DNA of 59,279 nucleotides from IMG/VR virus record IMGVR_UViG_3300040816_001340, positions 1 through 59,279 of that record. The stretch is one strand, 5' to 3'. The position numbers and the translations under genes are program-made. The stretch comes from a virus (lineage: Duplodnaviria; Caudoviricetes). Under the pieces are notes generated by a model that searched no databases, was not told the DNA's origin, and worked only from the letters and a program-made list of their open reading frames with translations. This document shows positions 1 to 59,279 of the stretch, piece after piece; within the stretch, counting starts at the first letter, position 1; each line of letters begins with the position of its first letter.

Positions 1-365
1 TTAAGCTTTTTAACTAGCTCTTCTCTTGTTTTAACATGAAAAGTGCCAAAGTTTCTAATATCATTAAAGTAAACGTGGTCATCTTCGACAAAGTTTATTT
101 GTAGTCTAGAATGTTTCTTATTTACTCTTGACCAGCTTCCGGTCATACCTAAGGTATTAAATATGATATTCCTTTGAAGCTCAAACCAGATAAACTTTCC
201 TTTACAATTAACTGATAAGACTTTTTGTCCATTTAAGTTATCTAAGTTATCAATTGGCTTCTTAAGATATCTTCCACTTAAGACATCTAAGTTTTTAATT
301 GTTTTATTAGCGTAAAGCTTGTTAAGCTTATCAACATAAAGCTTTACTTCAGGTCCTTCTGGCAT
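1..365 (-). CDS. Fpg/Nei-family DNA glycosylase/AP lyase (partial; 3' end runs off window)
   Basis: Not in ORF track; translated by hand from ATG at 365: MPEGPEVK...NCKGKFIWF...NTLGMTGSW...FNDIRNFGTF. Shows the N-terminal catalytic P-E and the KGK, LGMTG and D-x-R-x-FG motifs of Fpg/Nei. Confidence 0.92.
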   Translation of the reverse strand, partial: MPEGPEVKLYVDKLNKLYANKTIKNLDVLSGRYLKKPIDNLDNLNGQKVLSVNCKGKFIWFELQRNIIFNTLGMTGSWSRVNKKHSRLQINFVEDDHVYFNDIRNFGTFHVKTREELVKKL

Positions 366-367
366 TT

Positions 368-856
368 TTACTCGATTGCTAGACTGTAAGGTTCCTCGTA
401 AAGGCATCCATCTGCAAGACACCGACCAATATATTCCTGTAGCTCTTCAAAGCTAGTACATACCTTAATTCCACTTCTTGCAAGCATTAGATTAAACTTA
501 GCATTTGGCGGAAGACCTGCACAATAATAAATGATAGGCTTACCAAGCGCATAAGCATAACCTGCTTCCCAAATAGTTCCAATATCCTTATCACGAGTAT
601 TTACAAAAACAAAATCAGCCGTTTCAATATGATGAAGATTACCTTCAAAGGTCTGATCTTGAACCTCTTTTGGTGCATTTGGCGGACAAACAAAGATCTG
701 TCTTGGCGCTGCCATGTCAACACCTTCTAGGCCACCAAAATATCCTTCTAGTTGATCCAGCTCTTCAGCTGCTGCAGGTGAAAACCATCCGCTTGCAAGA
801 TACATTTTCCATTTGTGATCTTTAGGCATTAGAATCATATCAGTCATATTAAGCAT
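368..856 (-). CDS. Nucleoside 2'-deoxyribosyltransferase-family (NDT/DNPH1/MilB-like) N-glycosidase
   Basis: YLASGWF, DIGTIWEAGYAYALGKP (catalytic Glu) and NLML motifs; exact start uncertain (several Met). Confidence 0.88.
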   Translation of the reverse strand: MLNMTDMILMPKDHKWKMYLASGWFSPAAAEELDQLEGYFGGLEGVDMAAPRQIFVCPPNAPKEVQDQTFEGNLHHIETADFVFVNTRDKDIGTIWEAGYAYALGKPIIYYCAGLPPNAKFNLMLARSGIKVCTSFEELQEYIGRCLADGCLYEEPYSLAIE

Positions 857-1826
857 TCTCCTTATTTAGTGTTGTACGAATATCATTGATTGCTGCAACA
901 TCAGCATCCCATAGTCGAGTAAAAGTCTTTTGGAAAGGATCACCGTTTGTTCCGTTAAGTGCCTCACGGCGGCAAGGATAAATTGTATCCTGCTCATGAT
1001 AGTCAAATGAATCATTCTTTGGCTCAGGCTGATAAAGGTTTGTACCTTTGCTTGTCCATGTATCTCCTTCCTTAACACGGAAAGTCTTAATGTAATGCAT
1101 ATCAGGTCGCTCAAAGTCAAGAACAGTTGAAAACTCTGGAATACACTCACAAATAAGACGTGCCATTTGAGTCGCAAGAATGTTATCAACCTCAGGCTGA
1201 ATTTGAACATCTTGACGTTGTCGAACAAGACCAATCAAATCCTTAATGTTAAACCTAGCATAATAGAAAGAAGTAAGGCATTTAGGAAGGATAATACGTG
1301 CATCCATCATTGAAATAACCTTAGAATCAACCATGTCAGCATAAAGCTGCTTTGTATCGTTAACAAGTTGCTGGTAACGGTCATAAAACTCAGGCGAGTT
1401 TTCAATAGCCTCTGGAACAACAGCAGGATCATCACGAAGATCACGATCACCCGTGCATTGTGCTGCAAATGAACCGGCACGATGTCGAATAAGATGTGTT
1501 ACTGTTTGAAGAGAAATTCCACTAATTCTAAACGTAAAACCAAGGCACTCCATAGGCGTAGGCAAAGCTCTAAAGTTAAGAACATCAATAAGATTAAGTG
1601 ACTTATCACGTGTAGAAACATTATCAGGAGAAGATTGCCAAGGATCGTCCGCCCAGGTCGCTTTTGTATAACACCATGCAACATTATGTGCCTGCTCTCG
1701 TGATGGCGCATCAACTAGCTCCACCTTAAGAGCTTCAAGATTGTTTTGAAATGTCGTATTACAAGATTGTCCAAACTTAAGATCCATAGGAAGAGTAATC
1801 GGGTCAATGTTATTATTAAGTGGCAT
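849..1826 (-). CDS. Divergent ThyX-fold flavoprotein (ThyX paralogue with altered active site)
   Basis: TPME..FTFRISGIS, LIRHRAGSF and DARIILP match the ThyX fold, but RHR-x7-S-x-RY reads RHR-AGSFAAQ-C-TGD; has a C-terminal extension. Confidence 0.85.
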   Translation of the reverse strand: MPLNNNIDPITLPMDLKFGQSCNTTFQNNLEALKVELVDAPSREQAHNVAWCYTKATWADDPWQSSPDNVSTRDKSLNLIDVLNFRALPTPMECLGFTFRISGISLQTVTHLIRHRAGSFAAQCTGDRDLRDDPAVVPEAIENSPEFYDRYQQLVNDTKQLYADMVDSKVISMMDARIILPKCLTSFYYARFNIKDLIGLVRQRQDVQIQPEVDNILATQMARLICECIPEFSTVLDFERPDMHYIKTFRVKEGDTWTSKGTNLYQPEPKNDSFDYHEQDTIYPCRREALNGTNGDPFQKTFTRLWDADVAAINDIRTTLNKENA

Positions 1827-1854
1827 TTAATTTCCTTTTGTTATTTGTGTCAAT

Positions 1855-1883
1855 ATAATAAATAATTTTTGTCTAATTTACAA
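1855..1883 (-). promoter_or_regulatory. Sigma70-like promoter for the thyX'-NDT-nei operon
   Basis: Minus strand TTGTAA-17 bp-TATTAT, followed by an AAGGAA RBS. Confidence 0.65.
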
Positions 1884-1884
1884 C

Positions 1885-2829
1885 TTATTTTAATTTTAAC
1901 GATAAATCCAAAACTTTGTAATGCATATTCTCTAAAGATGTTTCGTAAATATATTCGTCTTTCTTTGGATGATCTAAAATGCTTTTGTTATATTCATAGA
2001 TTGGCATTACAACTGGAACATTATGATTTGCATATTCACTTACATGTTTAGGTGAATCATCAATTGCAAACTTAAATCTTCCATCCAAATAAAAGTCTTG
2101 TTTTGCCAACCAAATATATTTTTCAGAAGAAAAGTTTAGCTTGTCAAATACAATATTACTATCAAGCAGACTCTGAAGTGTTTGATATTTGCATCTTAGA
2201 TTTGCTTCTGGTCTGCTTGTTAGTAACTGGATTTCATAGCCTGACTTTTGTAAAGCTTCTGTCATAAGAGAAGCATTTTGAAAAGCTGGAATTGTTAGTA
2301 GACCATCTTCTTCCATAAACTCTTCAAAAACACTTTCAGGACTTAATCCAATGTCTTTAACAGCAATAGATGAATAATACTGATTTGAGTTATCATCAAT
2401 CTCTATTGAGTATGTGTCTCTAATCCACTGATTAAATGTAGATCTAAAAGAGACAAGAACATCATCAATATCCACAACAACAACAGGCTTATTGGTAGTT
2501 CTATATGCAACATCTTTATGAAGATAGTTGTCTTTATGTTGAAATGCTTTTAAGAAAGTATCTTCATTAATATCATATAAGTTTAGTATTGCTAGCAAAT
2601 ATCTAAATGCGTCAACAGACTTATATAAGACTTTACCTTTATCAACTGTAAACTCGTCTTTATCATAGAACTTATAGTTTGTTGACGATACAATCTGAGT
2701 AGTCTCACTATGTAAAGAAAGTGACAAAGTCTTAAGCATCTCTTCTTTTTGTTTAGAAGACATATTGTTTTTATCGTAAAATAAGTTTGAAAACTTTTCT
2801 TGTAGTTCTAAATATTTTTTTAAGTCCAT
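1885..2829 (-). CDS. Fusion: degenerate all-alpha NTP-pyrophosphatase domain + HAD 5'(3')-deoxyribonucleotidase (NT5C-like)
   Basis: C-terminal HAD motifs VVVDIDDVL, LLTSRP, FAIDDSPKHV; the N-terminal ~110 aa resembles the 3898..4275 protein (VDAF.Y....L...F..AF..K). Confidence 0.8.
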   Translation of the reverse strand: MDLKKYLELQEKFSNLFYDKNNMSSKQKEEMLKTLSLSLHSETTQIVSSTNYKFYDKDEFTVDKGKVLYKSVDAFRYLLAILNLYDINEDTFLKAFQHKDNYLHKDVAYRTTNKPVVVVDIDDVLVSFRSTFNQWIRDTYSIEIDDNSNQYYSSIAVKDIGLSPESVFEEFMEEDGLLTIPAFQNASLMTEALQKSGYEIQLLTSRPEANLRCKYQTLQSLLDSNIVFDKLNFSSEKYIWLAKQDFYLDGRFKFAIDDSPKHVSEYANHNVPVVMPIYEYNKSILDHPKKDEYIYETSLENMHYKVLDLSLKLK

Positions 2830-2845
2830 GTTTACCTCTGGACTT

Positions 2846-2875
2846 ATTATATCTTATTTGTATCTATTTTTACAT
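2846..2875 (-). promoter_or_regulatory. Sigma70-like promoter
   Basis: ATGTAA-18 bp-TATAAT, then a GAGG RBS upstream of 2829. Confidence 0.55.
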
Positions 2876-3238
2876 TATTTCTTTAACAGCTGCAGTAAAA
2901 TCATCTAGCTGCTTATCAGTCATACTACTAGCAAAAGTATTTATGATAATGTCTACCTGTGATTGATTCATTGTAAAGCCAGTTTGTGCAACTAGAACAA
3001 ATAGCGCTAATAAAGTTGTAGAATACTTAAGCTGAAGTTTATTTGTAATTGAATCATCAACATCATCTCTAAATCTCATTGAGTCACGAAGTTCTTCTAG
3101 AAGTGCATATGCAGAGTTTAATGACCCTACTTTATCAGCAATCATATTTATTGCTGCTTCTAACTTAACTTTTTGAGGTGATGGTTTCATCTCTTCTTCA
3201 ATAGCTTCTAGGAGTGGCTTTAATGTATACTTACTCAT
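2870..3238 (-). CDS. Hypothetical protein
   Basis: 122-aa ORF tightly packed in the operon; no family motif recognised. Confidence 0.75.
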   Translation of the reverse strand: MSKYTLKPLLEAIEEEMKPSPQKVKLEAAINMIADKVGSLNSAYALLEELRDSMRFRDDVDDSITNKLQLKYSTTLLALFVLVAQTGFTMNQSQVDIIINTFASSMTDKQLDDFTAAVKEIM

Positions 3239-3239
3239 T

Positions 3240-3896
3240 TTAATCCTTACTTAAAATAATATCTTTAACTATTTGTTTATCTTCATTACTAAGCACAAAC
3301 TTAATGTCTCTTGAAGCTAATAAATCTTTTATTGTTAACGTTCTATATTTATTGTAATAGTAATAATAAGATAAAGTTCTTGCAATATTACTATTTATAT
3401 CACTTTCTTCAGAATATGAAGTAAATTCTAATGCTTCTTTTGCATTAACAATTTCTTTTGCAATACTAGCAATAAAAGAAGCCTTAAATCTTTCATATGT
3501 TTGTATATTAGTGTTATAAATACAGTTTGCAATAATAATACCATCATCAATCTCATCTGTCGTAGAGTAAGGAACTTCATCCTCATTTACTACAAAATAA
3601 AAGGTATTGTTAACTTCTGTATACTTTACCTTGTTTCGTAACAAAACATTTGCTTCAACTGAAAGATCTGTTTTTTCAAATATAGAAGCATTTGCATTTT
3701 TACTTAAAAAAGGAACCTCTTTATCAAAAACAACTTGTTTATCTTGATGAAACATTATTAAGACTTCACGATAGTTTAGAAAAAGTGTCATCTCAAACTC
3801 TGTTAGCAAACCTAGATAATTTAGAATATGAGATTCTACTTTTTTCTCGTATGTCTCAATAAAATCATCTACATCACTATCGAATTTGTAATTCAC
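3240..3896 (-). CDS. Hypothetical protein
   Basis: 218-aa ORF with GTG start, separated by 1 nt from both neighbours. Confidence 0.75.
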   Translation of the reverse strand: MNYKFDSDVDDFIETYEKKVESHILNYLGLLTEFEMTLFLNYREVLIMFHQDKQVVFDKEVPFLSKNANASIFEKTDLSVEANVLLRNKVKYTEVNNTFYFVVNEDEVPYSTTDEIDDGIIIANCIYNTNIQTYERFKASFIASIAKEIVNAKEALEFTSYSEESDINSNIARTLSYYYYYNKYRTLTIKDLLASRDIKFVLSNEDKQIVKDIILSKD

Positions 3897-3897
3897 T

Positions 3898-4275
3898 TTA
3901 ATATCCGTCAGTCAGCCTTTTCTTAATTATTTCGTGTTTTCTCTCAAAGGCACTAAAAAATTTCTTGCTATCAACACCACAAAGAATTAAAAGATTAAAA
4001 AAGTAGTTAAAAGCATCTACGATTTCTTCTAAAAATTCCTCTTGATCAATGTCAGGAAGATCAGATGTTCGATGAGGTTTCCAGTTTTTAAGATGACCTA
4101 AAGCCTCAAACATTTCTTCAACACCATTAAGCGCAATTTGTCGAATAAACTTTTGTGACTCTTTTGTTGTAATATCAACAGGCCACTGATTTGGAAATGA
4201 CTCTGGAAACCTTTTAATTAAAAGCTGTAAAAACTCTTCTCTATGTGTAAAAATAGTTTCTAGCTTATCTTTCAA
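3898..4275 (-). CDS. All-alpha (dimeric dUTPase/MazG superfamily, T4 gp56 dCTPase-like) NTP pyrophosphatase
   Basis: VEEMFEAL, NWKPH, FLEEIVDAF metal-binding motifs and C-terminal KRLTDGY; start uncertain (TTG). Confidence 0.85.
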   Translation of the reverse strand: MKDKLETIFTHREEFLQLLIKRFPESFPNQWPVDITTKESQKFIRQIALNGVEEMFEALGHLKNWKPHRTSDLPDIDQEEFLEEIVDAFNYFFNLLILCGVDSKKFFSAFERKHEIIKKRLTDGY

Positions 4276-4292
4276 TTTAATACCCTTTATTG

Positions 4293-4496
4293 TTAAGTGT
4301 CGTCTTTGGCACCTTCTGCAATAATTCTATCTAAATTTTGATTAAATACATGCATATAATCTTGGTCAATTTCCAAGACACCTTCAGCCTCAACTAACTC
4401 TAACATTCTAAAGTTATCTGTAATATCTGTTCCTGTCATAATAGCCATTTGTAGCAGTTTAACCACGTGTGCAATTGTATCGTCACTTAACTTCAT
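4293..4496 (-). CDS. Small hypothetical protein
   Basis: 67-aa ORF with AGGAGA RBS. Confidence 0.75.
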   Translation of the reverse strand: MKLSDDTIAHVVKLLQMAIMTGTDITDNFRMLELVEAEGVLEIDQDYMHVFNQNLDRIIAEGAKDDT

Positions 4497-4504
4497 ATTA
4501 TCTC

Positions 4505-4885
4505 CTATACTATAATTGGGTTTTTCTTTGTTTTAATTGCAATAGATTCAGTGTCATGATCAATTAGTTTTGCCATGTCTAAGTTTTCAATTCTTATTAG
4601 ACCTTTCAACACCTTCATGCATGCATCTAAATCTTTTGGATTTGGATCGTTAGGATCAACATATTTCGGGTTATATGAAATGTTTAATTCTATTATTCTT
4701 TTTCCACTTGATGTTCTTTTATCTGAAAGGGGTCTTGTCTGCCTGACAGTTGCAACACCTCCTAATGATCTTGCATCTGTTAAAATATCTAAAATGTTAG
4801 GATCATCTTTTCCTTCAATCTGAACTCTGCAGTGAACTAACATTTTAACTAAATCTTCGTGTCTCTCTTGTAATAAACCTGTCAT
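4505..4885 (-). CDS. Hypothetical protein
   Basis: 126-aa ORF with GAGG RBS and upstream ATATTTAG motif (4908-4915). Confidence 0.75.
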   Translation of the reverse strand: MTGLLQERHEDLVKMLVHCRVQIEGKDDPNILDILTDARSLGGVATVRQTRPLSDKRTSSGKRIIELNISYNPKYVDPNDPNPKDLDACMKVLKGLIRIENLDMAKLIDHDTESIAIKTKKNPIIV

Positions 4886-4919
4886 ATATTTACCTCATTT
4901 ACATAAACTAAATATATAT

Positions 4920-5627
4920 TTAATGATTATTAATTTCTCGATAAACATTAGTTGCAAAAGGCCAGATATTTACAATAATCTCTAGCATTCCTTTTGCTAG
5001 CTGCTGGATTTCCCATTGTGCGCCTTCATGAATTCTTAGATCAATAAACTTAAGAATATTATTAAGATTTGCTGTTGCGTAATACTTTGTATAAAGGTTC
5101 TGTGGAAGAATCATACGTGCTTGTTCTCTTGCAACGCCACCCTTGATAAGCTTTTCATAAAGTTCTAAAGAATCACTGCAGTGTTCTCGCACAACATCAG
5201 ATGCGCTACCTTCGCCGCCAAAGCCTGTAAAAATGTTAGGATTTACTAGATCATCTGTAGATGCTTGTCGATTTGAAGATGACTGCATTCTAAAAGAAGC
5301 AGGAAAATAAAACTTCATATCATAGTCTGTATATCGTCTACTAATTTCGTTGTAACTCCATGTTCGATGTCGATGATGTTGCGACCGAATAAATAGAGGA
5401 ACTTCGATAAGAAATGTAGCAAAGTTATGTTCTAGAGTTGAAGTATGTTTATGTTTAATAAGATACTTGATAAGTTTACGATCACGATTATCTAATTCTT
5501 GTTTCTCAACACCAAACGAGACTCTAGCTGAGTTGACAATTGTAAGCTCGTCACCCATGCTTTGAACAAGACTAATGTGACCAATATCATCATTATATAA
5601 TTTAACAGTTAAATTGTTTGAACTCAT
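4920..5627 (-). CDS. thyX: FAD-dependent thymidylate synthase (canonical)
   Basis: IVNSARVSF, KHTSTLEH, RHRTWSYNEISRRY (intact RHR-x7-S-x-RY), AREQARMILP, AQWEI. Confidence 0.96.
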   Translation of the reverse strand: MSSNNLTVKLYNDDIGHISLVQSMGDELTIVNSARVSFGVEKQELDNRDRKLIKYLIKHKHTSTLEHNFATFLIEVPLFIRSQHHRHRTWSYNEISRRYTDYDMKFYFPASFRMQSSSNRQASTDDLVNPNIFTGFGGEGSASDVVREHCSDSLELYEKLIKGGVAREQARMILPQNLYTKYYATANLNNILKFIDLRIHEGAQWEIQQLAKGMLEIIVNIWPFATNVYREINNH

Positions 5628-5651
5628 TTATTTCCTCTTAATTTAATAGTT

Positions 5652-5680
5652 ATTATAGAATATAATTTGCATATTTACAT
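5652..5680 (-). promoter_or_regulatory. Sigma70-like promoter of thyX, overlapping a divergent plus-strand ATATTTAC motif (5671-5678)
   Basis: ATGTAA-17 bp-TATAAT on the minus strand. Confidence 0.6.
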
Positions 5681-5701
5681 TAAAAAATAAATAGAGGCAT
5701 T

Positions 5702-6211
5702 ATGACATATCATATAAACCTTCAACACAGACGTGGAGTTAAAGTTTTAAGAACTGATAACACTTCGAATGCTATTAGACAAATTGTTACAAATTCTTTA
5801 ATTACAGTCAATGGATCAACTATGGCTTACACTCCTCTAGAAGGATCGAGTTATGTAATATATGAGTTCGTATCTCAATTACAATATGACCAAACTTTTA
5901 ATAATGCGTTATTTAGACTTAGAATGGGAGATACTTCTTCTTCTTTATCAGCTATAGCTTCAGATGATACAGGTTATAAAATGAAATTTGGTACTGGAAC
6001 TTCTTATTCTGATATTATTGGTCCTCTTGCTACTAACAACGTTTGGTATAATCAGCAGGTAAATTTAAGATTTGCAATATCAACATCTGGATGGACTTCT
6101 GAAAAATTTGTTGGTCTAAAAATTCAATGCTCGCCTTACGAGTCAGGTTATCATAGGTCTAGAATTAATGCATATAGTTTTGATCCATTTGTAATTATGT
6201 ACTGCATATAG
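5702..6211 (+). CDS. Small beta-rich putative virion protein, family A paralogue 1
   Basis: Shares Y/F-T/I-P...YVIYE and C-terminal P-x-V-x-x-Y-C/S motifs with the next two ORFs. Confidence 0.6.
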   Translation: MTYHINLQHRRGVKVLRTDNTSNAIRQIVTNSLITVNGSTMAYTPLEGSSYVIYEFVSQLQYDQTFNNALFRLRMGDTSSSLSAIASDDTGYKMKFGTGTSYSDIIGPLATNNVWYNQQVNLRFAISTSGWTSEKFVGLKIQCSPYESGYHRSRINAYSFDPFVIMYCI

Positions 6212-6219
6212 GAGATATA

Positions 6220-6702
6220 ATGAGTTATTTTTTAGAAACAAGAGAACCTGGGTATTTTTCAAAATTCAAAGGTGCTAAATTAAACAATTCGACATTATCG
6301 CAGTCTATAGGGAGTGACTATACTTTTTGCTCTGGGTCAGAAATATCTTATATACCAGATGAAGGATCAGACTATGTTATATACGAATATTGTTTTTTTG
6401 CTGATAGCTACATTCGCATAGATACTAGACTTGTTTATAGTGAAGATGGTGGAACTACTTTTACTGAGTTGTCAGGCAATCGATCTTCGTTTAATTCAGG
6501 TGAAACAAGTTTAGAATTTGAAACTACATGTAATGTTAGACTTCTTATAGATAGCTGGGGTTCAACAGAAAGAATTTTTAGAATTGAAGGAAAAGGAAGC
6601 GGTGTTGTCTTACATAGAGCTGCAAATTTCATAAGATCCAGCTCCGCTCAAACAAAATATTTTATTCCTACAGTTGCTTGTTATTCTATAACAGAAAGTT
6701 AA
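6220..6702 (+). CDS. Small beta-rich putative virion protein, family A paralogue 2
   Basis: SYIPDEGSDYVIYEY and PTVACYSI; AGGAGA RBS. Confidence 0.6.
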   Translation: MSYFLETREPGYFSKFKGAKLNNSTLSQSIGSDYTFCSGSEISYIPDEGSDYVIYEYCFFADSYIRIDTRLVYSEDGGTTFTELSGNRSSFNSGETSLEFETTCNVRLLIDSWGSTERIFRIEGKGSGVVLHRAANFIRSSSAQTKYFIPTVACYSITES

Positions 6703-6704
6703 AA

Positions 6705-7151
6705 ATGAGTTACTTATTAAATAATTACAATATATTATCATATAAATCAGAAGTTGGTGAAACAGTTAGTACTCAGTTAATAAATAATTCTGCTCAAGAG
6801 TCTGTTAACGGAACAAGAATTAGTTTTACTCCTTTAATTAAAACAGAATTTATTATGTATGAATGTTACTTGCAAGCTAACTATCAAGATTATAATTCAG
6901 AGCTTTCAATTGAGTTATATGAAAACGATGGAACAGGTTGGACAAATCTTGGTGATATATTTTGTGTTAAAGAAAAATCTGCAGGAAATATGCAATTTGG
7001 TGACGCAACACATTTAAGATATTTAATTCCTGGTTATAGCGGAACTAAAACATATGAACTTAGAGCAAGAGCAACAAGTACTTCAACAGAAACAAACTTG
7101 CCACATAATAATATAATACCTACTGTCATAATGTATAGTTGGATTGAATAA
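6705..7151 (+). CDS. Small beta-rich putative virion protein, family A paralogue 3
   Basis: Likely start MSYLL at 6705, paralleling MSYFL/MTYHI; SFTP..EFIMYE and PTVIMYSW. Confidence 0.6.
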   Translation: MSYLLNNYNILSYKSEVGETVSTQLINNSAQESVNGTRISFTPLIKTEFIMYECYLQANYQDYNSELSIELYENDGTGWTNLGDIFCVKEKSAGNMQFGDATHLRYLIPGYSGTKTYELRARATSTSTETNLPHNNIIPTVIMYSWIE

Positions 7152-7172
7152 TTAGACTAAAAGGGTTTATAT

Positions 7173-7505
7173 ATGTCTTTTAATATCACAGCAACATCAA
7201 AGGTTGTTACAATATCTGGAACTTATAATATAACTAAGGCTGATTCTGTAGGTACTGTATTTATTGCAGATGATTCAAGTGCTGTAGTTTTTAATCTTCC
7301 TTTAGCAAGCAGTGTAATTGCAGGCACATACTACACAATTAAAAAACAAGGAGGATCAGGTACAGTTTCTATAAATGGTAGTGGTAGTGATACCATAGAT
7401 GGATCGGCTGCTAAAGTTATTTCCGGATCACAAATATGGGATACATATACAATTGCATCAGACGGTGTAGATAAATGGTATTTCCTAAGCTTTGGGGCTT
7501 CATAA
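7173..7505 (+). CDS. Small virion/tail-fibre-type beta domain protein, family B paralogue 1
   Basis: FNLP.AS...GTYYTIKK...SINGSGSDTIDG...SDG..KWY, a pattern typical of phage fibre/decoration domains. Confidence 0.6.
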   Translation: MSFNITATSKVVTISGTYNITKADSVGTVFIADDSSAVVFNLPLASSVIAGTYYTIKKQGGSGTVSINGSGSDTIDGSAAKVISGSQIWDTYTIASDGVDKWYFLSFGAS

Positions 7506-7515
7506 GGAAGTTATT

Positions 7516-7848
7516 ATGACGTTTAATATAAAATCTAATTATAAAACATACAATGTTATAACTTCGTCAACATATGATATAAGCCCAAAAACTCCGAACG
7601 GTTCAGTTTTTATTGCTGAATCTTCTAGTAATTCAGTAACGTTTAATCTGCCTTCAGTTGCTAATATTCCTATTGGAACTAGACTTCATTTCAAAAGAAG
7701 CACAGGAAGCAACAATGTTATATTAGATCCAGCAGGAACAGAACAAATTGATCAATTTACAACAAGAAGTTTAGCAGGATCCAACTGGGCTTTTACAATT
7801 ATTTCAAACGGAACTCAGTGGTATATAATAAGCTTTGGTGTTAGTTAG
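7516..7848 (+). CDS. Small virion/tail-fibre-type beta domain protein, family B paralogue 2
   Basis: Likely start MTFNI at 7516 (AAGGAAG RBS); aligns end-to-end with 7173..7505 (FNLP, WY..SFG.S). Confidence 0.6.
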   Translation: MTFNIKSNYKTYNVITSSTYDISPKTPNGSVFIAESSSNSVTFNLPSVANIPIGTRLHFKRSTGSNNVILDPAGTEQIDQFTTRSLAGSNWAFTIISNGTQWYIISFGVS

Positions 7849-8621
7849 AGTCCGTAATATAACTTTTCTGCCCAAGGGATAACATCCCATTTTTTAGCTG
7901 AAATGTTATGGTGTCCTACAATACTAAAATTTGCTGCTTCTTTGACAGAATAAACTTCATTATCTTCACAAACAGGTTTGTCATCTAGTTCTACAGCATA
8001 TCGAAGATCAGCAAGAAACTCTCTGCAAAACTTAGCAAACTTATCACTAATCATCATATATTCTTTGACAGGAACTCTATCGTGATCATTGTCTATCATA
8101 TATGAATCTGGATAAAACTTCTGTGTTTTATCTTGATATCTAGGATGAGGATGCATACAAATGTCAATACCAATCGAGTATTGATTAAACTTTCCTGCAT
8201 GATATGCCGATACGCCTGTATCTAAACATTGTAGAATTTCAAACTCCTCTGTCTTTGGATTTGTTCCTACTAAGAAATGAGAAGAAACATGGCGACCGCT
8301 AGCAGCATTAAATACACGGTAACAATGTCTTGAATTAAGACCGCCCCAGTGAACACAAATAGTTTTAGGCGTCATACGCCTTGAAGACCAATTTTGTGTG
8401 CCATCAGCTAATTCATATAGCGAAAGATCATGATTAACTTTATACGTTGCACCTGTTAGAGGAACAACCCTTCCCATATGAAAAATAACTGGACTCTCGT
8501 AAAAGTCTAATACTTTCTGATGTGTTGCAGGACCATAAACGCCATCAGGAATAGCACCAACTTCTTCCTGTAGCGTTCTAACATAGTCTCTATTTTTATT
8601 TAAGTGTTCAAATTGCTCCAT
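7845..8621 (-). CDS. Endolysin: N-acetylmuramoyl-L-alanine amidase (Amidase_2) with short N-terminal PG-binding-like motif
   Basis: LQ...GAIPDGVYGPAT; ICVHW, SSHFLV, AYHAG, SIGIDI, VGHH...KWD Zn-amidase motifs. Confidence 0.85.
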   Translation of the reverse strand: MEQFEHLNKNRDYVRTLQEEVGAIPDGVYGPATHQKVLDFYESPVIFHMGRVVPLTGATYKVNHDLSLYELADGTQNWSSRRMTPKTICVHWGGLNSRHCYRVFNAASGRHVSSHFLVGTNPKTEEFEILQCLDTGVSAYHAGKFNQYSIGIDICMHPHPRYQDKTQKFYPDSYMIDNDHDRVPVKEYMMISDKFAKFCREFLADLRYAVELDDKPVCEDNEVYSVKEAANFSIVGHHNISAKKWDVIPWAEKLYYGL

Positions 8622-8633
8622 ATTACTTCCCCT

Positions 8634-9239
8634 TTATGCTACGTCAATATCGACTGTTACTTTGATTGTCATTTCAGGAACTCGTTTAAAGTTAACAAGA
8701 CCTACTTCAATTGACTCGTCAGCGCCTAAGAACCAATCAGCATGTCCTTTATCATGAATCTTCTTGAGGAAGAAATCATCAGGTTTGCCGCAATTCCTTG
8801 CCATCATTGTAAAAACCTTCTTGTTTAAACGATCAGCTTCGGATGCATCTGCCTTTAGCTCTTCAACCTTACCAAATGCTCGTGATGAAACATCATGAAT
8901 CATAACAGTTGCGTCTGGATCCATAAACCTAAGACCTTCTGCTCCAAACGAAGCAAGAATAGCACCACAAGACATAGCTTTACCTGTTACAATTGTTGCA
9001 ACAGGAACCTTGGAAGACTTAATCGATGAAATCATTGACATTAGTGAATAAACCTCACCACCATATGAGTCAATAATAACAGGAATAACTTTTTGTCCAG
9101 TATTATGTGCAATAGAAACTAGGCTTCTAAATTTAGCTGCTTCTTCTTGATTAAAATCATTTACCTGGATAATAACTGGATCTTTTCTTAACTCAATCTC
9201 TTTAATAGTTTTATCAATATCATGAATACACTGCATCAT
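8634..9239 (-). CDS. clpP: ClpP-like serine protease
   Basis: IDSYGGEV, AMSCGA (Ser), VMIHD (His), DWFLGADESIEVGLV. Confidence 0.88.
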   Translation of the reverse strand: MMQCIHDIDKTIKEIELRKDPVIIQVNDFNQEEAAKFRSLVSIAHNTGQKVIPVIIDSYGGEVYSLMSMISSIKSSKVPVATIVTGKAMSCGAILASFGAEGLRFMDPDATVMIHDVSSRAFGKVEELKADASEADRLNKKVFTMMARNCGKPDDFFLKKIHDKGHADWFLGADESIEVGLVNFKRVPEMTIKVTVDIDVA

Positions 9240-9262
9240 AAACCTTCCGTTTTATTTATTAG

Positions 9263-9291
9263 AGTATATTCATTTTTTTGAATATTTATAA
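9263..9291 (-). promoter_or_regulatory. Sigma70-like promoter upstream of clpP/endolysin
   Basis: TTATAA-17 bp-TATACT. Confidence 0.5.
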
Positions 9292-9295
9292 AAAA

Positions 9296-9547
9296 TTAAA
9301 AAGTTTTTAGATCCTCTAGAGAAAGTCTTCCTACATGAGACTTTTGTGCGCTTCCACCTTCAAGTTTAACAAATGTAGGAACAGATGCAACTTGATGTTG
9401 TGCTGCCATTTCTGGATACTCGGCAATATCAACACTAATGACACCGTGTTCCTCCATAACCTCAGGTGTTAAATACTTTTTGACAGCTCGGCATGGACCA
9501 CACCAAGGTGCATTAAAAAACAAAATTCCGTCTTGAATATTTTCCAT
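9296..9547 (-). CDS. Thioredoxin
   Basis: FNAPWCGPC and VASVPTF; likely start at Met 9547; directly follows nrdB. Confidence 0.92.
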   Translation of the reverse strand: MENIQDGILFFNAPWCGPCRAVKKYLTPEVMEEHGVISVDIAEYPEMAAQHQVASVPTFVKLEGGSAQKSHVGRLSLEDLKTF

Positions 9548-9548
9548 A

Positions 9549-10526
9549 TTAAATACTATCACTTTCTAGGCCTTCCCAGCCCCAACTATCTCCACTCATA
9601 CCCATTGCTGAGTAATCTGTTACTGTTCCTTCAAAGAAGTTCTTAAAACTATCACCATTTAATACCCAATCTAACCATTTAAGAGGGTTTTCCTTAACAC
9701 CATAGTTAGGTTTAAGACCAAGTTGAATAAGACGTCTATCAGCTAAATACCGAATATATTGCTTAACTTCATCTGCTTCTAAACCTTCAATAGAACCCAT
9801 CTCATATGCTAGATCAATTACTTTATCTTCTAACTCGACAGCATCTCTATACATCTGATATACTTCAGACTTAAACTTATCATTGATTACACGAGGATGC
9901 TCTTTAAGAAACTCTCTAAATAGCTTGGTCATACCTTGAACGTGCATTGTCTCATCTCTAATAGACCACTCAACAATTTCACACATTCCTTTCATTTTAC
10001 CAAAACGCTGGTAGTTTAGAAGCATAACAAAAGCTGAAAATAGCGACATTCCTTCGTTGCATGCAGATTGTGCTAATGACTTTGCTAATCCTTTAAGTGT
10101 AGATACATCATTGTCCTGCATAAACTCAATCTTATTCTTAAGTTGCTCGTACTCAAGAAATGCGCTGTATTCTTCTTCAGGTAGTCCTAATGTATCATTA
10201 AGCAGAGCATAACTACGTTGATGCGTACCTTCACGGTTTGCAAAACTTAATAGCATACTCCTTATTTCATTATTCTTAAATTTAGGAATAAATAGATCAC
10301 AATAATTGCCACCTACCTGAACATCACTTTGCGTAAAAAGTCGTAGAATCTGTGTAATATGACTTTTCTCTGTTTCAGAGATTTTACCGCCTTTCCACTG
10401 ATTTACATCTTCCTGCAGTTTAGCTTCCCATGAGCCCCAATGAATCTTTTCATGAGACTCTGCAATCTCCATAGCCCACTGATATTTGAAAGGTTTGTAG
10501 GTTTCATTGTATTTGAGTAATGACAT
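9549..10526 (-). CDS. nrdB: Ribonucleotide reductase class Ia beta subunit
   Basis: FTQSD, NREGTHQRSY (radical Tyr), NEGMSLFSAF, RDETMH, NFFE..VTDY; likely start MSLLKY at 10526. Confidence 0.96.
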   Translation of the reverse strand: MSLLKYNETYKPFKYQWAMEIAESHEKIHWGSWEAKLQEDVNQWKGGKISETEKSHITQILRLFTQSDVQVGGNYCDLFIPKFKNNEIRSMLLSFANREGTHQRSYALLNDTLGLPEEEYSAFLEYEQLKNKIEFMQDNDVSTLKGLAKSLAQSACNEGMSLFSAFVMLLNYQRFGKMKGMCEIVEWSIRDETMHVQGMTKLFREFLKEHPRVINDKFKSEVYQMYRDAVELEDKVIDLAYEMGSIEGLEADEVKQYIRYLADRRLIQLGLKPNYGVKENPLKWLDWVLNGDSFKNFFEGTVTDYSAMGMSGDSWGWEGLESDSI

Positions 10527-10537
10527 TTTTCTTTCCT

Positions 10538-12319
10538 TTATCCTTGGCAGCTTAAGCACTCGTCATCTTGGAAGTCTTTAAGCTTGTCTTGTTCAATCTT
10601 CTCACTTACTTTTTCTGCGCTAGCGCCCGTATTTGTACGTAGGTAATACAAACCTTTTAATTTCTTTTTCCAAGCTCTTAAATGAACATTATTTACAATA
10701 CTTTTGTCTGTCCCAGCCGGGAAGAATAAATTGACACTTTGACCTTGACAAATAAACTCCTGTCTATCAGCTGCATGATCAACAACACGTCTTTGATCTA
10801 ATTCGAAAGCTGTCTTAAATACTAGCTTTTGCCAGTCATTAAAAATATCTAAGTGTTGAATGCTACCTTCATGCAGAATAATACTCTGCCAAGTATCATC
10901 ATATGTTTTTTGATCAATATCGTTTGAATCAAGCATATTAAGTAGTATTCTATCAATATGTGGATTTTTTACAAGATAACTTCCAACTCTTGTTCTATGA
11001 GTAAACGCATTACTCTTCCAAGGTTCAATAGAAGGTGATGTTACAGCAATAATAGAAGAGTTAGCGTTAGGAGCAATAGCCAATAGATGACTATTACGAA
11101 CCCCATGTCCTCCAGCATCTGGGCACTCACCTCTTTCTTGTGCTAGCAGTTGTGTTTGTGCATATGCTCTTTCTTTAATTTGAGAAAAAATCTTCATATT
11201 TAATGACTTAGCAATAGCAGATTCCCACGGAATATTCTTGCTTTGTAACAAAGAGTGAAAACCCATTGCACCTAATCCAAGACTTCTTTCTCTAAGTGCT
11301 GAATTTCCTGCTTTAAGAAGACCGCTCATATTCTCTGTTTTATCAATAAAATATTGAAGAACATTATCTAAATACGTAATAAGATCTTGTACAATTGTTG
11401 TATCTTTCCACTCGTCATATTTTTCTAAGTTAAGGGAAGAAAGACAACAAACAGCACTTCTATCTTTGTCTGTAGGAAGATGGATTTCATTACATAGGTT
11501 ACTACCATGAATTTTTAATCCAAGATCTTTCTGGAACTCTGGCAGCTGTCTATTTGCTTCGTCAATAAAGTTTAGATAAGGTTCACCTGTTCTAAATCTT
11601 GTAACAAGAATTCTTTGCCATAAATCTCTAGCTTTAACTGTATCTCTAACAGAGCCATCATTAGGGTCAAGAAGATTCCAGTCATCACCTTTGACAACAG
11701 CTTCCATAAAGTCATCTGAAATGTTTACTGCGTTATGAAGATTAAAACATTTTCTGTTTACATCTCCACCTGTTGGTAGCCTAATGTTTAAGAACTCAAT
11801 AATGTCAGGATGAGAAACATCCATATATGCTGCATAACTACCTTTTCTTGTCTTGCCTTGACGATACGCAGTCATATCAGCATCAACTGTCTTAAGAAAA
11901 GGAATAGGGCCAGGTGAAATTTCGCTATTACTTCTAATACTCGACCAGTGTCCGCCTACACCGCCGCCTTTAACGCTCATCCAACGTAGTTCTTCACTAT
12001 GATCCATTAGCCCTTCAAGACTATCATCTACAAATGTAAGAAAACAAGAGATAGGTAAACCTCTTGAAGTGCTACCTGGTTGAGGTGCATTTGAAAGAAT
12101 TGGTGAAGAAAACATAAACCACTGTTGTGAAGCGTAGTCGTAGATTCTTTGTGCTAGTTCATTATCTCCTGCACAGAAAGCCAACGCAGCCCTTGCAAAA
12201 GCTTCTTGCGGAGAGTCCTCCTCCGGTAACATATAGTAATTTTTTAATAAGTCAATTGAAAACTTGTTTAGTCTTTTATCTCTATTTTTATCGACTACAA
12301 TACTATGATAACTTTCCAC
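10538..12319 (-). CDS. nrdA: Ribonucleotide reductase class Ia alpha subunit (no ATP cone)
   Basis: PISCF, SNLCNEI, VCCLSS, APNANSS, LYYLR and C-terminal CLSCQG. Confidence 0.97.
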   Translation of the reverse strand: MESYHSIVVDKNRDKRLNKFSIDLLKNYYMLPEEDSPQEAFARAALAFCAGDNELAQRIYDYASQQWFMFSSPILSNAPQPGSTSRGLPISCFLTFVDDSLEGLMDHSEELRWMSVKGGGVGGHWSSIRSNSEISPGPIPFLKTVDADMTAYRQGKTRKGSYAAYMDVSHPDIIEFLNIRLPTGGDVNRKCFNLHNAVNISDDFMEAVVKGDDWNLLDPNDGSVRDTVKARDLWQRILVTRFRTGEPYLNFIDEANRQLPEFQKDLGLKIHGSNLCNEIHLPTDKDRSAVCCLSSLNLEKYDEWKDTTIVQDLITYLDNVLQYFIDKTENMSGLLKAGNSALRERSLGLGAMGFHSLLQSKNIPWESAIAKSLNMKIFSQIKERAYAQTQLLAQERGECPDAGGHGVRNSHLLAIAPNANSSIIAVTSPSIEPWKSNAFTHRTRVGSYLVKNPHIDRILLNMLDSNDIDQKTYDDTWQSIILHEGSIQHLDIFNDWQKLVFKTAFELDQRRVVDHAADRQEFICQGQSVNLFFPAGTDKSIVNNVHLRAWKKKLKGLYYLRTNTGASAEKVSEKIEQDKLKDFQDDECLSCQG

Positions 12320-12328
12320 TTTATCCCC

Positions 12329-12829
12329 TTAGTCTGAACTTCCTACTTGCCCGTCCTGTCTTTGAGCAGTAGAGGTTAGATTTAAGTATTCCTCTTCAGT
12401 TACGACCTGAAAATCATTGTCGCACTTCACTACTACAATTTGAAATGGCAGTTTTCTTTTAGCATAAATAGTATAGACATCAGAACCAGTATTTATACAA
12501 TTTACAAAAACTTCTCCTGTATAACCGCTGTCAATTACTCCAGCACGAACCTTTAGGGGTGTTTTAGTTACAGAACCTCTCTCTTGAACTAGTGCAACAT
12601 AACCTCGTGGAACATCAATTCTGATACCTGTTGGAATTAAGACTTTTTGTGGAGCTAATGAGCCTGATGGAATATTGCTAGAAGGTTTAATATCGATTGT
12701 TGGGCCACAGTTATAAAGATCTAAACCAGCACTTTCTCCTCCATAAGCTGGCAAATATTCACTTTCAGGATTGATTTTATTAACTTCTAAAGCACTTCGT
12801 AGATCATCACTTAAACAAATCTTAACCAT
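12329..12829 (-). CDS. dut: Trimeric (beta-fold) dUTPase with divergent motifs II, IV and V
   Basis: SAGLDL, ERGS, GVIDSGYTGE, RQDGQVGSSD. Confidence 0.88.
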   Translation of the reverse strand: MVKICLSDDLRSALEVNKINPESEYLPAYGGESAGLDLYNCGPTIDIKPSSNIPSGSLAPQKVLIPTGIRIDVPRGYVALVQERGSVTKTPLKVRAGVIDSGYTGEVFVNCINTGSDVYTIYAKRKLPFQIVVVKCDNDFQVVTEEEYLNLTSTAQRQDGQVGSSD

Positions 12830-14192
12830 TACTATTTACCTCTTTCCACTTCTCTTTAAGGATATTTTTCATAGCATTGTTATCTTGAGCAACTGCTTCA
12901 TTTAGTGTTAGTTCTGTATCATCTAGAATCTTAAACTTAGATCTTGCTGTATCAATACTTAATGGGAATAAAAGACCGTCACGACCTGCTCGGTTTTTAG
13001 CAACAAAGATTCGACCACTACCATCTGCTTTTTCTGTTGGCTTACGACTAATAGAAAGAACAATGTCGGCAACCTGTGCTTTACCATATGCTTCAGACAT
13101 GTTTTCTAGACCAACAATATCAGACTTAGCAGAGTCTTTGTTTGCCTGAGATGCTGTCCAAATAGGAACATTAAGATCAGATGCAAGGTTACGAAGTTCT
13201 GTATAGATAAGCTTTAGCTCGTGACGAAGAGAGTCATAAGCTCTTGTTGACTTCATAACATCAGCGTAATCTACAACGATAATAGAAGGCACGAAACCTT
13301 TAAGCATAAGCTTTTCAATATGATTCCTAATTGTTACTACAGAAGCACCTCCAGTAGGATATTCTTTAATAACAAGCCTGCCTAGATCCATTTCTTTATA
13401 CTTTGCAATAACTTCGTCTTTTCTTTCAATGACTTCATTGCTAGGAATGTTACAAAGATTTGAGTCATATCGCTTGCCTGTTTCATGCTCAGAAAGCTCA
13501 AAGGTATAGTGAACAACGTTTTTACCAACACGCATTGCAGCACAACCCATTTCTACCAAGAAGTGAGATTTACCAACACCTGTATTCGCTGCAACTACAC
13601 CAAGCTCACCTCTTCCTAAACCGCCTCGAAGAATATCTTGAGAGTCAAGTCGACCTAAACCTGTCGGGCATACCTGACGATTGATAGCTACAAAACGTGA
13701 TTCTAGATCTTCGAAGAAGTCATGTCCATTACTATTAGGAAGACCGACAGAGACAGCATTTTTCATAATATCAACAACATGTTCATATTTGTCTGTTTGA
13801 ATTAGCTCAACAGACTTTTCCAATGCCTCTTTGAATGCCTGTCTTTTACAAAACTCAAGGGACTTTTCTTTGACATATGCAATATCACACATATCAGGAC
13901 TTGTCTTCATTCGATGAAGATATTCAATGATTTGATCCCGGAGAGCAACATCTTTGCTACTAATAAGTTCATCTTTGATAATTGTTACTAGTAGTGAAAG
14001 TGTTGGAAAAGACTTATATTTTGAAAAGTAAGTAAAGTATTTTTCGCAAAGGTATTGTAAGTATTTAATATCAAAATACTCAGGTGTCATTACCTCGACC
14101 ATTTGTGCTGACCAATCTTTATCGGTGAGCATACTTTGAAATACTTTTTCTTGAAAAGTCTTTCCGTATTTGGAAAAGTTTTTCTCAGACAT
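12822..14192 (-). CDS. DnaB-like / T4 gp41-like replicative helicase
   Basis: Walker A ANTGVGKS, FELSE, VVDYAD, WTASQANK, KNRAG. Confidence 0.93.
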   Translation of the reverse strand: MSEKNFSKYGKTFQEKVFQSMLTDKDWSAQMVEVMTPEYFDIKYLQYLCEKYFTYFSKYKSFPTLSLLVTIIKDELISSKDVALRDQIIEYLHRMKTSPDMCDIAYVKEKSLEFCKRQAFKEALEKSVELIQTDKYEHVVDIMKNAVSVGLPNSNGHDFFEDLESRFVAINRQVCPTGLGRLDSQDILRGGLGRGELGVVAANTGVGKSHFLVEMGCAAMRVGKNVVHYTFELSEHETGKRYDSNLCNIPSNEVIERKDEVIAKYKEMDLGRLVIKEYPTGGASVVTIRNHIEKLMLKGFVPSIIVVDYADVMKSTRAYDSLRHELKLIYTELRNLASDLNVPIWTASQANKDSAKSDIVGLENMSEAYGKAQVADIVLSISRKPTEKADGSGRIFVAKNRAGRDGLLFPLSIDTARSKFKILDDTELTLNEAVAQDNNAMKNILKEKWKEVNSNG

Positions 14193-14200
14193 TTAATCTC

Positions 14201-15148
14201 CTAAATAATAATGGATGCTTTAACTGAAATGAGTAGATTATTGACGTCGTAATTATTAAGACCTTCACGCATCATAACGCGCATCAAATCCATTTTATTT
14301 TCCTTTTTGACCTTATTGTCATATTGATAATTGATAGATTTTATCTGCTGCCATGATAGACATGTGCTATCCAAATACATTAATTGCCAATTTTTTTTAA
14401 GTCTATTTTCCTTCAAAATTATCTCTTTTACAACTTTAGAGCTACTTTGAAGATTTTTTGTCTCTTCGATAATATCTTCAACAGAAATAAAGTCTTCTTC
14501 TTTAAGCTGCGGAAAATGTTTTAACATTGTCTTAAATCCCGCACCTTTTACGCCTTTAATTCCGTCACTCTGATCACCTACAAAACATCTAGCTGTGCAA
14601 AAGTTTGTTGATGAAACACCCCATTTAGCTAAAACTTCTTCTTTATCTATTATCTTCTTTTGATTTGGTGACCAAATAACATTATCATCGTCTATAAGCT
14701 GGTAATAATCCTTATCAGAAGTAACCAAAATTTTACGATGGCCAGCTTTTTTATTCTTGCTTATGTAACCAATCACGTCGTCAGCTTCACAATCATTTAC
14801 ATATATCTGTGTAACTGGAATGAACTTAAGTATTTCTATTAATGTTTTAAGCTGATCGTCTCTATTATCTTTGGTATCGTATCTATCTGAATAATAACCG
14901 CTTCTATTTAATTTGACAGGACGTTTGCCCTGTTTATAGTTAGGTTCTATTGCTCTTCTTCTACTTGAACCGCCTCCTTCCCAAACAATTGTCATTTTAT
15001 GGGGTCTAAACCTATCACATAAGTGTTGTATATTGCGCAAAAACCCTAAGATTCCTCCACACTGTGTGTTATGAAGAGAAACCGTAGGGTTTGCGCAATA
15101 GTGTCTCATAAAAACATTGAGACCATCTATTAAGATTTCAGGCTGCAT
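14201..15148 (-). CDS. 5'-3' exonuclease / flap endonuclease (T4 RNase H / PolI 5'-exo family)
   Basis: LIDGLN, YKQGKR, EADDVIG, TSDKDYYQL, GDQSDGIKGVKGAG; likely start MQPEIL at 15148. Confidence 0.93.
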   Translation of the reverse strand: MQPEILIDGLNVFMRHYCANPTVSLHNTQCGGILGFLRNIQHLCDRFRPHKMTIVWEGGGSSRRRAIEPNYKQGKRPVKLNRSGYYSDRYDTKDNRDDQLKTLIEILKFIPVTQIYVNDCEADDVIGYISKNKKAGHRKILVTSDKDYYQLIDDDNVIWSPNQKKIIDKEEVLAKWGVSSTNFCTARCFVGDQSDGIKGVKGAGFKTMLKHFPQLKEEDFISVEDIIEETKNLQSSSKVVKEIILKENRLKKNWQLMYLDSTCLSWQQIKSINYQYDNKVKKENKMDLMRVMMREGLNNYDVNNLLISVKASIII

Positions 15149-15149
15149 T

Positions 15150-16352
15150 TTACTCCAAGCCACTTACATCAATGTGTTCTGCGATTGCTGACATTTCTTC
15201 ATATGATTCTGCATCAATGTGAATGTCTTCATCTGTTACTCTTGCCTTAACCATTGCTTTCTCTAGGAGTCCGTCAACATAAGGCTTTGTCTCTGGGTTT
15301 CTCATAATCTTATAGAAGTCTGCTTTGTAGAATTTCTTCTCAAATACAATCTCTCCATCAAGTGTTGCTACATTCAAGTGTTTCCATGCACCATTTCCAC
15401 TAATTTCTACAATATGTTCATCAACCTGCTCAGCTCCATGTTTTCTTAGAATATCAAATACTTCCTCATGTTCTTTAATGCCGATACCAAAGTGGATCTG
15501 AAAGTTTGTTGTCCTAAAAGGTGCAGTTACCTTATTCTTAATTGTTTTTGCTGAAACATTGATACCAATTGGCTCTTTGTCTTTATTAAGAATAGGTGAA
15601 CCTGCACCAAGTTTAATACGAACTGAAGAGTGGAATGGGATTGCCATGCCGCCAGGTGTAGTTGTTGGATCACCATACATTACTCCTACTTTTGTTCTAA
15701 TCTGATTTAGACAAACCATAAGAACATTTTCATTAGCAATAACTCCTGTAATCTTTCTCATACCTTTTGAGATAGCGCGTGCCTGGAGCCCAATACTTTC
15801 TTTATCATAATCTCCAACAAGCTCTGCACGAGGTGAAGATGCAGCAACAGAGTCCCAAATAATAGTTACTGGAACATCTTTTTGCATTGCTTTAGCCTTA
15901 AGAATAGTGCTTTCAGCAATAGAAAGAACTTCTTCTGTGCAATGCGTATCTACATAGACAAAACGCTTGTTAATGTCTACACCAAGTGCATTAAGGTTTT
16001 CAATGCTTGTTGCATTCTCAGTATCGATATATACAACAATACCATTCATCTGCTGTGTAGAACGAGCAATCTGTGTTGCGATATGTGACTTACCAATAGA
16101 TGGAGGTCCAAAGATTTCTACAATACGTCCTTCTGGAAGTCCACCATTTCGTCTATTAGAGATAATATAATCTAATAGTTGTGAACCTGTACTAATCCAC
16201 CTATTGACATGCGTAGGAGATTCATCTGTGCTAAGATTATATGCTACACGAGTTCCTCTTTCTTTGTTTAGTGACTTAATAAGATCAGCGGTAAAGTCCT
16301 CTGCCGCTCCACTGGTTTCAACTACGGGATCTGCTTTTTTCTTTCTAGCCAT
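15150..16352 (-). CDS. recA: RecA/UvsX-like recombinase
   Basis: ISTGS..LD, GRIVEIFGPPSIGKS, IDTENA, WDSVAA, LNQIR, TPGGMAIPFHSSVRI, KNKV.APF. Confidence 0.95.
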   Translation of the reverse strand: MARKKKADPVVETSGAAEDFTADLIKSLNKERGTRVAYNLSTDESPTHVNRWISTGSQLLDYIISNRRNGGLPEGRIVEIFGPPSIGKSHIATQIARSTQQMNGIVVYIDTENATSIENLNALGVDINKRFVYVDTHCTEEVLSIAESTILKAKAMQKDVPVTIIWDSVAASSPRAELVGDYDKESIGLQARAISKGMRKITGVIANENVLMVCLNQIRTKVGVMYGDPTTTPGGMAIPFHSSVRIKLGAGSPILNKDKEPIGINVSAKTIKNKVTAPFRTTNFQIHFGIGIKEHEEVFDILRKHGAEQVDEHIVEISGNGAWKHLNVATLDGEIVFEKKFYKADFYKIMRNPETKPYVDGLLEKAMVKARVTDEDIHIDAESYEEMSAIAEHIDVSGLE

Positions 16353-16355
16353 ATG

Positions 16356-16409
16356 AAAATACCTCCTGGTTACAAGAGGTATTTTATCAACGGTCTTAAC
16401 TTTTTACAA
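16356..16409 (-). promoter_or_regulatory. recA promoter (TTGTAA-17-TAAAAT) overlapped by a 13-bp inverted repeat that covers the RBS
   Basis: Minus strand AAAATACCTCTTG-TAAC-CAGGAGGTATTTT (16356-16385); -10 at 16381-16386, -35 at 16404-16409. Confidence 0.7.
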
Positions 16410-16415
16410 AATTAT

Positions 16416-17240
16416 TTAGAAAGGAGATGCATCATCCTCAAGTTCAGCGAAAGCAGCATCAAGTGACTCAAACTTAGAAGACACAGGCTCGGAAGCTTTT
16501 GGCTCGTCACGAACAACTGCTGGTGCAGACGCTGTTTGACTTCCACCACGTGTAGTTCCAACGCTGCTAGAAGATGATTCCTCATCATCACCATTAAGCC
16601 ATGCATTTACGATTCGCTCAAGCTCTTCATAAGACTTAGCCTCATAGAGATCATCAACACGAGGAACATTGCTTGTCCACTTCTGAATTTGATCTGCTGA
16701 CTCAGAAAGTGGCGTAGACTTTGGACGAGGACGAACCTCGGTTGTTGCCCACATCTTTCCTGGAGCCTTGAAGCAATTAATACGAAGATCATTACCTTCT
16801 GCTACATCAGTAATATCACCATAGTCCTCATCAAGCATGTAGTTCAAAAGTGACTGGTAGATTTGCTTTCCAAATGCCCAGAGACGAACACCTTTATCTT
16901 CCTCACCACGAACAATAACTGGTGCAAAACAACGCATCTTAGGATAAAGCTTCTTAGCAAGCTCGTAACTCTCTTTACTTCCATCGTCACGAAGCTTATT
17001 GATAAGCTCTTGGATAGGATCTGGATTACCGAACTGGTAAGGTGCCAGAAGTCCTGGGTTATTGCCAATGTTGTAGTAGAACATTAGCTCTTTGAATGGT
17101 TGTCCGTCATTATTAGGATAAGCGATAAGTCGAACTGTTGTCTCCTCACCTTCCTCTGGTCGCCACATGATGTTTCGCTTGCTGTTTGCACCGCTGAGCT
17201 GACCAAGTTTACGACGAATTGCATCCATATCGATTGCCAT
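16416..17240 (-). CDS. Single-stranded DNA-binding protein (T4 gp32-like)
   Basis: WRPEEG..TVRL..YP, DPIQE, VRLWAFGKQIY, YGDITD...G.D, acidic tail LDAAFAELEDDASPF; lies next to recA. Confidence 0.85.
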   Translation of the reverse strand: MAIDMDAIRRKLGQLSGANSKRNIMWRPEEGEETTVRLIAYPNNDGQPFKELMFYYNIGNNPGLLAPYQFGNPDPIQELINKLRDDGSKESYELAKKLYPKMRCFAPVIVRGEEDKGVRLWAFGKQIYQSLLNYMLDEDYGDITDVAEGNDLRINCFKAPGKMWATTEVRPRPKSTPLSESADQIQKWTSNVPRVDDLYEAKSYEELERIVNAWLNGDDEESSSSSVGTTRGGSQTASAPAVVRDEPKASEPVSSKFESLDAAFAELEDDASPF

Positions 17241-17358
17241 ATTTTTCTCCTTTGTTAAATGTGTAAATGTTTTTTTGGTAACTGTTTAATTTTTTATTTT
17301 TTTTAAGCCAGCCACCTAATGGCGACTGTATAATATACTTATTTTATCTTTTTTACAA
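17241..17358 (-). promoter_or_regulatory. ssb promoter and leader: TTGTAA-17-TATTAT, 5' hairpin, then A-rich unstructured leader
   Basis: -35 at 17353-17358, -10 at 17330-17335; hairpin CAGTCGCC-ATTA-GGTGGCTG (17309-17328); A-rich tract up to the AAGGAG RBS. Confidence 0.65.
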
Positions 17359-17365
17359 ATAATGT

Positions 17366-17707
17366 TTATTTTTTAGTTTTTCTTTTTTTATTGCTTTTTC
17401 TGAGGTGCTTGCTTGGTCCTTCAATTGGAGAGTCTTTAGTTCTTGGGTCAGCATATCTAACTTTTCCTCTTGGACCTGCACCTACTGGAACCATAGGACC
17501 ACTAACTGCGGCAGCGAATGAAGCCTCATCAACTTCAGAAGGACCACATTCGTTACAAGACTCTCCTTCAGAACAACCACAAGATTTTCCTTCACCTTCT
17601 GCACATTCGCATTTTTCGCCTTCTGCACATTCACAAGGCTTTTCTTTTAACATTATTTTCTTTTCAGATAAAACTTCTCTAATATAAGTCTCTAGTAATC
17701 TTTTCAT
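17366..17707 (-). CDS. Hypothetical protein with Cys-rich (CxC) metal-binding segment and N-terminal Glu-terminated leader
   Basis: MKRLLETYIREVLSE; CECAEGEKCECAEGEGKSCGCSEGESCNEC; basic C-terminus; AAGGAG RBS. Confidence 0.75.
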   Translation of the reverse strand: MKRLLETYIREVLSEKKIMLKEKPCECAEGEKCECAEGEGKSCGCSEGESCNECGPSEVDEASFAAAVSGPMVPVGAGPRGKVRYADPRTKDSPIEGPSKHLRKSNKKRKTKK

Positions 17708-17737
17708 AATAACTCCTTGTTACTATTTATTACTAGA

Positions 17738-18298
17738 CTATTTATTTAAGACATGCTGCCTTGCTGTTTGAATAAGAAAAAGAAGACCTTTATTATGTCC
17801 TGCATAAAATCTGTTTTCTTCAAAGTGCATACCACCTGATAGTTGAATTGCTAACCACTCTTCTTTAGTAAGTTTAACACCATAATGCTGAAGTAGAAAT
17901 AATGTTTTATGTGTCATTGACATTTTATCACATTCTTCATTCCACTTATAAAGTTGACCTAGTTTTTCTCTATGCCAATCGGAATCTTGAATAGAAAATG
18001 TGTCTTGTTCTAGATCACCAATACGTCCTAAGTCTGAAAGAAGTGATGTAAGAAGAATACTTTTTGTTGAGCAGTTTAGACCTAGTGCTTCGTTTAGACT
18101 TCTTGCAGCCTTTGCTACTTCTAGGCAAAATTCAACTAAGCCGCCTGGACCAGTAAAAGGTTCGCTTGATGACGTATTAAATGTACATTCAGCAATTCTT
18201 TGTCCTTGCTCACTAAGCAACATATTAAGGTTATGATCAGATAGTCTTTTTAGGAGACCTTCGTATTTACCCCAGACTTCTTCAATATTTCGTTCCAT
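17738..18298 (-). CDS. HD-domain-like protein with metal-binding His residues substituted (probable pseudo-enzyme)
   Basis: GGLVEFCLEV (H>F), LLSDLGRIG (HD>SD), EWLAIQLSGG (H>S) in an otherwise typical phage HD scaffold. Confidence 0.7.
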   Translation of the reverse strand: MERNIEEVWGKYEGLLKRLSDHNLNMLLSEQGQRIAECTFNTSSSEPFTGPGGLVEFCLEVAKAARSLNEALGLNCSTKSILLTSLLSDLGRIGDLEQDTFSIQDSDWHREKLGQLYKWNEECDKMSMTHKTLFLLQHYGVKLTKEEWLAIQLSGGMHFEENRFYAGHNKGLLFLIQTARQHVLNK

Positions 18299-19439
18299 AT
18301 AAATCCTCTACACTAATTGGAAAATTACCAAGTATGCTACAATTATATCCTTGTTTAACTTCTTTTACAAATTCATCGATATAATCTTCTTTAACATCGA
18401 TCATAAGCGCATCATGAATAATAAAGATAGGTTTTGCTTGATTTTTGTCTAGTCTTTCATAAACTTTAGAAAAACCGCTTAGGGCAACATCAACAGCCGT
18501 AGACTGCACATAATTGTTTAATATGACGTTTTCTTCGGTGACATGATTATTCCATAAGGTACGACCCCAAAAGTTTGTTCTGCGTCCGTTTTCGCTGCTT
18601 TCTTGAGCCATTTCAAGGCATTGATCAACGCATAAATACTTGTCAATATAACTGCATAGTTGATCGACTTTGTCTTTTGATATTTTCGAATATAAACTCT
18701 TTTTTGAAGAACCATATACAGCTGAAATGATTGCTTGTTTTACAATTGATCGGTCAATATCTAATTCTAGACTTGACATAATTTCTTCATAAATGTCGCC
18801 TTGACAATCCCAGCCACCTAATTTACGCATAATTCTAGGTTCTAACGAAACAAAATCAATATAAAATAACTTACCCTTTTCAAAGGATGACTTAAATATA
18901 TTTCTATATTTGCGTGGAAGCGTTAAAATATTTGCTTGACTTTTAGAAGATAAACGTCCGGTCACAGTTTCAGACCTAGAATATTCTACTTCTTTATTAG
19001 ACTTAAAACCTAACAGATTTGTTTTTAATGTTTCATTCTGTTCTAACAATAGATAAGCATTTAATGCTTTAATATCTACGTTATATTTAGTTATATTTCT
19101 ATATAAATCTTGTTGATTATTATAGACAGAAAAATATCTATCTGATTTAGCTTCTTCTATAAAAGATTGTATCTCATCTTTTACAAATTTTATAAGACTA
19201 TTTTTTTTGCTTTTTGGCAAAGACTCAACAAGATTAATGTTTTTTACATTAAGGCTTTTGAAAATATTTAAGTGTTTTTCTACGTCGTTGCTAAAGGTTG
19301 TTTCTTTAATAGAAAATGTTTTATTTAAGTTGTCTTTTAGAAATTTATTTTGAAAAAAGGATAGATCAAAGATACAATCAATTTCATAAGGAAACTCGAT
19401 ATCTTTTGAAAATAAATTTTTAATATTTATAAAACTCAT
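18282..19439 (-). CDS. Compact family A DNA polymerase-like protein (no recognisable 3'-5' exonuclease)
   Basis: TVTGRLSS, motif A IDFVSLEPRI, motif B VKQAIISAVYG, NYVQSTAVD, motif C IIHDALMID. Confidence 0.85.
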   Translation of the reverse strand: MSFINIKNLFSKDIEFPYEIDCIFDLSFFQNKFLKDNLNKTFSIKETTFSNDVEKHLNIFKSLNVKNINLVESLPKSKKNSLIKFVKDEIQSFIEEAKSDRYFSVYNNQQDLYRNITKYNVDIKALNAYLLLEQNETLKTNLLGFKSNKEVEYSRSETVTGRLSSKSQANILTLPRKYRNIFKSSFEKGKLFYIDFVSLEPRIMRKLGGWDCQGDIYEEIMSSLELDIDRSIVKQAIISAVYGSSKKSLYSKISKDKVDQLCSYIDKYLCVDQCLEMAQESSENGRRTNFWGRTLWNNHVTEENVILNNYVQSTAVDVALSGFSKVYERLDKNQAKPIFIIHDALMIDVKEDYIDEFVKEVKQGYNCSILGNFPISVEDLYGTKY

Positions 19440-19445
19440 AAAAGA

Positions 19446-19474
19446 ATAATATAAATATTGTATCTAATTTACAA
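19446..19474 (-). promoter_or_regulatory. Sigma70-like promoter giving a probably leaderless polA-like mRNA
   Basis: TTGTAA-17-TATTAT, then only 6 nt to the ATG at 19439; no SD sequence. Confidence 0.6.
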
Positions 19475-20936
19475 CGCTAAGTGCATCCTTTATAAGAATT
19501 CTTTTTAACTTATATTCTAAAGTTACGTCAGATACACCTGCAGCATTTGAAAGAAATCTTGAACTTAAAGTGCTACTATCTAAAAATTTAACATAAGTTG
19601 CATGATTAACAATTTTTCTACATAAATCTTTAGTAACTTCAGTATTTATTGTTCTATATAACCTTTTAAGATCCGGGCTCATTTTATTAACTTCATCACT
19701 TTTTAACTTTTCAGTATATTCATAGTAAAAAATATCTCGCTTTTTTTTATTATATGTTTCTTTTAGTTTATTATTTAAGGCAGGTGTAGGACTTTTGCGA
19801 TAATCATTAATTATCTTATTATTAAGAAGATTAAAATGATCAAAGCTAGGATCTCCTGGGTTTCTAATTGCATAATAAATTTTATTAATAAAGTATTCAT
19901 ATACAAAGTATTGCACATTGTCAAAATCACTAACTAAAAGATTGACTTCTATTATTATCATTAAAAAAAGCAAGTTAATATAATTCAAAGAATATTCTGA
20001 ATTTGGAACTAAATACGCGCTATCTATATTAGCATTTCTAAAATTAGCAGTTGTGCTGCTAATTATTTTTTCACTTTTTTTATCATTAACTTTTGCAAAT
20101 TCGTTTATTAATGTTCTAAATTGAATAGGCGTTAAATTTTGTAAAGTTATAAATCCACTAAATTCTTCTAAAGTACCGCTTATTTTTCTAGTTCTAAGCG
20201 TAATTTTATTATTTAATGTATTTAATTCAGGCTGAATTGTAGTTAATTCAGAAGAGATGTCCTTGCCATTAATTATACCAGTAGTTATTGCATTAGAAAC
20301 GTCATGTGATATACCAAAATTTGAAGATGCTAAAGTTAACTTAGCAGACGTTTTTGGTCTTTTAGGATTGTAAAGTCTTGCTTTGTAATTTTGAAAAAGT
20401 TTTAATGATACTTCTTGTATACTTAGAATTCCTCCTTTTTGAGTTGTAGAATCATATTTAATATAAAATATATCAAATCGTGGACCTCTGCTATCATCTA
20501 CAGTTAACCATTGTGAGTTTTTATATAATTTACTTCTTGCTTTTAAATTTCCGCCTAAAAGTATACCTACATTTGGAATTTTTAAATCTTTTATTCTGCC
20601 AGCTATATAAATATTTAATTTTATATTATTGTTAAATAATCTTAATTGATTTTCTATACTATATGCTTCGTTTTTATATGTTTTTGTCCTAGTAATTCTT
20701 CCTTGATTTAATATTTTTTTATAACCAGTTCCCACAATTGGGTCTTTAAAAGCTTTTGACAAAACTTTATTATTTTCTAAAGTAACACTTACATCTGAGT
20801 TAATTGATGATATATCACCTACACTTAAAATTTGTGGTATTAATATTCCAGAAAATCCTGATTGTATATTAGGTTGATAATCTAAATCATTATCTTCGCT
20901 TTGATTTGTAAAACCTCCTACTTTTAAGTTGCTCAT
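19464..20936 (-). CDS. Hypothetical protein at the end of the baseplate operon (probable structural protein)
   Basis: 490-aa ORF with GAGG RBS following the baseplate genes; no motif recognised. Confidence 0.6.
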   Translation of the reverse strand: MSNLKVGGFTNQSEDNDLDYQPNIQSGFSGILIPQILSVGDISSINSDVSVTLENNKVLSKAFKDPIVGTGYKKILNQGRITRTKTYKNEAYSIENQLRLFNNNIKLNIYIAGRIKDLKIPNVGILLGGNLKARSKLYKNSQWLTVDDSRGPRFDIFYIKYDSTTQKGGILSIQEVSLKLFQNYKARLYNPKRPKTSAKLTLASSNFGISHDVSNAITTGIINGKDISSELTTIQPELNTLNNKITLRTRKISGTLEEFSGFITLQNLTPIQFRTLINEFAKVNDKKSEKIISSTTANFRNANIDSAYLVPNSEYSLNYINLLFLMIIIEVNLLVSDFDNVQYFVYEYFINKIYYAIRNPGDPSFDHFNLLNNKIINDYRKSPTPALNNKLKETYNKKKRDIFYYEYTEKLKSDEVNKMSPDLKRLYRTINTEVTKDLCRKIVNHATYVKFLDSSTLSSRFLSNAAGVSDVTLEYKLKRILIKDALSVVN

Positions 20937-20943
20937 TTAAACC

Positions 20944-23900
20944 TCAAATTTCAAAAATGTTAAAAATAAATGTACTTTTGCTTCCAGGTGGACGTCTTCT
21001 ATAAGCAGCCGCAGCTTCCAATCTTTTTATTGCGGCTCTTTCTTCTGCAATTCTTTTTGCTTCTTCTCTTGCAGCTTTTTGTATTGCTTTTAGAGAATTT
21101 TCAAGAGCTAATTCTGAAACTATTCTGCTTTCGTATTTACCATATACGTCACCATATTGAAGAGTTAATCCACTTTCAAATCTTCCTGGACCAATACTAT
21201 GTTTTATTCCTACAACGTTATATAAATTATCTATTGTTGTTCCTGTGCCAAAATCAAAAAACATACTTTGCGCAAAATTTATAACAGGACAACCTATTGT
21301 TGTTAAGTCTACTTTTGATGGAAGAACTCTTAAAGGCAAGTCATCAGCACCTATACCTACAGACCTTTGTAAATTATTAGCACCGGTTTCTACTTCTCTA
21401 TCTGCTCTTGTTATAAAAACTGTTGCTAGTCTACCTTCATTTATTGTTTGAAACGATGCATTTTTTATCGCACTATTCTGAGAACCATACGTTAAAGAAG
21501 GCATTATCTTTTTATAAGTTTCTTTTACAGCACCAAACCTAGTATTCAAAATAATATCAGTTGAAGTTTCATTTCCTTCTCTAACTTTAGCATTTATTAC
21601 TTTGAATCTTTCATTTAACTGCTTGTTAAAACGTTTAAGCTCTCTGTCTCTACCTTTTCTAGTTAAATCACCGCGATTAATAATCATTTCTTGATTAAGA
21701 GTTTGAAAATCAGTTTTTATGCCTTCAGTTATAAGATCATATGCTCCTTGAAAAGGTGTATTTGCTTTATCAAAGATATGAACTCTTAAAATAGTGTCAT
21801 CTTCTTGATTAGTACTCTTAAAAGAAAAAATAGGCTCAGGTGATACGCTTAAGTTATTTAGTCTCTTCTTTCCAGACTTGTGTATAACCTCTGTAGAAAA
21901 CCCTATACGAGGAGCTACAAAGTCAACTTTTCTAGTTAAAGCTCTAGTTTGTTTATCCGTAAGTTTACTTACATCTGTTTCAATTGCACTTTTTAGAACA
22001 GCATATTCTTCATCTGTAAAGTATGTTCTATATAGTATTTCTTTTTGTGAAGCTGCCGCGGATCTTTCTGTAAGACCGTCCGGAACCTTAGTGTTGCCTG
22101 TCTTAGCGTCATAAATATAAATTCCTTTGAATCCGAATAAAAGGCTGGCTTTATTTTCTATAAACCTTTTACTTAAAGTTTGGATTAAAGCACCTATTGA
22201 AAGTTGCTCGAGTCTTTTTTGAATTATTTCTGTTATAAAAGTTTTTAACTCTTCTTTGCTTATTGGTAAATTCGCAATATTAACACTTGATGCCTTAGAA
22301 CACTTACTATTTGTGTTGTAAAAAATTAGCTGAACTTCATTAAATCTTTTAGTTTGTATTAGATTTTTACCAAGTGTTGCTAAAACAACTTTACCAAATG
22401 AAACATAGTTGTCTATACTTTTTGATTTATTTGATTCATCAATAACAACTCCTTTGTCGTTTATTAGACCTAGTTCTAATAAAACTTCGAATGAAAGATA
22501 AGGATCATGTTTATTGCTGATTACAGTATTATATTCTTCAAAAATTGAACCTTTCGCACTATTGATACTTTCAATTTTCTCTTTTAATATCTTGGCTCTC
22601 TCTCTTAAGATATTATCAATATCTCTTCCTTCTCCTATGTTTTTAGAAGTAATTAGTTTTTCTAAACTAGCAACATAATCTTTTCCAAAAGTTGAAGAGC
22701 TTTGAATTTCATTTGCTAAAGAAATATATTTTTGGTACTCGGCGTCACTATCTTTTGCATTAAAATTAGAAACTGTGCTACTAAATTCTTCTCTAAGCTC
22801 TTCAAAAGCTTTAATACTATTTTTAAGACTTGGGGAGCCAAATATGTTTGTATTGACAATATCAGTTGCGCCAAGCATTGCTAGGGACAAAGATATTTTT
22901 ACTTCACCAGTTTCTTGTAAACTAAACGTGCTATTGACAATCATATATTTTTCTCTAGCACGCATGAGATTCATTATTGCCCCAAAAGGATTTGACCCGT
23001 CCGGGTGCGCCCAACCGTATTCAACAGAAATTTCAGAACCATAAGTACCAAAAAGGTCTGGTTTAATAAAAGGTGCAACATCAGCCATTCTACTTCTATC
23101 GTGAAGAACTAGTTCTAATTGAGCTGTTTTATAACTTAATAGTCCTCTTGTAGGTTTAACGTCGATATCAAAAGAAGATATTGACATAAAAGGGCGCATT
23201 TTATCAATAACAGGGGTACTTCTTCCAAATTCTGCTTTTGTTGCTCCTGGAAAGTCAGAGTCAGCTCCACTATATTTTTCTTCCGTATTTACCATTGTTT
23301 GAGGAGCTAGAAATATATCTAAGTTTGTTGCTACACCTAATTTAGTTGCAGATTCTCCTTTATCATTTTCCATTCTTTTAAGGAAAGTATCACCTCTATA
23401 AGCATTCATTGTTTCTTTAGTAGCTTTAGGTTCTGAACCATATAAAAAGTCTGCATTGTTTGCAACAGTAAATTCTTCTACAACGTTACTTTTTCTCTTA
23501 AAAATTCTTCCGGGCAAACTAAACTTCGCTGATATTATTGGCACACATCTTGAAAGTTCTACAGTCGGAATCATATTAAGAAATACAGCTAATTCGGCAG
23601 TTTGTCTATTTCCTATTGCTAAAGATTCATCAAATATTTGATATGTTGTCAAGTGAGGATCTTTTTTAGTAGGTTTTGTGTTAGGATTTCTATTAACTTC
23701 AGGATCACCTAGCAAACTTCTTATAGAAAAAGGTTCTTTAGAAGTTACAGTTTTATCAGCCTCGTCTATTATTTGCCCTTGAACATTACAACTGGTAGCA
23801 ATTGTTCTTGTTTCTTTGTTTACAATATGTTTACTTAACGTGGTTCTAAAAGAGTTTTTTTGTAAGTTAAGAACTTGAATATTATGTTGATCTTCTAAAA

Positions 23901-24261
23901 TAATGTCACTATCATTTAGAGCATTGACTGTTAAAGCATTTGATTTTTCAAATGTTATTTGAAGAGTTTTTCCTATATTTTTGACACTTCCAAATCCTTG
24001 ACTATCACCACTTTCAGCTATAAAGTCAACCGTATACATCGGATCATTTGATAAAGAAAATAATGTATCAGAAATTTCTCCATGTCTACTTAGATTTATT
24101 GGAAGTTCTCCAGGGCTACCCGGTACTCCTTTTAGTAGCTCTTCTCGGTCAACTGTATTAATATACGTCTTAAATTTGTACTTGTCAAGAATAAGACTAA
24201 GTTGCGATTTACCTACATCTATTCTTCCAATCGGGTTTGCGCCAGAAGGTCTTTCAGCCAT
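20944..24261 (-). CDS. Large baseplate hub-like protein
   Basis: Follows the LysM/gpX gene; ISVEYGWAHP and C-terminal GCPVINFAQSMFFDFGTGTTIDNLYNVVGIKHSI..G.F.S.L resemble hub (gp27/GpD-like) beta-barrel motifs. Confidence 0.6.
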   Translation of the reverse strand: MAERPSGANPIGRIDVGKSQLSLILDKYKFKTYINTVDREELLKGVPGSPGELPINLSRHGEISDTLFSLSNDPMYTVDFIAESGDSQGFGSVKNIGKTLQITFEKSNALTVNALNDSDIILEDQHNIQVLNLQKNSFRTTLSKHIVNKETRTIATSCNVQGQIIDEADKTVTSKEPFSIRSLLGDPEVNRNPNTKPTKKDPHLTTYQIFDESLAIGNRQTAELAVFLNMIPTVELSRCVPIISAKFSLPGRIFKRKSNVVEEFTVANNADFLYGSEPKATKETMNAYRGDTFLKRMENDKGESATKLGVATNLDIFLAPQTMVNTEEKYSGADSDFPGATKAEFGRSTPVIDKMRPFMSISSFDIDVKPTRGLLSYKTAQLELVLHDRSRMADVAPFIKPDLFGTYGSEISVEYGWAHPDGSNPFGAIMNLMRAREKYMIVNSTFSLQETGEVKISLSLAMLGATDIVNTNIFGSPSLKNSIKAFEELREEFSSTVSNFNAKDSDAEYQKYISLANEIQSSSTFGKDYVASLEKLITSKNIGEGRDIDNILRERAKILKEKIESINSAKGSIFEEYNTVISNKHDPYLSFEVLLELGLINDKGVVIDESNKSKSIDNYVSFGKVVLATLGKNLIQTKRFNEVQLIFYNTNSKCSKASSVNIANLPISKEELKTFITEIIQKRLEQLSIGALIQTLSKRFIENKASLLFGFKGIYIYDAKTGNTKVPDGLTERSAAASQKEILYRTYFTDEEYAVLKSAIETDVSKLTDKQTRALTRKVDFVAPRIGFSTEVIHKSGKKRLNNLSVSPEPIFSFKSTNQEDDTILRVHIFDKANTPFQGAYDLITEGIKTDFQTLNQEMIINRGDLTRKGRDRELKRFNKQLNERFKVINAKVREGNETSTDIILNTRFGAVKETYKKIMPSLTYGSQNSAIKNASFQTINEGRLATVFITRADREVETGANNLQRSVGIGADDLPLRVLPSKVDLTTIGCPVINFAQSMFFDFGTGTTIDNLYNVVGIKHSIGPGRFESGLTLQYGDVYGKYESRIVSELALENSLKAIQKAAREEAKRIAEERAAIKRLEAAAAYRRRPPGSKSTFIFNIFEI

Positions 24262-24262
24262 T

Positions 24263-24559
24263 TTAAGACACCAAATTATTTACTTGATCAATACTTGTTG
24301 GAATTGTTAAAACAACTCCTGCAGGAATCTGCAACCACCAACCTATACCACTAGCTGCTGCTATTACCCACCATAAAGTTCCGTCACCATAAAATCTTCC
24401 TGCTAGCTTATCTAGTCTATCTCCTTGACTTGTAATGTAAACATCAGTAGATATTTCACCATTTTGTGCTGCTTTATATACAGCTACACGAGCCATATTT
24501 GTTCCAACAGCTTTGTTATTTTTTATTAAGTTTGATTGTCTATGTCTAGATAAAGTCAT
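24263..24559 (-). CDS. LysM-like baseplate protein (gpX/gp53-like)
   Basis: GDRLDKLAGRFYGDGTLWWVIAAAS...G.VL.IP. Confidence 0.85.
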   Translation of the reverse strand: MTLSRHRQSNLIKNNKAVGTNMARVAVYKAAQNGEISTDVYITSQGDRLDKLAGRFYGDGTLWWVIAAASGIGWWLQIPAGVVLTIPTSIDQVNNLVS

Positions 24560-24570
24560 TCTATTCTACC

Positions 24571-27327
24571 TTAAGACTTTTCATTTAATTCGTCTTGGAG
24601 ACTTTCATATTTTAATATTGCATCTGAAAGCCCATTTCCTGCTGGACTTTGATTTGTAGTATACCTATCATATACTTCACCAAAGAAAGTTCTATTAACT
24701 TTGCCAACATTATAAGCTGGCGCTCGCATAAATCCTTTATGATCAAGGCCAAGTGGAATATCATGAATTGGGGAAAATGTTAGTTGGACCCTCATAAATT
24801 GAGGTGCTTTAGATCCAATTCTGCTAGTCTCCCAAGTACTATCATTATAATTATAGTCTAGTTGCGTTATTACGCCAGCTAGGCCGCGGCCTCGAGATGA
24901 CTCAAATGCTTTAACAATCGGGTTATATATTTTTAAGTCACCGTCAGCTTTATCTGTTTCTGGATTAATGTTGTCAGGCTTCATAAGACCGTCTAATAAT
25001 GCCGGGCCAGCATCTATAGTATTTTGAGTAAAAGAATTTTTTATATTAGCTATGACAATCGAGTCATGTGAAGCTAAAATAGTTATAGCAGAATTATTCA
25101 AAGGTTTTAGCTCATAAAAACCAACATGTGACTTACCTTCATCAGAAGGACCTCCAAAAAAACTTAATAAAGATGTAGAATCGCTATATGCAGAAACTTT
25201 GCACTTTAAGTATTCGTTATTTTTGTAATATGACCGGCCTAAAGTACTTGCAAAAGGTGTTGTTGCTTTAATCCCTATACCTCCAACTGCTTGAAAAAAC
25301 CCGTTAGTATCTTCAGGATAGACGCCTGGCAATAAAAAGACTTCGTCACCTTCAGCGGCAACAAGAGGAATAGGTATACCTGATTCAAGAGTTTTTATAT
25401 CACCAACAGACTTTTGTAAAACTGTAGACTTGTCATTTGAATTATGACTATAAATTCCAGGAGGTGAATCGCTACCAGGATTTACTCTAGTAAAAAAGTT
25501 AGTGCCATCAAATATAGACTGCAAACTTAAATTAGTTTCACTATTTGCTTCTTTATTTGTATTAAATTTTATTGTATTTGTCCTATATTGATCAGACTTG
25601 TCAATTTCTGTGTCTAAAATGCTGAAGTCTTCGTCTCCAGCTCCAAAAAGTCGTGCAAGATTTTTTCTTGAATAGTTTGACTTAAATAAATCACCAAGTC
25701 TTATTCTAATAACAGGTGAGGACGTAGGTATTTGAGAAAAAGGTTGTGTAAATCCGGCATCAACTTTGGCACCTTTCGACCATTGCGGATAACACATTGC
25801 AACAAGACGATTAACACAAAACCACATATAGTCATGATCATCAGGATTCATTGCTGCCAATGTAAAGTTTATAGATATATTTCGAGTTGTCTTACTATAC
25901 GTCTTTATTGACTCAACTCGTCCATATCCATCAGTTTCATTAAAAGAAGGATTAAAGCTATCTGAAATGCTTTCGATAAATGCATGAAAAGCCATTATCT
26001 CATTGTTTCTTAAATCTTGAAAGTAAAACGGAACATATTCAGCTTCTAATTTATCTTCAAGATCTTTAACTTCTTTTTTTGTAAATCTACTTGCATTTTT
26101 GTCTTTTTCTCTTATCTTAAATTTTGTTGCAAGTGATCCTAAGTCTTTTATTTGCGCATTTCCGTCTAAAGCAATTGCTCTTTGAATTTCATGTCCAACA
26201 TTCAAATGACTATCTATCTGGTGCATACTAAGAGGTGATGTTGACTGATTTCCAATTGTATTGCTCCAGGGCCCTTTTTTTGACTTGGCGAGTCTTGTTA
26301 GGGCCGAATTGGGTAGATACCTAGTGTCAACATTATAACCTAGTGGATGATCACCTAGAACATATTTTACTAGTAGTTTTTCACCTACATTAATTCTTTC
26401 AACAATATATTTGAAGTAATATGAATTAACAAAGTCAGTAAAGCCAAAGTTTGTATTAACAGTTACTTTGCTTGATTTAACATATGTTCTATAAACAGCA
26501 TCTAAAGATATACGTCGTAGTCTTAACTTGACTCTATTGAAAACATCTTGACTATTTATCAGAGAGTCAATGACATTATTAGCAAAAAAAGTTATAACCG
26601 AAACTGGAAAACCTATAGAAGTACCAGTTAAATCATCAAAGTCTAATTCTTTCAAAGACTTAATAACGTCTGTATTGGTTAAATCAACTAATAAACCTGT
26701 CATTAAAGCAACAAGAGCACCACTTTTTGTTTTAGGCCAGTTTGCTTCTTCGTGCAAGAGCTCAATAAAGTTATCAAGAATATTCATGCTGCTATATTGT
26801 CTATAGCTTCCCATTGTAAGATCAGTTTTCGATCTTACGTCTTCTTTCCATTGGGCATATAAAATTTCAAAAGCTGCAACTGTTAAAAAAGAACTTAAGA
26901 ATATTTCAAAAAATTCTAAAAATACTCCTAAAAATATGCTTCTGTCACCAGAAAATCCAGCTGCTATTTGGTATTTTGTATCTAAGTTTGCAAAAGATAA
27001 AGTATTATTTGCATCATCACCATCATCAGCAAAAGAATTAAAAGGTACATATGACGTAGCCTCTTCAGGCTTAATAAATCTTTGTTCTTTTATAATAGTT
27101 TCACTTAAATTATCATCTTCTCTTCTTAATACTTGTCCTGTTTTTACATTATCTGCTTCAGGAAAACCACCAAAGCTTACATAGTCTAGAGAAGTTCTAA
27201 CAGACTTTTGTTTATTAATACTATCTGCTAAAGTTTTAGCGTAAGTGTCTATATTATTTGAAACAAGATTACCGCTATCATCGAATTGTAGTAATTTTCC
27301 ATCTGGGCGTAAGACATACTTTGGCAT
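24571..27327 (-). CDS. Baseplate / tail-tube initiator-like protein
   Basis: FHAFIESISDSFNPSF..GYGRVE...YSKTTRNISINF, SPVIRIRLGDL, G.I..L.Y.....WE motifs; lies between tape measure and LysM genes. Confidence 0.65.
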   Translation of the reverse strand: MPKYVLRPDGKLLQFDDSGNLVSNNIDTYAKTLADSINKQKSVRTSLDYVSFGGFPEADNVKTGQVLRREDDNLSETIIKEQRFIKPEEATSYVPFNSFADDGDDANNTLSFANLDTKYQIAAGFSGDRSIFLGVFLEFFEIFLSSFLTVAAFEILYAQWKEDVRSKTDLTMGSYRQYSSMNILDNFIELLHEEANWPKTKSGALVALMTGLLVDLTNTDVIKSLKELDFDDLTGTSIGFPVSVITFFANNVIDSLINSQDVFNRVKLRLRRISLDAVYRTYVKSSKVTVNTNFGFTDFVNSYYFKYIVERINVGEKLLVKYVLGDHPLGYNVDTRYLPNSALTRLAKSKKGPWSNTIGNQSTSPLSMHQIDSHLNVGHEIQRAIALDGNAQIKDLGSLATKFKIREKDKNASRFTKKEVKDLEDKLEAEYVPFYFQDLRNNEIMAFHAFIESISDSFNPSFNETDGYGRVESIKTYSKTTRNISINFTLAAMNPDDHDYMWFCVNRLVAMCYPQWSKGAKVDAGFTQPFSQIPTSSPVIRIRLGDLFKSNYSRKNLARLFGAGDEDFSILDTEIDKSDQYRTNTIKFNTNKEANSETNLSLQSIFDGTNFFTRVNPGSDSPPGIYSHNSNDKSTVLQKSVGDIKTLESGIPIPLVAAEGDEVFLLPGVYPEDTNGFFQAVGGIGIKATTPFASTLGRSYYKNNEYLKCKVSAYSDSTSLLSFFGGPSDEGKSHVGFYELKPLNNSAITILASHDSIVIANIKNSFTQNTIDAGPALLDGLMKPDNINPETDKADGDLKIYNPIVKAFESSRGRGLAGVITQLDYNYNDSTWETSRIGSKAPQFMRVQLTFSPIHDIPLGLDHKGFMRAPAYNVGKVNRTFFGEVYDRYTTNQSPAGNGLSDAILKYESLQDELNEKS

Positions 27328-27344
27328 AGCGATAATCCTTTAAG

Positions 27345-27536
27345 TTACTTTTTTCTTTCAGAAAGTTCTATTAATGTTTTTTGTAATGTGCTATCAGAAC
27401 TATTTATGCTTTTTCTTATTAACTCCTCTACATAATTCTCTGCTTCAATTTTAGATAATTCAAAATTTTTCTGGAGCAATTCTATTAAAGGCTTTTTGAA
27501 ATTTTTAGCTATATCATTATAATTTATCTTAAACAC
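27345..27536 (-). CDS. Small hypothetical protein
   Basis: 63-aa ORF (GTG start) filling the gap between tape measure and baseplate genes. Confidence 0.55.
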   Translation of the reverse strand: MFKINYNDIAKNFKKPLIELLQKNFELSKIEAENYVEELIRKSINSSDSTLQKTLIELSERKK

Positions 27537-27548
27537 TGTTTATCTTTC

Positions 27549-30500
27549 TTAAGCTAGAGGAACTGGATTGTAACCGCCCGCATCATTTGCATTCTTTGAC
27601 AGAAGCGTCATATTGCCTTTGTTGTCTGTATTTATATTATACTGTGTCGTACCATTTATAGCAGCACTTATTATTTTATTTGTTAACTCATCACCGTCAA
27701 GCATTTGCTTAATTGAAAGGTTTATCATGATAGGCTGCGAAGCTTGTTTTGTAATAGCTTCTGATACTTTTCTTGTTTCTTCAATTTGAGTATTGCTTTT
27801 CGCTTGCACAGCTTCTTTTTCAGATATAAACGAGTTAGCTACACCTGAAAGTAAAGCTATAGGCGCAGCAATCGGAGCTGCTAAAGGAAATAAAGATGCA
27901 ATAGATGCTATTGACGTTATAGAACTTAAAGCGCCTTTAAGATAGTTACCAGACTTAAATTGTTGATATGCACTATATCCACTTAGAGCACCACCAATTC
28001 CTGCAAAACCTTTGGTAGCAGCTGAAACGCCTTTACTTAAAAAGCTAGACCTAGGTTTCGGAGCAGTCATAGCTGTGCTAGCTGTGTTAGTATTACTAGG
28101 CAAAGCTGCGGGTGCAGGGCTTGCAGGTTTAACTGCATTTTTTTGTGCTTGTTGAGCAGCAAGTGCTGCAGCTGAAGCGGCCGAAGAAGCTGATGCTGCA
28201 GTTTGTGCAAGTCGACCGCCTAACATGAATGTTCCTGCTGTAGAAAGTATTGAAGGACCAAATATTCCAGCACCAATAGCTAGCTTCTCCCAGCCACCTA
28301 AACTACTCCAAGTTAACTTAATACCTTCCCAGATACCTGTAACAATCATACCACCAATATCAGCTAATATACTTCCTGAAGTACTTACTGCATTCTTAAA
28401 CTCAGTTATAAGTTGTGATATTAATCCTTCACTTATAACTTTGCCATTTAAGTCTTTTTTGTCAGTAAGAATACCTTTAACTTTATCCCAAGAGTCTAAG
28501 ACGTATTTTTTGAAAAATTTACCTAGACCAGTTTTAGGATCACTATAACTATTGCCCTTAAAAGTTCCATTAAATAATCTTAGCAAATCAATAAAACCAG
28601 TAACTAGTGCAGGTAAGCTTTTTATCATACCACTTATAATTCCGCCTACCATTCTTTGACCAATAAGAAATAGTCTAGAGACAAACTTGCTATTCATAAA
28701 TGAATCATACATCTTAGAAAATGAATTTTGTATCTTTTCTGGAGTTGACTCAACATCTATTAGTACGTTTATAAATGAAGCTATATTTTTTGATAAAGTT
28801 ACAAATCCATTTGCAACGTCATCGTCTATAAGCTTTGCAAAGGTTCCAATTATATTGTCGATAGAGTCTAAAAGATCTTTAGAAAGAAAGTTATTAAGTA
28901 CTTTAGTATAAATGTTTTGTATACTATTACTTAGGCCCATCATTGACTTTTGGAATCGTGTATTTTTAACTAACGCATCCTTCATACCTTCAGACATAGC
29001 CTGAAATGGGCTTGTTAGTTTTTTACCAACATTTACAAACTCTTTTATAGAACCTGACATTTCTTTGACAGCTTCTTTAAGCTGGTGTTCAGGCGAAGAT
29101 TCTTTCATTTTTTGCTGAAGCTCTTGATATGAAAGACCCATTCCTTCAAAAGACATTGCTGTTTGAAGCATTTCTCCATTTAAGCCTGTATATTGAGATA
29201 AGAGAGCTTTTTCATGACGATTTAAGTCTCTAAAGTCTCGGCCTGTTTGAATCATTCCTTCTCTAAATTGATTTAATATCTCCATTGGATCTTCAGCACG
29301 AATGATATCCATTGCATCAATTGCCATACCAAATGTTTGAGAAAGAAGAGCAGCACTTTCTGCAGCACTCTCAAAAGTTGTAAACTTATTAAATATTGAA
29401 ACCAAACCTTCAGCTTCTACGCCTAGTTGCGCTGCTTGAGCAGTAACATTTGCAAATTCTTGTTCTGAAAGATGACTAAATTCAACAACATTTTTTCTTA
29501 AAACATTCATTCCTTTAGCAACTTGTTTTTGATCTACACCAAATTTATTTTGTGCTTGGTTTGAAGCATAAATTGCCTTTGCAAGACCTCTAAACGGATG
29601 AATGCCTTCTGACATGCTTCTTCGCATCATAAACATGTTATCTTCAACAGACATACCTAAAGATCGAAGTGCCCTTTCAGCAGTAATACCATTATCTTGA
29701 TACGCGTCTGAATAAAGGTTTCCTAACGATCCCATTGCTGTAACAGTTTCTCTAACAGCAGCAGCCATCGCTTTTTGACCTTCAAGACCATAACCAAATG
29801 TTTTTGCTGCCTCTGAGTTTACATTAAGAAATGCTGTACCTAAACCTCTTATTTGTGCAGTTAACCTAATAAATCCTTGACCTTGTTTAGACATTGAAGA
29901 AAAGTTTTCTTGAGTATCTTCAAGGGTTTGACTAATTGCTAAGTACTCTTCTCTAATTGAATGTGCTATATCAAGCATAGACTCAAGTGTTTTAAGTGGA
30001 AGAGTTATCAGCAGCTTACCAACATTTATTAATGTTGTCATTAATCCTTTGAATACATTAAATAAACTTGATCCTATACCCATAAAGAAAGACATATGAC
30101 TTTTGAATGTATCAAATGCAAAAAAGAGTCTTTCTCGCCTTGACTCTAATTTGTTAAATATCTCAGCTTGTTGCTTTGAATATAATAAAAAACCTCCGGT
30201 TAGCTTATTGAGCGCAGCAGTCCCAAGAGATGTATTTTTATCAACAAAAGCACCGTATCTTTTAATTAAGTCTTTTTGGACAGCTTTTGTTTTTAAGTCT
30301 ATCATTTTTGTGTAGTCATCTACACTATCAGCTGCAGCCATAGCTGCATCTCGTACACCTTCAAAAGCTTCTTGTTGATTAGATAAAGTACTATTAAAGC
30401 TTCCCATTCCAGACTCAGCGTTTCCTATAACAGCTGTTAAGTCTTGAACCGATGTAGCAAATGTGTTTGCAGTTGCATTTAATGATCCTACTGTATCTTG

Positions 30501-30557
30501 TAGGTTACTCATTAGTCCTACAAGAGACTCAAGTTGTCCAAAGACTTTATCATCCAT
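27549..30557 (-). CDS. Tail tape measure protein
   Basis: 1002 aa, helical and Ala/Gly/Ser-rich, with hydrophobic segments near the C-terminus; downstream of tube and chaperone genes. Confidence 0.85.
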   Translation of the reverse strand: MDDKVFGQLESLVGLMSNLQDTVGSLNATANTFATSVQDLTAVIGNAESGMGSFNSTLSNQQEAFEGVRDAAMAAADSVDDYTKMIDLKTKAVQKDLIKRYGAFVDKNTSLGTAALNKLTGGFLLYSKQQAEIFNKLESRRERLFFAFDTFKSHMSFFMGIGSSLFNVFKGLMTTLINVGKLLITLPLKTLESMLDIAHSIREEYLAISQTLEDTQENFSSMSKQGQGFIRLTAQIRGLGTAFLNVNSEAAKTFGYGLEGQKAMAAAVRETVTAMGSLGNLYSDAYQDNGITAERALRSLGMSVEDNMFMMRRSMSEGIHPFRGLAKAIYASNQAQNKFGVDQKQVAKGMNVLRKNVVEFSHLSEQEFANVTAQAAQLGVEAEGLVSIFNKFTTFESAAESAALLSQTFGMAIDAMDIIRAEDPMEILNQFREGMIQTGRDFRDLNRHEKALLSQYTGLNGEMLQTAMSFEGMGLSYQELQQKMKESSPEHQLKEAVKEMSGSIKEFVNVGKKLTSPFQAMSEGMKDALVKNTRFQKSMMGLSNSIQNIYTKVLNNFLSKDLLDSIDNIIGTFAKLIDDDVANGFVTLSKNIASFINVLIDVESTPEKIQNSFSKMYDSFMNSKFVSRLFLIGQRMVGGIISGMIKSLPALVTGFIDLLRLFNGTFKGNSYSDPKTGLGKFFKKYVLDSWDKVKGILTDKKDLNGKVISEGLISQLITEFKNAVSTSGSILADIGGMIVTGIWEGIKLTWSSLGGWEKLAIGAGIFGPSILSTAGTFMLGGRLAQTAASASSAASAAALAAQQAQKNAVKPASPAPAALPSNTNTASTAMTAPKPRSSFLSKGVSAATKGFAGIGGALSGYSAYQQFKSGNYLKGALSSITSIASIASLFPLAAPIAAPIALLSGVANSFISEKEAVQAKSNTQIEETRKVSEAITKQASQPIMINLSIKQMLDGDELTNKIISAAINGTTQYNINTDNKGNMTLLSKNANDAGGYNPVPLA

Positions 30558-30799
30558 TAGAGTCTCCAGGTAATACCACTAATTTTTTGAAACTCTAATG
30601 TTGCTTCTTTTTTTATTTCTGCTTGCTTAGTAATGCTTTCTAAATTACCTTCTTGAATTGCCTGATAAAGCTTTTTACTTTCAGAAAGTAAACGAGAATA
30701 ACTCTGGAGAAACTCTTTGTCTCCGTTTAGGTTGATATTAATATCACGTTCAAGAATGAATTCTGCAGCAATTTTGTGTAGTTTATTTGAATTGTACAT
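30557..30799 (-). CDS. Small hypothetical tail-region protein
   Basis: 80-aa ORF whose stop overlaps the TMP start; GAGG RBS and ATATTTAT motif (30816-30823). Confidence 0.7.
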   Translation of the reverse strand: MYNSNKLHKIAAEFILERDININLNGDKEFLQSYSRLLSESKKLYQAIQEGNLESITKQAEIKKEATLEFQKISGITWRL

Positions 30800-30826
30800 G
30801 GTGAGACCTCATAGTATAAATATATA

Positions 30827-31076
30827 TCAAGTAAACCTTCTCAGATTTGCAGGTGATTGAGCTCTCATTTTTCCTGATAATGCATTTTCTTCTGCAGACG
30901 CGTGTCCTTTTGAAGCGTTTGTATTTTTTATTTCCTGAACAACTCTTTGTATGAACCACTTTCTCTGGAAAACTGGAAGTCTATAGGCATCTCTATAAGA
31001 AAATCCTATGTAATACATCAATATAAAAATTTGTTCAAGAATAAAATCTTTATCATTAGGTGTCAGGCCAAAAAAA
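30827..31076 (-). CDS. Tail/baseplate assembly chaperone C-terminal segment (gp51-like), probably reached by frameshift
   Basis: FFGLT...EQIFILMYYIGFSYRDAYRLPVFQRKWFI; no RBS-supported start; overlaps the upstream gene at a T7 run. Confidence 0.65.
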
Positions 31077-31901
31077 GCTTGCGCCGAGGGGTAGGCGCAC
31101 CTCCGAACTCTCATGACAACTTGAACATGTCATCCAAGACTTCATCTCAATACCTGGCTCGTAGTTATCAAGAAATTTTCTTAATGCCAAAGAGTCTCTA
31201 GCAGGCATATTTCTAACAAAAACCCCAATCTTGTTCTTATCTCTAATGTCATCAACAGAAACAATTGATCTAATCAAACGATCAGTAACAGCTGTGTCAT
31301 TTCGCTGAAGACCTTGTTTCTTTTTTCTCTCTGAAGTTTTTGCAATATCTTGCTCGTCATGTCCAGTAAGAAACTTAACTTGAACAGTCTTTTTTGTCAC
31401 AGGTAATTCAACTTCAAATAAGTTTGCACCTTCTGTAACAGGACTTACTTCAAGTCTTTTAATAGCTAATTCTGAAAGATCAAAGTCGTTTTTTGCATTT
31501 GTTCCACATGCAGGACAGTCTACTTCAACAGAGTATTCTGATCCGTACCCGGTAATTCTAAGTGCAATCATAAGAGCATTTCTGTCACCACTAATAAGCA
31601 TATCTGGATCAATACTTTTGTCAACTAAACAGCTTCTCATTAACTCTGAAAGAACTGTTCCTTTTTTAATTAGTGCTCTACTTGTAAGAATATCCTCTTC
31701 TTTAGCTGTCATAGGTCTAATTTCTAGAGTTTCTCTACCATAAACTGGACTATCTACTGGATAAATTAAACCTTTACTAGGTAGAGGAACAGACTCAATA
31801 GGAATATCTAAACCAAAGTCTTCTTCTAGAACATTAACTCTCTTAATAGGACTGTCTCCACCTACTGGAACACCACCTAATAGCTCACCTCTATCTGACA
31901 T
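31056..31901 (-). CDS. T4 gp26-like baseplate hub / tail assembly chaperone with Zn ribbons
   Basis: LPSKGLIYP, RPMTAKEEDIL, RITGYG..Y, CPACG, CSSC, C-terminal FFWP. Confidence 0.82.
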   Translation of the reverse strand: MSDRGELLGGVPVGGDSPIKRVNVLEEDFGLDIPIESVPLPSKGLIYPVDSPVYGRETLEIRPMTAKEEDILTSRALIKKGTVLSELMRSCLVDKSIDPDMLISGDRNALMIALRITGYGSEYSVEVDCPACGTNAKNDFDLSELAIKRLEVSPVTEGANLFEVELPVTKKTVQVKFLTGHDEQDIAKTSERKKKQGLQRNDTAVTDRLIRSIVSVDDIRDKNKIGVFVRNMPARDSLALRKFLDNYEPGIEMKSWMTCSSCHESSEVRLPLGASFFWPDT

Positions 31902-31971
31902 ATACTACATCCTTTATCTTCTCTCTAGAGATATTATACCTTAATTTCTAGAGATTGTTTAATTATTTTTT

Positions 31972-34900
31972 TTAATTTACTAGTCTTTCAAAAGTTCCTA
32001 CAATATCATCTAAATTAATAGTATCTTCTTCACCTGAACCCATATCTTTTCTTCCTACAAATACAACTGATACTGATCCTCTAAATATACCACTCTGCAA
32101 ATCTTCATCAGACATATTTCTAGAAGATATATTTGTAGTAAAGCTTTCTAGAACTCCTAATGTTACATACTCTTGTAAAATTTCTCTTAATCTTCTGTCA
32201 TATTCAGCAACAAAAGGCTCTACTCTAGATGTATAATTTTCAAATAGAAACTCTCTAACAGACATATCTCTAATTCTTTTTCTAATTTCAGATCGTGCTC
32301 TTCTAGTTCCTATCGCTCCTGCGAGACTAGGTTTAACATCATCTTCAGTTCTTGCTGAAGTTACTCTAATTGCATCTCTGCTTAATGCAATTGTATTAAT
32401 ATCTCTAGATCTATAAAGTTCTCTTAATTCATTTGTGTTATTAGAGCCTAGATCATTTAAGTCATTCAAAATTAGATTTAGACCACTTCCAACTTCAATC
32501 CGTTGTCCACTTGGTGACCTACCAACTTCAGTTCTAGAGATAACACCTAAAGCTCCTACTGTAGCAGGAATAACTTTTGAAATGCTTTCAGCACCCTCTA
32601 GAAGTCTTGTTTTAGTTTCACCAAAATAAGATGCATTATAACTACTAAAGTAATAGTTTCTTCTATGCGACTCTGCCGTTGCCTTTATAATTGTTTTATC
32701 TTGATCTTCGACTCCATCAATACCTGCGTCACTAGCAAAATTTGTCATATAATAACTTTTTGACCCAGTTACAATTTGGTAATTATAATTTGAAAGTGGA
32801 ATATCTTGTATATAAAGATATGTCTTTTCTTCAGAAGCAAAAGTAGCAGAATTTTTACGTAGAACACTACTTTCTATCCCAGGTAAACAAACCATATCAC
32901 GAAGCAAAAGGTTTTCGTCTTTGATCAAATTCGCTGCTTTATTGTAGCTTATAATAGTAGGACCATCTAGATCACCGTCTTCAAGCTCGTCGTTTTCTTC
33001 TCTTACACATGCATCAGATGTAAAGTTACTTTTATCAGCATCAAATATATTTGTTCCATCAAAACCACCTGCTAAGTAAACTGAAAATGCCATGTGTCTT
33101 GAATTGTATTCTGCAATTAACTTTTTTCTTGGATCTAAGTCTTCAAAAGGATTTACATTATAGTCTTTTAAGTCACTATTAACATTAAGATATCTAGCAT
33201 AGTCACTATGCATTAGCGTTTCTTCTTGCATAGTACTTAAGTCTTTGCCATCTCTTCGATATGTAGCTAAATTCCAATTAATAAAGTCTTGCTCAACATC
33301 ACTCGAGCCAGTATGAACAATTATTTTTTCTAAATGAAACAAGTTATTATTGTATAGATCAGTATCTATATTATTATCTTCGCTTTTTTCATTCCAACTA
33401 GCAGCTACTCCGTCTTGTGTTGCATCTGGCAAAAACATTGAAAAGTCAAAATACTTTTCGCTTCTACTTACTCCACCTACGTTTGCAAAATGAAGCAAAT
33501 CTTCACCTACTGGTTTAACAATCCTGTCTAATTGTACATTTATATCTTCATTTGTACGGTATCTATAGTTAAATCTTGCATTAATACCCCACGTAGGATT
33601 TTCAATGCTTGTTGCTCTACTTTGCAAGTCGTCAATACGTGGAGAAAACTTATCGTTAGCTTGTGTACTTAGTTGAACTGTCACTGGCAAAGGACACTGT
33701 ACTACGCCGTTACTAAAAGAACTATTGTCAATGGAACCAAAAGAAGAGATATTTGATAGTAAACTATTACTGTCATATTCTGTCATTATATGACGATAAC
33801 CTCTGAAACCGCTTGGCATTATTGTTGAAGGCATTTTTCTATTTTCAACATCTTCATGCATTTCTATTCGGATATATTGGCTCTGATTAGGATATTTTCC
33901 TTTTGTTACTATTTTTTGTTTTTCTACTGCGACTTCCCAATTGTAGTATTCATATTGCGATCCTATTTTTTTGGCAACATAATCTTTAGAATAAGGATCT
34001 AAGTTACAATTGTCAAACTTTTCTAAAATAACATCTGATCTATAGTCAACAACTAAAACTCTAAAATATGAATAACTATTACCAGAGTCTGAATTATTCT
34101 TTTTAAGCTCTTTTCCTAATGATATTGGCTGAATAATTGTATATACATCTTTATTTCCTACAGAGCCATCAGCTCTTGAATGAAACTTAAATAAGTCACT
34201 TACTTTTTTAGTTAAATTAACTCTACTAGTATCTTGAATAGCAAACGTTTGTGATACTATCCAAGGAGTCGATGCAGTTCTGTATCTTGCTCTAAAATCC
34301 TCAAAATTAGGATTACTAGTATCACTTGTATTTCTGTCTAAAGAAGAAGATAAAATAAAAGTTGTATATCCACTATCTAAATGTTTTAAGCCGCTATGAA
34401 ATGCATGTGATGGATCATAAGCTGAATATAACAAATGACCTTTTTCTTCTATTTTTAGAGGATCTGTATTGAAGACTTTTTTATAATAAAAGTCACTATT
34501 TCTATTAAAATTAAAGATAATTTTATTATCTTCAAAAATATTGTAACCGTTTAGAAATAAGCTAAAAATTCTATCTCCATCTTCATCTAGACTTCCACTA
34601 CCTATATGTTGACCTAAATCACCTCCAACACCATAAAATCCTTTTGCAATAGAATTGCTATCTAATGTTTTATTCGATTCTACAACATTAAGCCCAGGAT
34701 AAACTCCACTAGGAAACATTAGAATACCATTAATAATAGGATATAATTCTCTACCATTAGCATCTTCAGTTAAATTATTTGTTACACCATCAATACTTGT
34801 CATTCCAAATTGTTCAAATGACTCTGTTAGTGGGTGTAGTATAACGTTATTATCAATAGAACCTGTGCTCTGATAATAAAAGCCGCCTAAAAAGAATGTT

Positions 34901-35358
34901 CTTCCAAGTGGTCCACCTTCATTAGCGTATACATTGCTGCTAATTTTACCATGATTTGAACTACCACTTACTTGTTCTGCGCCAACAACAAAGCCTGCTT
35001 TTTCAACAATTCCTCTGCTATTTGTTTTTTTACCGTCACCTGCTCCTAAAACTCTAATGAATGATACTTGTTTGTCAAGACCTGTTAACCATTGATCTGC
35101 AGCTAGCCTGGCATTGCTTGTTACATTAAAGCTACCTGTCGGATCTCCAAAGTATCTTGCAAAAGTGCTTAGGTTTCCTCCAAAAAGTGCAGGTCTTTCT
35201 TCACCCATTGAAATAAAACTCTTAGGTACAAATGCAGGACCTTTATGAGCTGTACCTATAATTGCACATGTATCTTTTCTATAATCAATAGTAGCAGGAG
35301 ACTCTTCAGTTAGAGTAGCCTCAAAGCCTTCAACACTCGCTTCAATTTCAGCAGACAT
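31972..35358 (-). CDS. Tail sheath protein paralogue 3 (most divergent)
   Basis: IIGTAHKGPAFVP, FIRVLGAGDG, GGFDG.NI and a degenerate C-terminal sheath domain. Confidence 0.85.
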   Translation of the reverse strand: MSAEIEASVEGFEATLTEESPATIDYRKDTCAIIGTAHKGPAFVPKSFISMGEERPALFGGNLSTFARYFGDPTGSFNVTSNARLAADQWLTGLDKQVSFIRVLGAGDGKKTNSRGIVEKAGFVVGAEQVSGSSNHGKISSNVYANEGGPLGRTFFLGGFYYQSTGSIDNNVILHPLTESFEQFGMTSIDGVTNNLTEDANGRELYPIINGILMFPSGVYPGLNVVESNKTLDSNSIAKGFYGVGGDLGQHIGSGSLDEDGDRIFSLFLNGYNIFEDNKIIFNFNRNSDFYYKKVFNTDPLKIEEKGHLLYSAYDPSHAFHSGLKHLDSGYTTFILSSSLDRNTSDTSNPNFEDFRARYRTASTPWIVSQTFAIQDTSRVNLTKKVSDLFKFHSRADGSVGNKDVYTIIQPISLGKELKKNNSDSGNSYSYFRVLVVDYRSDVILEKFDNCNLDPYSKDYVAKKIGSQYEYYNWEVAVEKQKIVTKGKYPNQSQYIRIEMHEDVENRKMPSTIMPSGFRGYRHIMTEYDSNSLLSNISSFGSIDNSSFSNGVVQCPLPVTVQLSTQANDKFSPRIDDLQSRATSIENPTWGINARFNYRYRTNEDINVQLDRIVKPVGEDLLHFANVGGVSRSEKYFDFSMFLPDATQDGVAASWNEKSEDNNIDTDLYNNNLFHLEKIIVHTGSSDVEQDFINWNLATYRRDGKDLSTMQEETLMHSDYARYLNVNSDLKDYNVNPFEDLDPRKKLIAEYNSRHMAFSVYLAGGFDGTNIFDADKSNFTSDACVREENDELEDGDLDGPTIISYNKAANLIKDENLLLRDMVCLPGIESSVLRKNSATFASEEKTYLYIQDIPLSNYNYQIVTGSKSYYMTNFASDAGIDGVEDQDKTIIKATAESHRRNYYFSSYNASYFGETKTRLLEGAESISKVIPATVGALGVISRTEVGRSPSGQRIEVGSGLNLILNDLNDLGSNNTNELRELYRSRDINTIALSRDAIRVTSARTEDDVKPSLAGAIGTRRARSEIRKRIRDMSVREFLFENYTSRVEPFVAEYDRRLREILQEYVTLGVLESFTTNISSRNMSDEDLQSGIFRGSVSVVFVGRKDMGSGEEDTINLDDIVGTFERLVN

Positions 35359-35451
35359 ATTATATCCTATTTTAACGCAGATTTAATTATAATTATCACC
35401 CTGCGTTACATATCATGTTTTTTCTAAAAAGCTATTCTGCGTATACTATAG

Positions 35452-35495
35452 TGCCTAAAATAATACTACATAAATGGCAGAGATTATTTTAGGCA
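35452..35495. repeat. Perfect 13-bp inverted repeat with 18-nt loop just downstream of the tail tube gene
   Basis: TGCCTAAAATAAT (35452-35464) / ATTATTTTAGGCA (35483-35495). Confidence 0.8.
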
Positions 35496-35509
35496 GCTAG
35501 AATTCTATT

Positions 35510-36001
35510 TTAGTATTGTAAGACGCAGTTATCGAATCGAATCGAGAGGGAAATCTCTGTTGGAGTTCCGTCATCATCATAGCTAAGCTGACCGTAATCA
35601 GCAGACTCAATGAGGCAGCCCTTCATGTCCCATAACTCAACAACTGTTCCGACAGGGTCAAGAAGCTTGATCTGGCAATCTCTCTTATAGAAATCTGCAT
35701 AACCAGCGCGACCGCTGACTGACTCATAGTGAGTTCTTAACCACTCCATAACCTGCTGTGCAGCTGATGGTGCAATGGGATCATAAAGTGTAACGTTCAT
35801 TGTCTGGAACTCATAACGTCCAGCTAAATATCTTGTGCTATTGATAAATTTAAGTGTCTGTGTGCTTCCGTTAAAGTTTGGACGAGCAGCGGTCTTCATC
35901 AAGAAAGCATCAATACCTTCGAGAGCGAAGACCCATCTATTTTGTCTTTTCGGCTCAAACTTGTTGGGAATCATTTCAGCAACTGATAATGTCTCTGCCA
36001 T
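35510..36001 (-). CDS. Tail tube protein (gp19-like)
   Basis: FEPKRQNRW, LYDPIAPSAAQQVMEW, GYADFYKRD, LDPVG.VVE.W, I.LSIRFDNCVL; lies between sheath genes. Confidence 0.9.
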   Translation of the reverse strand: MAETLSVAEMIPNKFEPKRQNRWVFALEGIDAFLMKTAARPNFNGSTQTLKFINSTRYLAGRYEFQTMNVTLYDPIAPSAAQQVMEWLRTHYESVSGRAGYADFYKRDCQIKLLDPVGTVVELWDMKGCLIESADYGQLSYDDDGTPTEISLSIRFDNCVLQY

Positions 36002-36041
36002 TTTATTTTATCTCCTAATTCTCTACTATTAAATATACGTT

Positions 36042-39000
36042 TTATTCGCTAATTGTGTTAGTTACAACAAAATCAAGTGAGACAAACTCAATGGACTTTG
36101 TCGGCTGTAAGAAAATTCTTCCACGTAAAGTATTGTTCTCAATGTCAATATCTGTTGTTGTGGATGCATCAATTTGTACTTTATATCGCTGTACACCTTG
36201 TCTTTGCTGAACTCTCTGCATGATTGGCTCAACCAATGATGTAAACCTAGCAAGAGTACTTTCTCTATTAGGCTCAAAGAGAAGTGTTTCAGCAACTTTC
36301 TTTACTTGTCTTCTAATGTTAATAAGAAGTCTTCTTACATTAACTCTATCAAGTGCTGAAGGATCTTGTAACAATGTCTTTTGTCCAAAGATATACGTCT
36401 CTTCTGTTCTACCAGCTGGAACATAAATCGGGTTAATATCAGCATCATAAATTTCATCTAGCTCACTTTCTCTTAGATATAAGCTAGAGCCAACAGCACT
36501 TTGAATACGACCTCTATTTAGACCTGCTGGAGCAAACCAAGGATCTGCAATACTGTCGTTTTGCGAATAAACACCTAAGACACCAACAGAAGCCGGAACC
36601 TTAACAGGAGCATTATCGATTGGACGTCTAATAAGAACATCTGGGAAGTATGCTGCTGCAAAAGATGTATCCAAAGCTCTTGCTTCAAATTTATCAACTG
36701 TATTACCAACATGAATTGTATTAACAATGCCTGCAGCAGATCCACTGATAACTTGATTTCTTGTGTTATACTTGTCAATATCCATAATATAGATTGCGTC
36801 AAATCTATTTTCACAAGCGCTAATTCCATGATCTGTTACAGGGAATGCTGTAATTCCTGGAGTTGCCAAGACTTGAATTTCTACAGCTGACTTATCTGTA
36901 AAGATATCAATACCTTTTTTGAATGCCTGTGTCGTTGGACCTTCAAAGATATTTGCTACTTCTTCGTTAGCTTCTCTAACAGCTGCTGTGTTTGTAAGAT
37001 TATATTTCTCTTTATCAAAGATATTTAGCCCATCAAATCCTCCCTGTAAGAATGTTCTAAATTTAAGATAACTTGAGTTAATTCCCTTTGCATCTTGATC
37101 AACTGAAACAAACCTATCAAGGCTACTATTTGACTTATTACCTTGAAGTCTTTGATACTCTGCTTGACCCCACTCTTCAACATCCCCAGCTGAGCTAGTT
37201 TTTACTTGAATTAATTCTAATGAGAAGAAGTTTCTATTAAAAGTATCACTAGCTTCAAAGGCAGATTTTGCATTATCTTGTGTCGGGAAGAATTTGGCAA
37301 AAGAATAAAGTGATTTATTAAAAGTTGTATCGCCTACTTCTCTATAGCCACTTGTACCAACATCAACACTAGACTTAAGACCAAACTTAAGACCCCATGG
37401 AATAGGATCAGCAGAAAATGCATTTGTTCCTACTTTTCTACCAATGCTTCTAACATAAGGTAAAGGAGGAATTGATGCGCTATTATAATGAGTTAATCCT
37501 TCCATAAGATTAAGTGGGTCTGCAAAAGCTCCTGCTGTTTGTAGACTTAAAGGACCTCTAAATCCTACAGGAAGCGCAGTATCAGGGACCTTACCTGAAA
37601 GCAGATCAGTAGATAGCTCAACTCTAACATAAGGATTTTTAACTTCATATAAACCTCTTTGCTCAAGTCTTTGCTTGCCTTCAGCACGATCGAAGTCATA
37701 ATACATGTGCTTATCACCAATAACTTTGGCAATATAGTTTCTAGAGTCTGGATCAAGACTTAAGTTTCTAAATGCAGCTAGCTTATCGCCACGAATAGGA
37801 TCAGACTCAAAACTTTCTAAAACAAGATCAAATCTTCCATAAGGAGAGCTACTTGTTCCTTTAATAATATTTTCGATAAGAACTCTAAATCCTTTATGAC
37901 TTTGCTCACCGTCGTCTAGAGCATGAAGTCTAAATAAATCATAGACCTTTTCAGACAATCCTACACGGCTTGTATCACTTCCTAAACCGTATCCTTGAGA
38001 AACAAAGTAAGGAGTTTTTGCTGTTGCGTATCTATGACTAAAATCTTCAAAGTTAGCAATAGATGTATCTGCTGTATTTCTACCTAATGAAGAAGACATT
38101 AGGAACCCGTAAAGACTTCCACTAAGAGCTACTGTACTGATTTTTTGAACGTCGCTACCTGTTGCAACAGCAACTGTATTAGAAATATCCCAATGTGAAT
38201 ATAGATAGTGTCCTTCTTCTTCAAGCTTAGTAGGATCTGTATTTAGGACATTTGCGAAATAGTTTGTTTTGCTTGGATCAAAAGAACACTGGAGTGTATT
38301 AGAATAAGAAGCGTTTTTGAATCCGTTAAGTAAGATCTTAAAATCATTACCTGACGAACCGCTTACTTGACCAAAGATATAACCAACATCATGTGTTCCT
38401 GCTGTATCTCCAAAAAGTCCTTTAGCACTATGACCGTCTAAATCAATGTCTGTATGACTTGAACTTAAGACATTATCAAATTGATATGCAAGAGCTTCAT
38501 CAAAGTCAAGTGATGCATTAACACCAGCAGGAGTCATGAGAACACCTCTAACAACTGGAACAGACTCGACGCTACTTTGAAGACCTGCGTCTGAAAGATA
38601 TCTGCTTCCAGCAGACTCTGACATGTAACAGCCTAGAAAGTATGTTCTTCCTGCAACACCCGCTGCTACAGCATTATCATTATAAGCTTTTACTCCTGAT
38701 CCCTGAACTAGTTGATCACCAACAACAAAGCCAGCATCAGTAACTTTGCCTGTTGAAGGATTAGCTTTTTTACCGTCACCAACGCCAAGAATTCTAACAA
38801 ATGCACCAGCTTGTGAATTTTGCATCCATTCATTTAGTGCAAGTGGACCATGACGATGTCCGTTAGAGTCTTTGCTATTTTCTGTAATAGAACCGAAGAT
38901 TTCTCCAAATTGTTCCATATTAGCAAAAACTCTTGGAACAAAAGCTGGTCCTCTCTTTGCAGTTCCAACAACACCGGCAGGTGTTCCACTAGGTAAGACC

Positions 39001-39059
39001 TGCACAGAACGCTTTTGACTTAAATCTATTTCTCTTAATGTAACACCTGCTCGTGCCAT
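36042..39059 (-). CDS. Tail sheath protein paralogue 2
   Basis: GV..REID, GTAKRGPAFVP, WFAPAGLNRG, FGQKTL, LDRVNVRRLL, FEPN, QPTKSIEF. Confidence 0.95.
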   Translation of the reverse strand: MARAGVTLREIDLSQKRSVQVLPSGTPAGVVGTAKRGPAFVPRVFANMEQFGEIFGSITENSKDSNGHRHGPLALNEWMQNSQAGAFVRILGVGDGKKANPSTGKVTDAGFVVGDQLVQGSGVKAYNDNAVAAGVAGRTYFLGCYMSESAGSRYLSDAGLQSSVESVPVVRGVLMTPAGVNASLDFDEALAYQFDNVLSSSHTDIDLDGHSAKGLFGDTAGTHDVGYIFGQVSGSSGNDFKILLNGFKNASYSNTLQCSFDPSKTNYFANVLNTDPTKLEEEGHYLYSHWDISNTVAVATGSDVQKISTVALSGSLYGFLMSSSLGRNTADTSIANFEDFSHRYATAKTPYFVSQGYGLGSDTSRVGLSEKVYDLFRLHALDDGEQSHKGFRVLIENIIKGTSSSPYGRFDLVLESFESDPIRGDKLAAFRNLSLDPDSRNYIAKVIGDKHMYYDFDRAEGKQRLEQRGLYEVKNPYVRVELSTDLLSGKVPDTALPVGFRGPLSLQTAGAFADPLNLMEGLTHYNSASIPPLPYVRSIGRKVGTNAFSADPIPWGLKFGLKSSVDVGTSGYREVGDTTFNKSLYSFAKFFPTQDNAKSAFEASDTFNRNFFSLELIQVKTSSAGDVEEWGQAEYQRLQGNKSNSSLDRFVSVDQDAKGINSSYLKFRTFLQGGFDGLNIFDKEKYNLTNTAAVREANEEVANIFEGPTTQAFKKGIDIFTDKSAVEIQVLATPGITAFPVTDHGISACENRFDAIYIMDIDKYNTRNQVISGSAAGIVNTIHVGNTVDKFEARALDTSFAAAYFPDVLIRRPIDNAPVKVPASVGVLGVYSQNDSIADPWFAPAGLNRGRIQSAVGSSLYLRESELDEIYDADINPIYVPAGRTEETYIFGQKTLLQDPSALDRVNVRRLLINIRRQVKKVAETLLFEPNRESTLARFTSLVEPIMQRVQQRQGVQRYKVQIDASTTTDIDIENNTLRGRIFLQPTKSIEFVSLDFVVTNTISE

Positions 39060-39083
39060 CTATTATCTCCTATTTTATATTAA

Positions 39084-42000
39084 TTATTCGGGAAATTGAA
39101 CGCCGCTGTTAGTAACTATGAAGTCCATCGCAATAAACTCAATAGCACGTGTCGGAATAAATACAATTCTTCCGTTTAGTCTATTGTTATCAACATCTTC
39201 TTCAGAATTGTTTGTGTCATCCATAACTACGCGGAAGTCTTCAATTCCTTGACCTAGTCTAATTAGAGAAAGTCTATTACTTGCTGCTTCAATAAATCTA
39301 GCTCTTGTTTGTTGATCATTTTGCTCGAAGAGTAATCCTTGAGCTAGTTCTTCAATTTGTCTCTTAATTTCTAAAACAAGTCTTCTTACGTTAACTCTAT
39401 CAAGAGAGGTTGCAGCTAGTTGAAGAGTTTTTTGACCAAAGATAACAAATTGTTTATTAGGGAAGTTAGCAATAGGATTGATTCTATTCTCGTATAAAGT
39501 ATCTCTATCTTCACTATTTAGTCTAACAACAGTACTTTGAACTCTTTCCAAACCACCTCTATTAAATCCTGCAGGTGCAAACCAAGGAGCAGAAATTGCA
39601 TCATTTTTTGCAAGTGCGCCAAGAGCTACTACTGAAGATGGAACTTTGACTAGTCTCTCTGCTCCTTCGACTTCATAACCTGCATCTCTAATGTAAACAT
39701 CAGGATAGTAAACTGCAGAGAAATTATTATCAACAGATCTTTGATCAAACAAAGTAGAAGTTTCTTCAACATCAGGAACTGAAGTGCCGTCAGTAACAGT
39801 CTGACCAAAAAGTCTCTTACCAGCTTCATCATAAGAAGGAATGTCCATTACATAAATTGCTTTACCATAGTCTCTTACTTTTAATAAAGCTTCATCTGTA
39901 ACAAAACTATCACGAATGCCAGGAATTGCTAAAGCATTGTAGTTTACTAACATCGGATCTGTCATTAAACGAATTGCATTATTGTATGAGTTGACAATGT
40001 TATTATCCAATTCAGCGCCTTGCATTAATGCGTCAGATGTTCTTGCTAATCCACTATCAAAGCCACTAGTACTTGCTTTACCTTCAGGGGTAACACTATG
40101 TGTCGAAGTAGCTCTATCATTAAAGTAGTAGCTATCTTCATCCATGATGTTAATACCATCAAAGCCGCCAAAGAAAGTTGCTGTAAATTTAGCAAACTCT
40201 GAATATCTATTAAACTTCTTTGTGTCTTCTGCTAACAATGATGCAAATGTTACTCTATCTTTGTCTGGACTTGAAGTCGATTTTGATAAAATGTCTGCAT
40301 TTAAGTTTATTGTATAACGAGAGTTATCAAATTTGGCCGAAGCAACATCAGCATCTCTAATGTACGCAGCATTTTTAATTTCATCGTATGGACCTGTTAG
40401 GTCTGCAACTGTACTTCCACTAAAAGCAACTCTAGATAAAGAGAATTTATTGCTATTGAAATTATCAGCTTCAGAACTATCAATATCAAAAGATGTTCCA
40501 AACTTATCAATACATAAGAATTTAGCATAGCTTTCAAAAAGTCTATTAAATCCTTTTCCTCCTGAATTGTTTGGCTTGTCAATATCGTTAACGCGAGACG
40601 TGTTAACTCCCCAGTAAAGCCTACTATCAACACTTTCTTGTGTAGATGCTTGTCCTAAATATTCTTTGGGAGACCCTACATTAATATCACCTTTTGTAAC
40701 CTTAAATCTATGTGGTACAGGAGGTAAGACAGAAAACGCCAGTGTATTAATATGTGCAGCATCTAAAGTATCAGGAGTTTTACCTCCTGTACCAAAAATT
40801 GCACTTGCAACATCTGTGCCAGCGGCTTCTGATCCAGTCAAGAAAGCCATATTATCACTACGACCATCACGTCCATCTGAAGTTGTCTTAAGAAGTGGAA
40901 GCCCTCTAAAGCCGAATGGTAACGCCTCTTCTGGAATTTCTTCGTTAATAACGTCAGCAGACATTACAACTCTAATGAGCCTAGAGTTATTAGGGAATGT
41001 ACCTTCTGTCATTAAACGCTTTTCGTCAGGTGTTGTAGTGTCTAAGTTAAGAGAAAGTTTTTTGTCCCCAATTATTCTAGCAATATAGTTAGAGCTTTTT
41101 GGATCTAAGTTACAATTTGAGAAGCTCTCAATAATAACAGGCTTTTCATCAGAGTCTCTTAAATCTCTAAGCTCAACTGTAAATGATCCGTATTTGTAGT
41201 TAGGATCATTGCTTGCACGAAGATCTCTAATAGAAACTTTATAGTTATCTGTTGCATAAACACCGTCGTCTTTTGCTTCTAGGTGGAAAAGATTATATTC
41301 TTTATTACCAAAAGGCTGAGAAATAAATGAAGGTGATCTTGGTGTTCTATATCTTGTTTCAAACTGGCCGTATGCGTTAGCAATTGATCCTGCAGTATCA
41401 CCGCTATCTAGACTTAAGTCAGTAAATGATGACGTTAAACCGCAGAGAATAGCTGCCGGTTTACCAGCTGATGAAGCAACTGCCTTATCAACAGGAAAGT
41501 CTGCATAAAGAAAATGCTTCTTAGATGAAAGAAGATAAGGATTAGTATTTAATACATTTGAAATATAGCTAGGACTATCTGGATCAAATGACACTGGGTA
41601 CGCTGATGAAGCTCCGTCTACAGATGAAGAAAAGAATAGATTAACAATGCTATTGCTATCAATCAGTGAAGCGTCACCTGCAGGTCTTGAACTATCATCA
41701 TCAGGCTTTGCTGTAACAGAAGAAGCTGTTAAATAAACAGTTGTATCTTTATCTAAAAACAACATACCTCTTACTAACTGGACACCTAATTCTTGTGAGC
41801 TTCCAGAAACGCTTTGGTTGTCACTAAACATTGGATATGTATATGACTCATTTTCATCAAGAGAGTGAGACGCAACAAGCATGTGAACAGATCCAGCGTG
41901 TCTTAAATTATCTGAAAGTGTTCCACTAGCAAAAAATCCTGCGTTAGAAACACGACCCGTCTCTTCAAAAGTAGAAGCAGTATCTACATCTTTACCTGTA

Positions 42001-42272
42001 CCTAAAACTCTCATGAAAGTTAAAGATGCATTATCACCTTTTGATTGAAAATATTCACTAACAGCATGTCCTGCTGGCATATTTTGATCAATTTTACCAA
42101 ATCTTTTTTTGAATTCATCTAAGCTACCAACAGTTACAGGAACAAATGCAGGTCCTCTTTCTGCAGGCCCTATAACTCCAAAAGGAGTTGAGCTTGGACC
42201 TCTCTTTGGAGGTGCAATTACTTCAATTTCTCTTTCAAAAAAGCCTGGAGACTTAAAAGTTTGTTCAGCCAT
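39084..42272 (-). CDS. Tail sheath protein paralogue 1
   Basis: SPGFFEREI, GPAERGPAFVP, WFAPAGFNRG, FGQKTL, LDRVNVRRL, PTRAIEFI. Confidence 0.95.
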   Translation of the reverse strand: MAEQTFKSPGFFEREIEVIAPPKRGPSSTPFGVIGPAERGPAFVPVTVGSLDEFKKRFGKIDQNMPAGHAVSEYFQSKGDNASLTFMRVLGTGKDVDTASTFEETGRVSNAGFFASGTLSDNLRHAGSVHMLVASHSLDENESYTYPMFSDNQSVSGSSQELGVQLVRGMLFLDKDTTVYLTASSVTAKPDDDSSRPAGDASLIDSNSIVNLFFSSSVDGASSAYPVSFDPDSPSYISNVLNTNPYLLSSKKHFLYADFPVDKAVASSAGKPAAILCGLTSSFTDLSLDSGDTAGSIANAYGQFETRYRTPRSPSFISQPFGNKEYNLFHLEAKDDGVYATDNYKVSIRDLRASNDPNYKYGSFTVELRDLRDSDEKPVIIESFSNCNLDPKSSNYIARIIGDKKLSLNLDTTTPDEKRLMTEGTFPNNSRLIRVVMSADVINEEIPEEALPFGFRGLPLLKTTSDGRDGRSDNMAFLTGSEAAGTDVASAIFGTGGKTPDTLDAAHINTLAFSVLPPVPHRFKVTKGDINVGSPKEYLGQASTQESVDSRLYWGVNTSRVNDIDKPNNSGGKGFNRLFESYAKFLCIDKFGTSFDIDSSEADNFNSNKFSLSRVAFSGSTVADLTGPYDEIKNAAYIRDADVASAKFDNSRYTINLNADILSKSTSSPDKDRVTFASLLAEDTKKFNRYSEFAKFTATFFGGFDGINIMDEDSYYFNDRATSTHSVTPEGKASTSGFDSGLARTSDALMQGAELDNNIVNSYNNAIRLMTDPMLVNYNALAIPGIRDSFVTDEALLKVRDYGKAIYVMDIPSYDEAGKRLFGQTVTDGTSVPDVEETSTLFDQRSVDNNFSAVYYPDVYIRDAGYEVEGAERLVKVPSSVVALGALAKNDAISAPWFAPAGFNRGGLERVQSTVVRLNSEDRDTLYENRINPIANFPNKQFVIFGQKTLQLAATSLDRVNVRRLVLEIKRQIEELAQGLLFEQNDQQTRARFIEAASNRLSLIRLGQGIEDFRVVMDDTNNSEEDVDNNRLNGRIVFIPTRAIEFIAMDFIVTNSGVQFPE

Positions 42273-42343
42273 GTCGCTAATCTCCTAATTATTATATTAC
42301 GTTTATCGTATCTAAATATACAACGTCAATGATAATATAATTA

Positions 42344-43609
42344 TTAGTTATTAATTATGTCGATAATCTCGGCTATGCCGCCTGCAAATACGGCTTCTCC
42401 TTTTGTTTCTGTAACATTCTTTGCCTGGAGTCTTATGATTTCACCTTCTGCGTTTCGTATTTCTACTTGCTTGGACTTTTGATAATCACTTCCTCTTGCG
42501 CCCACAATATCAGGTTTATTTTCACGTGTTTCAGTACCATTTGCAAAGTTTCTTGCATCACTAGCAGCAACCTGCGCTAAAGGATCACGATTTTGAATTC
42601 TAGCAACATTTCTTTCTGCATCCATACCAACATTATCGGTTGGTAACAAATCATCTTCGTGTTCAAATTCGTTAAGTAAAAATGCATTTACATCATTACT
42701 AACAATGCCACTTTTTCGTGGTTCTTTTGAAATAGAATCTTGAGTAGCACCAATTTCAAAAGATATTTGCGGCGCTGACTTAAATGATCGAAGCGCAGTT
42801 TTACCACCCATAATGTCTGGAGCAACAATATAACCTGTTGCTGTTATATTAAATGAATACTTAACAAATCTTTCTTGATCTGAAAAGTCTTGGTATGATG
42901 CATCTTGTGATATACTACTATCAATAAACGCTGGAAACCAATAACCTTTGTCACTTTCTACTCTAAACTGCTGCCCAGGATGTAGTGTATAAGCACTCAT
43001 AATTGTTTCCATAATTGCATTCATTTGCTGTGTAAATGATGACCATATAGTTACTTCATATGATGCTCCAAAGTATCGCGGAGGAGGAATTTCGATAACT
43101 TCTACTATGTTATTTGATAGCTTTGGTTGTAGTGATAAGTCACCTGCCACTTCTGTTTTCTTAGCAGGTGAATAAAGAGAATTAAGTAAGTTTTCTTTAT
43201 TACTTATTTGTTTCCAATCAGTATCTTCTCCAGCAATTCTTTTTGCAATAACTGAAGGAAACATCATGTTATTTGCCATTCCTTTTTGTGGCTTATTTTC
43301 AACAGCATTTCTTATAATTGATATAAGTGGCAATATAATTGCATTATTCTTATCTGTCAAAGGCTCTTTACGACGAAGAATAGCAAAACGCTCGCCTGTA
43401 GCAAATATAACAGGAACTTTTCTCTGCTGATTTGCATGCATATAAAAAAGAGGTATATCTTTGTCAAAAAGATTAAATATAGCACGATCTAAGTCTTCTA
43501 AACCACATGAAGGAATATAGTAGTCTTCTGTAGTATTATTTCCTTCGTATCCTGTAGGAATAGCGATGCTTTCAGGATCTCTTTTGTTTTTTTGAAATCT
43601 ACTGCTCAT
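42344..43609 (-). CDS. Tail terminator / sheath stabiliser (gp15-like)
   Basis: VPVIFATGER, LPLISI.R, YEVTIWS....QMN.I.E; lies between neck and sheath genes. Confidence 0.7.
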   Translation of the reverse strand: MSSRFQKNKRDPESIAIPTGYEGNNTTEDYYIPSCGLEDLDRAIFNLFDKDIPLFYMHANQQRKVPVIFATGERFAILRRKEPLTDKNNAIILPLISIIRNAVENKPQKGMANNMMFPSVIAKRIAGEDTDWKQISNKENLLNSLYSPAKKTEVAGDLSLQPKLSNNIVEVIEIPPPRYFGASYEVTIWSSFTQQMNAIMETIMSAYTLHPGQQFRVESDKGYWFPAFIDSSISQDASYQDFSDQERFVKYSFNITATGYIVAPDIMGGKTALRSFKSAPQISFEIGATQDSISKEPRKSGIVSNDVNAFLLNEFEHEDDLLPTDNVGMDAERNVARIQNRDPLAQVAASDARNFANGTETRENKPDIVGARGSDYQKSKQVEIRNAEGEIIRLQAKNVTETKGEAVFAGGIAEIIDIINN

Positions 43610-43611
43610 AC

Positions 43612-44286
43612 TTAGTCTCCATCATAAAAAGATGATCCTACTCCATCAACATCTCCACTAGAGCCATCAGGTGCAATCTTCTTAGGTCCTGTTATAGGTG
43701 CTTCTAACTTGCCATCTTTTCTAAGTTGTCTAACGTCACCTGTTTTACCAAGTTCATTAGTTGCCTCACCTCTTTGCTGAACAAATGTCTTTTGAATTGC
43801 GTCAGGGTTTGTAAAGCTTTCTTCAGTAGGCCCTTTAGGGACAAGATCGATATGATCAACACGAGTCTGCTTACCAACTAGTTTATAACCTGCAAGTCTT
43901 TCAACATGTCCAAACATAAACTTTTCAACAAAGAAAGATGTTACTTCAAAGAAAACAGAGCCATACGAGAAATAGTCGCCTACATGTAACTCAATATCTC
44001 TATCATACATGTCTCTATAATGTATAAAGACTTCAACATTCCATAGTTTTTCAAAACCAAACTTTGTCGTTTTAACTTCTGGTGTTCCCCAGTCAATACG
44101 ACACTCGATCTCTAACGGCGCATCAAAGACTTTTTTAGTTGATTCTTCGTAAACATCGTTAACATTTGAAAGATCTTCACGAACGTGATAATAGAAAATC
44201 TTATGCCCTACGACATCTTTTGTCACTTCTTTTGTTAAATCAGACATAAAGTCCAATTCTCTCTGTGTTATAAATAGTCTAGACAT
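43612..44286 (-). CDS. Head closure / neck protein (gp14-like)
   Basis: VYEES..K.F..P, ..KFG, VGDY; downstream of the gp13-like gene. Confidence 0.68.
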   Translation of the reverse strand: MSRLFITQRELDFMSDLTKEVTKDVVGHKIFYYHVREDLSNVNDVYEESTKKVFDAPLEIECRIDWGTPEVKTTKFGFEKLWNVEVFIHYRDMYDRDIELHVGDYFSYGSVFFEVTSFFVEKFMFGHVERLAGYKLVGKQTRVDHIDLVPKGPTEESFTNPDAIQKTFVQQRGEATNELGKTGDVRQLRKDGKLEAPITGPKKIAPDGSSGDVDGVGSSFYDGD

Positions 44287-44289
44287 ATA

Positions 44290-45531
44290 TTATCCTATTA
44301 TTATTGCTCTTCCGTTAGGAATAGGAACTCGTTTAAGAATGTTTTGCATTTGCTCAGACTGAGCAGCATCTGTCTCAAGAAGTTTTTGATATGTTAGCTT
44401 ATCAAGCTGCTCACCTAAACTTGTCTTTAGCTTTTCTTGATCTTCGCGGCCTTGGCTTATTAAGTCAGAACCATTCATTTGAAGATCAGCACCAGGAATA
44501 GGAACAGAAGAAAACTTAGATCGAACAAGTCCTAGAGTTTCCTTACACAGGGCTAAAGTATATTCTCTAATCCAGTGTCTTGCAATAGAGTTAATACCTT
44601 TATAAGAGATGTTTCCAAAAGGAATGTTAGATAAGTTTGAAACACCAAATATTGTGCTATCTTCAAAAGAAGGCTTAAAAGGATCTGAAGGGAATCCTAC
44701 CTTTAAGAATAAGTTTAGAGGATTGTCTTGTGTAGGTGTAGGAAAAATTCTTATCTTTGTCCCTTGAATCTTATAAGAGTAGTTACTACGACGTATTCTA
44801 TTGGATATATCTAACTGTCCTGCTCGAAGATAGTCTTCAAAAACAGGAAGAACATAGAATACTGTTTCTGGTGTAAAGCTTTCAAAAGCAAACTGATTAT
44901 TTAAGTAGTTTACTGCTGATGTTGTATCAAAGAAGCGATATGCAGCTTGTGGAGAAAAATGAAATACTTCATATATTCTTAATTTGCCTTTGCTTGCATG
45001 ATTTAACTTTGTTGTATTTGCTGCATCCAGATAAGCATCAGACATAACAGAAACTTCAGCACCTGAACTAGTTGTAGTTTTTAAGTCTGTATAAATATCA
45101 TAATCTTGTCGGCCTCTTTCTAATGCAATTGAACCGCTTAAAGTATTATAAGCGCCACCGACTCCTGCTTGATCTGCATAAGGTTCAGCACGCCTTGTAA
45201 GATATTCTAATGTCTCTCTAGGAAACTGCTGTTCTTTTCCATGCGGACCAACCTTATTATTATTATCATCTTCCAGCGATCCTGTTGAAATACCCATAAG
45301 GTTTGACATATAGGATTCAGCTTGATTTTGGTTGATAATCTTGCTGTATTTTAATGTGGCTTCTTCGAAGTTAGCCCATATTTGTTTATTTGTTAGTTCG
45401 ACTGATAGAATGTCATCGCCAAGTTTTCTTTTAACATATACGACCATTTTGTCTGCTTCGTGAGAAAAGTGATCGTCATCATCATATATGCCAAAAGGTG
45501 TTGGTGCTGTCGTGCTACTAAACGCTGCCAT
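44290..45531 (-). CDS. Neck/adaptor protein (gp13-like)
   Basis: KRKLGDDILSVELT..QI and WIREYTLALCKETLG.VRSKF..PIPG....NG. Confidence 0.85.
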   Translation of the reverse strand: MAAFSSTTAPTPFGIYDDDDHFSHEADKMVVYVKRKLGDDILSVELTNKQIWANFEEATLKYSKIINQNQAESYMSNLMGISTGSLEDDNNNKVGPHGKEQQFPRETLEYLTRRAEPYADQAGVGGAYNTLSGSIALERGRQDYDIYTDLKTTTSSGAEVSVMSDAYLDAANTTKLNHASKGKLRIYEVFHFSPQAAYRFFDTTSAVNYLNNQFAFESFTPETVFYVLPVFEDYLRAGQLDISNRIRRSNYSYKIQGTKIRIFPTPTQDNPLNLFLKVGFPSDPFKPSFEDSTIFGVSNLSNIPFGNISYKGINSIARHWIREYTLALCKETLGLVRSKFSSVPIPGADLQMNGSDLISQGREDQEKLKTSLGEQLDKLTYQKLLETDAAQSEQMQNILKRVPIPNGRAIIIG

Positions 45532-45540
45532 AGCTTAACC

Positions 45541-45570
45541 TCTCTTAATACATGTATAAATATCAAGAGA
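45541..45570 (-). promoter_or_regulatory. Late-type ATATTTAT motif inside a stem-loop overlapping the neck-gene RBS
   Basis: Minus strand TCTCTTGATA-TTTATACATG-TATTAAGAGA-GG; motif at 45556-45563. Confidence 0.6.
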
Positions 45571-45654
45571 TTATCACTATATCTACTTTTCTTTCTCGCT
45601 ATACTAAAATACCACAAATCATTAGCTGAAATGCGGTAAGTTTTATTTTTATTT

Positions 45655-45891
45655 TTAGTCTAAAGACTTTCTTTTAATTCTAAAGACTTTCTTTTCACCG
45701 ACATAAACTAGGTCTAATAAGTCCCAAGACTCATCTTTTCTAGACTTTGTAACTAGTAGTATTTCTACTTCTTTGCCTTGATACGTAAGCTTCTTTTCAG
45801 CAACAACTGGCTTCTTTTCAGCAACAACTGGCTTCTTTTCAGCAACAACTGGCTTCTTTTCAGCAACAGCTTTTTTTCTTAAATTACTCAT
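45655..45891 (-). CDS. Small basic protein with (VAEKKPV)n repeats
   Basis: 78-aa ORF directly downstream of 45905..46336. Confidence 0.65.
   Translation of the reverse strand: MSNLRKKAVAEKKPVVAEKKPVVAEKKPVVAEKKLTYQGKEVEILLVTKSRKDESWDLLDLVYVGEKKVFRIKRKSLD
45789..45868. repeat. 21-bp coding tandem repeat, about 3.8 copies
   Basis: Unit GCTTCTTTTCAGCAACAACTG at 45789, 45810 and 45831, partial copy at 45852. Confidence 0.95.
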
Positions 45892-45904
45892 TTAATTAAA
45901 AGCC

Positions 45905-46336
45905 TTAAGCGTCCGGAGCAGCTGCGCCAGTATCGTCAGCGACCAACCATGCATTGTCACCAATCTTAACACATGTTACAAGAGAATTAGCAGCAATTGC
46001 AATTTCTTTTGCATATGCGCCCGCGTTGTCTGTTACCGCTACGCCATTAATAGTTGTTGCTGTTGTTCCGTCACCTTTTGAAGAAAGTTCAAATCCTGTT
46101 GCGCCTACAGCAAGTCTAATTACTTGGCCTAAGTCACAGTCTGTTGGTGAAGGAAGATAAACTCTATCATCTGCATCATTATCAGGAGTTACAATTGTAA
46201 GTGCAGCTTGTGTAAGTGTATTTGTAGGACCTGCCACGGCAGCTACAGGTGCTGAAATTGTTGCAGGAGTTAAAACATATCCTGAACCTGAAAATTGATT
46301 TAATCCACTTGTTGCGTCTACTTTAATCTTTGGCAT
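45905..46336 (-). CDS. Putative capsid decoration / virion protein
   Basis: Start MPKIKV at 46336 with a perfect AAGGAGGT RBS; Ala/Thr/Gly-rich; YLP.....GQ....TING motif resembles the 7173/7516 domain. Confidence 0.6.
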   Translation of the reverse strand: MPKIKVDATSGLNQFSGSGYVLTPATISAPVAAVAGPTNTLTQAALTIVTPDNDADDRVYLPSPTDCDLGQVIRLAVGATGFELSSKGDGTTATTINGVAVTDNAGAYAKEIAIAANSLVTCVKIGDNAWLVADDTGAAAPDA

Positions 46337-46339
46337 GAC

Positions 46340-46413
46340 TAACCTCCTTAGGTTGTTTTGTGTGCGCATGCTTCCACGTTCCTGGCGCTTCAGGCATCAT
46401 CCTTAACGTGGGC
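46340..46413 (-). ncRNA. Candidate structured cis-regulatory 5' leader RNA
   Basis: GC-rich island in an AT-rich spacer: CCACGUU/AACGUGG and CCUG/CAGG nested stems, possible GCGC pseudoknot, and an AACCU-AAGG-AGGUU hairpin over the SD. Confidence 0.45.
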
Positions 46414-46490
46414 TTATCTTTATATATCTCTTATCTTAACTTTTATAATAAATAATAAACTTGACTAGTTTTTCTTAAAAGACTAACTAC

Positions 46491-46772
46491 TTAGTCGCTA
46501 CCAACATCGTCGCTACCCTCTCCAGCGACTTCGTCTCCAACAGGAGCATCATCCTCAACACTTCCCTCGCTCATCTCTCCACTTTGCTCAGCACGTGCTG
46601 CTTCTAGAGCCTCTTGCATTTGCCTGTCCTGCTCCTCACGCGGAACTAGAGCATCAATCGCTCCCTGCAATGTATGTGCCTCTTGCAAAGAAAACGCCCC
46701 TCGTCGCTGTGCTACCTGACATCCACTAAGAAGAACGTTTGTCGCTTGAACCTGCTCTGGTGATAACTGCAT
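46491..46772 (-). CDS. Hypothetical acidic protein (AQRRGAFSLQEA motif)
   Basis: 93-aa ORF with AAGGA RBS and an upstream TATAAT promoter-like site. Confidence 0.75.
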   Translation of the reverse strand: MQLSPEQVQATNVLLSGCQVAQRRGAFSLQEAHTLQGAIDALVPREEQDRQMQEALEAARAEQSGEMSEGSVEDDAPVGDEVAGEGSDDVGSD

Positions 46773-46845
46773 ATTATTTTTTTCCTTTCATATTTGAACA
46801 GGACTATTATATGCAATAGAGCAGGTTGTTTATAAAATTATTATG

Positions 46846-47526
46846 CTATTTTTTATAGTCTAAGTCAAATGGACTTGGAGTCGTAGTCGCTAATGTAATA
46901 TGATCTACTGGAGCCTTAGCTGCCGCAGGAGTTATCATTTCATGTTCTAAAAGAATGTTTATAAGTCCACTCAAATATAAAGGCGCGTTATGCACGCGAT
47001 CATTTGCATACTTGAACGCGTAATCAATAACTTCTTTTGCACAAGCACTGTTATTATTTCTTCTTAAACTACATACTAGACTACCATTGTCATAGAAAAC
47101 GCCACCGGTGAGACCTTCGTGAAATCTGTCATCCATGTAATATTGTGTGCCACAAGCTAACGCTTTTTTGCGCACTTCCTCATCACGTGCAGCAGCTGCT
47201 GCATATTTGTCTTCTAAAGCATCTACACTTTCGTAGTCATCTCCTCTGTTATCAGGGTCATCTAACGGATCCTGACTACCATCAAGTTTACGTCCTGGGC
47301 CCACAGATCGAGCACCTTGGCCAAACGCCGGGCCGTGACTATAACCGTCTCCATCTCTAGCTTCGTTGATTTTAGCAGCTTCTTCAGCAATGATACGCTT
47401 GAGCATAGCAGGAGTTGCCTTAACTGTACGTGGCTCGCTAACGCTTTCGCTCACAAGCTTCTTCTTAACATGCGAGCGAACTTCTTCAGCAATAATCTTT
47501 TGTAGTTGTTCTTTTGAAATTCTCAT
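46846..47526 (-). CDS. Hypothetical protein with duplicated L..II.EE leader (putative internal head protein)
   Basis: MRISKEQLQKIIAEE and VKATPAMLKRIIAEE; TTATTTAT motif at 47546-47553. Confidence 0.7.
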   Translation of the reverse strand: MRISKEQLQKIIAEEVRSHVKKKLVSESVSEPRTVKATPAMLKRIIAEEAAKINEARDGDGYSHGPAFGQGARSVGPGRKLDGSQDPLDDPDNRGDDYESVDALEDKYAAAAARDEEVRKKALACGTQYYMDDRFHEGLTGGVFYDNGSLVCSLRRNNNSACAKEVIDYAFKYANDRVHNAPLYLSGLINILLEHEMITPAAAKAPVDHITLATTTPSPFDLDYKK

Positions 47527-47556
47527 AACTATCCTTTCAATTTCTATAAATAACTA

Positions 47557-48111
47557 TTATTTAGCTATTCTTAAAACTAATACAGTTGTTAAAGAAGAAA
47601 CAATTGCGCCACCAAAACCATAAAGTGTATAACGCAGTCTTGTTGAATCATGTTGCTCTCTCTCTGTTGCTAAATCTTCTTCTGCTTTTGCCAAGTCTTC
47701 TATTAACAATGCCGTCCTATCATCACAGTCTTCTTGGCAACTTTCAACTTCTGTAATACATGAGTCTACTCTTGCATCACATTCTCTTGTAAAGTCATCA
47801 GGCAAGCTATCAATAACTGTTTGTATTAAACCAACATCAGATCTTCGAAGAATATATCCTTTATGTGGAGCAGGTGCACCTTCAGGAACAAAATCAGCTA
47901 CAACTTTAAGTAATCCAATCTGAAACGTAATAGGTTTAACTACAGGTTTGACTTGCATTTCCGGAACGTCTAACAAAAGTCTAGAAGGCTCAGATCTACT
48001 TGATGCACCTTCTTGCGCGACTTGTTGTTGGCTGTATGCATTGCCTGCAAAAGAAATAAAAACTATTAATAAACTTAAAATCTTATTTAACATAAATCTT
48101 ACTCTTGACAA
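47557..48111 (-). CDS. Envelope protein: signal peptide, Cys-rich coiled coil, C-terminal TM (spanin-like candidate)
   Basis: ILSLLIVFISFAGNAYS signal; EC..RV.SC..EV.SC..DC heptads; terminal hydrophobic helix. Confidence 0.55.
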   Translation of the reverse strand: MSRVRFMLNKILSLLIVFISFAGNAYSQQQVAQEGASSRSEPSRLLLDVPEMQVKPVVKPITFQIGLLKVVADFVPEGAPAPHKGYILRRSDVGLIQTVIDSLPDDFTRECDARVDSCITEVESCQEDCDDRTALLIEDLAKAEEDLATEREQHDSTRLRYTLYGFGGAIVSSLTTVLVLRIAK

Positions 48112-48419
48112 GCTAGCTCTTCGCAGTTAACTCTAAATCTCTCTAACTTTTCCTGGCATGCTACACGCTCGGATTTATGACATGATCGAATTCTCTCATC
48201 ACAATCAGTAACTTTACTGCCTCTACATGTTGTTAATTGACCTTCTAACTTGGCGATATCATCTGTATATTTTCGGCAAATTGTCTCTCTATCAACAGGT
48301 GCTGTAAGACGACCTATACCAAAAGCTAATGTTAGTGCTAAAATGCCACCAATAACTGCAGCACCTAATTTGCTGTGCTGTGAAGCTAATTTATTAAACT
48401 CTTCGATTTGTTTTTTCAT
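48099..48419 (-). CDS. N-anchored membrane protein with Cys-rich coiled coil (i-spanin-like candidate)
   Basis: TM LGAAVIGGILALTLAFGIG, then a helix with 7 Cys; overlaps the next gene. Confidence 0.55.
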   Translation of the reverse strand: MKKQIEEFNKLASQHSKLGAAVIGGILALTLAFGIGRLTAPVDRETICRKYTDDIAKLEGQLTTCRGSKVTDCDERIRSCHKSERVACQEKLERFRVNCEELACQE

Positions 48420-48444
48420 AGCAATACCTCTTTTTTAACTATAT

Positions 48445-49863
48445 TTAATTAATTGCCTGGATTAACTTATTAACCTTACCAAGCTGATTTTTATAACTTT
48501 CAATACTGTCCCAACCACTTTCTGGCATCAAGAATTTGTTGTTAAAATCACTAATAATCGGAACATTTAAGTTTGTATATTTATGCTTAAAAAAGTTACT
48601 TAATTTATTATTATTGATCATTTTAATTATCTTTCTGCTTAATTTAATTGGTATTCTTTGCCCTTTTTTATAGTCACCACCAAAAAATCCTGTATTAACA
48701 AGCCACACCTTTGTTTTATTTTCTCTAATTTTTCTTGAAAATATCTCTCCGTAAAACTCAGGTTTATGCGGCAAGAAAGGTGAGCCAAAACAATGTGAAT
48801 ATGTTGCTTGAGGCTCTGTTACACCTAATTCAGTTCCTGCAACTTTTGACGTATAACCTAAACAAAATAGATTTTTAGCTTGATCTTCATTTAATAAAGA
48901 AACAGATGGCAAGATACCAAATGCATCATAAGTTAAAAATACAACATTTTCAGGATGCTTACCACTTTCAGTCTTTTTGACATCTAAACTATCAATATCA
49001 AAAGAACATCTAGAGTTTTGCGAGTATTTACTATCAGTAAAGTCACACTCATTATCTTCGTTTATAACAACGTTTTCTAAAATAGAGTATTCTTTTTGAA
49101 TTGCATTCCAGATTAGTTTTTCGTTATCTTTACTAAGATTAATAACTTTAGCATAACAACCTCCCTCAATGTTTGTTATACCTCTATCGTCCCATATATG
49201 TTCGTCATCACCTAACAAAACTCTATCGTTAACAAGCGAAAGTGTTGTTTTTCCTGTCCCACTTAATCCAAAATAAAGTGTTGTTTCACCTTTTTCATTA
49301 CAGTTTGCTGAACAGTGCATTGGTAAATGATTTGCTTGTGCAACCTCAAAATTAATAACAGAGAATATCGATTTTTTTATTTCACCAGCATAATGTGTTC
49401 CACTAATAAGAATACACCTGTCTCTAAAAGAAACTGCTACAAGCGGATAATCTAATAAGTTTGGGTAGTGATATATTTTCCAATGCTGAAATGGTGCTAC
49501 ATCTTCTCTTTCAAAGAACATATTTTTACCAAACAAAGCATGCCAAGCATATTCTGTATATAAATCAACATTAAACCTATAATCTTTGCTTCTAGCAACA
49601 GAGAGTTCTTCTAAATAAGAAGCATTATCATAGTCTAAGAATTTTTGATGCAATTGATCAAAGTCTTCTTGCGTCATAAACTCGTTTTTGTCCCAATCAA
49701 TAAAATCAGCAGTTTCATCAGATAAAACGTATTTTTTTGCCGTCGGGCATCTTCCAGACCATTTACCTGTTAATACAGAAAGCCTGGAATTACTAAGCAC
49801 CCGACCTTCATTGTTATCAGACGAATGCTTTAATAGCTCTTTCTTGCTTAGATTATAATACAT
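48445..49863 (-). CDS. pckA: Phosphoenolpyruvate carboxykinase (ATP), auxiliary metabolic gene
   Basis: SGRCP, YAGEIKKSIF, PMHCSAN, FGLSGTGKTTLS (P-loop), GDDEH, NIEGGCYAK, LENVV, DAFGILP, GYTSKVAGTE, WLVNTG. Confidence 0.95.
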   Translation of the reverse strand: MYYNLSKKELLKHSSDNNEGRVLSNSRLSVLTGKWSGRCPTAKKYVLSDETADFIDWDKNEFMTQEDFDQLHQKFLDYDNASYLEELSVARSKDYRFNVDLYTEYAWHALFGKNMFFEREDVAPFQHWKIYHYPNLLDYPLVAVSFRDRCILISGTHYAGEIKKSIFSVINFEVAQANHLPMHCSANCNEKGETTLYFGLSGTGKTTLSLVNDRVLLGDDEHIWDDRGITNIEGGCYAKVINLSKDNEKLIWNAIQKEYSILENVVINEDNECDFTDSKYSQNSRCSFDIDSLDVKKTESGKHPENVVFLTYDAFGILPSVSLLNEDQAKNLFCLGYTSKVAGTELGVTEPQATYSHCFGSPFLPHKPEFYGEIFSRKIRENKTKVWLVNTGFFGGDYKKGQRIPIKLSRKIIKMINNNKLSNFFKHKYTNLNVPIISDFNNKFLMPESGWDSIESYKNQLGKVNKLIQAIN

Positions 49864-49922
49864 TAGACAACTCTCTTTTACTTGAATAATATATTATAAT
49901 TTTACAATTTTATAAAATAATA

Positions 49923-50312
49923 TTATGGCTTTCTAAAAATAGTAGCATCTTCTCTATTAGCTGATGATATGTCAATAACATCGTTATCGTCTAAATCAAG
50001 AGTATTTCTTGCATCTTTTTTGATTAAGTAAACTTTACCGTCTTGACCAACTGCAACTTTAGCTGTAAACTCAACACCTTTAACCATTTCTTTTAGGCTA
50101 CTACCAGGAGTATAATGAGCTTTATCGTAAGGTTTAGCAACAGCTTTGCCACTTTTGTCTTTATAAACTGAAACGTCTTCTAGTTTTATATTTAGTCCAT
50201 ATTTCTTTAATATATCTTCAATGCTTGCATTAGCATTTCTAAAATAAATAAGTGGATCTACTTCTTCGTTTAAGTAATTGTTCCATTCTTTTAATAGCTG
50301 CTTAAAGTTCAT
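49923..50312 (-). CDS. Hypothetical protein with LLKEW..YLNE leader (paralogue of next ORF)
   Basis: MNFKQLLKEWNNYLNE; C-terminal AKVAVGQDGKVYLIKKD. Confidence 0.75.
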   Translation of the reverse strand: MNFKQLLKEWNNYLNEEVDPLIYFRNANASIEDILKKYGLNIKLEDVSVYKDKSGKAVAKPYDKAHYTPGSSLKEMVKGVEFTAKVAVGQDGKVYLIKKDARNTLDLDDNDVIDISSANREDATIFRKP

Positions 50313-51175
50313 TATTGTTCATCCTCTCCTTCAAAAGGAAATATGTTCTCTACTAAAGATACTAAAGATCCATCTTTCTTTTTAACGTATAGATTGCCTT
50401 CAACGTCTATGACAAATTTAGCATTATAGAAAATATAGTCTACGTTATCATCTCTTGCTAAGTCAAAAACTTTTGCAACGTTCATGCTTTCTTCTGTAAA
50501 GCCAATTACTCTCATCTGATTAAGAAATGTATTAATAACTGACTCTATTCTTTTCTTATAGATAATATCTCTAAGTTTTGCTTCTCTAACAAGTCTTTCT
50601 TGCTTGTCTCTTTCTACAGTGTCCTTAAATACTCTACTATCATCTCTATCTTTTTCATCGCTAGAAATTGTCATAGGATCCATGTTTAGCGCAATATGAA
50701 GCGCAGCTTCTGCAACATCTTTAATACCTGACAATATTGATGAAAAACCAACTTCTTTTTGATCTTCATCACGTATTTCAGGTTCTATTTTTACTTGACT
50801 TGAGTCATTACTTAATTGCTCTAATTGTTTTTCTGCAAGCCTATATTCTCGATCACTATATTCTTTAACTCTGCTGCTAAGATTTGATTTTGCACTTTCA
50901 AATATCTTCACTTCAGCTTTTATTTTATCATCTCTTTCAACTTCATGCTCATTTTTTAACGCCCTATAAAGACTTAAGTCTACACCTACATTAAAAGAGT
51001 TAGGATCATAGTCAATATCGCCTAGTATTATTTCGCAGTTTTCTTTCATCTCTTTGAAGAATCTTTCATCAAGAGTAAAGTCATAGTCATCTGGACCGCC
51101 GTAAACCGGCTTATCATGTGGCCCAGACTCATTAATATAACTGCGCCACTCTTTTAATAGATCTTTCGTTTTCAT
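50312..51175 (-). CDS. Hypothetical protein with LLKEW..YINE leader
   Basis: Likely start MKTKDLLKEWRSYINE at 51175 (GAGG RBS); C-terminal AKFVIDVEGNLYVKKKD. Confidence 0.75.
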   Translation of the reverse strand: MKTKDLLKEWRSYINESGPHDKPVYGGPDDYDFTLDERFFKEMKENCEIILGDIDYDPNSFNVGVDLSLYRALKNEHEVERDDKIKAEVKIFESAKSNLSSRVKEYSDREYRLAEKQLEQLSNDSSQVKIEPEIRDEDQKEVGFSSILSGIKDVAEAALHIALNMDPMTISSDEKDRDDSRVFKDTVERDKQERLVREAKLRDIIYKKRIESVINTFLNQMRVIGFTEESMNVAKVFDLARDDNVDYIFYNAKFVIDVEGNLYVKKKDGSLVSLVENIFPFEGEDEQ

Positions 51176-51234
51176 ATTATTACCTCTATAATACATATTT
51201 ATATTGTATGAGATAATATAAACAGGCTAAAACT

Positions 51235-51921
51235 ATGTATAAATACGATAACCTCGTAACTATTTTAGAAACTAACAATGAACAACATAAAACGTGGACA
51301 CTAAATGAAAATTACGAATTCATTCTTCAAGAAAAAAGATTTTCTAAGTGGTATGATTTCAAAGAAGTTGCTGTAAATGATTTATATGATTTATATTCAC
51401 TTTTAGAATCATGCCAAAATAATCCACATCAAAGTATCATTCGAGGAAAAATAAACGAAAAAGCATGGAAGCATAAGCTTGATGGCTATAAAATAACTAG
51501 ATCAAAAGATTTCATTAAAGACTATCCTAAACGATGGATCATGTTTGACATTGATAACTTCTTAAAGCCTGAAAGTGTTGATATTACTCGTTCTAAAGGT
51601 CGCAAAGAATCAATTGAGATTTTCTTAGAATCCTTAGGTAGTCAATTCAAAGAAACGTCTTATATTTGTCAGTTTTCTAATGGAATGTTTCCTACTAGCG
51701 AAAAAATAAAAGCTCACTTGTGGTTTATGCTAGATAAACCTGCAAAATGTCAAGAGTTAAAAGAATACTTTACTAAAGACAAATACAACTTAGATACATG
51801 TGTTTTTAATGCACCTCAAATATATTACACTTCAAAACCTAAGTTTACGAACTGCTTAGACCCACTATCAGAATCTAGACTTTATTTGATAGAAAAAAAG
51901 AACAACTTATTAAAACTGTAA
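51235..51921 (+). CDS. Stand-alone archaeo-eukaryotic primase (AEP/prim-pol)-like domain
   Basis: WIMFDIDN (DxD), QFS...KAHLWFML (His motif), LDTCVF..PQIYYT..P.F. Confidence 0.65.
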   Translation: MYKYDNLVTILETNNEQHKTWTLNENYEFILQEKRFSKWYDFKEVAVNDLYDLYSLLESCQNNPHQSIIRGKINEKAWKHKLDGYKITRSKDFIKDYPKRWIMFDIDNFLKPESVDITRSKGRKESIEIFLESLGSQFKETSYICQFSNGMFPTSEKIKAHLWFMLDKPAKCQELKEYFTKDKYNLDTCVFNAPQIYYTSKPKFTNCLDPLSESRLYLIEKKNNLLKL

Positions 51922-51957
51922 ATTTTTATTTATATTTAGCATAGACAAGGAGAAAAA

Positions 51958-52542
51958 ATGAAAATTTCACTAAATGAGCTAAGAAAAATTGTTAGAAACA
52001 CCATTACGGAAGCACTTGATGACGATCGCATGTCACGCCCAAGCATGAGCGATGAGTATGCAGAGACAACTGCACAAGGTCTTGGCAGCGCAGCGGAAAC
52101 CGGTTATATGCATGGTTTAGGCTATTATGATGCAGATCGTCAGGCATTTGTTGCAGGTAAGGTAGATCTTGACATTGATCCTGCACTTGCTGATAACGAG
52201 CTTTTAGATGGCCCAGCTTCACCACTTTCATATGCTGATAGAGGTGATGTTGTTATTGACATGACAGTTCTATTCGGCGCACCAGGCTCTGTTCAGTCAG
52301 GTGAAATGAGATCAAGAGAGACAATTTATCTTAAAGATGGCGACCCTATTCTAGCAAAGATTAGAAAAGCATATAACGAGCCTTCAGTTGATGGCTCTTT
52401 CGAAAGCAGAAGAGACGCAATTTATGGTGCTCTAGATATCTTAGCACAAAATGACCTTATTCCAATCGAGACACAGCCTGAAGATGTTTCTGTTGTAACA
52501 ATGGGTATGGGCACAAGAAAGCTTAGCGAACTAGTAAGGTAA
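51958..52542 (+). CDS. Hypothetical acidic protein with MKISLNELRKIVR..ITE leader (putative internal head protein)
   Basis: AAGGAG RBS; ATATTTAG motif at 51932-51939. Confidence 0.72.
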   Translation: MKISLNELRKIVRNTITEALDDDRMSRPSMSDEYAETTAQGLGSAAETGYMHGLGYYDADRQAFVAGKVDLDIDPALADNELLDGPASPLSYADRGDVVIDMTVLFGAPGSVQSGEMRSRETIYLKDGDPILAKIRKAYNEPSVDGSFESRRDAIYGALDILAQNDLIPIETQPEDVSVVTMGMGTRKLSELVR

Positions 52543-52546
52543 AGCA

Positions 52547-53638
52547 ATGACTTTTAGGCACAAAAAAAAACTTTTAGCTAATGCATTTGAAGAGTTAGCT
52601 TTAGAATGTATGAAAATACAAGTTCAAAAAGATAGAGACATTTATGAATATGCTCCTTCAATTGTTAATTTTCATAAAAACTTAATTCTAGGAAATCTTC
52701 AAGAAAGCTTAAATAAAGATTTTTTTGTCTATAACTATGACACTATCCTTAGAGAAAAGATAGATCATAGTAGTTTTCCAGTGTCAAATAGAAGACAAAT
52801 GGACAAGATAAATAGCATGCCACTTTCTATCTCAGAACGAGTAAAAAATGGTTATCTATTCAAACCTAATCACCTCTATTTAGAAAATAACTTGGTTAAA
52901 ATCAACTGGAAAAAGTTTAATCTAGAAGAACACATCAAATTCTTAAAAGAAAGTATTGTTCACGAGTCAATATCTATTTGTGATACAAATGTATTAAATG
53001 GCTACTGGGACGGATCAGATCTTTTAATGCAAAAGTCAAAAGGCATGATCAACGAAAGTGGTGCATTAGACTGTGATAAAAAGCCATATTCATACGCTAG
53101 AAAAGTATTTAATAAAACAGGTAAAGAAATTTATCGTGCTTTATCTAAAGAAGGTTTCTTAGTAGAAAACATATATGACGCCGGATCTTTAAGAAGAAAG
53201 AAAAGTGTTGTTGGTGATATTGACTTTATTGTAAACATCGTTGGTCATAATAAGCTAGGGCAGCTTAATAATAACGATTATAGAGAAGAAAAAATCTTTA
53301 CCGAACAATATCAGTGGTTATTTGGAAACGCTATTAAAAAGAATATAGAGACTGATATTTGTAAGTCTTATAAGAATATTACGCAGTTTATATCTGAAGG
53401 TATGCAATGTGATGTATTTTTCTGCACACCAACTTCTATTTCGACAAGAAGATGTTATTGGACAGGATCAGCAGCACATAATGTTAAGATTCTATATGAA
53501 GGCTTTAAGAAAGATATTATATTTTCTTTTGACTACATTTATGACAAAAATAACAAAAAGCTTCTAAAACCCAAGAGTGAAAAAGAGATCTTTAATATAT
53601 TTGGTCTCGATTACGTTCCACCAGAACAAAGATATTAA
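52547..53638 (+). CDS. Family X DNA polymerase with divergent N-terminal region
   Basis: AGSLRRKKSVVGDIDFIV, QCDV, YWTGSAAHN, SEKEIF..FGLDYVPPEQR. Confidence 0.9.
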   Translation: MTFRHKKKLLANAFEELALECMKIQVQKDRDIYEYAPSIVNFHKNLILGNLQESLNKDFFVYNYDTILREKIDHSSFPVSNRRQMDKINSMPLSISERVKNGYLFKPNHLYLENNLVKINWKKFNLEEHIKFLKESIVHESISICDTNVLNGYWDGSDLLMQKSKGMINESGALDCDKKPYSYARKVFNKTGKEIYRALSKEGFLVENIYDAGSLRRKKSVVGDIDFIVNIVGHNKLGQLNNNDYREEKIFTEQYQWLFGNAIKKNIETDICKSYKNITQFISEGMQCDVFFCTPTSISTRRCYWTGSAAHNVKILYEGFKKDIIFSFDYIYDKNNKKLLKPKSEKEIFNIFGLDYVPPEQRY

Positions 53639-54150
53639 TCAGCTTTAATCTTATAATATCTGTTATGAGGTAGATCCGGCGTAAAGAACAGAATTCTATT
53701 ACCTTCTGGATCTACAAGTTCAAAATTTGTATCGCCCCATGATGTTTTTTCTAGACTGCCAATCTTAATGTTCTTTCTAGAAAACTTATCATGTAGACTT
53801 TGCACATTCTTTACACGAATTGACATAGAACAATTACCAAAGAATTTTCTATTAGCACCTTTCTTACTAAAAAGCTCTAATATGTTTCCACCTACATTTA
53901 TCATTGTCCCATCACCACTAGCGTCTCTCCAATAACGAACAACAGGAAACTCAAGAATCTTATTATAAAATCTAGTCATTTCTTGCATGTTATCAACATA
54001 CATGTGAACTCTAACTTCTCTAGAGTAAGGCCTCCAAGATTTACCTAAATCTATTCCTGCTTCCTGCGCAGCTTTAACATCAGTTGCAGTTGGCGACGTA
54101 TTTACTTTCTTTTTCTCTACTTTGTCGTTCTGACTTAAGAATCCAATCAT
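53635..54150 (-). CDS. VOC / glyoxalase-bleomycin-resistance family protein
   Basis: V.NM.E..RFYNKILEF, LELF, IRVKNV, WGDTNFELVDPEGNRILF. Confidence 0.88.
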   Translation of the reverse strand: MIGFLSQNDKVEKKKVNTSPTATDVKAAQEAGIDLGKSWRPYSREVRVHMYVDNMQEMTRFYNKILEFPVVRYWRDASGDGTMINVGGNILELFSKKGANRKFFGNCSMSIRVKNVQSLHDKFSRKNIKIGSLEKTSWGDTNFELVDPEGNRILFFTPDLPHNRYYKIKAD

Positions 54151-54875
54151 TGTTTAACCATTTCTATTAACTTTAGCTCTTCTAATATAGGTATTACATC
54201 GTTATTTGTCTTATAATAAGCTTTTGACAAAGAAGATTTAAGCCAACCATCACTTAAACTCTCTTCTCCACTTCTTTTAAGAACATTCTTGAAGGTTGAT
54301 ATTTGCTCTATGTCATCTGAAGGGTCATCTTTTGTGTATTTCGGAACAACGATATCGTCTCTTACACCCTTTATACCTAGTTCTCCAGGCGTGCCAAATA
54401 TACTTTCATAATCCATCTGGATATATTCTAAGTTACCTTCGCTCTGTGATCGTCTGAGATAATAGTCCCAAACCCTTTCAGCATCATCTGAAACTGTTAG
54501 TCTGTCCGACATTAACATTCCTCTCTTAGAAGAAACGTATTCTAAAGCAACTTCATATAATAAAGGACCCCAAGACCTTTCGGCGCTAGATGATGTTGTC
54601 TGCCAGATACTTTTGTTGTTAAAAGTCTTCTGACCAGATCCACTATAAACCCAGTCTATATTAACATAACCATATATTTTCTGCCCAGGAACAAAAGAAG
54701 TGTCCACATATTTAACGTTTATCATGTTACCAACTTCTTCGATTAGTATCTTGCAGCTGTTTTCTTCTCTTTTATTATAGAAAAACAAAGTTTGCACAGA
54801 TTCTTTTATTCTGTCAATTCCTTTGTTTTGCCTTTCTAATAACAACCCTATATACTCTTTTAATAATCTTGACAT
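54147..54875 (-). CDS. GNAT-like (acetyltransferase-fold) protein with MSRLLKEYI..LLE leader
   Basis: SWGPLLYEVALE...LMSDRL.VSDDA.RVW resembles the acetyl-CoA-binding region of phage GNAT-like domains; ATATTTAT motif at 54895-54902. Confidence 0.55.
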   Translation of the reverse strand: MSRLLKEYIGLLLERQNKGIDRIKESVQTLFFYNKREENSCKILIEEVGNMINVKYVDTSFVPGQKIYGYVNIDWVYSGSGQKTFNNKSIWQTTSSSAERSWGPLLYEVALEYVSSKRGMLMSDRLTVSDDAERVWDYYLRRSQSEGNLEYIQMDYESIFGTPGELGIKGVRDDIVVPKYTKDDPSDDIEQISTFKNVLKRSGEESLSDGWLKSSLSKAYYKTNNDVIPILEELKLIEMVKQ

Positions 54876-55002
54876 CTTGCACCTTAGCTACATTATAAAT
54901 ATGCCTTTTAAGATAACATAAATAACTTCTGCAAGACTTTCTTTAGAAAGATATATAAATACTTACACAGAAAAACATGCAGCAGATTTTATTAAATAAT
55001 AA

Positions 55003-55752
55003 CTACTTTTTCTCGTTATTTCTACTATCAAATACACTTGCCATCGCAGACCCTAAGATACCTGTTAAAACAAGCAAGACTCTTTCTATCATCGCTAAAG
55101 AATCTTTGGCGTCATTGTTACCTGTTACCCACGATGTTATAATCAACAAACCTAACATTGTTATTAAACCAACAGTTCCCGTAAAGATTTGTCGCAATAG
55201 CGTTATTTGTCCGGTCATCTTTTTTTCTTGCAACAAAGCATCTTCAGCTATCTCTTTGGCTTCTTCAGACTTTCGTCTTAGCTCTTCAAGCTGTGCAATA
55301 GCTTTTTCATTATCCGCTAAACTCTTTTCAAGTTCTTTTTCTCTTTTAACTTCGCTAGACCTATCAGCAAATATAGCAACAAAGTATCTTTCTTCACTAT
55401 TTTTTATATCAGCAACATTTGCTTTCAAAGGTATTAGACTTCCATCTTTAGCAACACCTTCTAAACTTCTCCAGTTGCCCATAATACCACTGCTTCGATG
55501 ACCAGATGCTGTTTCTGAAGTTTCTTTATAGTTGTTAACATATGTTCTATGACTTTTAGCAATATTCATAGGCATAAGCTTACGAACATCTAAACCATTC
55601 ATTTCTAAGTGCTGATATTTGAACAACTGTGTTGCAGGACTATTAGCATATCTTATTACTAAGTCACCTGATTTATCTTGAGGATAGTCACAGACAACAA
55701 TAGCTATCTGCAACCTATTACCCATCATTTCTAATGTTTCTATGACTTTCAT
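55003..55752 (-). CDS. FixL-type heme-PAS domain + coiled coil + two C-terminal TM helices
   Basis: IRYAN.PATQLF.Y...M.G.DVRKLMP.....H..Y...Y...IMGNWR...GVAKDG..IP, YFVAIFAD; no kinase or cyclase domain; ATATTTAT motif at 55769-55776. Confidence 0.88.
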   Translation of the reverse strand: MKVIETLEMMGNRLQIAIVVCDYPQDKSGDLVIRYANSPATQLFKYQHLEMNGLDVRKLMPMNIAKSHRTYVNNYKETSETASGHRSSGIMGNWRSLEGVAKDGSLIPLKANVADIKNSEERYFVAIFADRSSEVKREKELEKSLADNEKAIAQLEELRRKSEEAKEIAEDALLQEKKMTGQITLLRQIFTGTVGLITMLGLLIITSWVTGNNDAKDSLAMIERVLLVLTGILGSAMASVFDSRNNEKK

Positions 55753-55782
55753 TGCTACCTCTTATAAGATAAATATGATGTT

Positions 55783-57162
55783 TTAGTCCCAAACCCATAT
55801 ATTACTTCCACAACCCCATACCTTAAATAGTTTGAGCTTAGTAACCTTTTCTATTTCTTTCTCGTTCTTATCTGTCTTAAACATAAATCGATCAAATCTT
55901 TGAACACCATCAGAATACCAATAATCAACTCCTGTGTTACCAACATACTGAAATCCTACTTTCTCATACCCTAACCCTTCACCAAATCTTCGATCTGCAT
56001 ATGTCATGATACTTCCTTCATTATTTGCCTTAAAATACTTAAGAAGTTTACTTAATCCTCCTACTACGTTTGTATTTAACTGCGACGCAAACCTGCTAAT
56101 CTCCCAATAACCTTTCCATTTTCTCTGTCTAGGTTTTCTAAATCCTATTGCAGAAACTAACTTGCCATTATAGAACAGACCTAACTTAATACTACTATTT
56201 ACTTTGCCACTTATATGACATTCATTCATAAAGTTATTAAAAACTTTTGTTTCTAACTCTCTAACAACACATTTTCTTGCCCATATTCTTTCACATAAAC
56301 CTAAGCGACTTCTAATCATACTTTTGCAAATATCTTTCTTAAAATCCCATTCATCTGAAAATATGTGCATTAGTTTTGCGTTTTGTTCTAGCACTTTTTC
56401 TGTTTTATTTTTTAGTTCATTTTTTGACGTTCTATCAACTAGTTCACTATGCCAATACAAACCATTATATTCTATGCCAAAATGCTTGTCTGCAACATAT
56501 ATGTCTATCTCTTTAGGCTTTATTAGAGTTCTATCGTTACTTTTAACACTTTCGTCGACTAATGTCTTAACAAAATCATACACTTCGATTTCACTTTTAC
56601 TTCTAGAAATAGGATAACATTTAGGGCACAAAGATCCTCTTTCAAAAGCTTGTAATGTTTTCTTACAAACAAAGTCACATTTTTTACACTTAAACTCTAA
56701 ATACTGCCTTTGTCTACTAAAATACTCTTCTAAGGGAGTTAAGATTTCAAACTCTTCATTTCTCTGTAGTATTCGCTCTAATACTTTTTTATCACCTAAT
56801 CTTTTAGTAAAACTAATTCTATTTATTGTTTCTTCGCTATGTTTCTTTCCCCAAAAAGGATTGTCTTTACCCTTTTGACCTTTTATTCTGCTATCTTCTT
56901 TAGAAGTTTTGCCTTTATTCCACGCCTCATGACGACCGCCCCTTCGGCCACCTTCAGACATAGCAACCTTTGAACAATCAGAACAATACTTCTTAAACTG
57001 AAATGCTACATAACGTGTTTCTTTGCCGCAATTCTTACATCCTACATTGTTATTGTAAATGTATTTAGCCGTATATTCTTTACTTAAAAGTTTATGCTCT
57101 TTTTTTAAGTGATTGCTAAAATCTTTACCACTTGACTCATAATCACATATCTTGCATATCAT
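55783..57162 (-). mobile_element. Free-standing Hef/Vsr-like homing endonuclease with Zn fingers, NUMOD3 repeats and C-terminal GNAT/Mom-like domain
   Basis: Likely start MICKIC at 57162; AWNKG and NPFWGKKHSEET (NUMOD3); SKSE..EIDIY..IEYNGLYWHS..HIFSDEW nuclease; EISRFAS..GGLSKLLKYF..TYADRR. Confidence 0.82.
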
Positions 57163-57220
57163 ATCATTATACCTTTTCGTGGTGTCTATATAATATATAT
57201 GCACAACTTTTTTTATATAC

Positions 57221-57244
57221 AAAAAAACCAGCCGAAGCTGGTTT
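57221..57244 (-). terminator. Rho-independent terminator of the major capsid gene with cUUCGg tetraloop
   Basis: Minus strand AAACCAGC-TTCG-GCTGGTTT followed by a T-run. Confidence 0.9.
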
Positions 57245-57257
57245 CTTCTAGACCGAC

Positions 57258-57271
57258 CTAGCCGAAGCTAG
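57258..57271 (-). other. Second cUUCGg hairpin in the capsid 3' UTR (probable mRNA stabiliser)
   Basis: CTAGC-TTCG-GCTAG immediately upstream of the terminator. Confidence 0.7.
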
Positions 57272-57280
57272 ATGTTATCC

Positions 57281-59107
57281 TTAGATAATGTTCATGTCGA
57301 GGCAGGTAACTGTTCCGTAGAAGTCAGCACGTACCATCTTCTTACCGTAGCGTGTCATAACGCCCTTGCGAGGTGTGAAATCCTCTGGCGCGAAGATTGT
57401 CGGAGTGACGATGAGAGGAACGTAAGGAGCGTAGACGAAGCCTGTCTCAAGGTAGCTACCGCCCTTGTAACCGACGAGGATCTTGTTACGTGGGAAGTAG
57501 GGGTCCTTGTAAACGGTGAAGCGGTTGCTAAGTGTACCGATCTTCTCTGCACCCATTGTGAAAGGAGCACCAACCTGGCCGTCACCGTCGAGGCTGTAAG
57601 CAGGACGATAAAGAACAGATGCTTCAAGGATTGTTGCAACGTCAGGTGAAACAACGATGAAGTTCGCGGAACCGCGAAGTGTCTTTCTGTGGATTTCGTT
57701 AGCAACGTCGATAACGGTCTCGGTAAGAGTCTCGTACCACTCACGAACTGTACCAGTGAAAGCTGGTCCAGGGGTGAGAGTGCTTGTGCGAGCAATCTCT
57801 GCACCGGTCTGCTTGTTAACGAACTTACCAGGGCTACGACTCCAGTAGTAGTTTGCACCTTGTGCCTGGGTAAGAAGGTCATTAAGAATCTCACGGTCGA
57901 TCTCAAGGGCGATCTGCTCGGAGAGGATCTGTGTAAGCTCAACCTCTGCGTCCATGCTGTGGTAAGCGTTAAGATCCTGTGCGAGCTCTGGGGACCAACG
58001 AGCTCTGAGCTTTCTGGTCTGTGCTGTTACAGGGATTGACTCAATCTTAATATCGATCTCAGGAATAACAGGAGTCTGTGCGCTTCCAAGACCCATGTTG
58101 GACTCAAATGCAGGAACTGTAAGAGTATCGCCACCTGAAGCGCTGGCCTCAAAGGAGTCAGCTTTGACATAAGAAAGGTGAACCTCGGCTGCTACAGGTG
58201 CTTCTGTCCCAGAAAGAACTAAAAGAACCTGAGAACCATTGATAGGATCAGGTGTCCAAGTTGTTCCGCTTAAGCTACCAAGCTGGTTAAGTCTACGAAC
58301 GTTAAGAGCTTCGCCACCTTGTAATGTGCCCAAGTCTGTTTCAATGTCTTTATTCATAGCCTGAGAACCAGTCGCCATAAGTGCGAAGTCTTTAACTGCA
58401 GTTTTATCAGCAGCAGATGGAACATCAGCAGCAACAAAGAAGAACTTACCTTCTGAGTTGTCAATAAGGTCTAGAACTTGCGGGTCAAATTGTAGAAGCT
58501 TTGCGTCTGCTGTTGTGCTTGTTGAAGCAGCTCCGACAGAGGCGCCTAGATTAACAAATCCTGCCGCTGTAAATGAGTCTCCGTTGCCAATTCCGTGAGA
58601 AGTTTCTACATCGTGAACTCGTGAAAAACCGCTGCCAGCTAGATCATATTGACCACCAACACCAAGTGAGCCGCTTTGGACGCCTTTACCTGTTGGACTA
58701 TTGTAAATGCTCTGACCAGCCTTGTATGTGCTAGGTGAATCAGCGTCGCCGCCAACATCACTACCATAGGTATAATCAAGGTAGAAGAGGAGACCGCTTG
58801 GAAGGCTCATTGGCTGAATGGAGACGAGCTCATTTGCAACGAGACCACCGAAAACGCGGCGGACGATTGGGAATGCGATGTTGGTGAAACCGCGGATGTC
58901 GCTGCTACCATCGCTACCGAGAGTGTTTGCCTCACGGAGGACCTGCGCTGCCTGGTTCTCGAGGAGTGTAGACATGTTCTCACGTGCTACATCATCAAGA
59001 CCACGAAGAAGACCTGTGCGGTTCCACTTCTCAACAAGGCGCTTGTTCTGGGTGCCAACGTGACGCTGACGAATACCTTCTGTTAACTGTTGTAGATTAA
59101 ATGACAT
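57281..59107 (-). CDS. gp23: Major capsid protein (T4 gp23-like)
   Basis: LVEKW, LLENQ, P.VRR, QPM..PSGL.F, TRKL.A.W..ELAQDL.A.H..DAE.EL, EIDREI, YAPYVPL, F.PR.G.MTRYG; AGGAGA RBS. Confidence 0.97.
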   Translation of the reverse strand: MSFNLQQLTEGIRQRHVGTQNKRLVEKWNRTGLLRGLDDVARENMSTLLENQAAQVLREANTLGSDGSSDIRGFTNIAFPIVRRVFGGLVANELVSIQPMSLPSGLLFYLDYTYGSDVGGDADSPSTYKAGQSIYNSPTGKGVQSGSLGVGGQYDLAGSGFSRVHDVETSHGIGNGDSFTAAGFVNLGASVGAASTSTTADAKLLQFDPQVLDLIDNSEGKFFFVAADVPSAADKTAVKDFALMATGSQAMNKDIETDLGTLQGGEALNVRRLNQLGSLSGTTWTPDPINGSQVLLVLSGTEAPVAAEVHLSYVKADSFEASASGGDTLTVPAFESNMGLGSAQTPVIPEIDIKIESIPVTAQTRKLRARWSPELAQDLNAYHSMDAEVELTQILSEQIALEIDREILNDLLTQAQGANYYWSRSPGKFVNKQTGAEIARTSTLTPGPAFTGTVREWYETLTETVIDVANEIHRKTLRGSANFIVVSPDVATILEASVLYRPAYSLDGDGQVGAPFTMGAEKIGTLSNRFTVYKDPYFPRNKILVGYKGGSYLETGFVYAPYVPLIVTPTIFAPEDFTPRKGVMTRYGKKMVRADFYGTVTCLDMNII

Positions 59108-59159
59108 TATATATTCTCCTATATGTGTGTTTTGTCATATTTTCCGACTCTAAAAAATA

Positions 59160-59279
59160 TCAGCCCTTGATACCTGCTAAGAGTGCCCAGCGATCAACCT
59201 CAACTCGATTCTTCGCGGGCTGAGCGCTGCGAGTTGAACGGGAAGATGTGCCAAGAACACGACGGGAGGTTCCTTCGGT
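59160..59279 (-). CDS. C-terminus of probable prohead scaffold/core protein (partial)
   Basis: Translated by hand: TEGTSRRVLGTSSRSTRSAQPAKNRVEVDRWALLAGIKG*; RW..LAGI end and position directly upstream of the capsid gene. Confidence 0.65.
   Translation of the reverse strand, partial: TEGTSRRVLGTSSRSTRSAQPAKNRVEVDRWALLAGIKG

Follow-up and report, generated by a model that had tools for sequence, protein, structure and literature searches.

A second, rebuilt ThyX beside a normal ThyX in a marine giant phage, with partner enzymes in several phage groups

Why should a phage that encodes a flavin-dependent thymidylate synthase (ThyX) carry a second gene of the same fold? The question is raised by a 59,279-nucleotide stretch of DNA from a marine giant phage (here, the window), in which a sequence-only reading had placed two ThyX-fold genes, the copy at 4920-5627 being canonical. 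The other copy, here named ThyXL, had been suggested to be a flavin-dependent maker of a non-canonical pyrimidine nucleotide. The following features were analysed:

3..365 (-), Fpg/Nei DNA glycosylase, N-terminal part, cut by the window start (PF01149, 1.2e-21)
368..856 (-), nucleoside 2'-deoxyribosyltransferase (NDT)-family protein, 162 aa (PF05014, 8.2e-14; phrog_7995, 2e-23)
849..1826 (-), ThyXL, a 325-aa ThyX-fold paralogue with an RHR-x7-C-T-G-D-R loop and Leu-Pro at His53
1855..1883 (-), pair of promoter-like hexamers within the 58-bp gap preceding ThyXL (weak evidence)
1885..2829 (-), MazG-like/HAD fusion (PF08761, 1.9e-04, below cut-off; phrog_420, phrog_173)
2870..3896 (-), two ORFs of 122 and 218 aa between the MazG/HAD fusion and MazG125, in 16-36 loci only
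3898..4275 (-), MazG125, an all-alpha MazG-type NTP pyrophosphohydrolase, 125 aa (phrog_12184, 2.6e-15; phrog_173)
4293..4496 (-), conserved 67-aa ORF, no family match, in 53/63 jumbo-type loci and 0/6 others
4505..4885 (-), 126-aa ORF between the 67-aa ORF and canonical ThyX, no family match, 39-locus cluster
4920..5627 (-), canonical flavin-dependent thymidylate synthase ThyX, 235 aa (PF02511, 1.1e-51)
12329..12829 (-), classical trimeric dUTPase (PF00692, 7.6e-12 at 12335-12733)

Both genes were confirmed on the minus strand, and profile scores bore out their assignment. The copy at 4920-5627 reached 180 bits with TIGR02170 (cut-off, 87.9), matched 6j61 (2.7e-41) and Thermotoga maritima ThyX (1e-37) in the PDB, and grouped with the canonical Ser/His clade in the tree. 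ThyXL has the ThyX fold (PF02511, 1.4e-20) yet scored 49 bits with TIGR02170, below the thyX equivalog cut-off. Its AF2 model (pLDDT, 96.6) matched exclusively ThyX or PolB in Foldseek. Active-site residues were read from the phmmer alignment of ThyXL with T. maritima ThyX chains, the numbering being anchored on 4gtf, the H53A mutant, whose Ala aligns with ThyXL Leu88. All seven substitutions listed earlier were found in this alignment (H53>L88, R74>T110, Q75>H111, E86>A122, S88>C124, R90>G126, and Y91>D127), as were the retained R78/H79/R80, R147 (R177 in ThyXL), and R174 (R204). On our reading of the alignment, the equivalents of the FAD-contacting Thr55, Glu58, and Asn163 are also retained. 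According to excerpts of PMC11940539, Ser88 and Tyr91 of ThyX are strictly conserved and critical for methylation, a Tyr91 mutant oxidizes flavin 1000-fold more slowly, and His53, which stacks on folate, is counted critical. ThyXL has 70 additional N-terminal residues compared with T. maritima ThyX, and the C-terminal extension described in the sequence-only reading (~residues 236-325, ~90 residues) is real and conserved, with many invariant residues, including Pro267 in 66/66 relatives.

Relaxed selection, which would have spoken against a working paralogue, was not found: 151/151 close relatives share an identical loop motif at the Cys, and ThyXL is under strong purifying selection. In the wider family, the Cys is present in 53/66 relatives and replaced in 13/66, and ~15 changes at this position occurred across the ThyX/ThyXL tree. 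Because it is not universal, the Cys need not be a catalytic nucleophile. The tree of 124 rows separates the canonical Ser/His clade (17 rows) from a 107-row clade with an SH-like support of 95, and in 98 of these 107 rows the residue aligned with His53 is hydrophobic. The family is large and nearly confined to viruses; a scan of 185,579 bacterial and archaeal species, one genome per species, returned a single ThyXL locus, on a contig bearing phage-type genes.

The genes around ThyXL are spaced as reported before: the NDT and ThyXL genes share 8 bp (849-856), at the NDT start and the ThyXL stop, and Fpg begins 2 nt past the NDT stop, provided that its start is the ATG at 365 giving MPEGPEV. 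The full-length Fpg orthologue in locus L004 has 266 aa (TIGR00577, 4.4e-50, below the equivalog cut-off). The NDT protein had been called an NDT-family glycosidase. The family holds, with motifs YLASGWF and D-x-G-T-x-x-E-A-G kept in 86 relatives, but the glycosidase label lacks support, as the closest PDB match is to true nucleoside 2'-deoxyribosyltransferases (6evs N-deoxyribosyltransferase, 5.8e-07). An all-alpha pyrophosphatase and a pseudo-pyrophosphatase/HAD fusion do lie between the thyX genes, as their motifs confirm. MazG125 keeps the acids EExxE...EExxD in 86 relatives; since the window encodes a separate trimeric dUTPase, it need not be a dUTPase. In the fusion, the MazG-like N-domain has lost most catalytic acids, and the C-domain, with DxDxV, T, K, and DD motifs intact in 65 relatives, is a predicted HAD phosphatase of the 5'(3')-deoxyribonucleotidase type; a sequence search with the fusion gave no PDB match. 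The 126-aa ORF is kept in only part of the clade, and the 122- and 218-aa ORFs had no Pfam, PHROG, or NCBIfam match and are not conserved clade-wide. As for a ThyXL promoter, one site at 1883-1855 (-) matches 9/12 consensus positions, but the region as a whole shows no excess of such sites (24 found versus 28.2 expected from shuffles).

Neighbouring genes were counted at distances of up to 6 kb in loci extending 3 kb or more to both sides of ThyXL. NDT was found in 54/63 jumbo-type and 6/6 other loci and MazG in 61/63 and 5/6, respectively. The HAD nucleotidase was present in 47/63 jumbo-type loci and 0/6 others, whereas a YfbR-type HD nucleotidase (PF12917, 5.9e-22) was present in 0/63 and 6/6, a non-orthologous replacement with the same 5'-deoxynucleotidase function. 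The nucleotide-enzyme neighbourhood noted earlier is thus confirmed as an intact MazG and nucleotidase module recurring in unrelated phage lineages. The conserved gene order inside the jumbo clade may stem from common descent and not from a common function. Genes for thymidine kinase, a thymidylate-kinase-like domain, dCMP deaminase, and dUTPase also occur near ThyXL, and the neighbourhood would also fit a plain dTTP-supply island (thymidylate plus salvage). The neighbours, described earlier as purging competing nucleotides, thus do not resemble purging enzymes only. The jumbo module yielded no glycosyltransferase, and for GR1, a cultured Geobacillus phage, the "glycosyltransferase" label of the record had no Pfam confirmation; both points speak against a modified nucleotide. 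In its favour, the family member P0142 carries a fused domain resembling viral GT-A glycosyltransferases (one sequence, one contig).

The rebuilt active site, the strong conservation, and the recurrent nucleotide-trimming and salvage partners together indicate that the ThyXL product is probably not thymidylate. Our tentative reading, to which we give somewhat less than an even chance, is that ThyXL is a neofunctionalised flavoenzyme modifying a pyrimidine deoxynucleoside monophosphate (dNMP). On this reading, ThyXL would be functional and FAD-dependent, and a pyrimidine dNMP would most likely still bind to it, stacked on the flavin. dUMP is favoured as the substrate because the equivalent of the uracil-side Arg174 is kept, and for the same reason the dCMP proposed before lacks specific support. 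With Cys124 and Asp127 at the Ser88 and Tyr91 positions and Leu-Pro in place of the folate-stacking His53, the standard methylene transfer and reduction would no longer take place. Given the altered loop and the loss of His53, the proposed product is a 5-substituted pyrimidine dNMP other than dTMP, which could arise by hydroxylation with reduced flavin and O2 or by hydration of an exocyclic methylene to a hydroxymethyl group, and which might be present in virion DNA. The original proposal of a flavin-dependent maker of a non-canonical pyrimidine is partly supported, by the loss of Ser88, Tyr91, and His53, the invariant motif in close relatives, the recurrent module, and coexistence with canonical ThyX.

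The main alternative, which we regard as unlikely but deserving of weight, is a divergent genuine thymidylate synthase that makes dTMP from dUMP by the same flavin relay, perhaps with another reductant or regulation; jumbo phages would then simply hold two isozymes. Cys and Asp may do the work of Ser88 and Tyr91, and R128, the Arg four residues past the Cys, that of R90, so that methylation possibly survives; the FAD- and dUMP-binding arginines are retained. dTMP synthesis had been thought already covered, which is true of both jumbo genomes judged complete, but five near-complete small phages of 44-79 kb (G009, G011, G012, G028, and GR1) have ThyXL without canonical ThyX and as their sole strong thymidylate-synthase-family gene, and these keep this alternative alive. 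A dCMP deaminase is encoded by G009, G011, G001, and G019; a thymidine kinase, a thymidylate-kinase-like domain, and, in GR1, a MazG annotated as dUTP diphosphatase are encoded nearby; and every source that names ThyXL labels it ThyX. Against this, canonical ThyX and ThyXL occur together in 29/44 viral records, including both jumbo genomes judged complete, a stable coexistence in a clade with ThyXL identities down to ~60%, and redundant isozymes are usually lost. In G010, a MilA-like ThyA homologue is encoded alongside canonical ThyX and ThyXL, and ThyA (PF00303) was not found in the 8 jumbo-type records searched. The score of ThyXL below the equivalog cut-off and the joint alteration of seven substrate- and folate-contact positions, among them the critical Ser88, Tyr91, and His53, also argue against a genuine synthase.

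A second candidate base-modifying enzyme, a small ThyA-like protein (mini-ThyA), accompanies ThyXL and lies, in relatives, just beyond the window. Fusion of mini-ThyA to a thymidylate-kinase-like domain is common, as in 5/5 jumbo records, one of which has a ThyXL 89% identical to that of the window. The best Foldseek matches of its model were the dCMP hydroxylase AfhB of phage HY126 and a riboflavin-dependent monooxygenase with dCMP and FAD; the predicted fold is nearest to the flavin-dependent dCMP 5-hydroxylase AfhB. The next gene downstream of ThyXL in the small phages and GR1 is mini-ThyA, and in L114, L116, L117, L118, and GR1 the two reading frames overlap or abut. This adjacency, the loss of folate-side but not FAD-side residues, and the loose hold of such hydroxylases on flavin (excerpts of PMC13326640) would suit a ThyXL that modifies no nucleotide itself but reduces or delivers flavin, or forms a two-component oxygenase, as an accessory flavoprotein for mini-ThyA. 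We consider this improbable, as 5-hydroxy-dCMP (5hodCMP) synthases are active in Escherichia coli without such a partner (same excerpts) and ThyXL keeps the phosphate-side R147 and base-side R174. Moreover, a separate nitroreductase-family flavin reductase lies directly upstream of ThyXL in GR1, and ThyXL and mini-ThyA are ~6-11 kb apart in jumbo phages.

Hardly to be expected, finally, is that ThyXL belongs to a nucleotide-pool sanitation and salvage island and acts on damaged pyrimidine nucleotides, e.g., by flavin- and Cys-dependent C5-C6 reduction or oxidation: DNA glycosylases do recur (Fpg/Nei in 38/63 jumbo-type loci, HhH-GPD in a 29-locus cluster, and a UDG-family member in L115), house-cleaning is a classical task of both MazG and nucleotidases, and uracil C5-C6 reductases usually work by flavin and a catalytic Cys, but we know of nothing comparable in the ThyX fold, the small-phage modules had no glycosylase except the UDG of L115, and the link to kinase-fused mini-ThyA points to synthesis, not clean-up. 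Returning to a neofunctionalised ThyXL, MazG would convert dNTP to dNMP, the 5'-deoxynucleotidase (HAD or YfbR type) and NDT would drain or re-base the competing deoxynucleotide, the kinase fused to the AfhB-like mini-ThyA would handle modified dCMP, and dTMP in jumbo phages would come from canonical ThyX.

Among known systems, T. maritima ThyX (TM0449; PF02511, TIGR02170) has the same fold as ThyXL (Foldseek E, ~1e-9; target-normalised TM-score, 0.73-0.79) and shares the RHR motif and both arginines, whereas ThyXL differs from canonical ThyX by the seven replaced residues, greater length at both ends, a separate clade, a score under the equivalog cut-off, and near confinement to viruses. PolB, a Streptomyces paralogue acting in polyoxin synthesis by methylation of UMP and dUMP, is the only neofunctionalised ThyX paralogue described in excerpts of PMC5954106. 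PolB (PDB 4p5a/4p5b) is the top Foldseek match of ThyXL (4p5b_C, 2.0e-10) and, like ThyXL in jumbo phages, shares its genome with a canonical ThyX. By sequence, ThyXL had no PolB match in the PDB, whereas the canonical ThyX of the window matched 4p5a (4.3e-28). PolB is bacterial, belongs to an antibiotic pathway, and still methylates; it is described as relaxed in sugar specificity, not as rebuilt in its catalytic loop.

In the Z-genome cluster PurZ/MazZ/DatZ (cyanophage S-2L-like), a MazG-type pyrophosphatase feeds monophosphate to a base-building enzyme and an HD-type hydrolase removes the competing canonical nucleotide. Its chemistry is that of purines, with an adenylosuccinate-synthetase homologue, and its layout would resemble the ThyXL module by analogy only, with no sequence relationship to ThyXL. 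The phage pyrimidine-substitution systems are made up like the ThyXL module, of a thymidylate-synthase-like enzyme, a dedicated nucleotide kinase adjacent to the modifying enzyme, and an all-alpha dNTP pyrophosphatase (T4 gp42/gp56/gp1; RB69 gp48 and HY126 AfhB with kinases). Thymidylate-kinase-like genes adjoin the 5hodCMP synthases of DLP3, RB69, and RL38J1 (excerpts of PMC13326640), a parallel to the kinase/mini-ThyA fusion of ThyXL phages. On motif reading, 5hodCMP synthases have a diagnostic Asn where most fused mini-ThyA proteins (16/21, alignment A3) keep Asp. In the same excerpts, all characterised modifying enzymes of pre-replicative pyrimidine substitution have the ThyA fold; the ThyXL module, a putative modification system, differs in the ThyX fold of ThyXL and adds an NDT and a 5'-deoxynucleotidase.

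All of the genes named in an earlier, sequence-only reading of this region are present in the window, every one of them on the minus strand:

849-1826, minus strand: ThyXL, the ThyX-fold paralogue (PF02511, 1.4e-20; TIGR02170, 49.2 bits, under the equivalog cutoff of 87.9)
4920-5627, minus strand: canonical ThyX (PF02511, 1.1e-51; TIGR02170, 180.4 bits, cutoff 87.9; PDB 6j61, 2.7e-41)
368-856, minus strand: NDT (PF05014, 8.2e-14)
3-365, minus strand: N-terminal part of an Fpg/Nei protein (PF01149, 1.2e-21)
3898-4275, minus strand: MazG125 (phrog_12184, 2.6e-15)
1885-2829, minus strand: MazG-like/HAD fusion of 314 aa (weak family matches and motif analysis)

ThyXL has the ThyX fold, as its PF02511 score (74.3 bits; cutoff, 24.8) and an AlphaFold2 model built from 66 sequences (mean pLDDT, 96.6; top Foldseek matches all ThyX or PolB) indicate. 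Its C-terminal 90 residues were confidently modelled and match nothing outside the family, and a search of the ESM Atlas with this extension returned same-family clusters only. Alignment to Thermotoga maritima ThyX chains reproduced exactly the list of substitutions proposed earlier (H53 to L88, R74 to T110, Q75 to H111, E86 to A122, S88 to C124, R90 to G126, and Y91 to D127), with the numbering anchored on the 4gtf chain, an H53A mutant whose Ala aligns with Leu88 of ThyXL. The RHR said to be retained (R78/H79/R80) is indeed kept, and so are R147 (R177 in ThyXL) and R174 (R204). In place of the ThyX motif RHR-x7-S with Ser88, Arg90, and Tyr91, ThyXL has the RHR followed by a C-T-G-D-R loop.

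In ThyX, His53 stacks on the pterin of folate, Ser88 and Tyr91 adjoin the flavin carbinolamine and are described as strictly conserved and critical, and mutation of Tyr91 slows flavin oxidation 1000-fold (PMC11940539); the dUMP contacts are reported as Arg, Ser, and Arg, with Tyr acting as a lid (PMC6514825). ThyXL retains the residues that hold the nucleoside monophosphate (Arg78, Arg147, and Arg174) and those that hold FAD (the RHR and, by our own reading, the equivalents of Thr55, Glu58, and Asn163) and has lost those tied to folate and the methylene relay. Judged from these residues, ThyXL appears to keep its flavin and nucleotide sites, with the folate- and relay-linked positions changed and a new Cys and Asp, invariant in close relatives, in the active-site loop.

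The neighbouring genes largely conform to their earlier description. The ThyXL and NDT reading frames overlap by 8 bp, and the Fpg start lies 2 nt past the NDT stop, provided that the MPEGPEV start is taken. MazG125, read as an all-alpha dNTP pyrophosphatase, has both acidic motifs (EExxE...EExxD) kept in 86 relatives, and the putative pseudo-pyrophosphatase/HAD fusion has lost most acidic residues from its N-terminal domain and has intact HAD motifs. The promoter assigned to ThyXL is not confirmed, being a lone 9/12 match in a region without an excess of such matches. Nor is the earlier label of NDT as a glycosidase confirmed; the protein looks like a true nucleoside deoxyribosyltransferase (PF05014, 52.2 bits against a cutoff of 28.8; best PDB match, the NDT 6evs) with conserved motifs and the catalytic Glu in D-x-G-T-x-x-E-x-G. 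We take it to lack the Arg motif by which the dNMP hydrolase branch binds phosphate.

A word-indexed search identified 1102 relatives of ThyXL at E <= 0.001, the best 120 of which are 311 to 336 residues long and 65% to 96% identical to it; an exhaustive search of 50%-identity representatives gave 699 at the same threshold and 42 at E <= 1e-30. In an alignment of 151 close sequences (the window protein, 30 locus proteins, and 120 database proteins), variation is almost absent between V109 and R131: the RHR, Cys124, T125, G126, D127, and R128 each occur in 151/151, and the other positions differ in at most a few sequences or exchange Leu and Ile. Leu88-Pro89, at the position of the folate-stacking His53, is likewise present in all 151, and many residues of the C-terminal extension are invariant. 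A wider alignment of 66 sequences picked from 270, with identity down to 22%, retained the following residues:

Arg114, 66/66
Pro267, 66/66
Arg177, 65/66
Arg204, 65/66
Asp127, 58/66
Leu88, 56/66
Cys124, 53/66 (otherwise Ser in 4, Gly in 3, Thr in 3, Ala in 2, and Asn in 1)

The conservation expected of the Cys thus holds for the close relatives (151/151) but only for 53 of the 66 wider ones. On a 124-row tree, 17 canonical rows (Ser and His) are split off by a branch with an SH-like support of 95, and the 107-row clade on the other side has a hydrophobic residue at the His53 position in 98 rows. The tree requires the Cys label to change about 15 times; Cys is therefore typical rather than obligatory. 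This is a quick tree made with FastTree only, with SH-like support in place of bootstrapping, limited to proteins of 190 to 360 aa, and with every fifth sequence taken from the canonical copies in loci; it over-represents ThyXL because it was built from matches to a ThyXL query.

The family is almost wholly viral and is abundant in ocean metagenomes. Among cultured phages, the sole close homologue was found in Geobacillus phage GR1 (48% identity over 93% of the protein), whose host in culture is Geobacillus stearothermophilus ATCC 10149. When one genome from each of 185,579 prokaryote species was scanned for the pattern, just one locus came up; it lies on a 26-kb contig from a metagenome-assembled genome, and this contig also holds the phage-type module. 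The 26-kb contig L034 (PBHZ01000014.1), labelled as a Methanobacteriota metagenome-assembled genome, encodes NDT, a YfbR-type protein, ThyXL, MazG, the polymerase III alpha subunit, and a kinase/mini-ThyA protein, as well as a TonB-dependent receptor-like protein, and is probably a mis-binned viral contig or Bacteroidota associated. No longer fused forms of ThyXL were found at E <= 1e-10, which is weak evidence. One family member, P0142, carries at its N terminus a domain similar to the GT-A glycosyltransferases of viruses (PF00535, 1.6e-04, under the cutoff; Atlas cosine, 0.96 to 0.97), a domain fusion seen in one sequence on one contig. The ThyXL proteins make up a distinct, conserved family that occurs in viruses and is under strong selection.

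The window itself, 19% complete according to CheckV and the whole of a 59,279-base IMG/VR virus record, encodes a gp23-type major capsid protein, a UvsX-like recombinase, a DnaB-like helicase, a class I ribonucleotide reductase, a tail-sheath stabiliser, and a classical trimeric dUTPase (12335-12733). The capsid protein has no close relative among cultured phages; its best matches are from an uncultured 484-kb phage (52% identity) and Microcystis and Flavobacterium myoviruses (44% to 47%). Megablast of bases 1 to 6000 against the 50,697 records of a cultured-phage collection gave no match, and marine contigs of up to 284 kb hold relatives. On the basis of these capsid relatives, the megablast result, and the marine contigs, the window is part of the genome of a marine jumbo myovirus that is uncultured.

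Some other ORFs of the window were also noted. A 479-aa ORF (55783-57222, minus strand) has a NUMOD3 motif and a weak match to the Mom family (PF25680, 26.2 bits; cutoff, 27.1) and, since Mom is a DNA adenine-modifying enzyme, may be another DNA modification gene. A 363-aa ORF (52547-53638, plus strand), on the strand opposite to most window genes, is a family X polymerase with the thumb domain of DNA polymerase beta (PF14791, 2.9e-13). Adjoining the thyX gene is a row of five small ORFs (5702-7848, plus strand; 169, 160, 157, 110, and 118 aa), apparently two sets of paralogues; the 50 members of a related cluster come from just 11 loci, which marks this ORF type as a multi-copy family.

Viral records with ThyXL, 44 in number, were searched for PF02511. 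Both copies are present in 29/44, among them the window and the two jumbo records with a completeness of 100% (G001, 284 kb; G019, 240 kb, with terminal repeats), whereas 15/44 have ThyXL only. Ten of these 15 are fragments (20% to 54% complete), and five are near-complete small phages of 44 to 79 kb (G009, G011, and G012, 100%; G028, 97%; GR1, complete). ThyA (PF00303) was found neither in the eight jumbo-type records searched nor in GR1; G010 (75% complete, 56 kb) has canonical ThyX, ThyXL, and a ThyA homologue. The earlier premise that dTMP synthesis is already covered accordingly holds for the jumbo clade but does not extend to the small phages.

These five phages, having no other thymidylate synthase, would be explained if ThyXL is a divergent thymidylate synthase, which would also fit its dCMP deaminase and thymidine/thymidylate kinase neighbours (a dCMP deaminase was detected in G001, G019, G009, and G011 and not in G012, G028, G010, or GR1; in jumbo phages, a thymidine kinase and a DHH phosphoesterase come after the kinase/mini-ThyA fusion). 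It agrees poorly with a score below the equivalog cutoff, with seven substitutions that go together, and with the fact that ThyXL and canonical ThyX have long coexisted. The family is real, conserved, and abundant, and this ordinary explanation, though unlikely, keeps an appreciable share of the probability.

Gene neighbourhoods were compared in loci deduplicated by ThyXL sequence and with at least 3 kb on both sides, counting genes within 6 kb of ThyXL. The IMG/VR loci are the best 80 of 230 relatives, all of the close clade; the query was the narrower alignment.

Genes within 6 kb of ThyXL (jumbo-type loci; loci of other lineages)
MazG-like: 61/63; 5/6
NDT: 54/63; 6/6
67-aa ORF: 53/63; 0/6
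HAD domain: 47/63; 0/6
SDR epimerase/dehydratase-like: 39/63; 0/6
Fpg: 38/63; 0/6
Canonical ThyX: 28/63; 0/6
YfbR-type HD 5'-deoxynucleotidase: 0/63; 6/6

The strongest sign that this grouping is functional rather than merely inherited is that the HD nucleotidase (PF12917, 5.9e-22; annotated in GR1 as an HD-domain protein) takes the place of the HAD nucleotidase at the same spot. In small phages, the order is MazG, (kinase-)NDT, YfbR, ThyXL, the small ThyA-like protein mini-ThyA, and the DNA polymerase III alpha subunit, often with overlapping frames. MazG125, with its intact catalytic motifs, would be a dNTP pyrophosphatase beside a putative modifying enzyme, as in the pre-replicative substitution by T4 gp42, gp56, and gp1.

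Every lineage examined, jumbo phages with T4-like capsids among them, has a gene for DNA polymerase III alpha (PHP/DnaE-type) a few kilobases downstream of ThyXL (e.g., L004:15424-16818 and L001:10802-14590); this is an unusual replicase for gp23-type myoviruses. Just past the window start in relatives, after Fpg, is a gene for an NAD-dependent epimerase/dehydratase-family (SDR) protein (L004:12300-13286), which could act on a nucleotide sugar; no glycosyltransferase was seen beside it. The "glycosyltransferase" of GR1 (L001:5537-6931, 464 aa), inside the module, matched no Pfam family at E <= 0.001.

Directly downstream of ThyXL, mini-ThyA has 179 to 217 aa in small phages and 151 aa in GR1, and its core motifs are those of ThyA (RR, catalytic Cys, RS-x-D, and H-x-Y). 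In jumbo phages, proteins of about 300 aa combine this domain, as their C-terminal half, with a thymidylate-kinase-like N-terminal half (phrog_761; P-loop EGPDxxGKT). The fusion was found in 5/5 jumbo-type records searched. Its coordinates in relatives include:

L008:16773-17681, kinase/mini-ThyA fusion in a relative
L006:17171-18148, kinase/mini-ThyA fusion in a relative
G044 14142-15035, kinase/mini-ThyA fusion in a relative

There is no match to it within the window; in G044, whose ThyXL is 89% identical to that of the window, the fusion is about 11 kb beyond ThyXL and would fall just outside. The AlphaFold2 model of the fusion (pLDDT, 93.7) best matched the dCMP hydroxylase AfhB of phage HY126 (9iqu, 3.4e-07), followed by 9iqc, "monooxygenase dependent on riboflavin with dCMP and FAD" (1.9e-06). 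C237, R228, R257, and S258 are invariant in 21 sequences, and, as modelled, the fused mini-ThyA has the AfhB-type combination of a reduced ThyA-like fold, a catalytic Cys, and nucleotide-binding RR and RS motifs. Taken by itself, the kinase domain matches a P-loop protein of GR1 (2.8e-17) and has a weak match (4.1e-04) in locus L114, to the N-terminal half of an NDT protein of 307 aa; NDT proteins of similar length in L118 and L119 belong to the same cluster. These domain fusions tie the kinase to mini-ThyA and, less securely, to NDT.

ThyA homologues of this kind are described as hydroxylating dCMP at C5 with flavin and O2, a thymidylate-kinase-like gene adjoins them in DLP3, RB69, and RL38J1, and Asn at the position of Escherichia coli ThyA Asp169 is given as diagnostic of a dCMP 5-hydroxylase (PMC13326640). 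At the residue after the RS motif, equated with Asp169 by motif reading, the 21 fusions have Asn (4/21), Asp (16/21), or Glu (1/21), and the GR1 homologue has Asn. In locus L115 (genome G010), the neighbour of ThyXL is a full-length ThyA homologue of 302 aa (best PDB match, the CMP hydroxymethylase MilA; 5b6d, 2.3e-15); there, canonical ThyX, this MilA-like protein, and a UDG-family glycosylase (PF03167, 1.4e-17) are clustered with ThyXL (L115:9039-9947 and L115:6296-7012).

The adjacency of ThyXL and mini-ThyA raises the alternative that ThyXL merely delivers flavin to its partner, which we consider improbable: ThyXL retains the nucleotide arginines, and GR1 has a separate reductase, a nitroreductase-family protein encoded directly upstream of ThyXL (PF00881, 6.9e-24). 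Prediction of binding between ThyXL and mini-ThyA (L118 pair) gave scores of 0.00 and 0.00 without controls and counts neither way. A role of ThyXL in nucleotide sanitation, which would fit the house-cleaning enzymes and the recurring DNA glycosylases (Fpg/Nei, a 141-aa HhH-GPD protein in a cluster of 29 loci, and the UDG-family protein of L115), is similarly doubtful.

In the reading that we prefer, the fold, residues, selection, distribution, and gene linkage are observed, and the chemistry is inferred. ThyXL would carry out an altered reaction on a pyrimidine dNMP, given its kept flavin and nucleotide sites, its changed folate and relay positions, the strong selection, and the stable coexistence with normal ThyX. 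For the substrate, earlier suggested to be dCMP, the kept Arg174 points to a uracil-type base instead. Placed where ThyX has Ser88, the Cys could add to C6 or donate a proton to C5, as Cys does in ThyA-type enzymes and AfhB; caution as to this catalytic role is advised by the 13/66 wider relatives that lack it. The preferred product would be 5-hydroxy- or 5-hydroxymethyl-dUMP. MazG would feed or purge a triphosphate, the nucleotidase and NDT may drain or re-base the competitor, and the kinase/mini-ThyA protein may handle a cytosine derivative.

In the available text of PMC13326640, all characterised pre-replicative pyrimidine modifications of phage DNA begin with a ThyA-fold enzyme, and in that of PMC5954106, bacterial PolB is the only described neofunctionalised ThyX paralogue. 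The parts covered of PMC7824862 and PMC8989533 treat ThyX only as a thymidylate synthase or for mechanistic comparison, and the main text of PMC8670742 contains neither the term ThyX nor Thy1. In the main texts covered, the literature yielded no report of a phage enzyme with the ThyX fold that modifies bases. The dCMP methyltransferase of Xp12 was considered as a ThyX-like enzyme and rejected; in the Xp12 record, the thymidylate synthase is of the ThyA type and is accompanied by DHFR, dCMP deaminase, and a HAD hydrolase.

What appears to be new here is a candidate thymidylate-synthase-derived nucleotide modification module built on the other thymidylate synthase fold. If the ThyXL product is new, a large family would provide a second enzymatic origin of modified DNA bases, the present label "thymidylate synthase ThyX" would have to be changed for hundreds of marine phage genes, and mechanistic enzymology would gain a natural ThyX with Ser88, Tyr91, and His53 all replaced; if ThyXL is just a divergent thymidylate synthase, supposedly essential ThyX residues would prove dispensable. 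The module (MazG, nucleotidase, NDT, ThyXL, and kinase/mini-ThyA) is a defined five-gene set with a carrier in culture, GR1, the sole cultured one found. We tentatively propose, as a possibility, that ThyXL is the first ThyX-fold builder of a non-thymine DNA base precursor, one that has dropped folate and works through bound FAD and a Cys/Asp pair, adding a hydroxyl or hydroxymethyl group to a pyrimidine dNMP, and that it acts with MazG, nucleotidase, NDT, and the kinase-fused mini-ThyA to place one or two modified pyrimidines in the DNA of a widespread marine jumbo phage clade and of GR1. On that reading, ThyXL would be the convergent counterpart of the ThyA-fold AfhB hydroxylases.

What the first reader, a model, noticed from the sequence alone, without database searches (positions are those of the whole stretch)
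55003..55776. Kinase-less FixL-type heme-PAS sensor fused to a coiled coil and a 2-TM hairpin: possible O2-gated lysis or membrane regulator
Seen: the PAS segment DVRKLMPMNIAKSHRTYVNNY...GIMGNWRSLEGVAKDGSLIP aligns with the FixL heme pocket (NILMPEPDRSRHDSYISRY...IIGIGRIVTGKRRDGTTFP). The proximal heme His and the distal O2-stabilising Arg are both kept, with a short FG-loop insertion. It is followed by a ~55-aa coiled coil and two hydrophobic helices ending in a short charged tail (DSRNNEKK). There is no enzymatic output domain, and the gene has the late motif and its own RBS. Established: FixL/EcDOS heme-PAS domains sense O2 and signal through coiled coils to kinases or phosphodiesterases; holins are small TM proteins with charged C-termini. 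Inference: the output is the membrane hairpin itself, e.g. a holin/antiholin or channel that ties lysis timing to O2 or redox state, or a decoy that interferes with host O2-sensing kinases. I know of no described phage system like this.
Basis: partly seen in the sequence, partly recalled or inferred. Interest (0 to 1): 0.86.

Follow-up and report, generated by a model that had tools for sequence, protein, structure and literature searches.

The report
Phage heme sensor fused to lysis-cassette membrane hairpin
A large uncultured aquatic phage encodes a small protein that joins an oxygen-sensor-type heme domain to a very conserved two-helix membrane module, and sensor-less versions of that module sit in the cell-bursting gene clusters of other phages, so the phage may tie the timing of host lysis to oxygen or redox state.

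Summary
Window 55003..55752 (-) encodes a 249-aa protein with four parts: an N-cap helix, a FixL-class PAS domain, a roughly 50-aa parallel coiled coil, and a two-TM hairpin with a short charged tail. It has no enzymatic domain. By sequence and by fold, the best PDB matches are FixL heme domains and then DosP. The proximal His (H68) and the G-beta Arg (R95) are present in 115 of 115 ordinary family members. Heme binding itself is untested.

The gene is not a kinase fragment. It belongs to a metagenome-only phage family: 164 clusters were found, and nearly all of the 120 listed are 241-265 aa. None was found in GenBank phages or GTDB genomes.

The most conserved part is TM2, not the sensor. PAS-less homologues of 120-175 aa (short coiled coil plus the same hairpin) lie in endolysin cassettes of other phages. 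A heme-less PAS variant lies beside a VanY-type endolysin.

Best reading, at about 0.45: a ligand-gated membrane component of lysis control, of holin or antiholin type. No holin family matches, and most full-length copies are not beside lysis genes. The "late motif" was not confirmed. I class this as a new variant of known kinds, with high interest.

The parts
55003..55752 (-). Whole gene: 249 aa plus the stop codon at 55003..55005
   Evidence: ORF list and translation. Full-length homologues of 45-96% identity exist.
55757..55763 (-). Ribosome-binding site AAGAGGT, 5 nt before the ATG
   Evidence: Read directly from the minus-strand sequence.
55714..55746 (-). N-cap (A'alpha) helix, residues 3-13. 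In the dimer model it packs on the partner's beta-sheet.
   Evidence: AF2 secondary structure. Dimer contacts of residues 1-16 with 112-129 of the other copy.
55360..55704 (-). PAS core, residues 17-131, of the FixL/DOS heme-PAS class
   Evidence: Sequence matches and fold matches.
55549..55551 (-). His68 codon, the candidate proximal heme ligand; aligns with the FixL proximal His
   Evidence: Alignment. Present in 116 of 123 sequences in A2, that is 115 of 115 ordinary members.
55468..55473 (-). Trp94-Arg95 codons. Arg95 aligns with the FixL G-beta Arg that contacts bound O2. Trp94 is invariant and touches the partner's N-cap in the dimer model.
   Evidence: Alignment. W94 in 123 of 123 and R95 in 117 of 123 sequences. 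Contact between residue 94 and residue 15 of the other copy.
55210..55359 (-). Parallel coiled coil, residues 132-181
   Evidence: Single helix 132-210 in the AF2 model. Heptad-spaced inter-chain contacts from 137 to 179.
55129..55206 (-). TM1 and its cytoplasmic approach, residues 183-208. It continues the coiled-coil helix and ends at the invariant W208.
   Evidence: Hydropathy. Mean column entropy 0.89 bits.
55087..55128 (-). Short outer loop, residues 209-222
   Evidence: AF2 loop at 211-214. Only one Lys in the loop.
55021..55086 (-). TM2 with its flanking charges, residues 223-244 (ERVLLVLTGILGSAMASVFDSR). This is the most conserved part of the protein, rich in small residues. The ER/KD pair sits at 223/224.
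   Evidence: Mean entropy 0.32 bits against 1.54 for the PAS core. ER in 82 and KD in 41 sequences, never mixed. The same helix occurs in PAS-less homologues.
55006..55020 (-). Variable charged C-terminal tail, residues 245-249 (NNEKK)
   Evidence: entropy 2.93 bits.

Best explanation
The protein is a homodimeric membrane protein with both termini in the cytoplasm.

Its cytoplasmic N-terminal domain is a FixL/DOS-class PAS domain. It most likely holds heme b on His68 and reads a diatomic ligand (O2, possibly NO or CO) or redox state through Arg95 and the FG loop.

The invariant Trp94 and the N-cap helix lie at the dimer interface. From there a continuous parallel coiled coil runs straight into TM1.

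The output is the two-TM hairpin itself. Its TM2, rich in Gly, Ala and Ser, is under much stronger constraint than the sensor. The same hairpin also exists as a free-standing 120-175-aa protein encoded inside endolysin cassettes of other phages.

I therefore read the hairpin as a component of phage lysis control: holin-like, antiholin-like, or a partner of either. I read the fusion as a way to make lysis timing depend on oxygen or redox state in estuarine and marine hosts.

Shown by tools: the architecture, FixL-class similarity in sequence and fold, the residue conservation, the predicted dimer, the module's presence in lysis cassettes, and the phage-only distribution.

Inferred: heme binding, the identity of the ligand, the topology, any effect on the membrane, and the direction of regulation.
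For: Sensor:
- The top PDB sequence hits are all FixL heme domains, then DosP.
- The NCBIfam FixL heme-PAS region matches at E 2.4e-9 and DosP at 1.2e-5.
- Foldseek's 18 top listed hits are FixL heme domains.
- H68 and R95 are present in 115 of 115 ordinary family members.
- Five of the eight divergent members that I added on purpose lack both residues, which suggests the two work as a pair.

Dimer:
- Complex prediction with 2 copies and 2 hemes scored 0.57, best of 3 controls 0.19.
- That mark was reached by 20 of 30 proteins solved as pairs of one chain and by 1 of 23 solved as single chains.
- Runs agree in at least 76% of contacts, and partner pLDDT is at least 72.
- The interface is N-cap on beta-sheet plus heptad contacts 137-179.
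- This resembles solved PAS dimers, so the pass may come from memory.

Output:
- Mean column entropy is 0.32 bits for TM2, 0.89 for TM1, 1.54 for the PAS core and 1.94 for the coiled coil.
- Residues 223/224 are ER in 82 sequences and KD in 41, never mixed.
- Homologues without a PAS domain keep TM2 almost letter for letter.

Lysis context:
- Of 41 PAS-less loci with an F0 ORF (F0 is my label for this hairpin gene family), 29 have a PG_binding_1+CHAP endolysin homologue within about 1 kb.
- 28 of these show the order endolysin, small 2-TM protein, TM+coiled-coil protein, F0.
- 10 of the 12 loci without an endolysin hit have under 720 nt of upstream sequence.
- Several of these loci are the same contig fetched twice, and most belong to one phage lineage.
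- Independent arrangements: L047 has Peptidase_M15_3, F0, CHAP endolysin.
- L050 has endolysin, TM+coiled-coil protein, F0, with no other 2-TM gene detected.
- L044 has lipobox lipoprotein, TM+coiled-coil protein, F0.
- The L013 group (His-less PAS form, 3 loci) has a VanY+PG_binding hydrolase just upstream.
- The L006 group (heme-type form) has an M10 peptidase and an SLT transglycosylase just downstream.

Distribution:
- 164 clusters were found, with no hit in 50,697 GenBank phage records.
- None was confirmed in 185,579 GTDB species genomes.
- Family members occur on viral contigs of 75 to 375 kb.
Against: - No holin, antiholin or spanin family in Pfam, PHROGs or NCBIfam matches this protein or its PAS-less relatives. 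The PDB also gives nothing for the hairpin profile.
- Holin TM helices usually diverge fast (general knowledge). Near-identity of TM2 across phages from 35% to 61% GC fits binding to a conserved partner at least as well as pore formation.
- The small-phage cassettes already hold a more typical 82-94-aa 2-TM holin candidate. The module could therefore be an accessory.
- The 97 usable loci fall into 26 context groups, and only 4 groups have a peptidoglycan hydrolase within about 3 genes. Among full-length heme-type forms only the L006 group does. The rest sit among DNA-metabolism, methylase and unknown genes.
- In this window the nearest hydrolase, the amidase at 7845..8621, is about 46 kb away.
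- The FixL propionate ligands Arg206 and His214 align with N74 and G89 here (the residue numbers follow from the chain numbering in that alignment). The pocket therefore differs from FixL.
- Pfam PAS_9 is below its gathering score.
- The dimer model gives no confident contacts within the TM region.
- No RNA or protein evidence exists.
Confidence: 0.45

Rival explanations
1. A membrane-tethered sensor that acts on another membrane protein through TM-TM contacts. The partner would be, for example, a host or phage histidine kinase, a respiratory complex or a transporter. The hairpin would be a docking surface, and the output would be regulation of host physiology rather than lysis.
For: - TM2 is conserved on all helix faces across very different phages, as expected for binding a conserved partner.
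- In L015, on a 133-kb phage contig, the PAS-less module is followed 34 nt downstream by a TM-anchored hybrid kinase (HisKA+HATPase_c+Response_reg) that has almost no sensor domain of its own.
- A 491-aa relative, P0217, carries the same N-terminal PAS type on a real kinase.
- Most full-length copies are not near lysis genes.
Against: - The kinase neighbour occurs in one lineage only. A search of 5 phage records found a histidine kinase only in L015's record. The other hit was a 676-aa open frame just over the cut-off that I did not examine further.
- The PAS-less module is embedded in endolysin cassettes in several arrangements, which this reading does not explain.
- No candidate partner has been identified.
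Confidence: 0.25
2. The hairpin is only a membrane anchor. The protein would be a heme-binding or heme-handling accessory protein, for storage, delivery or detoxification, or a decoy that heterodimerises with host PAS sensors through its N-cap and coiled coil.
For: - It has a FixL-class pocket with His68.
- The N-cap plus coiled-coil dimer interface is of the kind used by sensor kinases.
- Effector-less 'short' PAS/LOV proteins exist and appear among the fold hits.
Against: - An anchor would not be the most conserved part of the protein.
- An anchor would not persist as a free-standing PAS-less protein.
- The ER/KD swap points to specific contacts at the outer end of TM2.
- Conservation of the O2-contacting Arg points to sensing rather than storage.
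Confidence: 0.1
3. The PAS domain does not bind heme. It would bind another small ligand or serve only as a dimerisation and regulatory module, with His68 and Arg95 kept for other reasons. This rival concerns the sensor only and is compatible with any reading of the output.
For: - The equivalents of FixL Arg206 and His214 are missing, and the FG loop carries a 7-residue insertion.
- The distal Leu236 position is Ala in 95 of 123 sequences.
- Family members without His or Arg keep the rest of the architecture.
- No experiment exists.
Against: - Every top sequence and fold match is a heme-PAS, ahead of LOV and other PAS classes.
- His and Arg are invariant in 115 of 115 ordinary members and tend to be lost together.
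- The LMP motif and Tyr75 of the heme pocket are also kept.
Confidence: 0.2

Closest known systems
FixL heme-PAS domain (Bradyrhizobium and Sinorhizobium O2 sensor kinases; PDB 1drm, 1dp6, 1d06, 8js5)
   Same: - It is the best match in sequence (E 1e-10 with the family profile) and in fold (rmsd about 2.2 A over 127 columns).
- The proximal His, the G-beta Arg, the LMP motif and the F-helix Tyr align.
- The N-cap plus coiled-coil dimer geometry is shared.
   Different: - It has no HisKA/HATPase output. It scores 36 bits against the 850-bit cut-off of the FixL equivalog model.
- The FG loop carries a 7-residue insertion.
- The Arg206 and His214 equivalents are absent.
- It is followed by a membrane hairpin, and it is encoded by phages.
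EcDOS / DosP heme-PAS (O2-sensing c-di-GMP phosphodiesterase; PDB 1v9y, 1s66, 9cmf)
   Same: It is the second-best class of matches (E 4e-9 with the profile). It shares the His and Arg positions and a helical linker to the output.
   Different: There is no EAL/GGDEF output. By the alignment, the position of the DOS distal Met is Asn93 here. That Met position is recalled knowledge and was not tested.
Class II (two-TM, N-in/C-in) holins and pinholins such as phage 21 S68, and actinophage holin-like pairs (recalled, not searched)
   Same: - Two TM helices, with a Gly/Ala/Ser-rich second helix and a short charged cytoplasmic C-terminus.
- PAS-less homologues are encoded right after an endolysin, together with other small membrane proteins.
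   Different: - No sequence match to any holin family in Pfam, PHROGs or NCBIfam.
- It has a 180-aa cytoplasmic sensor plus coiled coil in front.
- Its TM2 is far more conserved than is usual for holins.
- Permeabilisation has not been shown.
T4 lysis-inhibition system (holin T with antiholins RI and RIII; recalled)
   Same: The idea is shared: a gp23-type phage adjusts its lysis time to an environmental signal through proteins that act on the holin.
   Different: There is no homology. In T4 the signal is superinfection, sensed in the periplasm. Here the sensor is a cytoplasmic heme-PAS fused directly to the membrane module.
Aer aerotaxis receptor (PAS-FAD, membrane hairpin, HAMP, signalling domain; recalled)
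   Same: An N-terminal cytoplasmic PAS sensor is followed by a two-TM hairpin with both ends in the cytoplasm.
   Different: Aer binds FAD, and its hairpin is an anchor followed by HAMP and MCP signalling domains. Here the protein ends 8 residues after TM2, and the hairpin is the conserved part.
Short LOV / effector-less PAS proteins (PpSB1-LOV, W619_1-LOV; PDB 5j3w, 5luv)
   Same: They share the N-cap, PAS core and C-terminal helix, with no enzymatic effector. They are among the fold hits.
   Different: They use a flavin cofactor, are soluble and have no membrane hairpin.

Membership tests
PAS domain superfamily | Match to a curated PAS model above its cut-off | tested here: met
   TIGR00229 sensory_box scores 33.5 bits against a cut-off of 22.9. 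Pfam PAS_9 is below its cut-off, 22.8 against 27.
PAS domain superfamily | Five-stranded antiparallel sheet with flanking helices | tested here: met
   AF2 model with pLDDT 85.9. 412 PDB matches at E<=0.001, and the listed ones are PAS/LOV/FixL domains.
FixL/DOS-class heme-b PAS | Proximal His on the F-alpha helix | tested here: met
   H68 aligns with the FixL proximal His. It is present in 115 of 115 ordinary members.
FixL/DOS-class heme-b PAS | G-beta Arg that contacts bound O2 (BjFixL R220, EcDOS R97) | tested here: met
   R95 aligns with it. It is present in 115 of 115 ordinary members.
FixL/DOS-class heme-b PAS | Closest relatives by sequence and fold are heme-PAS domains rather than other PAS classes | tested here: met
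   The first 14 of 17 profile hits are heme-PAS. The 18 top listed fold hits are FixL.
FixL/DOS-class heme-b PAS | Heme-propionate ligands of FixL (Arg206, His214) | tested here: not met
   They align with N74 and G89. A basic residue is common in the FG insertion (position 86: R 54, K 13 of 123) and might substitute for them, but this is untested.
FixL/DOS-class heme-b PAS | Heme actually bound, with ligand-dependent spectra | not testable with these tools
   This needs purified protein and UV-visible spectra.
FixL sensor histidine kinase (orthologue) | HisKA and HATPase_c output, and a full-length match to the FixL model | tested here: not met
   No kinase domain is present. NF041777 scores 36.4 bits against a cut-off of 850.
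Holins (class II / pinholin type) | Match to a described holin family | tested here: not met
   No holin family was found in Pfam, PHROGs or NCBIfam for P0001 or for the PAS-less homologues.
Holins (class II / pinholin type) | Two TM helices, N-in/C-in, with a charged cytoplasmic C-terminal tail | tested here: inconclusive
   Two segments pass a Kyte-Doolittle mean of 1.6, and the tail is FDSRNNEKK. The topology is inferred from the cytoplasmic PAS domain and a weak positive-inside bias. No dedicated predictor and no experiment were available.
Holins (class II / pinholin type) | Encoded next to the endolysin | tested here: inconclusive
   - Not met for this copy: the amidase is about 46 kb away.
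- Met for PAS-less homologues in 29 of 41 loci.
- Met for the His-less PAS form and for the L006 group.
Holins (class II / pinholin type) | Permeabilises the membrane and releases endolysin at a set time | not testable with these tools
   This needs expression and complementation assays.
Aer-type PAS receptors | FAD-binding PAS, with HAMP and MCP signalling domains after the hairpin | tested here: not met
   The protein ends 8 residues after TM2, and no HAMP or MCP match was found.

The most novel reading that the evidence does not exclude
This is a gas- or redox-gated lysis switch. A heme-PAS sensor would be wired through a coiled coil directly into a holin- or antiholin-type membrane hairpin. 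That would let large aquatic phages delay or trigger host lysis according to O2 (or NO/CO) before the host's membrane potential fails. It would be the first phage lysis clock with a built-in small-molecule sensor, and the first PAS sensor whose output is a membrane hairpin rather than an enzyme or a DNA-binding domain.
Probability: 0.3. Interest if true: 0.9.

Novelty: new variant of a known kind. Interest (0 to 1): 0.78.

Why it matters
Phage lysis timing is thought to be set by holin accumulation and membrane energisation. T4 lysis inhibition is the classic example of input from the environment. A heme sensor fused to a lysis-cassette membrane module would show that phages can read oxygen or redox state directly and act on the membrane.

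This would bear on infection dynamics in estuaries and oxygen-gradient waters, where this phage's DNA is found.

It would also define a new output type for PAS signalling and give a compact, genetically encoded ligand-to-membrane switch.

Apart from the function, the two-TM module is a large phage-only protein family that is absent from PHROGs, Pfam, NCBIfam, GenBank phages and the GTDB genomes searched. Its placement in endolysin cassettes makes it a candidate for a new class of lysis proteins.

Tried and rejected
- GenBank phages. tblastn of P0001 and of two PAS-less homologues, and megablast of 50000..59279, gave no match.
- GTDB genome-contig scan. 65 pattern matches, none confirmed.
- PHROGs for P0001. 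Only two coiled-coil-level hits at E about 0.08.
- Pfam DUF2207_C at E 0.051 and NCBIfam TIGR01620 at E 0.029 were taken as noise.
- PDB profile search with the hairpin alignment A3. Nothing below E 0.26.
- ESM Atlas on residues 170-249. It returned only viral hypothetical clusters and generic two-helix look-alikes under the bar, so no family is named.
- T4-type late promoter. Absent within 80 nt upstream. CATATTTAT is not significant. The sigma-70 and terminator scan gave no excess over shuffles.
- Conserved neighbours for full-length copies. None was found across lineages. A census of 145 neighbour families showed a mixed bag.
- An F10-like partner (F10 is the TM+coiled-coil gene of the cassettes) next to full-length copies. 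It is not consistently present.
- Lipobox search in six cassette loci. Only L044 has a candidate.
- Histidine kinases in 5 phage records. Only L015's record has one.
- Sequencing runs. No RNA holder is listed.
- Literature. Seven full-text searches found nothing describing such a protein. The terms combined phage-encoded / PAS domain / heme; PAS domain / bacteriophage / holin / oxygen; PAS domain / viral genomes / auxiliary metabolic / sensor; jumbo phage / PAS domain; FixL / phage / viral contigs; huge phages / PAS; and heme-PAS / virus / metagenom. I saw only the search listings and abstract starts, and read no paper. Supplements are closed.
- The 123-aa PAS-less subfamily is not in IMG/VR. 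Its context comes from L044, a metagenome locus carrying a 120-aa member, with a cut copy in L045.
Full report
WHAT IS THERE

The window is an IMG/VR virus record of 59,279 bases that CheckV rates as about 19% complete. It carries a gp23-type major capsid gene at 57281..59107 (Pfam Gp23, E 3.7e-78), a ClpP-like prohead protease and an Amidase_2 endolysin. Relatives of the gene studied here lie on viral contigs of 75 to 375 kb. The window is therefore a fragment of a large, AT-rich tailed phage (35% GC). Its DNA turns up in estuary and seawater metagenome runs.

The finding corresponds to one ORF, 55003..55752 on the minus strand, of 249 aa. An AAGAGGT ribosome-binding site lies 5 nt before the ATG.

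THE SENSOR

- Pfam gives only a sub-threshold PAS_9 match, 22.8 bits against a gathering score of 27. NCBIfam's TIGR00229 passes its cut-off, 33.5 against 22.9. The best NCBIfam match is the heme-PAS region of the rhizobial FixL model (E 2.4e-9), and DosP follows at 1.2e-5.
- Against all PDB sequences, the seven best single-sequence hits are FixL heme domains (E 6e-7 to 4e-6), followed by EcDOS/DosP.
- With a 123-sequence family profile, FixL reaches E 1e-10 and DosP 4e-9. The first 14 of 17 hits are heme-binding PAS domains, and only the last three are LOV.
- An AF2 model built on the family alignment has mean pLDDT 85.9. Its 18 top listed Foldseek hits in the PDB are FixL heme domains. For the single-domain BjFixL entries, TM by target is 0.85-0.89 and rmsd 2.1-2.3 A.
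- The HMMER alignment places H68 on the FixL proximal His and R95 on the G-beta Arg. The chain numbering in that alignment reproduces BjFixL His200 and Arg220.
- V56, L59-M60-P61, Y71 and Y75 also match FixL pocket positions.
- The FixL propionate ligands Arg206 and His214 align with N74 and G89, so the pocket is not identical to FixL.
- Heme binding is an inference. No tool here can show it.

THE FAMILY

The search for homologous proteins returned 164 proteins at E<=0.001 among lengths 136-436. Of these, 120 are listed. Nearly all are 241-265 aa, cover 98-100% of the query and come only from metagenomes. The only names attached are 'PAS domain S-box'.

I built a 123-row alignment, A2. It holds the query, 113 of the listed hits, P0128, and eight divergent relatives that I added on purpose. 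I left out P0009, P0048, P0068 and P0096 because they have long extensions or insertions. All four are in alignment A1, where H68 and R95 are invariant. I also left out the fragments P0061, P0066 and P0121.

In A2, H68 is present in 116 of 123 rows and R95 in 117 of 123. Every row lacking one of them is one of the eight divergent additions, so 115 of 115 ordinary members keep both. Five of the eight divergent rows lack both. W94 is invariant.

The exhaustive representative search found 4,297 proteins at E<=0.001. Most are cellular multi-PAS proteins, and some have 13 FixL-like repeats. One 491-aa protein, P0217, carries the same N-terminal PAS type on a true kinase. The PAS domain thus has cellular cousins, but the 249-aa architecture is a family of its own and not a kinase fragment. 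Neither the full protein nor PAS-less relatives match any of 50,697 GenBank phage records. A pattern scan of 185,579 GTDB species genomes confirmed none.

THE DIMER AND LINKER

The AF2 model has an N-cap helix (3-13), the PAS core (17-130), one unbroken helix from 132 to 210, a four-residue turn, and a second helix from 215 to 248.

A two-copy prediction with two hemes scored 0.57 against a best control of 0.19.

- That mark was reached by 20 of 30 proteins solved as pairs of one chain and by 1 of 23 solved as single chains.
- Runs agree in at least 76% of contacts, and partner pLDDT is at least 72.
- The interface is the N-cap packed on the partner's sheet (residues 112-129), plus W94 against residue 15.
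- Contacts at 137, 141, 144, 148, 151/152 and so on up to 179 form a continuous heptad pattern, which indicates a parallel coiled coil.
- This is the geometry of solved FixL and LOV-kinase dimers, so the pass may reflect likeness rather than independent evidence.
- No confident contacts were reported within the membrane part.

THE MEMBRANE HAIRPIN IS THE CONSERVED CORE

Hydropathy gives two segments, about 188-208 and 225-241, joined by a loop of about 14 residues and followed by FDSRNNEKK. A cytoplasmic, signal-less heme-PAS implies an N-in/C-in topology. This is an inference.

Mean column entropy over A2:

| Region | Entropy (bits) |
|---|---|
| TM2, residues 223-244 | 0.32 |
| TM1 | 0.89 |
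| PAS core | 1.54 |
| Coiled coil | 1.94 |
| C-terminal tail | 2.93 |

TM2 (ERVLLVLTGILGSAMASVFDSR) is conserved on every helical face and is rich in Gly, Ala, Ser and Thr. That argues for a helix packed on all sides, not a lipid-facing anchor.

Positions 223/224 are ER in 82 sequences and KD in 41, never mixed. This reciprocal charge swap suggests a specific salt-bridge contact at the outer end of TM2. That, too, is an inference.

PAS-LESS RELATIVES AND THEIR CONTEXT

I use F0 for the hairpin gene family, F26 for a small 2-TM gene and F10 for a TM+coiled-coil gene found in the same cassettes.

Scans of viral and metagenome contigs and a search restricted to short proteins (100 hits at E<=0.001 among 136 candidates) found many proteins of 120-175 aa. 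Each consists of a short N-terminal coiled coil and the same hairpin, with TM2 almost letter for letter.

In GC-rich phage contigs of about 33 kb the gene order is:

1. tail genes
2. a PG_binding_1+CHAP endolysin
3. F26, an 82-94-aa two-TM protein
4. F10, an N-terminal-TM plus coiled-coil protein with a weak DUF2730 match
5. F0, the hairpin protein, as the last gene of the block

Counted over 44 loci examined, 3 lacked a recognisable F0 ORF, leaving 41.

- 29 of the 41 have an endolysin homologue within about 1 kb.
- Of the 12 without, 10 have under 720 nt of upstream sequence.
- Two, L044 and L070, lack the endolysin despite having more upstream sequence.
- Several loci are the same contig fetched from two collections, and most belong to one phage lineage. 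The number of independent observations is therefore much smaller than 29.

More telling are the different arrangements:

- L047: Peptidase_M15_3, F0, CHAP endolysin.
- L050: endolysin, TM+coiled-coil protein, F0, with no homologue of the small two-TM protein.
- L044: a lipobox lipoprotein, TM+coiled-coil protein, F0.
- L013 group (three loci): a PAS-bearing but His- and heme-motif-less form, directly after a VanY+PG_binding hydrolase.
- L006 group: a true heme-type form, followed by a secreted-looking M10 peptidase and an SLT transglycosylase with a hydrophobic N-terminus.

Four different peptidoglycan-hydrolase families thus sit next to members of this family. This is the pattern expected of a lysis-cassette component.

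WHAT SPEAKS AGAINST A SIMPLE HOLIN

- No holin, antiholin or spanin model in Pfam, PHROGs or NCBIfam matches any family member.
- The small-phage cassettes already contain a more typical holin candidate.
- TM2 is conserved to a degree unusual for holins (general knowledge).
- The 97 usable loci fall into 26 context groups, and only four have a hydrolase nearby. Most full-length copies sit among helicases, primases, nucleases, methylases and unknown genes.
- In this window the gene follows a homing-endonuclease gene and the capsid gene, and the amidase is about 46 kb away. Lysis genes are also scattered in T4 (general knowledge), so this is weak evidence either way.
- One PAS-less copy, L015, is followed by a membrane-anchored hybrid histidine kinase. 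This keeps alive the rival reading that the hairpin docks onto another membrane protein. Of five phage records searched, only L015's record holds such a kinase.

EXPRESSION SIGNALS

The T4 late-promoter word TATAAATA is enriched in the window: 18 copies against 8.25 expected, and none of 100 shuffles reaches 18. However, none lies within 80 nt upstream of this gene, even with one mismatch. A GC-rich hairpin followed by a T-run lies between the capsid gene and the endonuclease gene. It is visible in the upstream string printed, although the scan did not list it. No RNA run holds the region.

VERDICT

The best-supported mechanism is a dimeric FixL-class sensor, probably heme-based, whose conformational signal passes through W94 and the N-cap and down a continuous coiled coil into a two-TM module that takes part in phage lysis control. 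I put this at about 0.45.

About 0.25 goes to a TM-docking regulator of another membrane protein, and about 0.1 to an anchor-only heme protein or decoy. Independently of the output, there is about a 0.2 chance that the PAS domain does not bind heme at all.

Seven full-text searches found no description of such a protein. I saw only the listings and read no paper. BFVD holds other viral PAS proteins, mostly kinases of giant viruses and 'PAS domain' proteins of uncultured phages, but none listed with this architecture.

It is a new variant built from known kinds of parts, and of high interest. It makes the idea of environmentally gated phage lysis directly testable with simple expression experiments.

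Noticed in passing
window 55783..57222 (-): A 479-aa homing-endonuclease-like gene sits between the capsid gene and the sensor gene. It matches PHROG HNH/homing endonuclease at E 4e-78, has a NUMOD3 motif, and has a Mom-like C-terminal region just under its cut-off. It looks like a mobile insertion.
   Followed up: partly
window about 57223..57280 (-): A GC-rich hairpin (CCAGC TTCG GCTGG) followed by TTTTT lies just after the capsid gene. It is seen in the upstream string printed. It looks like a terminator, so the downstream genes may need their own promoter.
   Followed up: no
window 47557..48111 and 48099..48419 (-): These are two overlapping genes. One is a 106-aa protein with an N-terminal TM and a helical C-terminus. 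The other is a 184-aa protein with a signal-like N-terminus and a C-terminal TM. The arrangement resembles spanins, but there is no lipobox and no Pfam match.
   Followed up: partly
window 31972..35358, 36042..39059, 39084..42272 (-): Three large paralogous genes of 1005-1128 aa cluster together by BLAST (family F33). They are probably tail-fibre or structural paralogues.
   Followed up: no
window 52547..53638 (+) and 53635..54150 (-): A 363-aa protein with a DNA polymerase beta (PolX) thumb domain lies next to a glyoxalase/bleomycin-resistance-fold protein. Both are near the sensor gene.
   Followed up: no
whole window: The T4 late-promoter word TATAAATA is enriched: 18 copies against 8.25 expected, with 0 of 100 shuffles reaching 18. 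Few of the copies lie directly upstream of the ORFs of 100 aa or more that were examined.
   Followed up: partly
L015 5935..7827 (133-kb viral contig): A phage-encoded, TM-anchored hybrid histidine kinase (HisKA+HATPase_c+Response_reg, 481 aa) starts 34 nt after a PAS-less hairpin gene.
   Followed up: partly
L006 6777..7890: Next to a heme-type family member lie a matrixin-type (Peptidase_M10) protein with a signal-like N-terminus and an SLT transglycosylase with a hydrophobic N-terminus. The latter is possibly a signal-anchor-release type endolysin.
   Followed up: partly
proteins P0122-P0171: Giant proteins of 1,700-5,500 aa carry up to 13 tandem FixL-like PAS repeats. They are the strongest non-family hits to the sensor domain. 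Their origin and His content were not examined.
   Followed up: no
alignment A2, residues 217, 220, 223, 224: The family splits cleanly into an ER group (82 sequences) and a KD group (41) at 223/224. Linked changes are D/E at 217 and A/S at 220. PAS-less relatives show both states.
   Followed up: partly
L003/L004/L005 5016..5952: In the 375-kb phage lineage, two genes precede the sensor gene. One is a 102-aa protein with two TM helices and a charged C-terminus, which looks like a holin. The other is a pentapeptide-repeat protein.
   Followed up: partly
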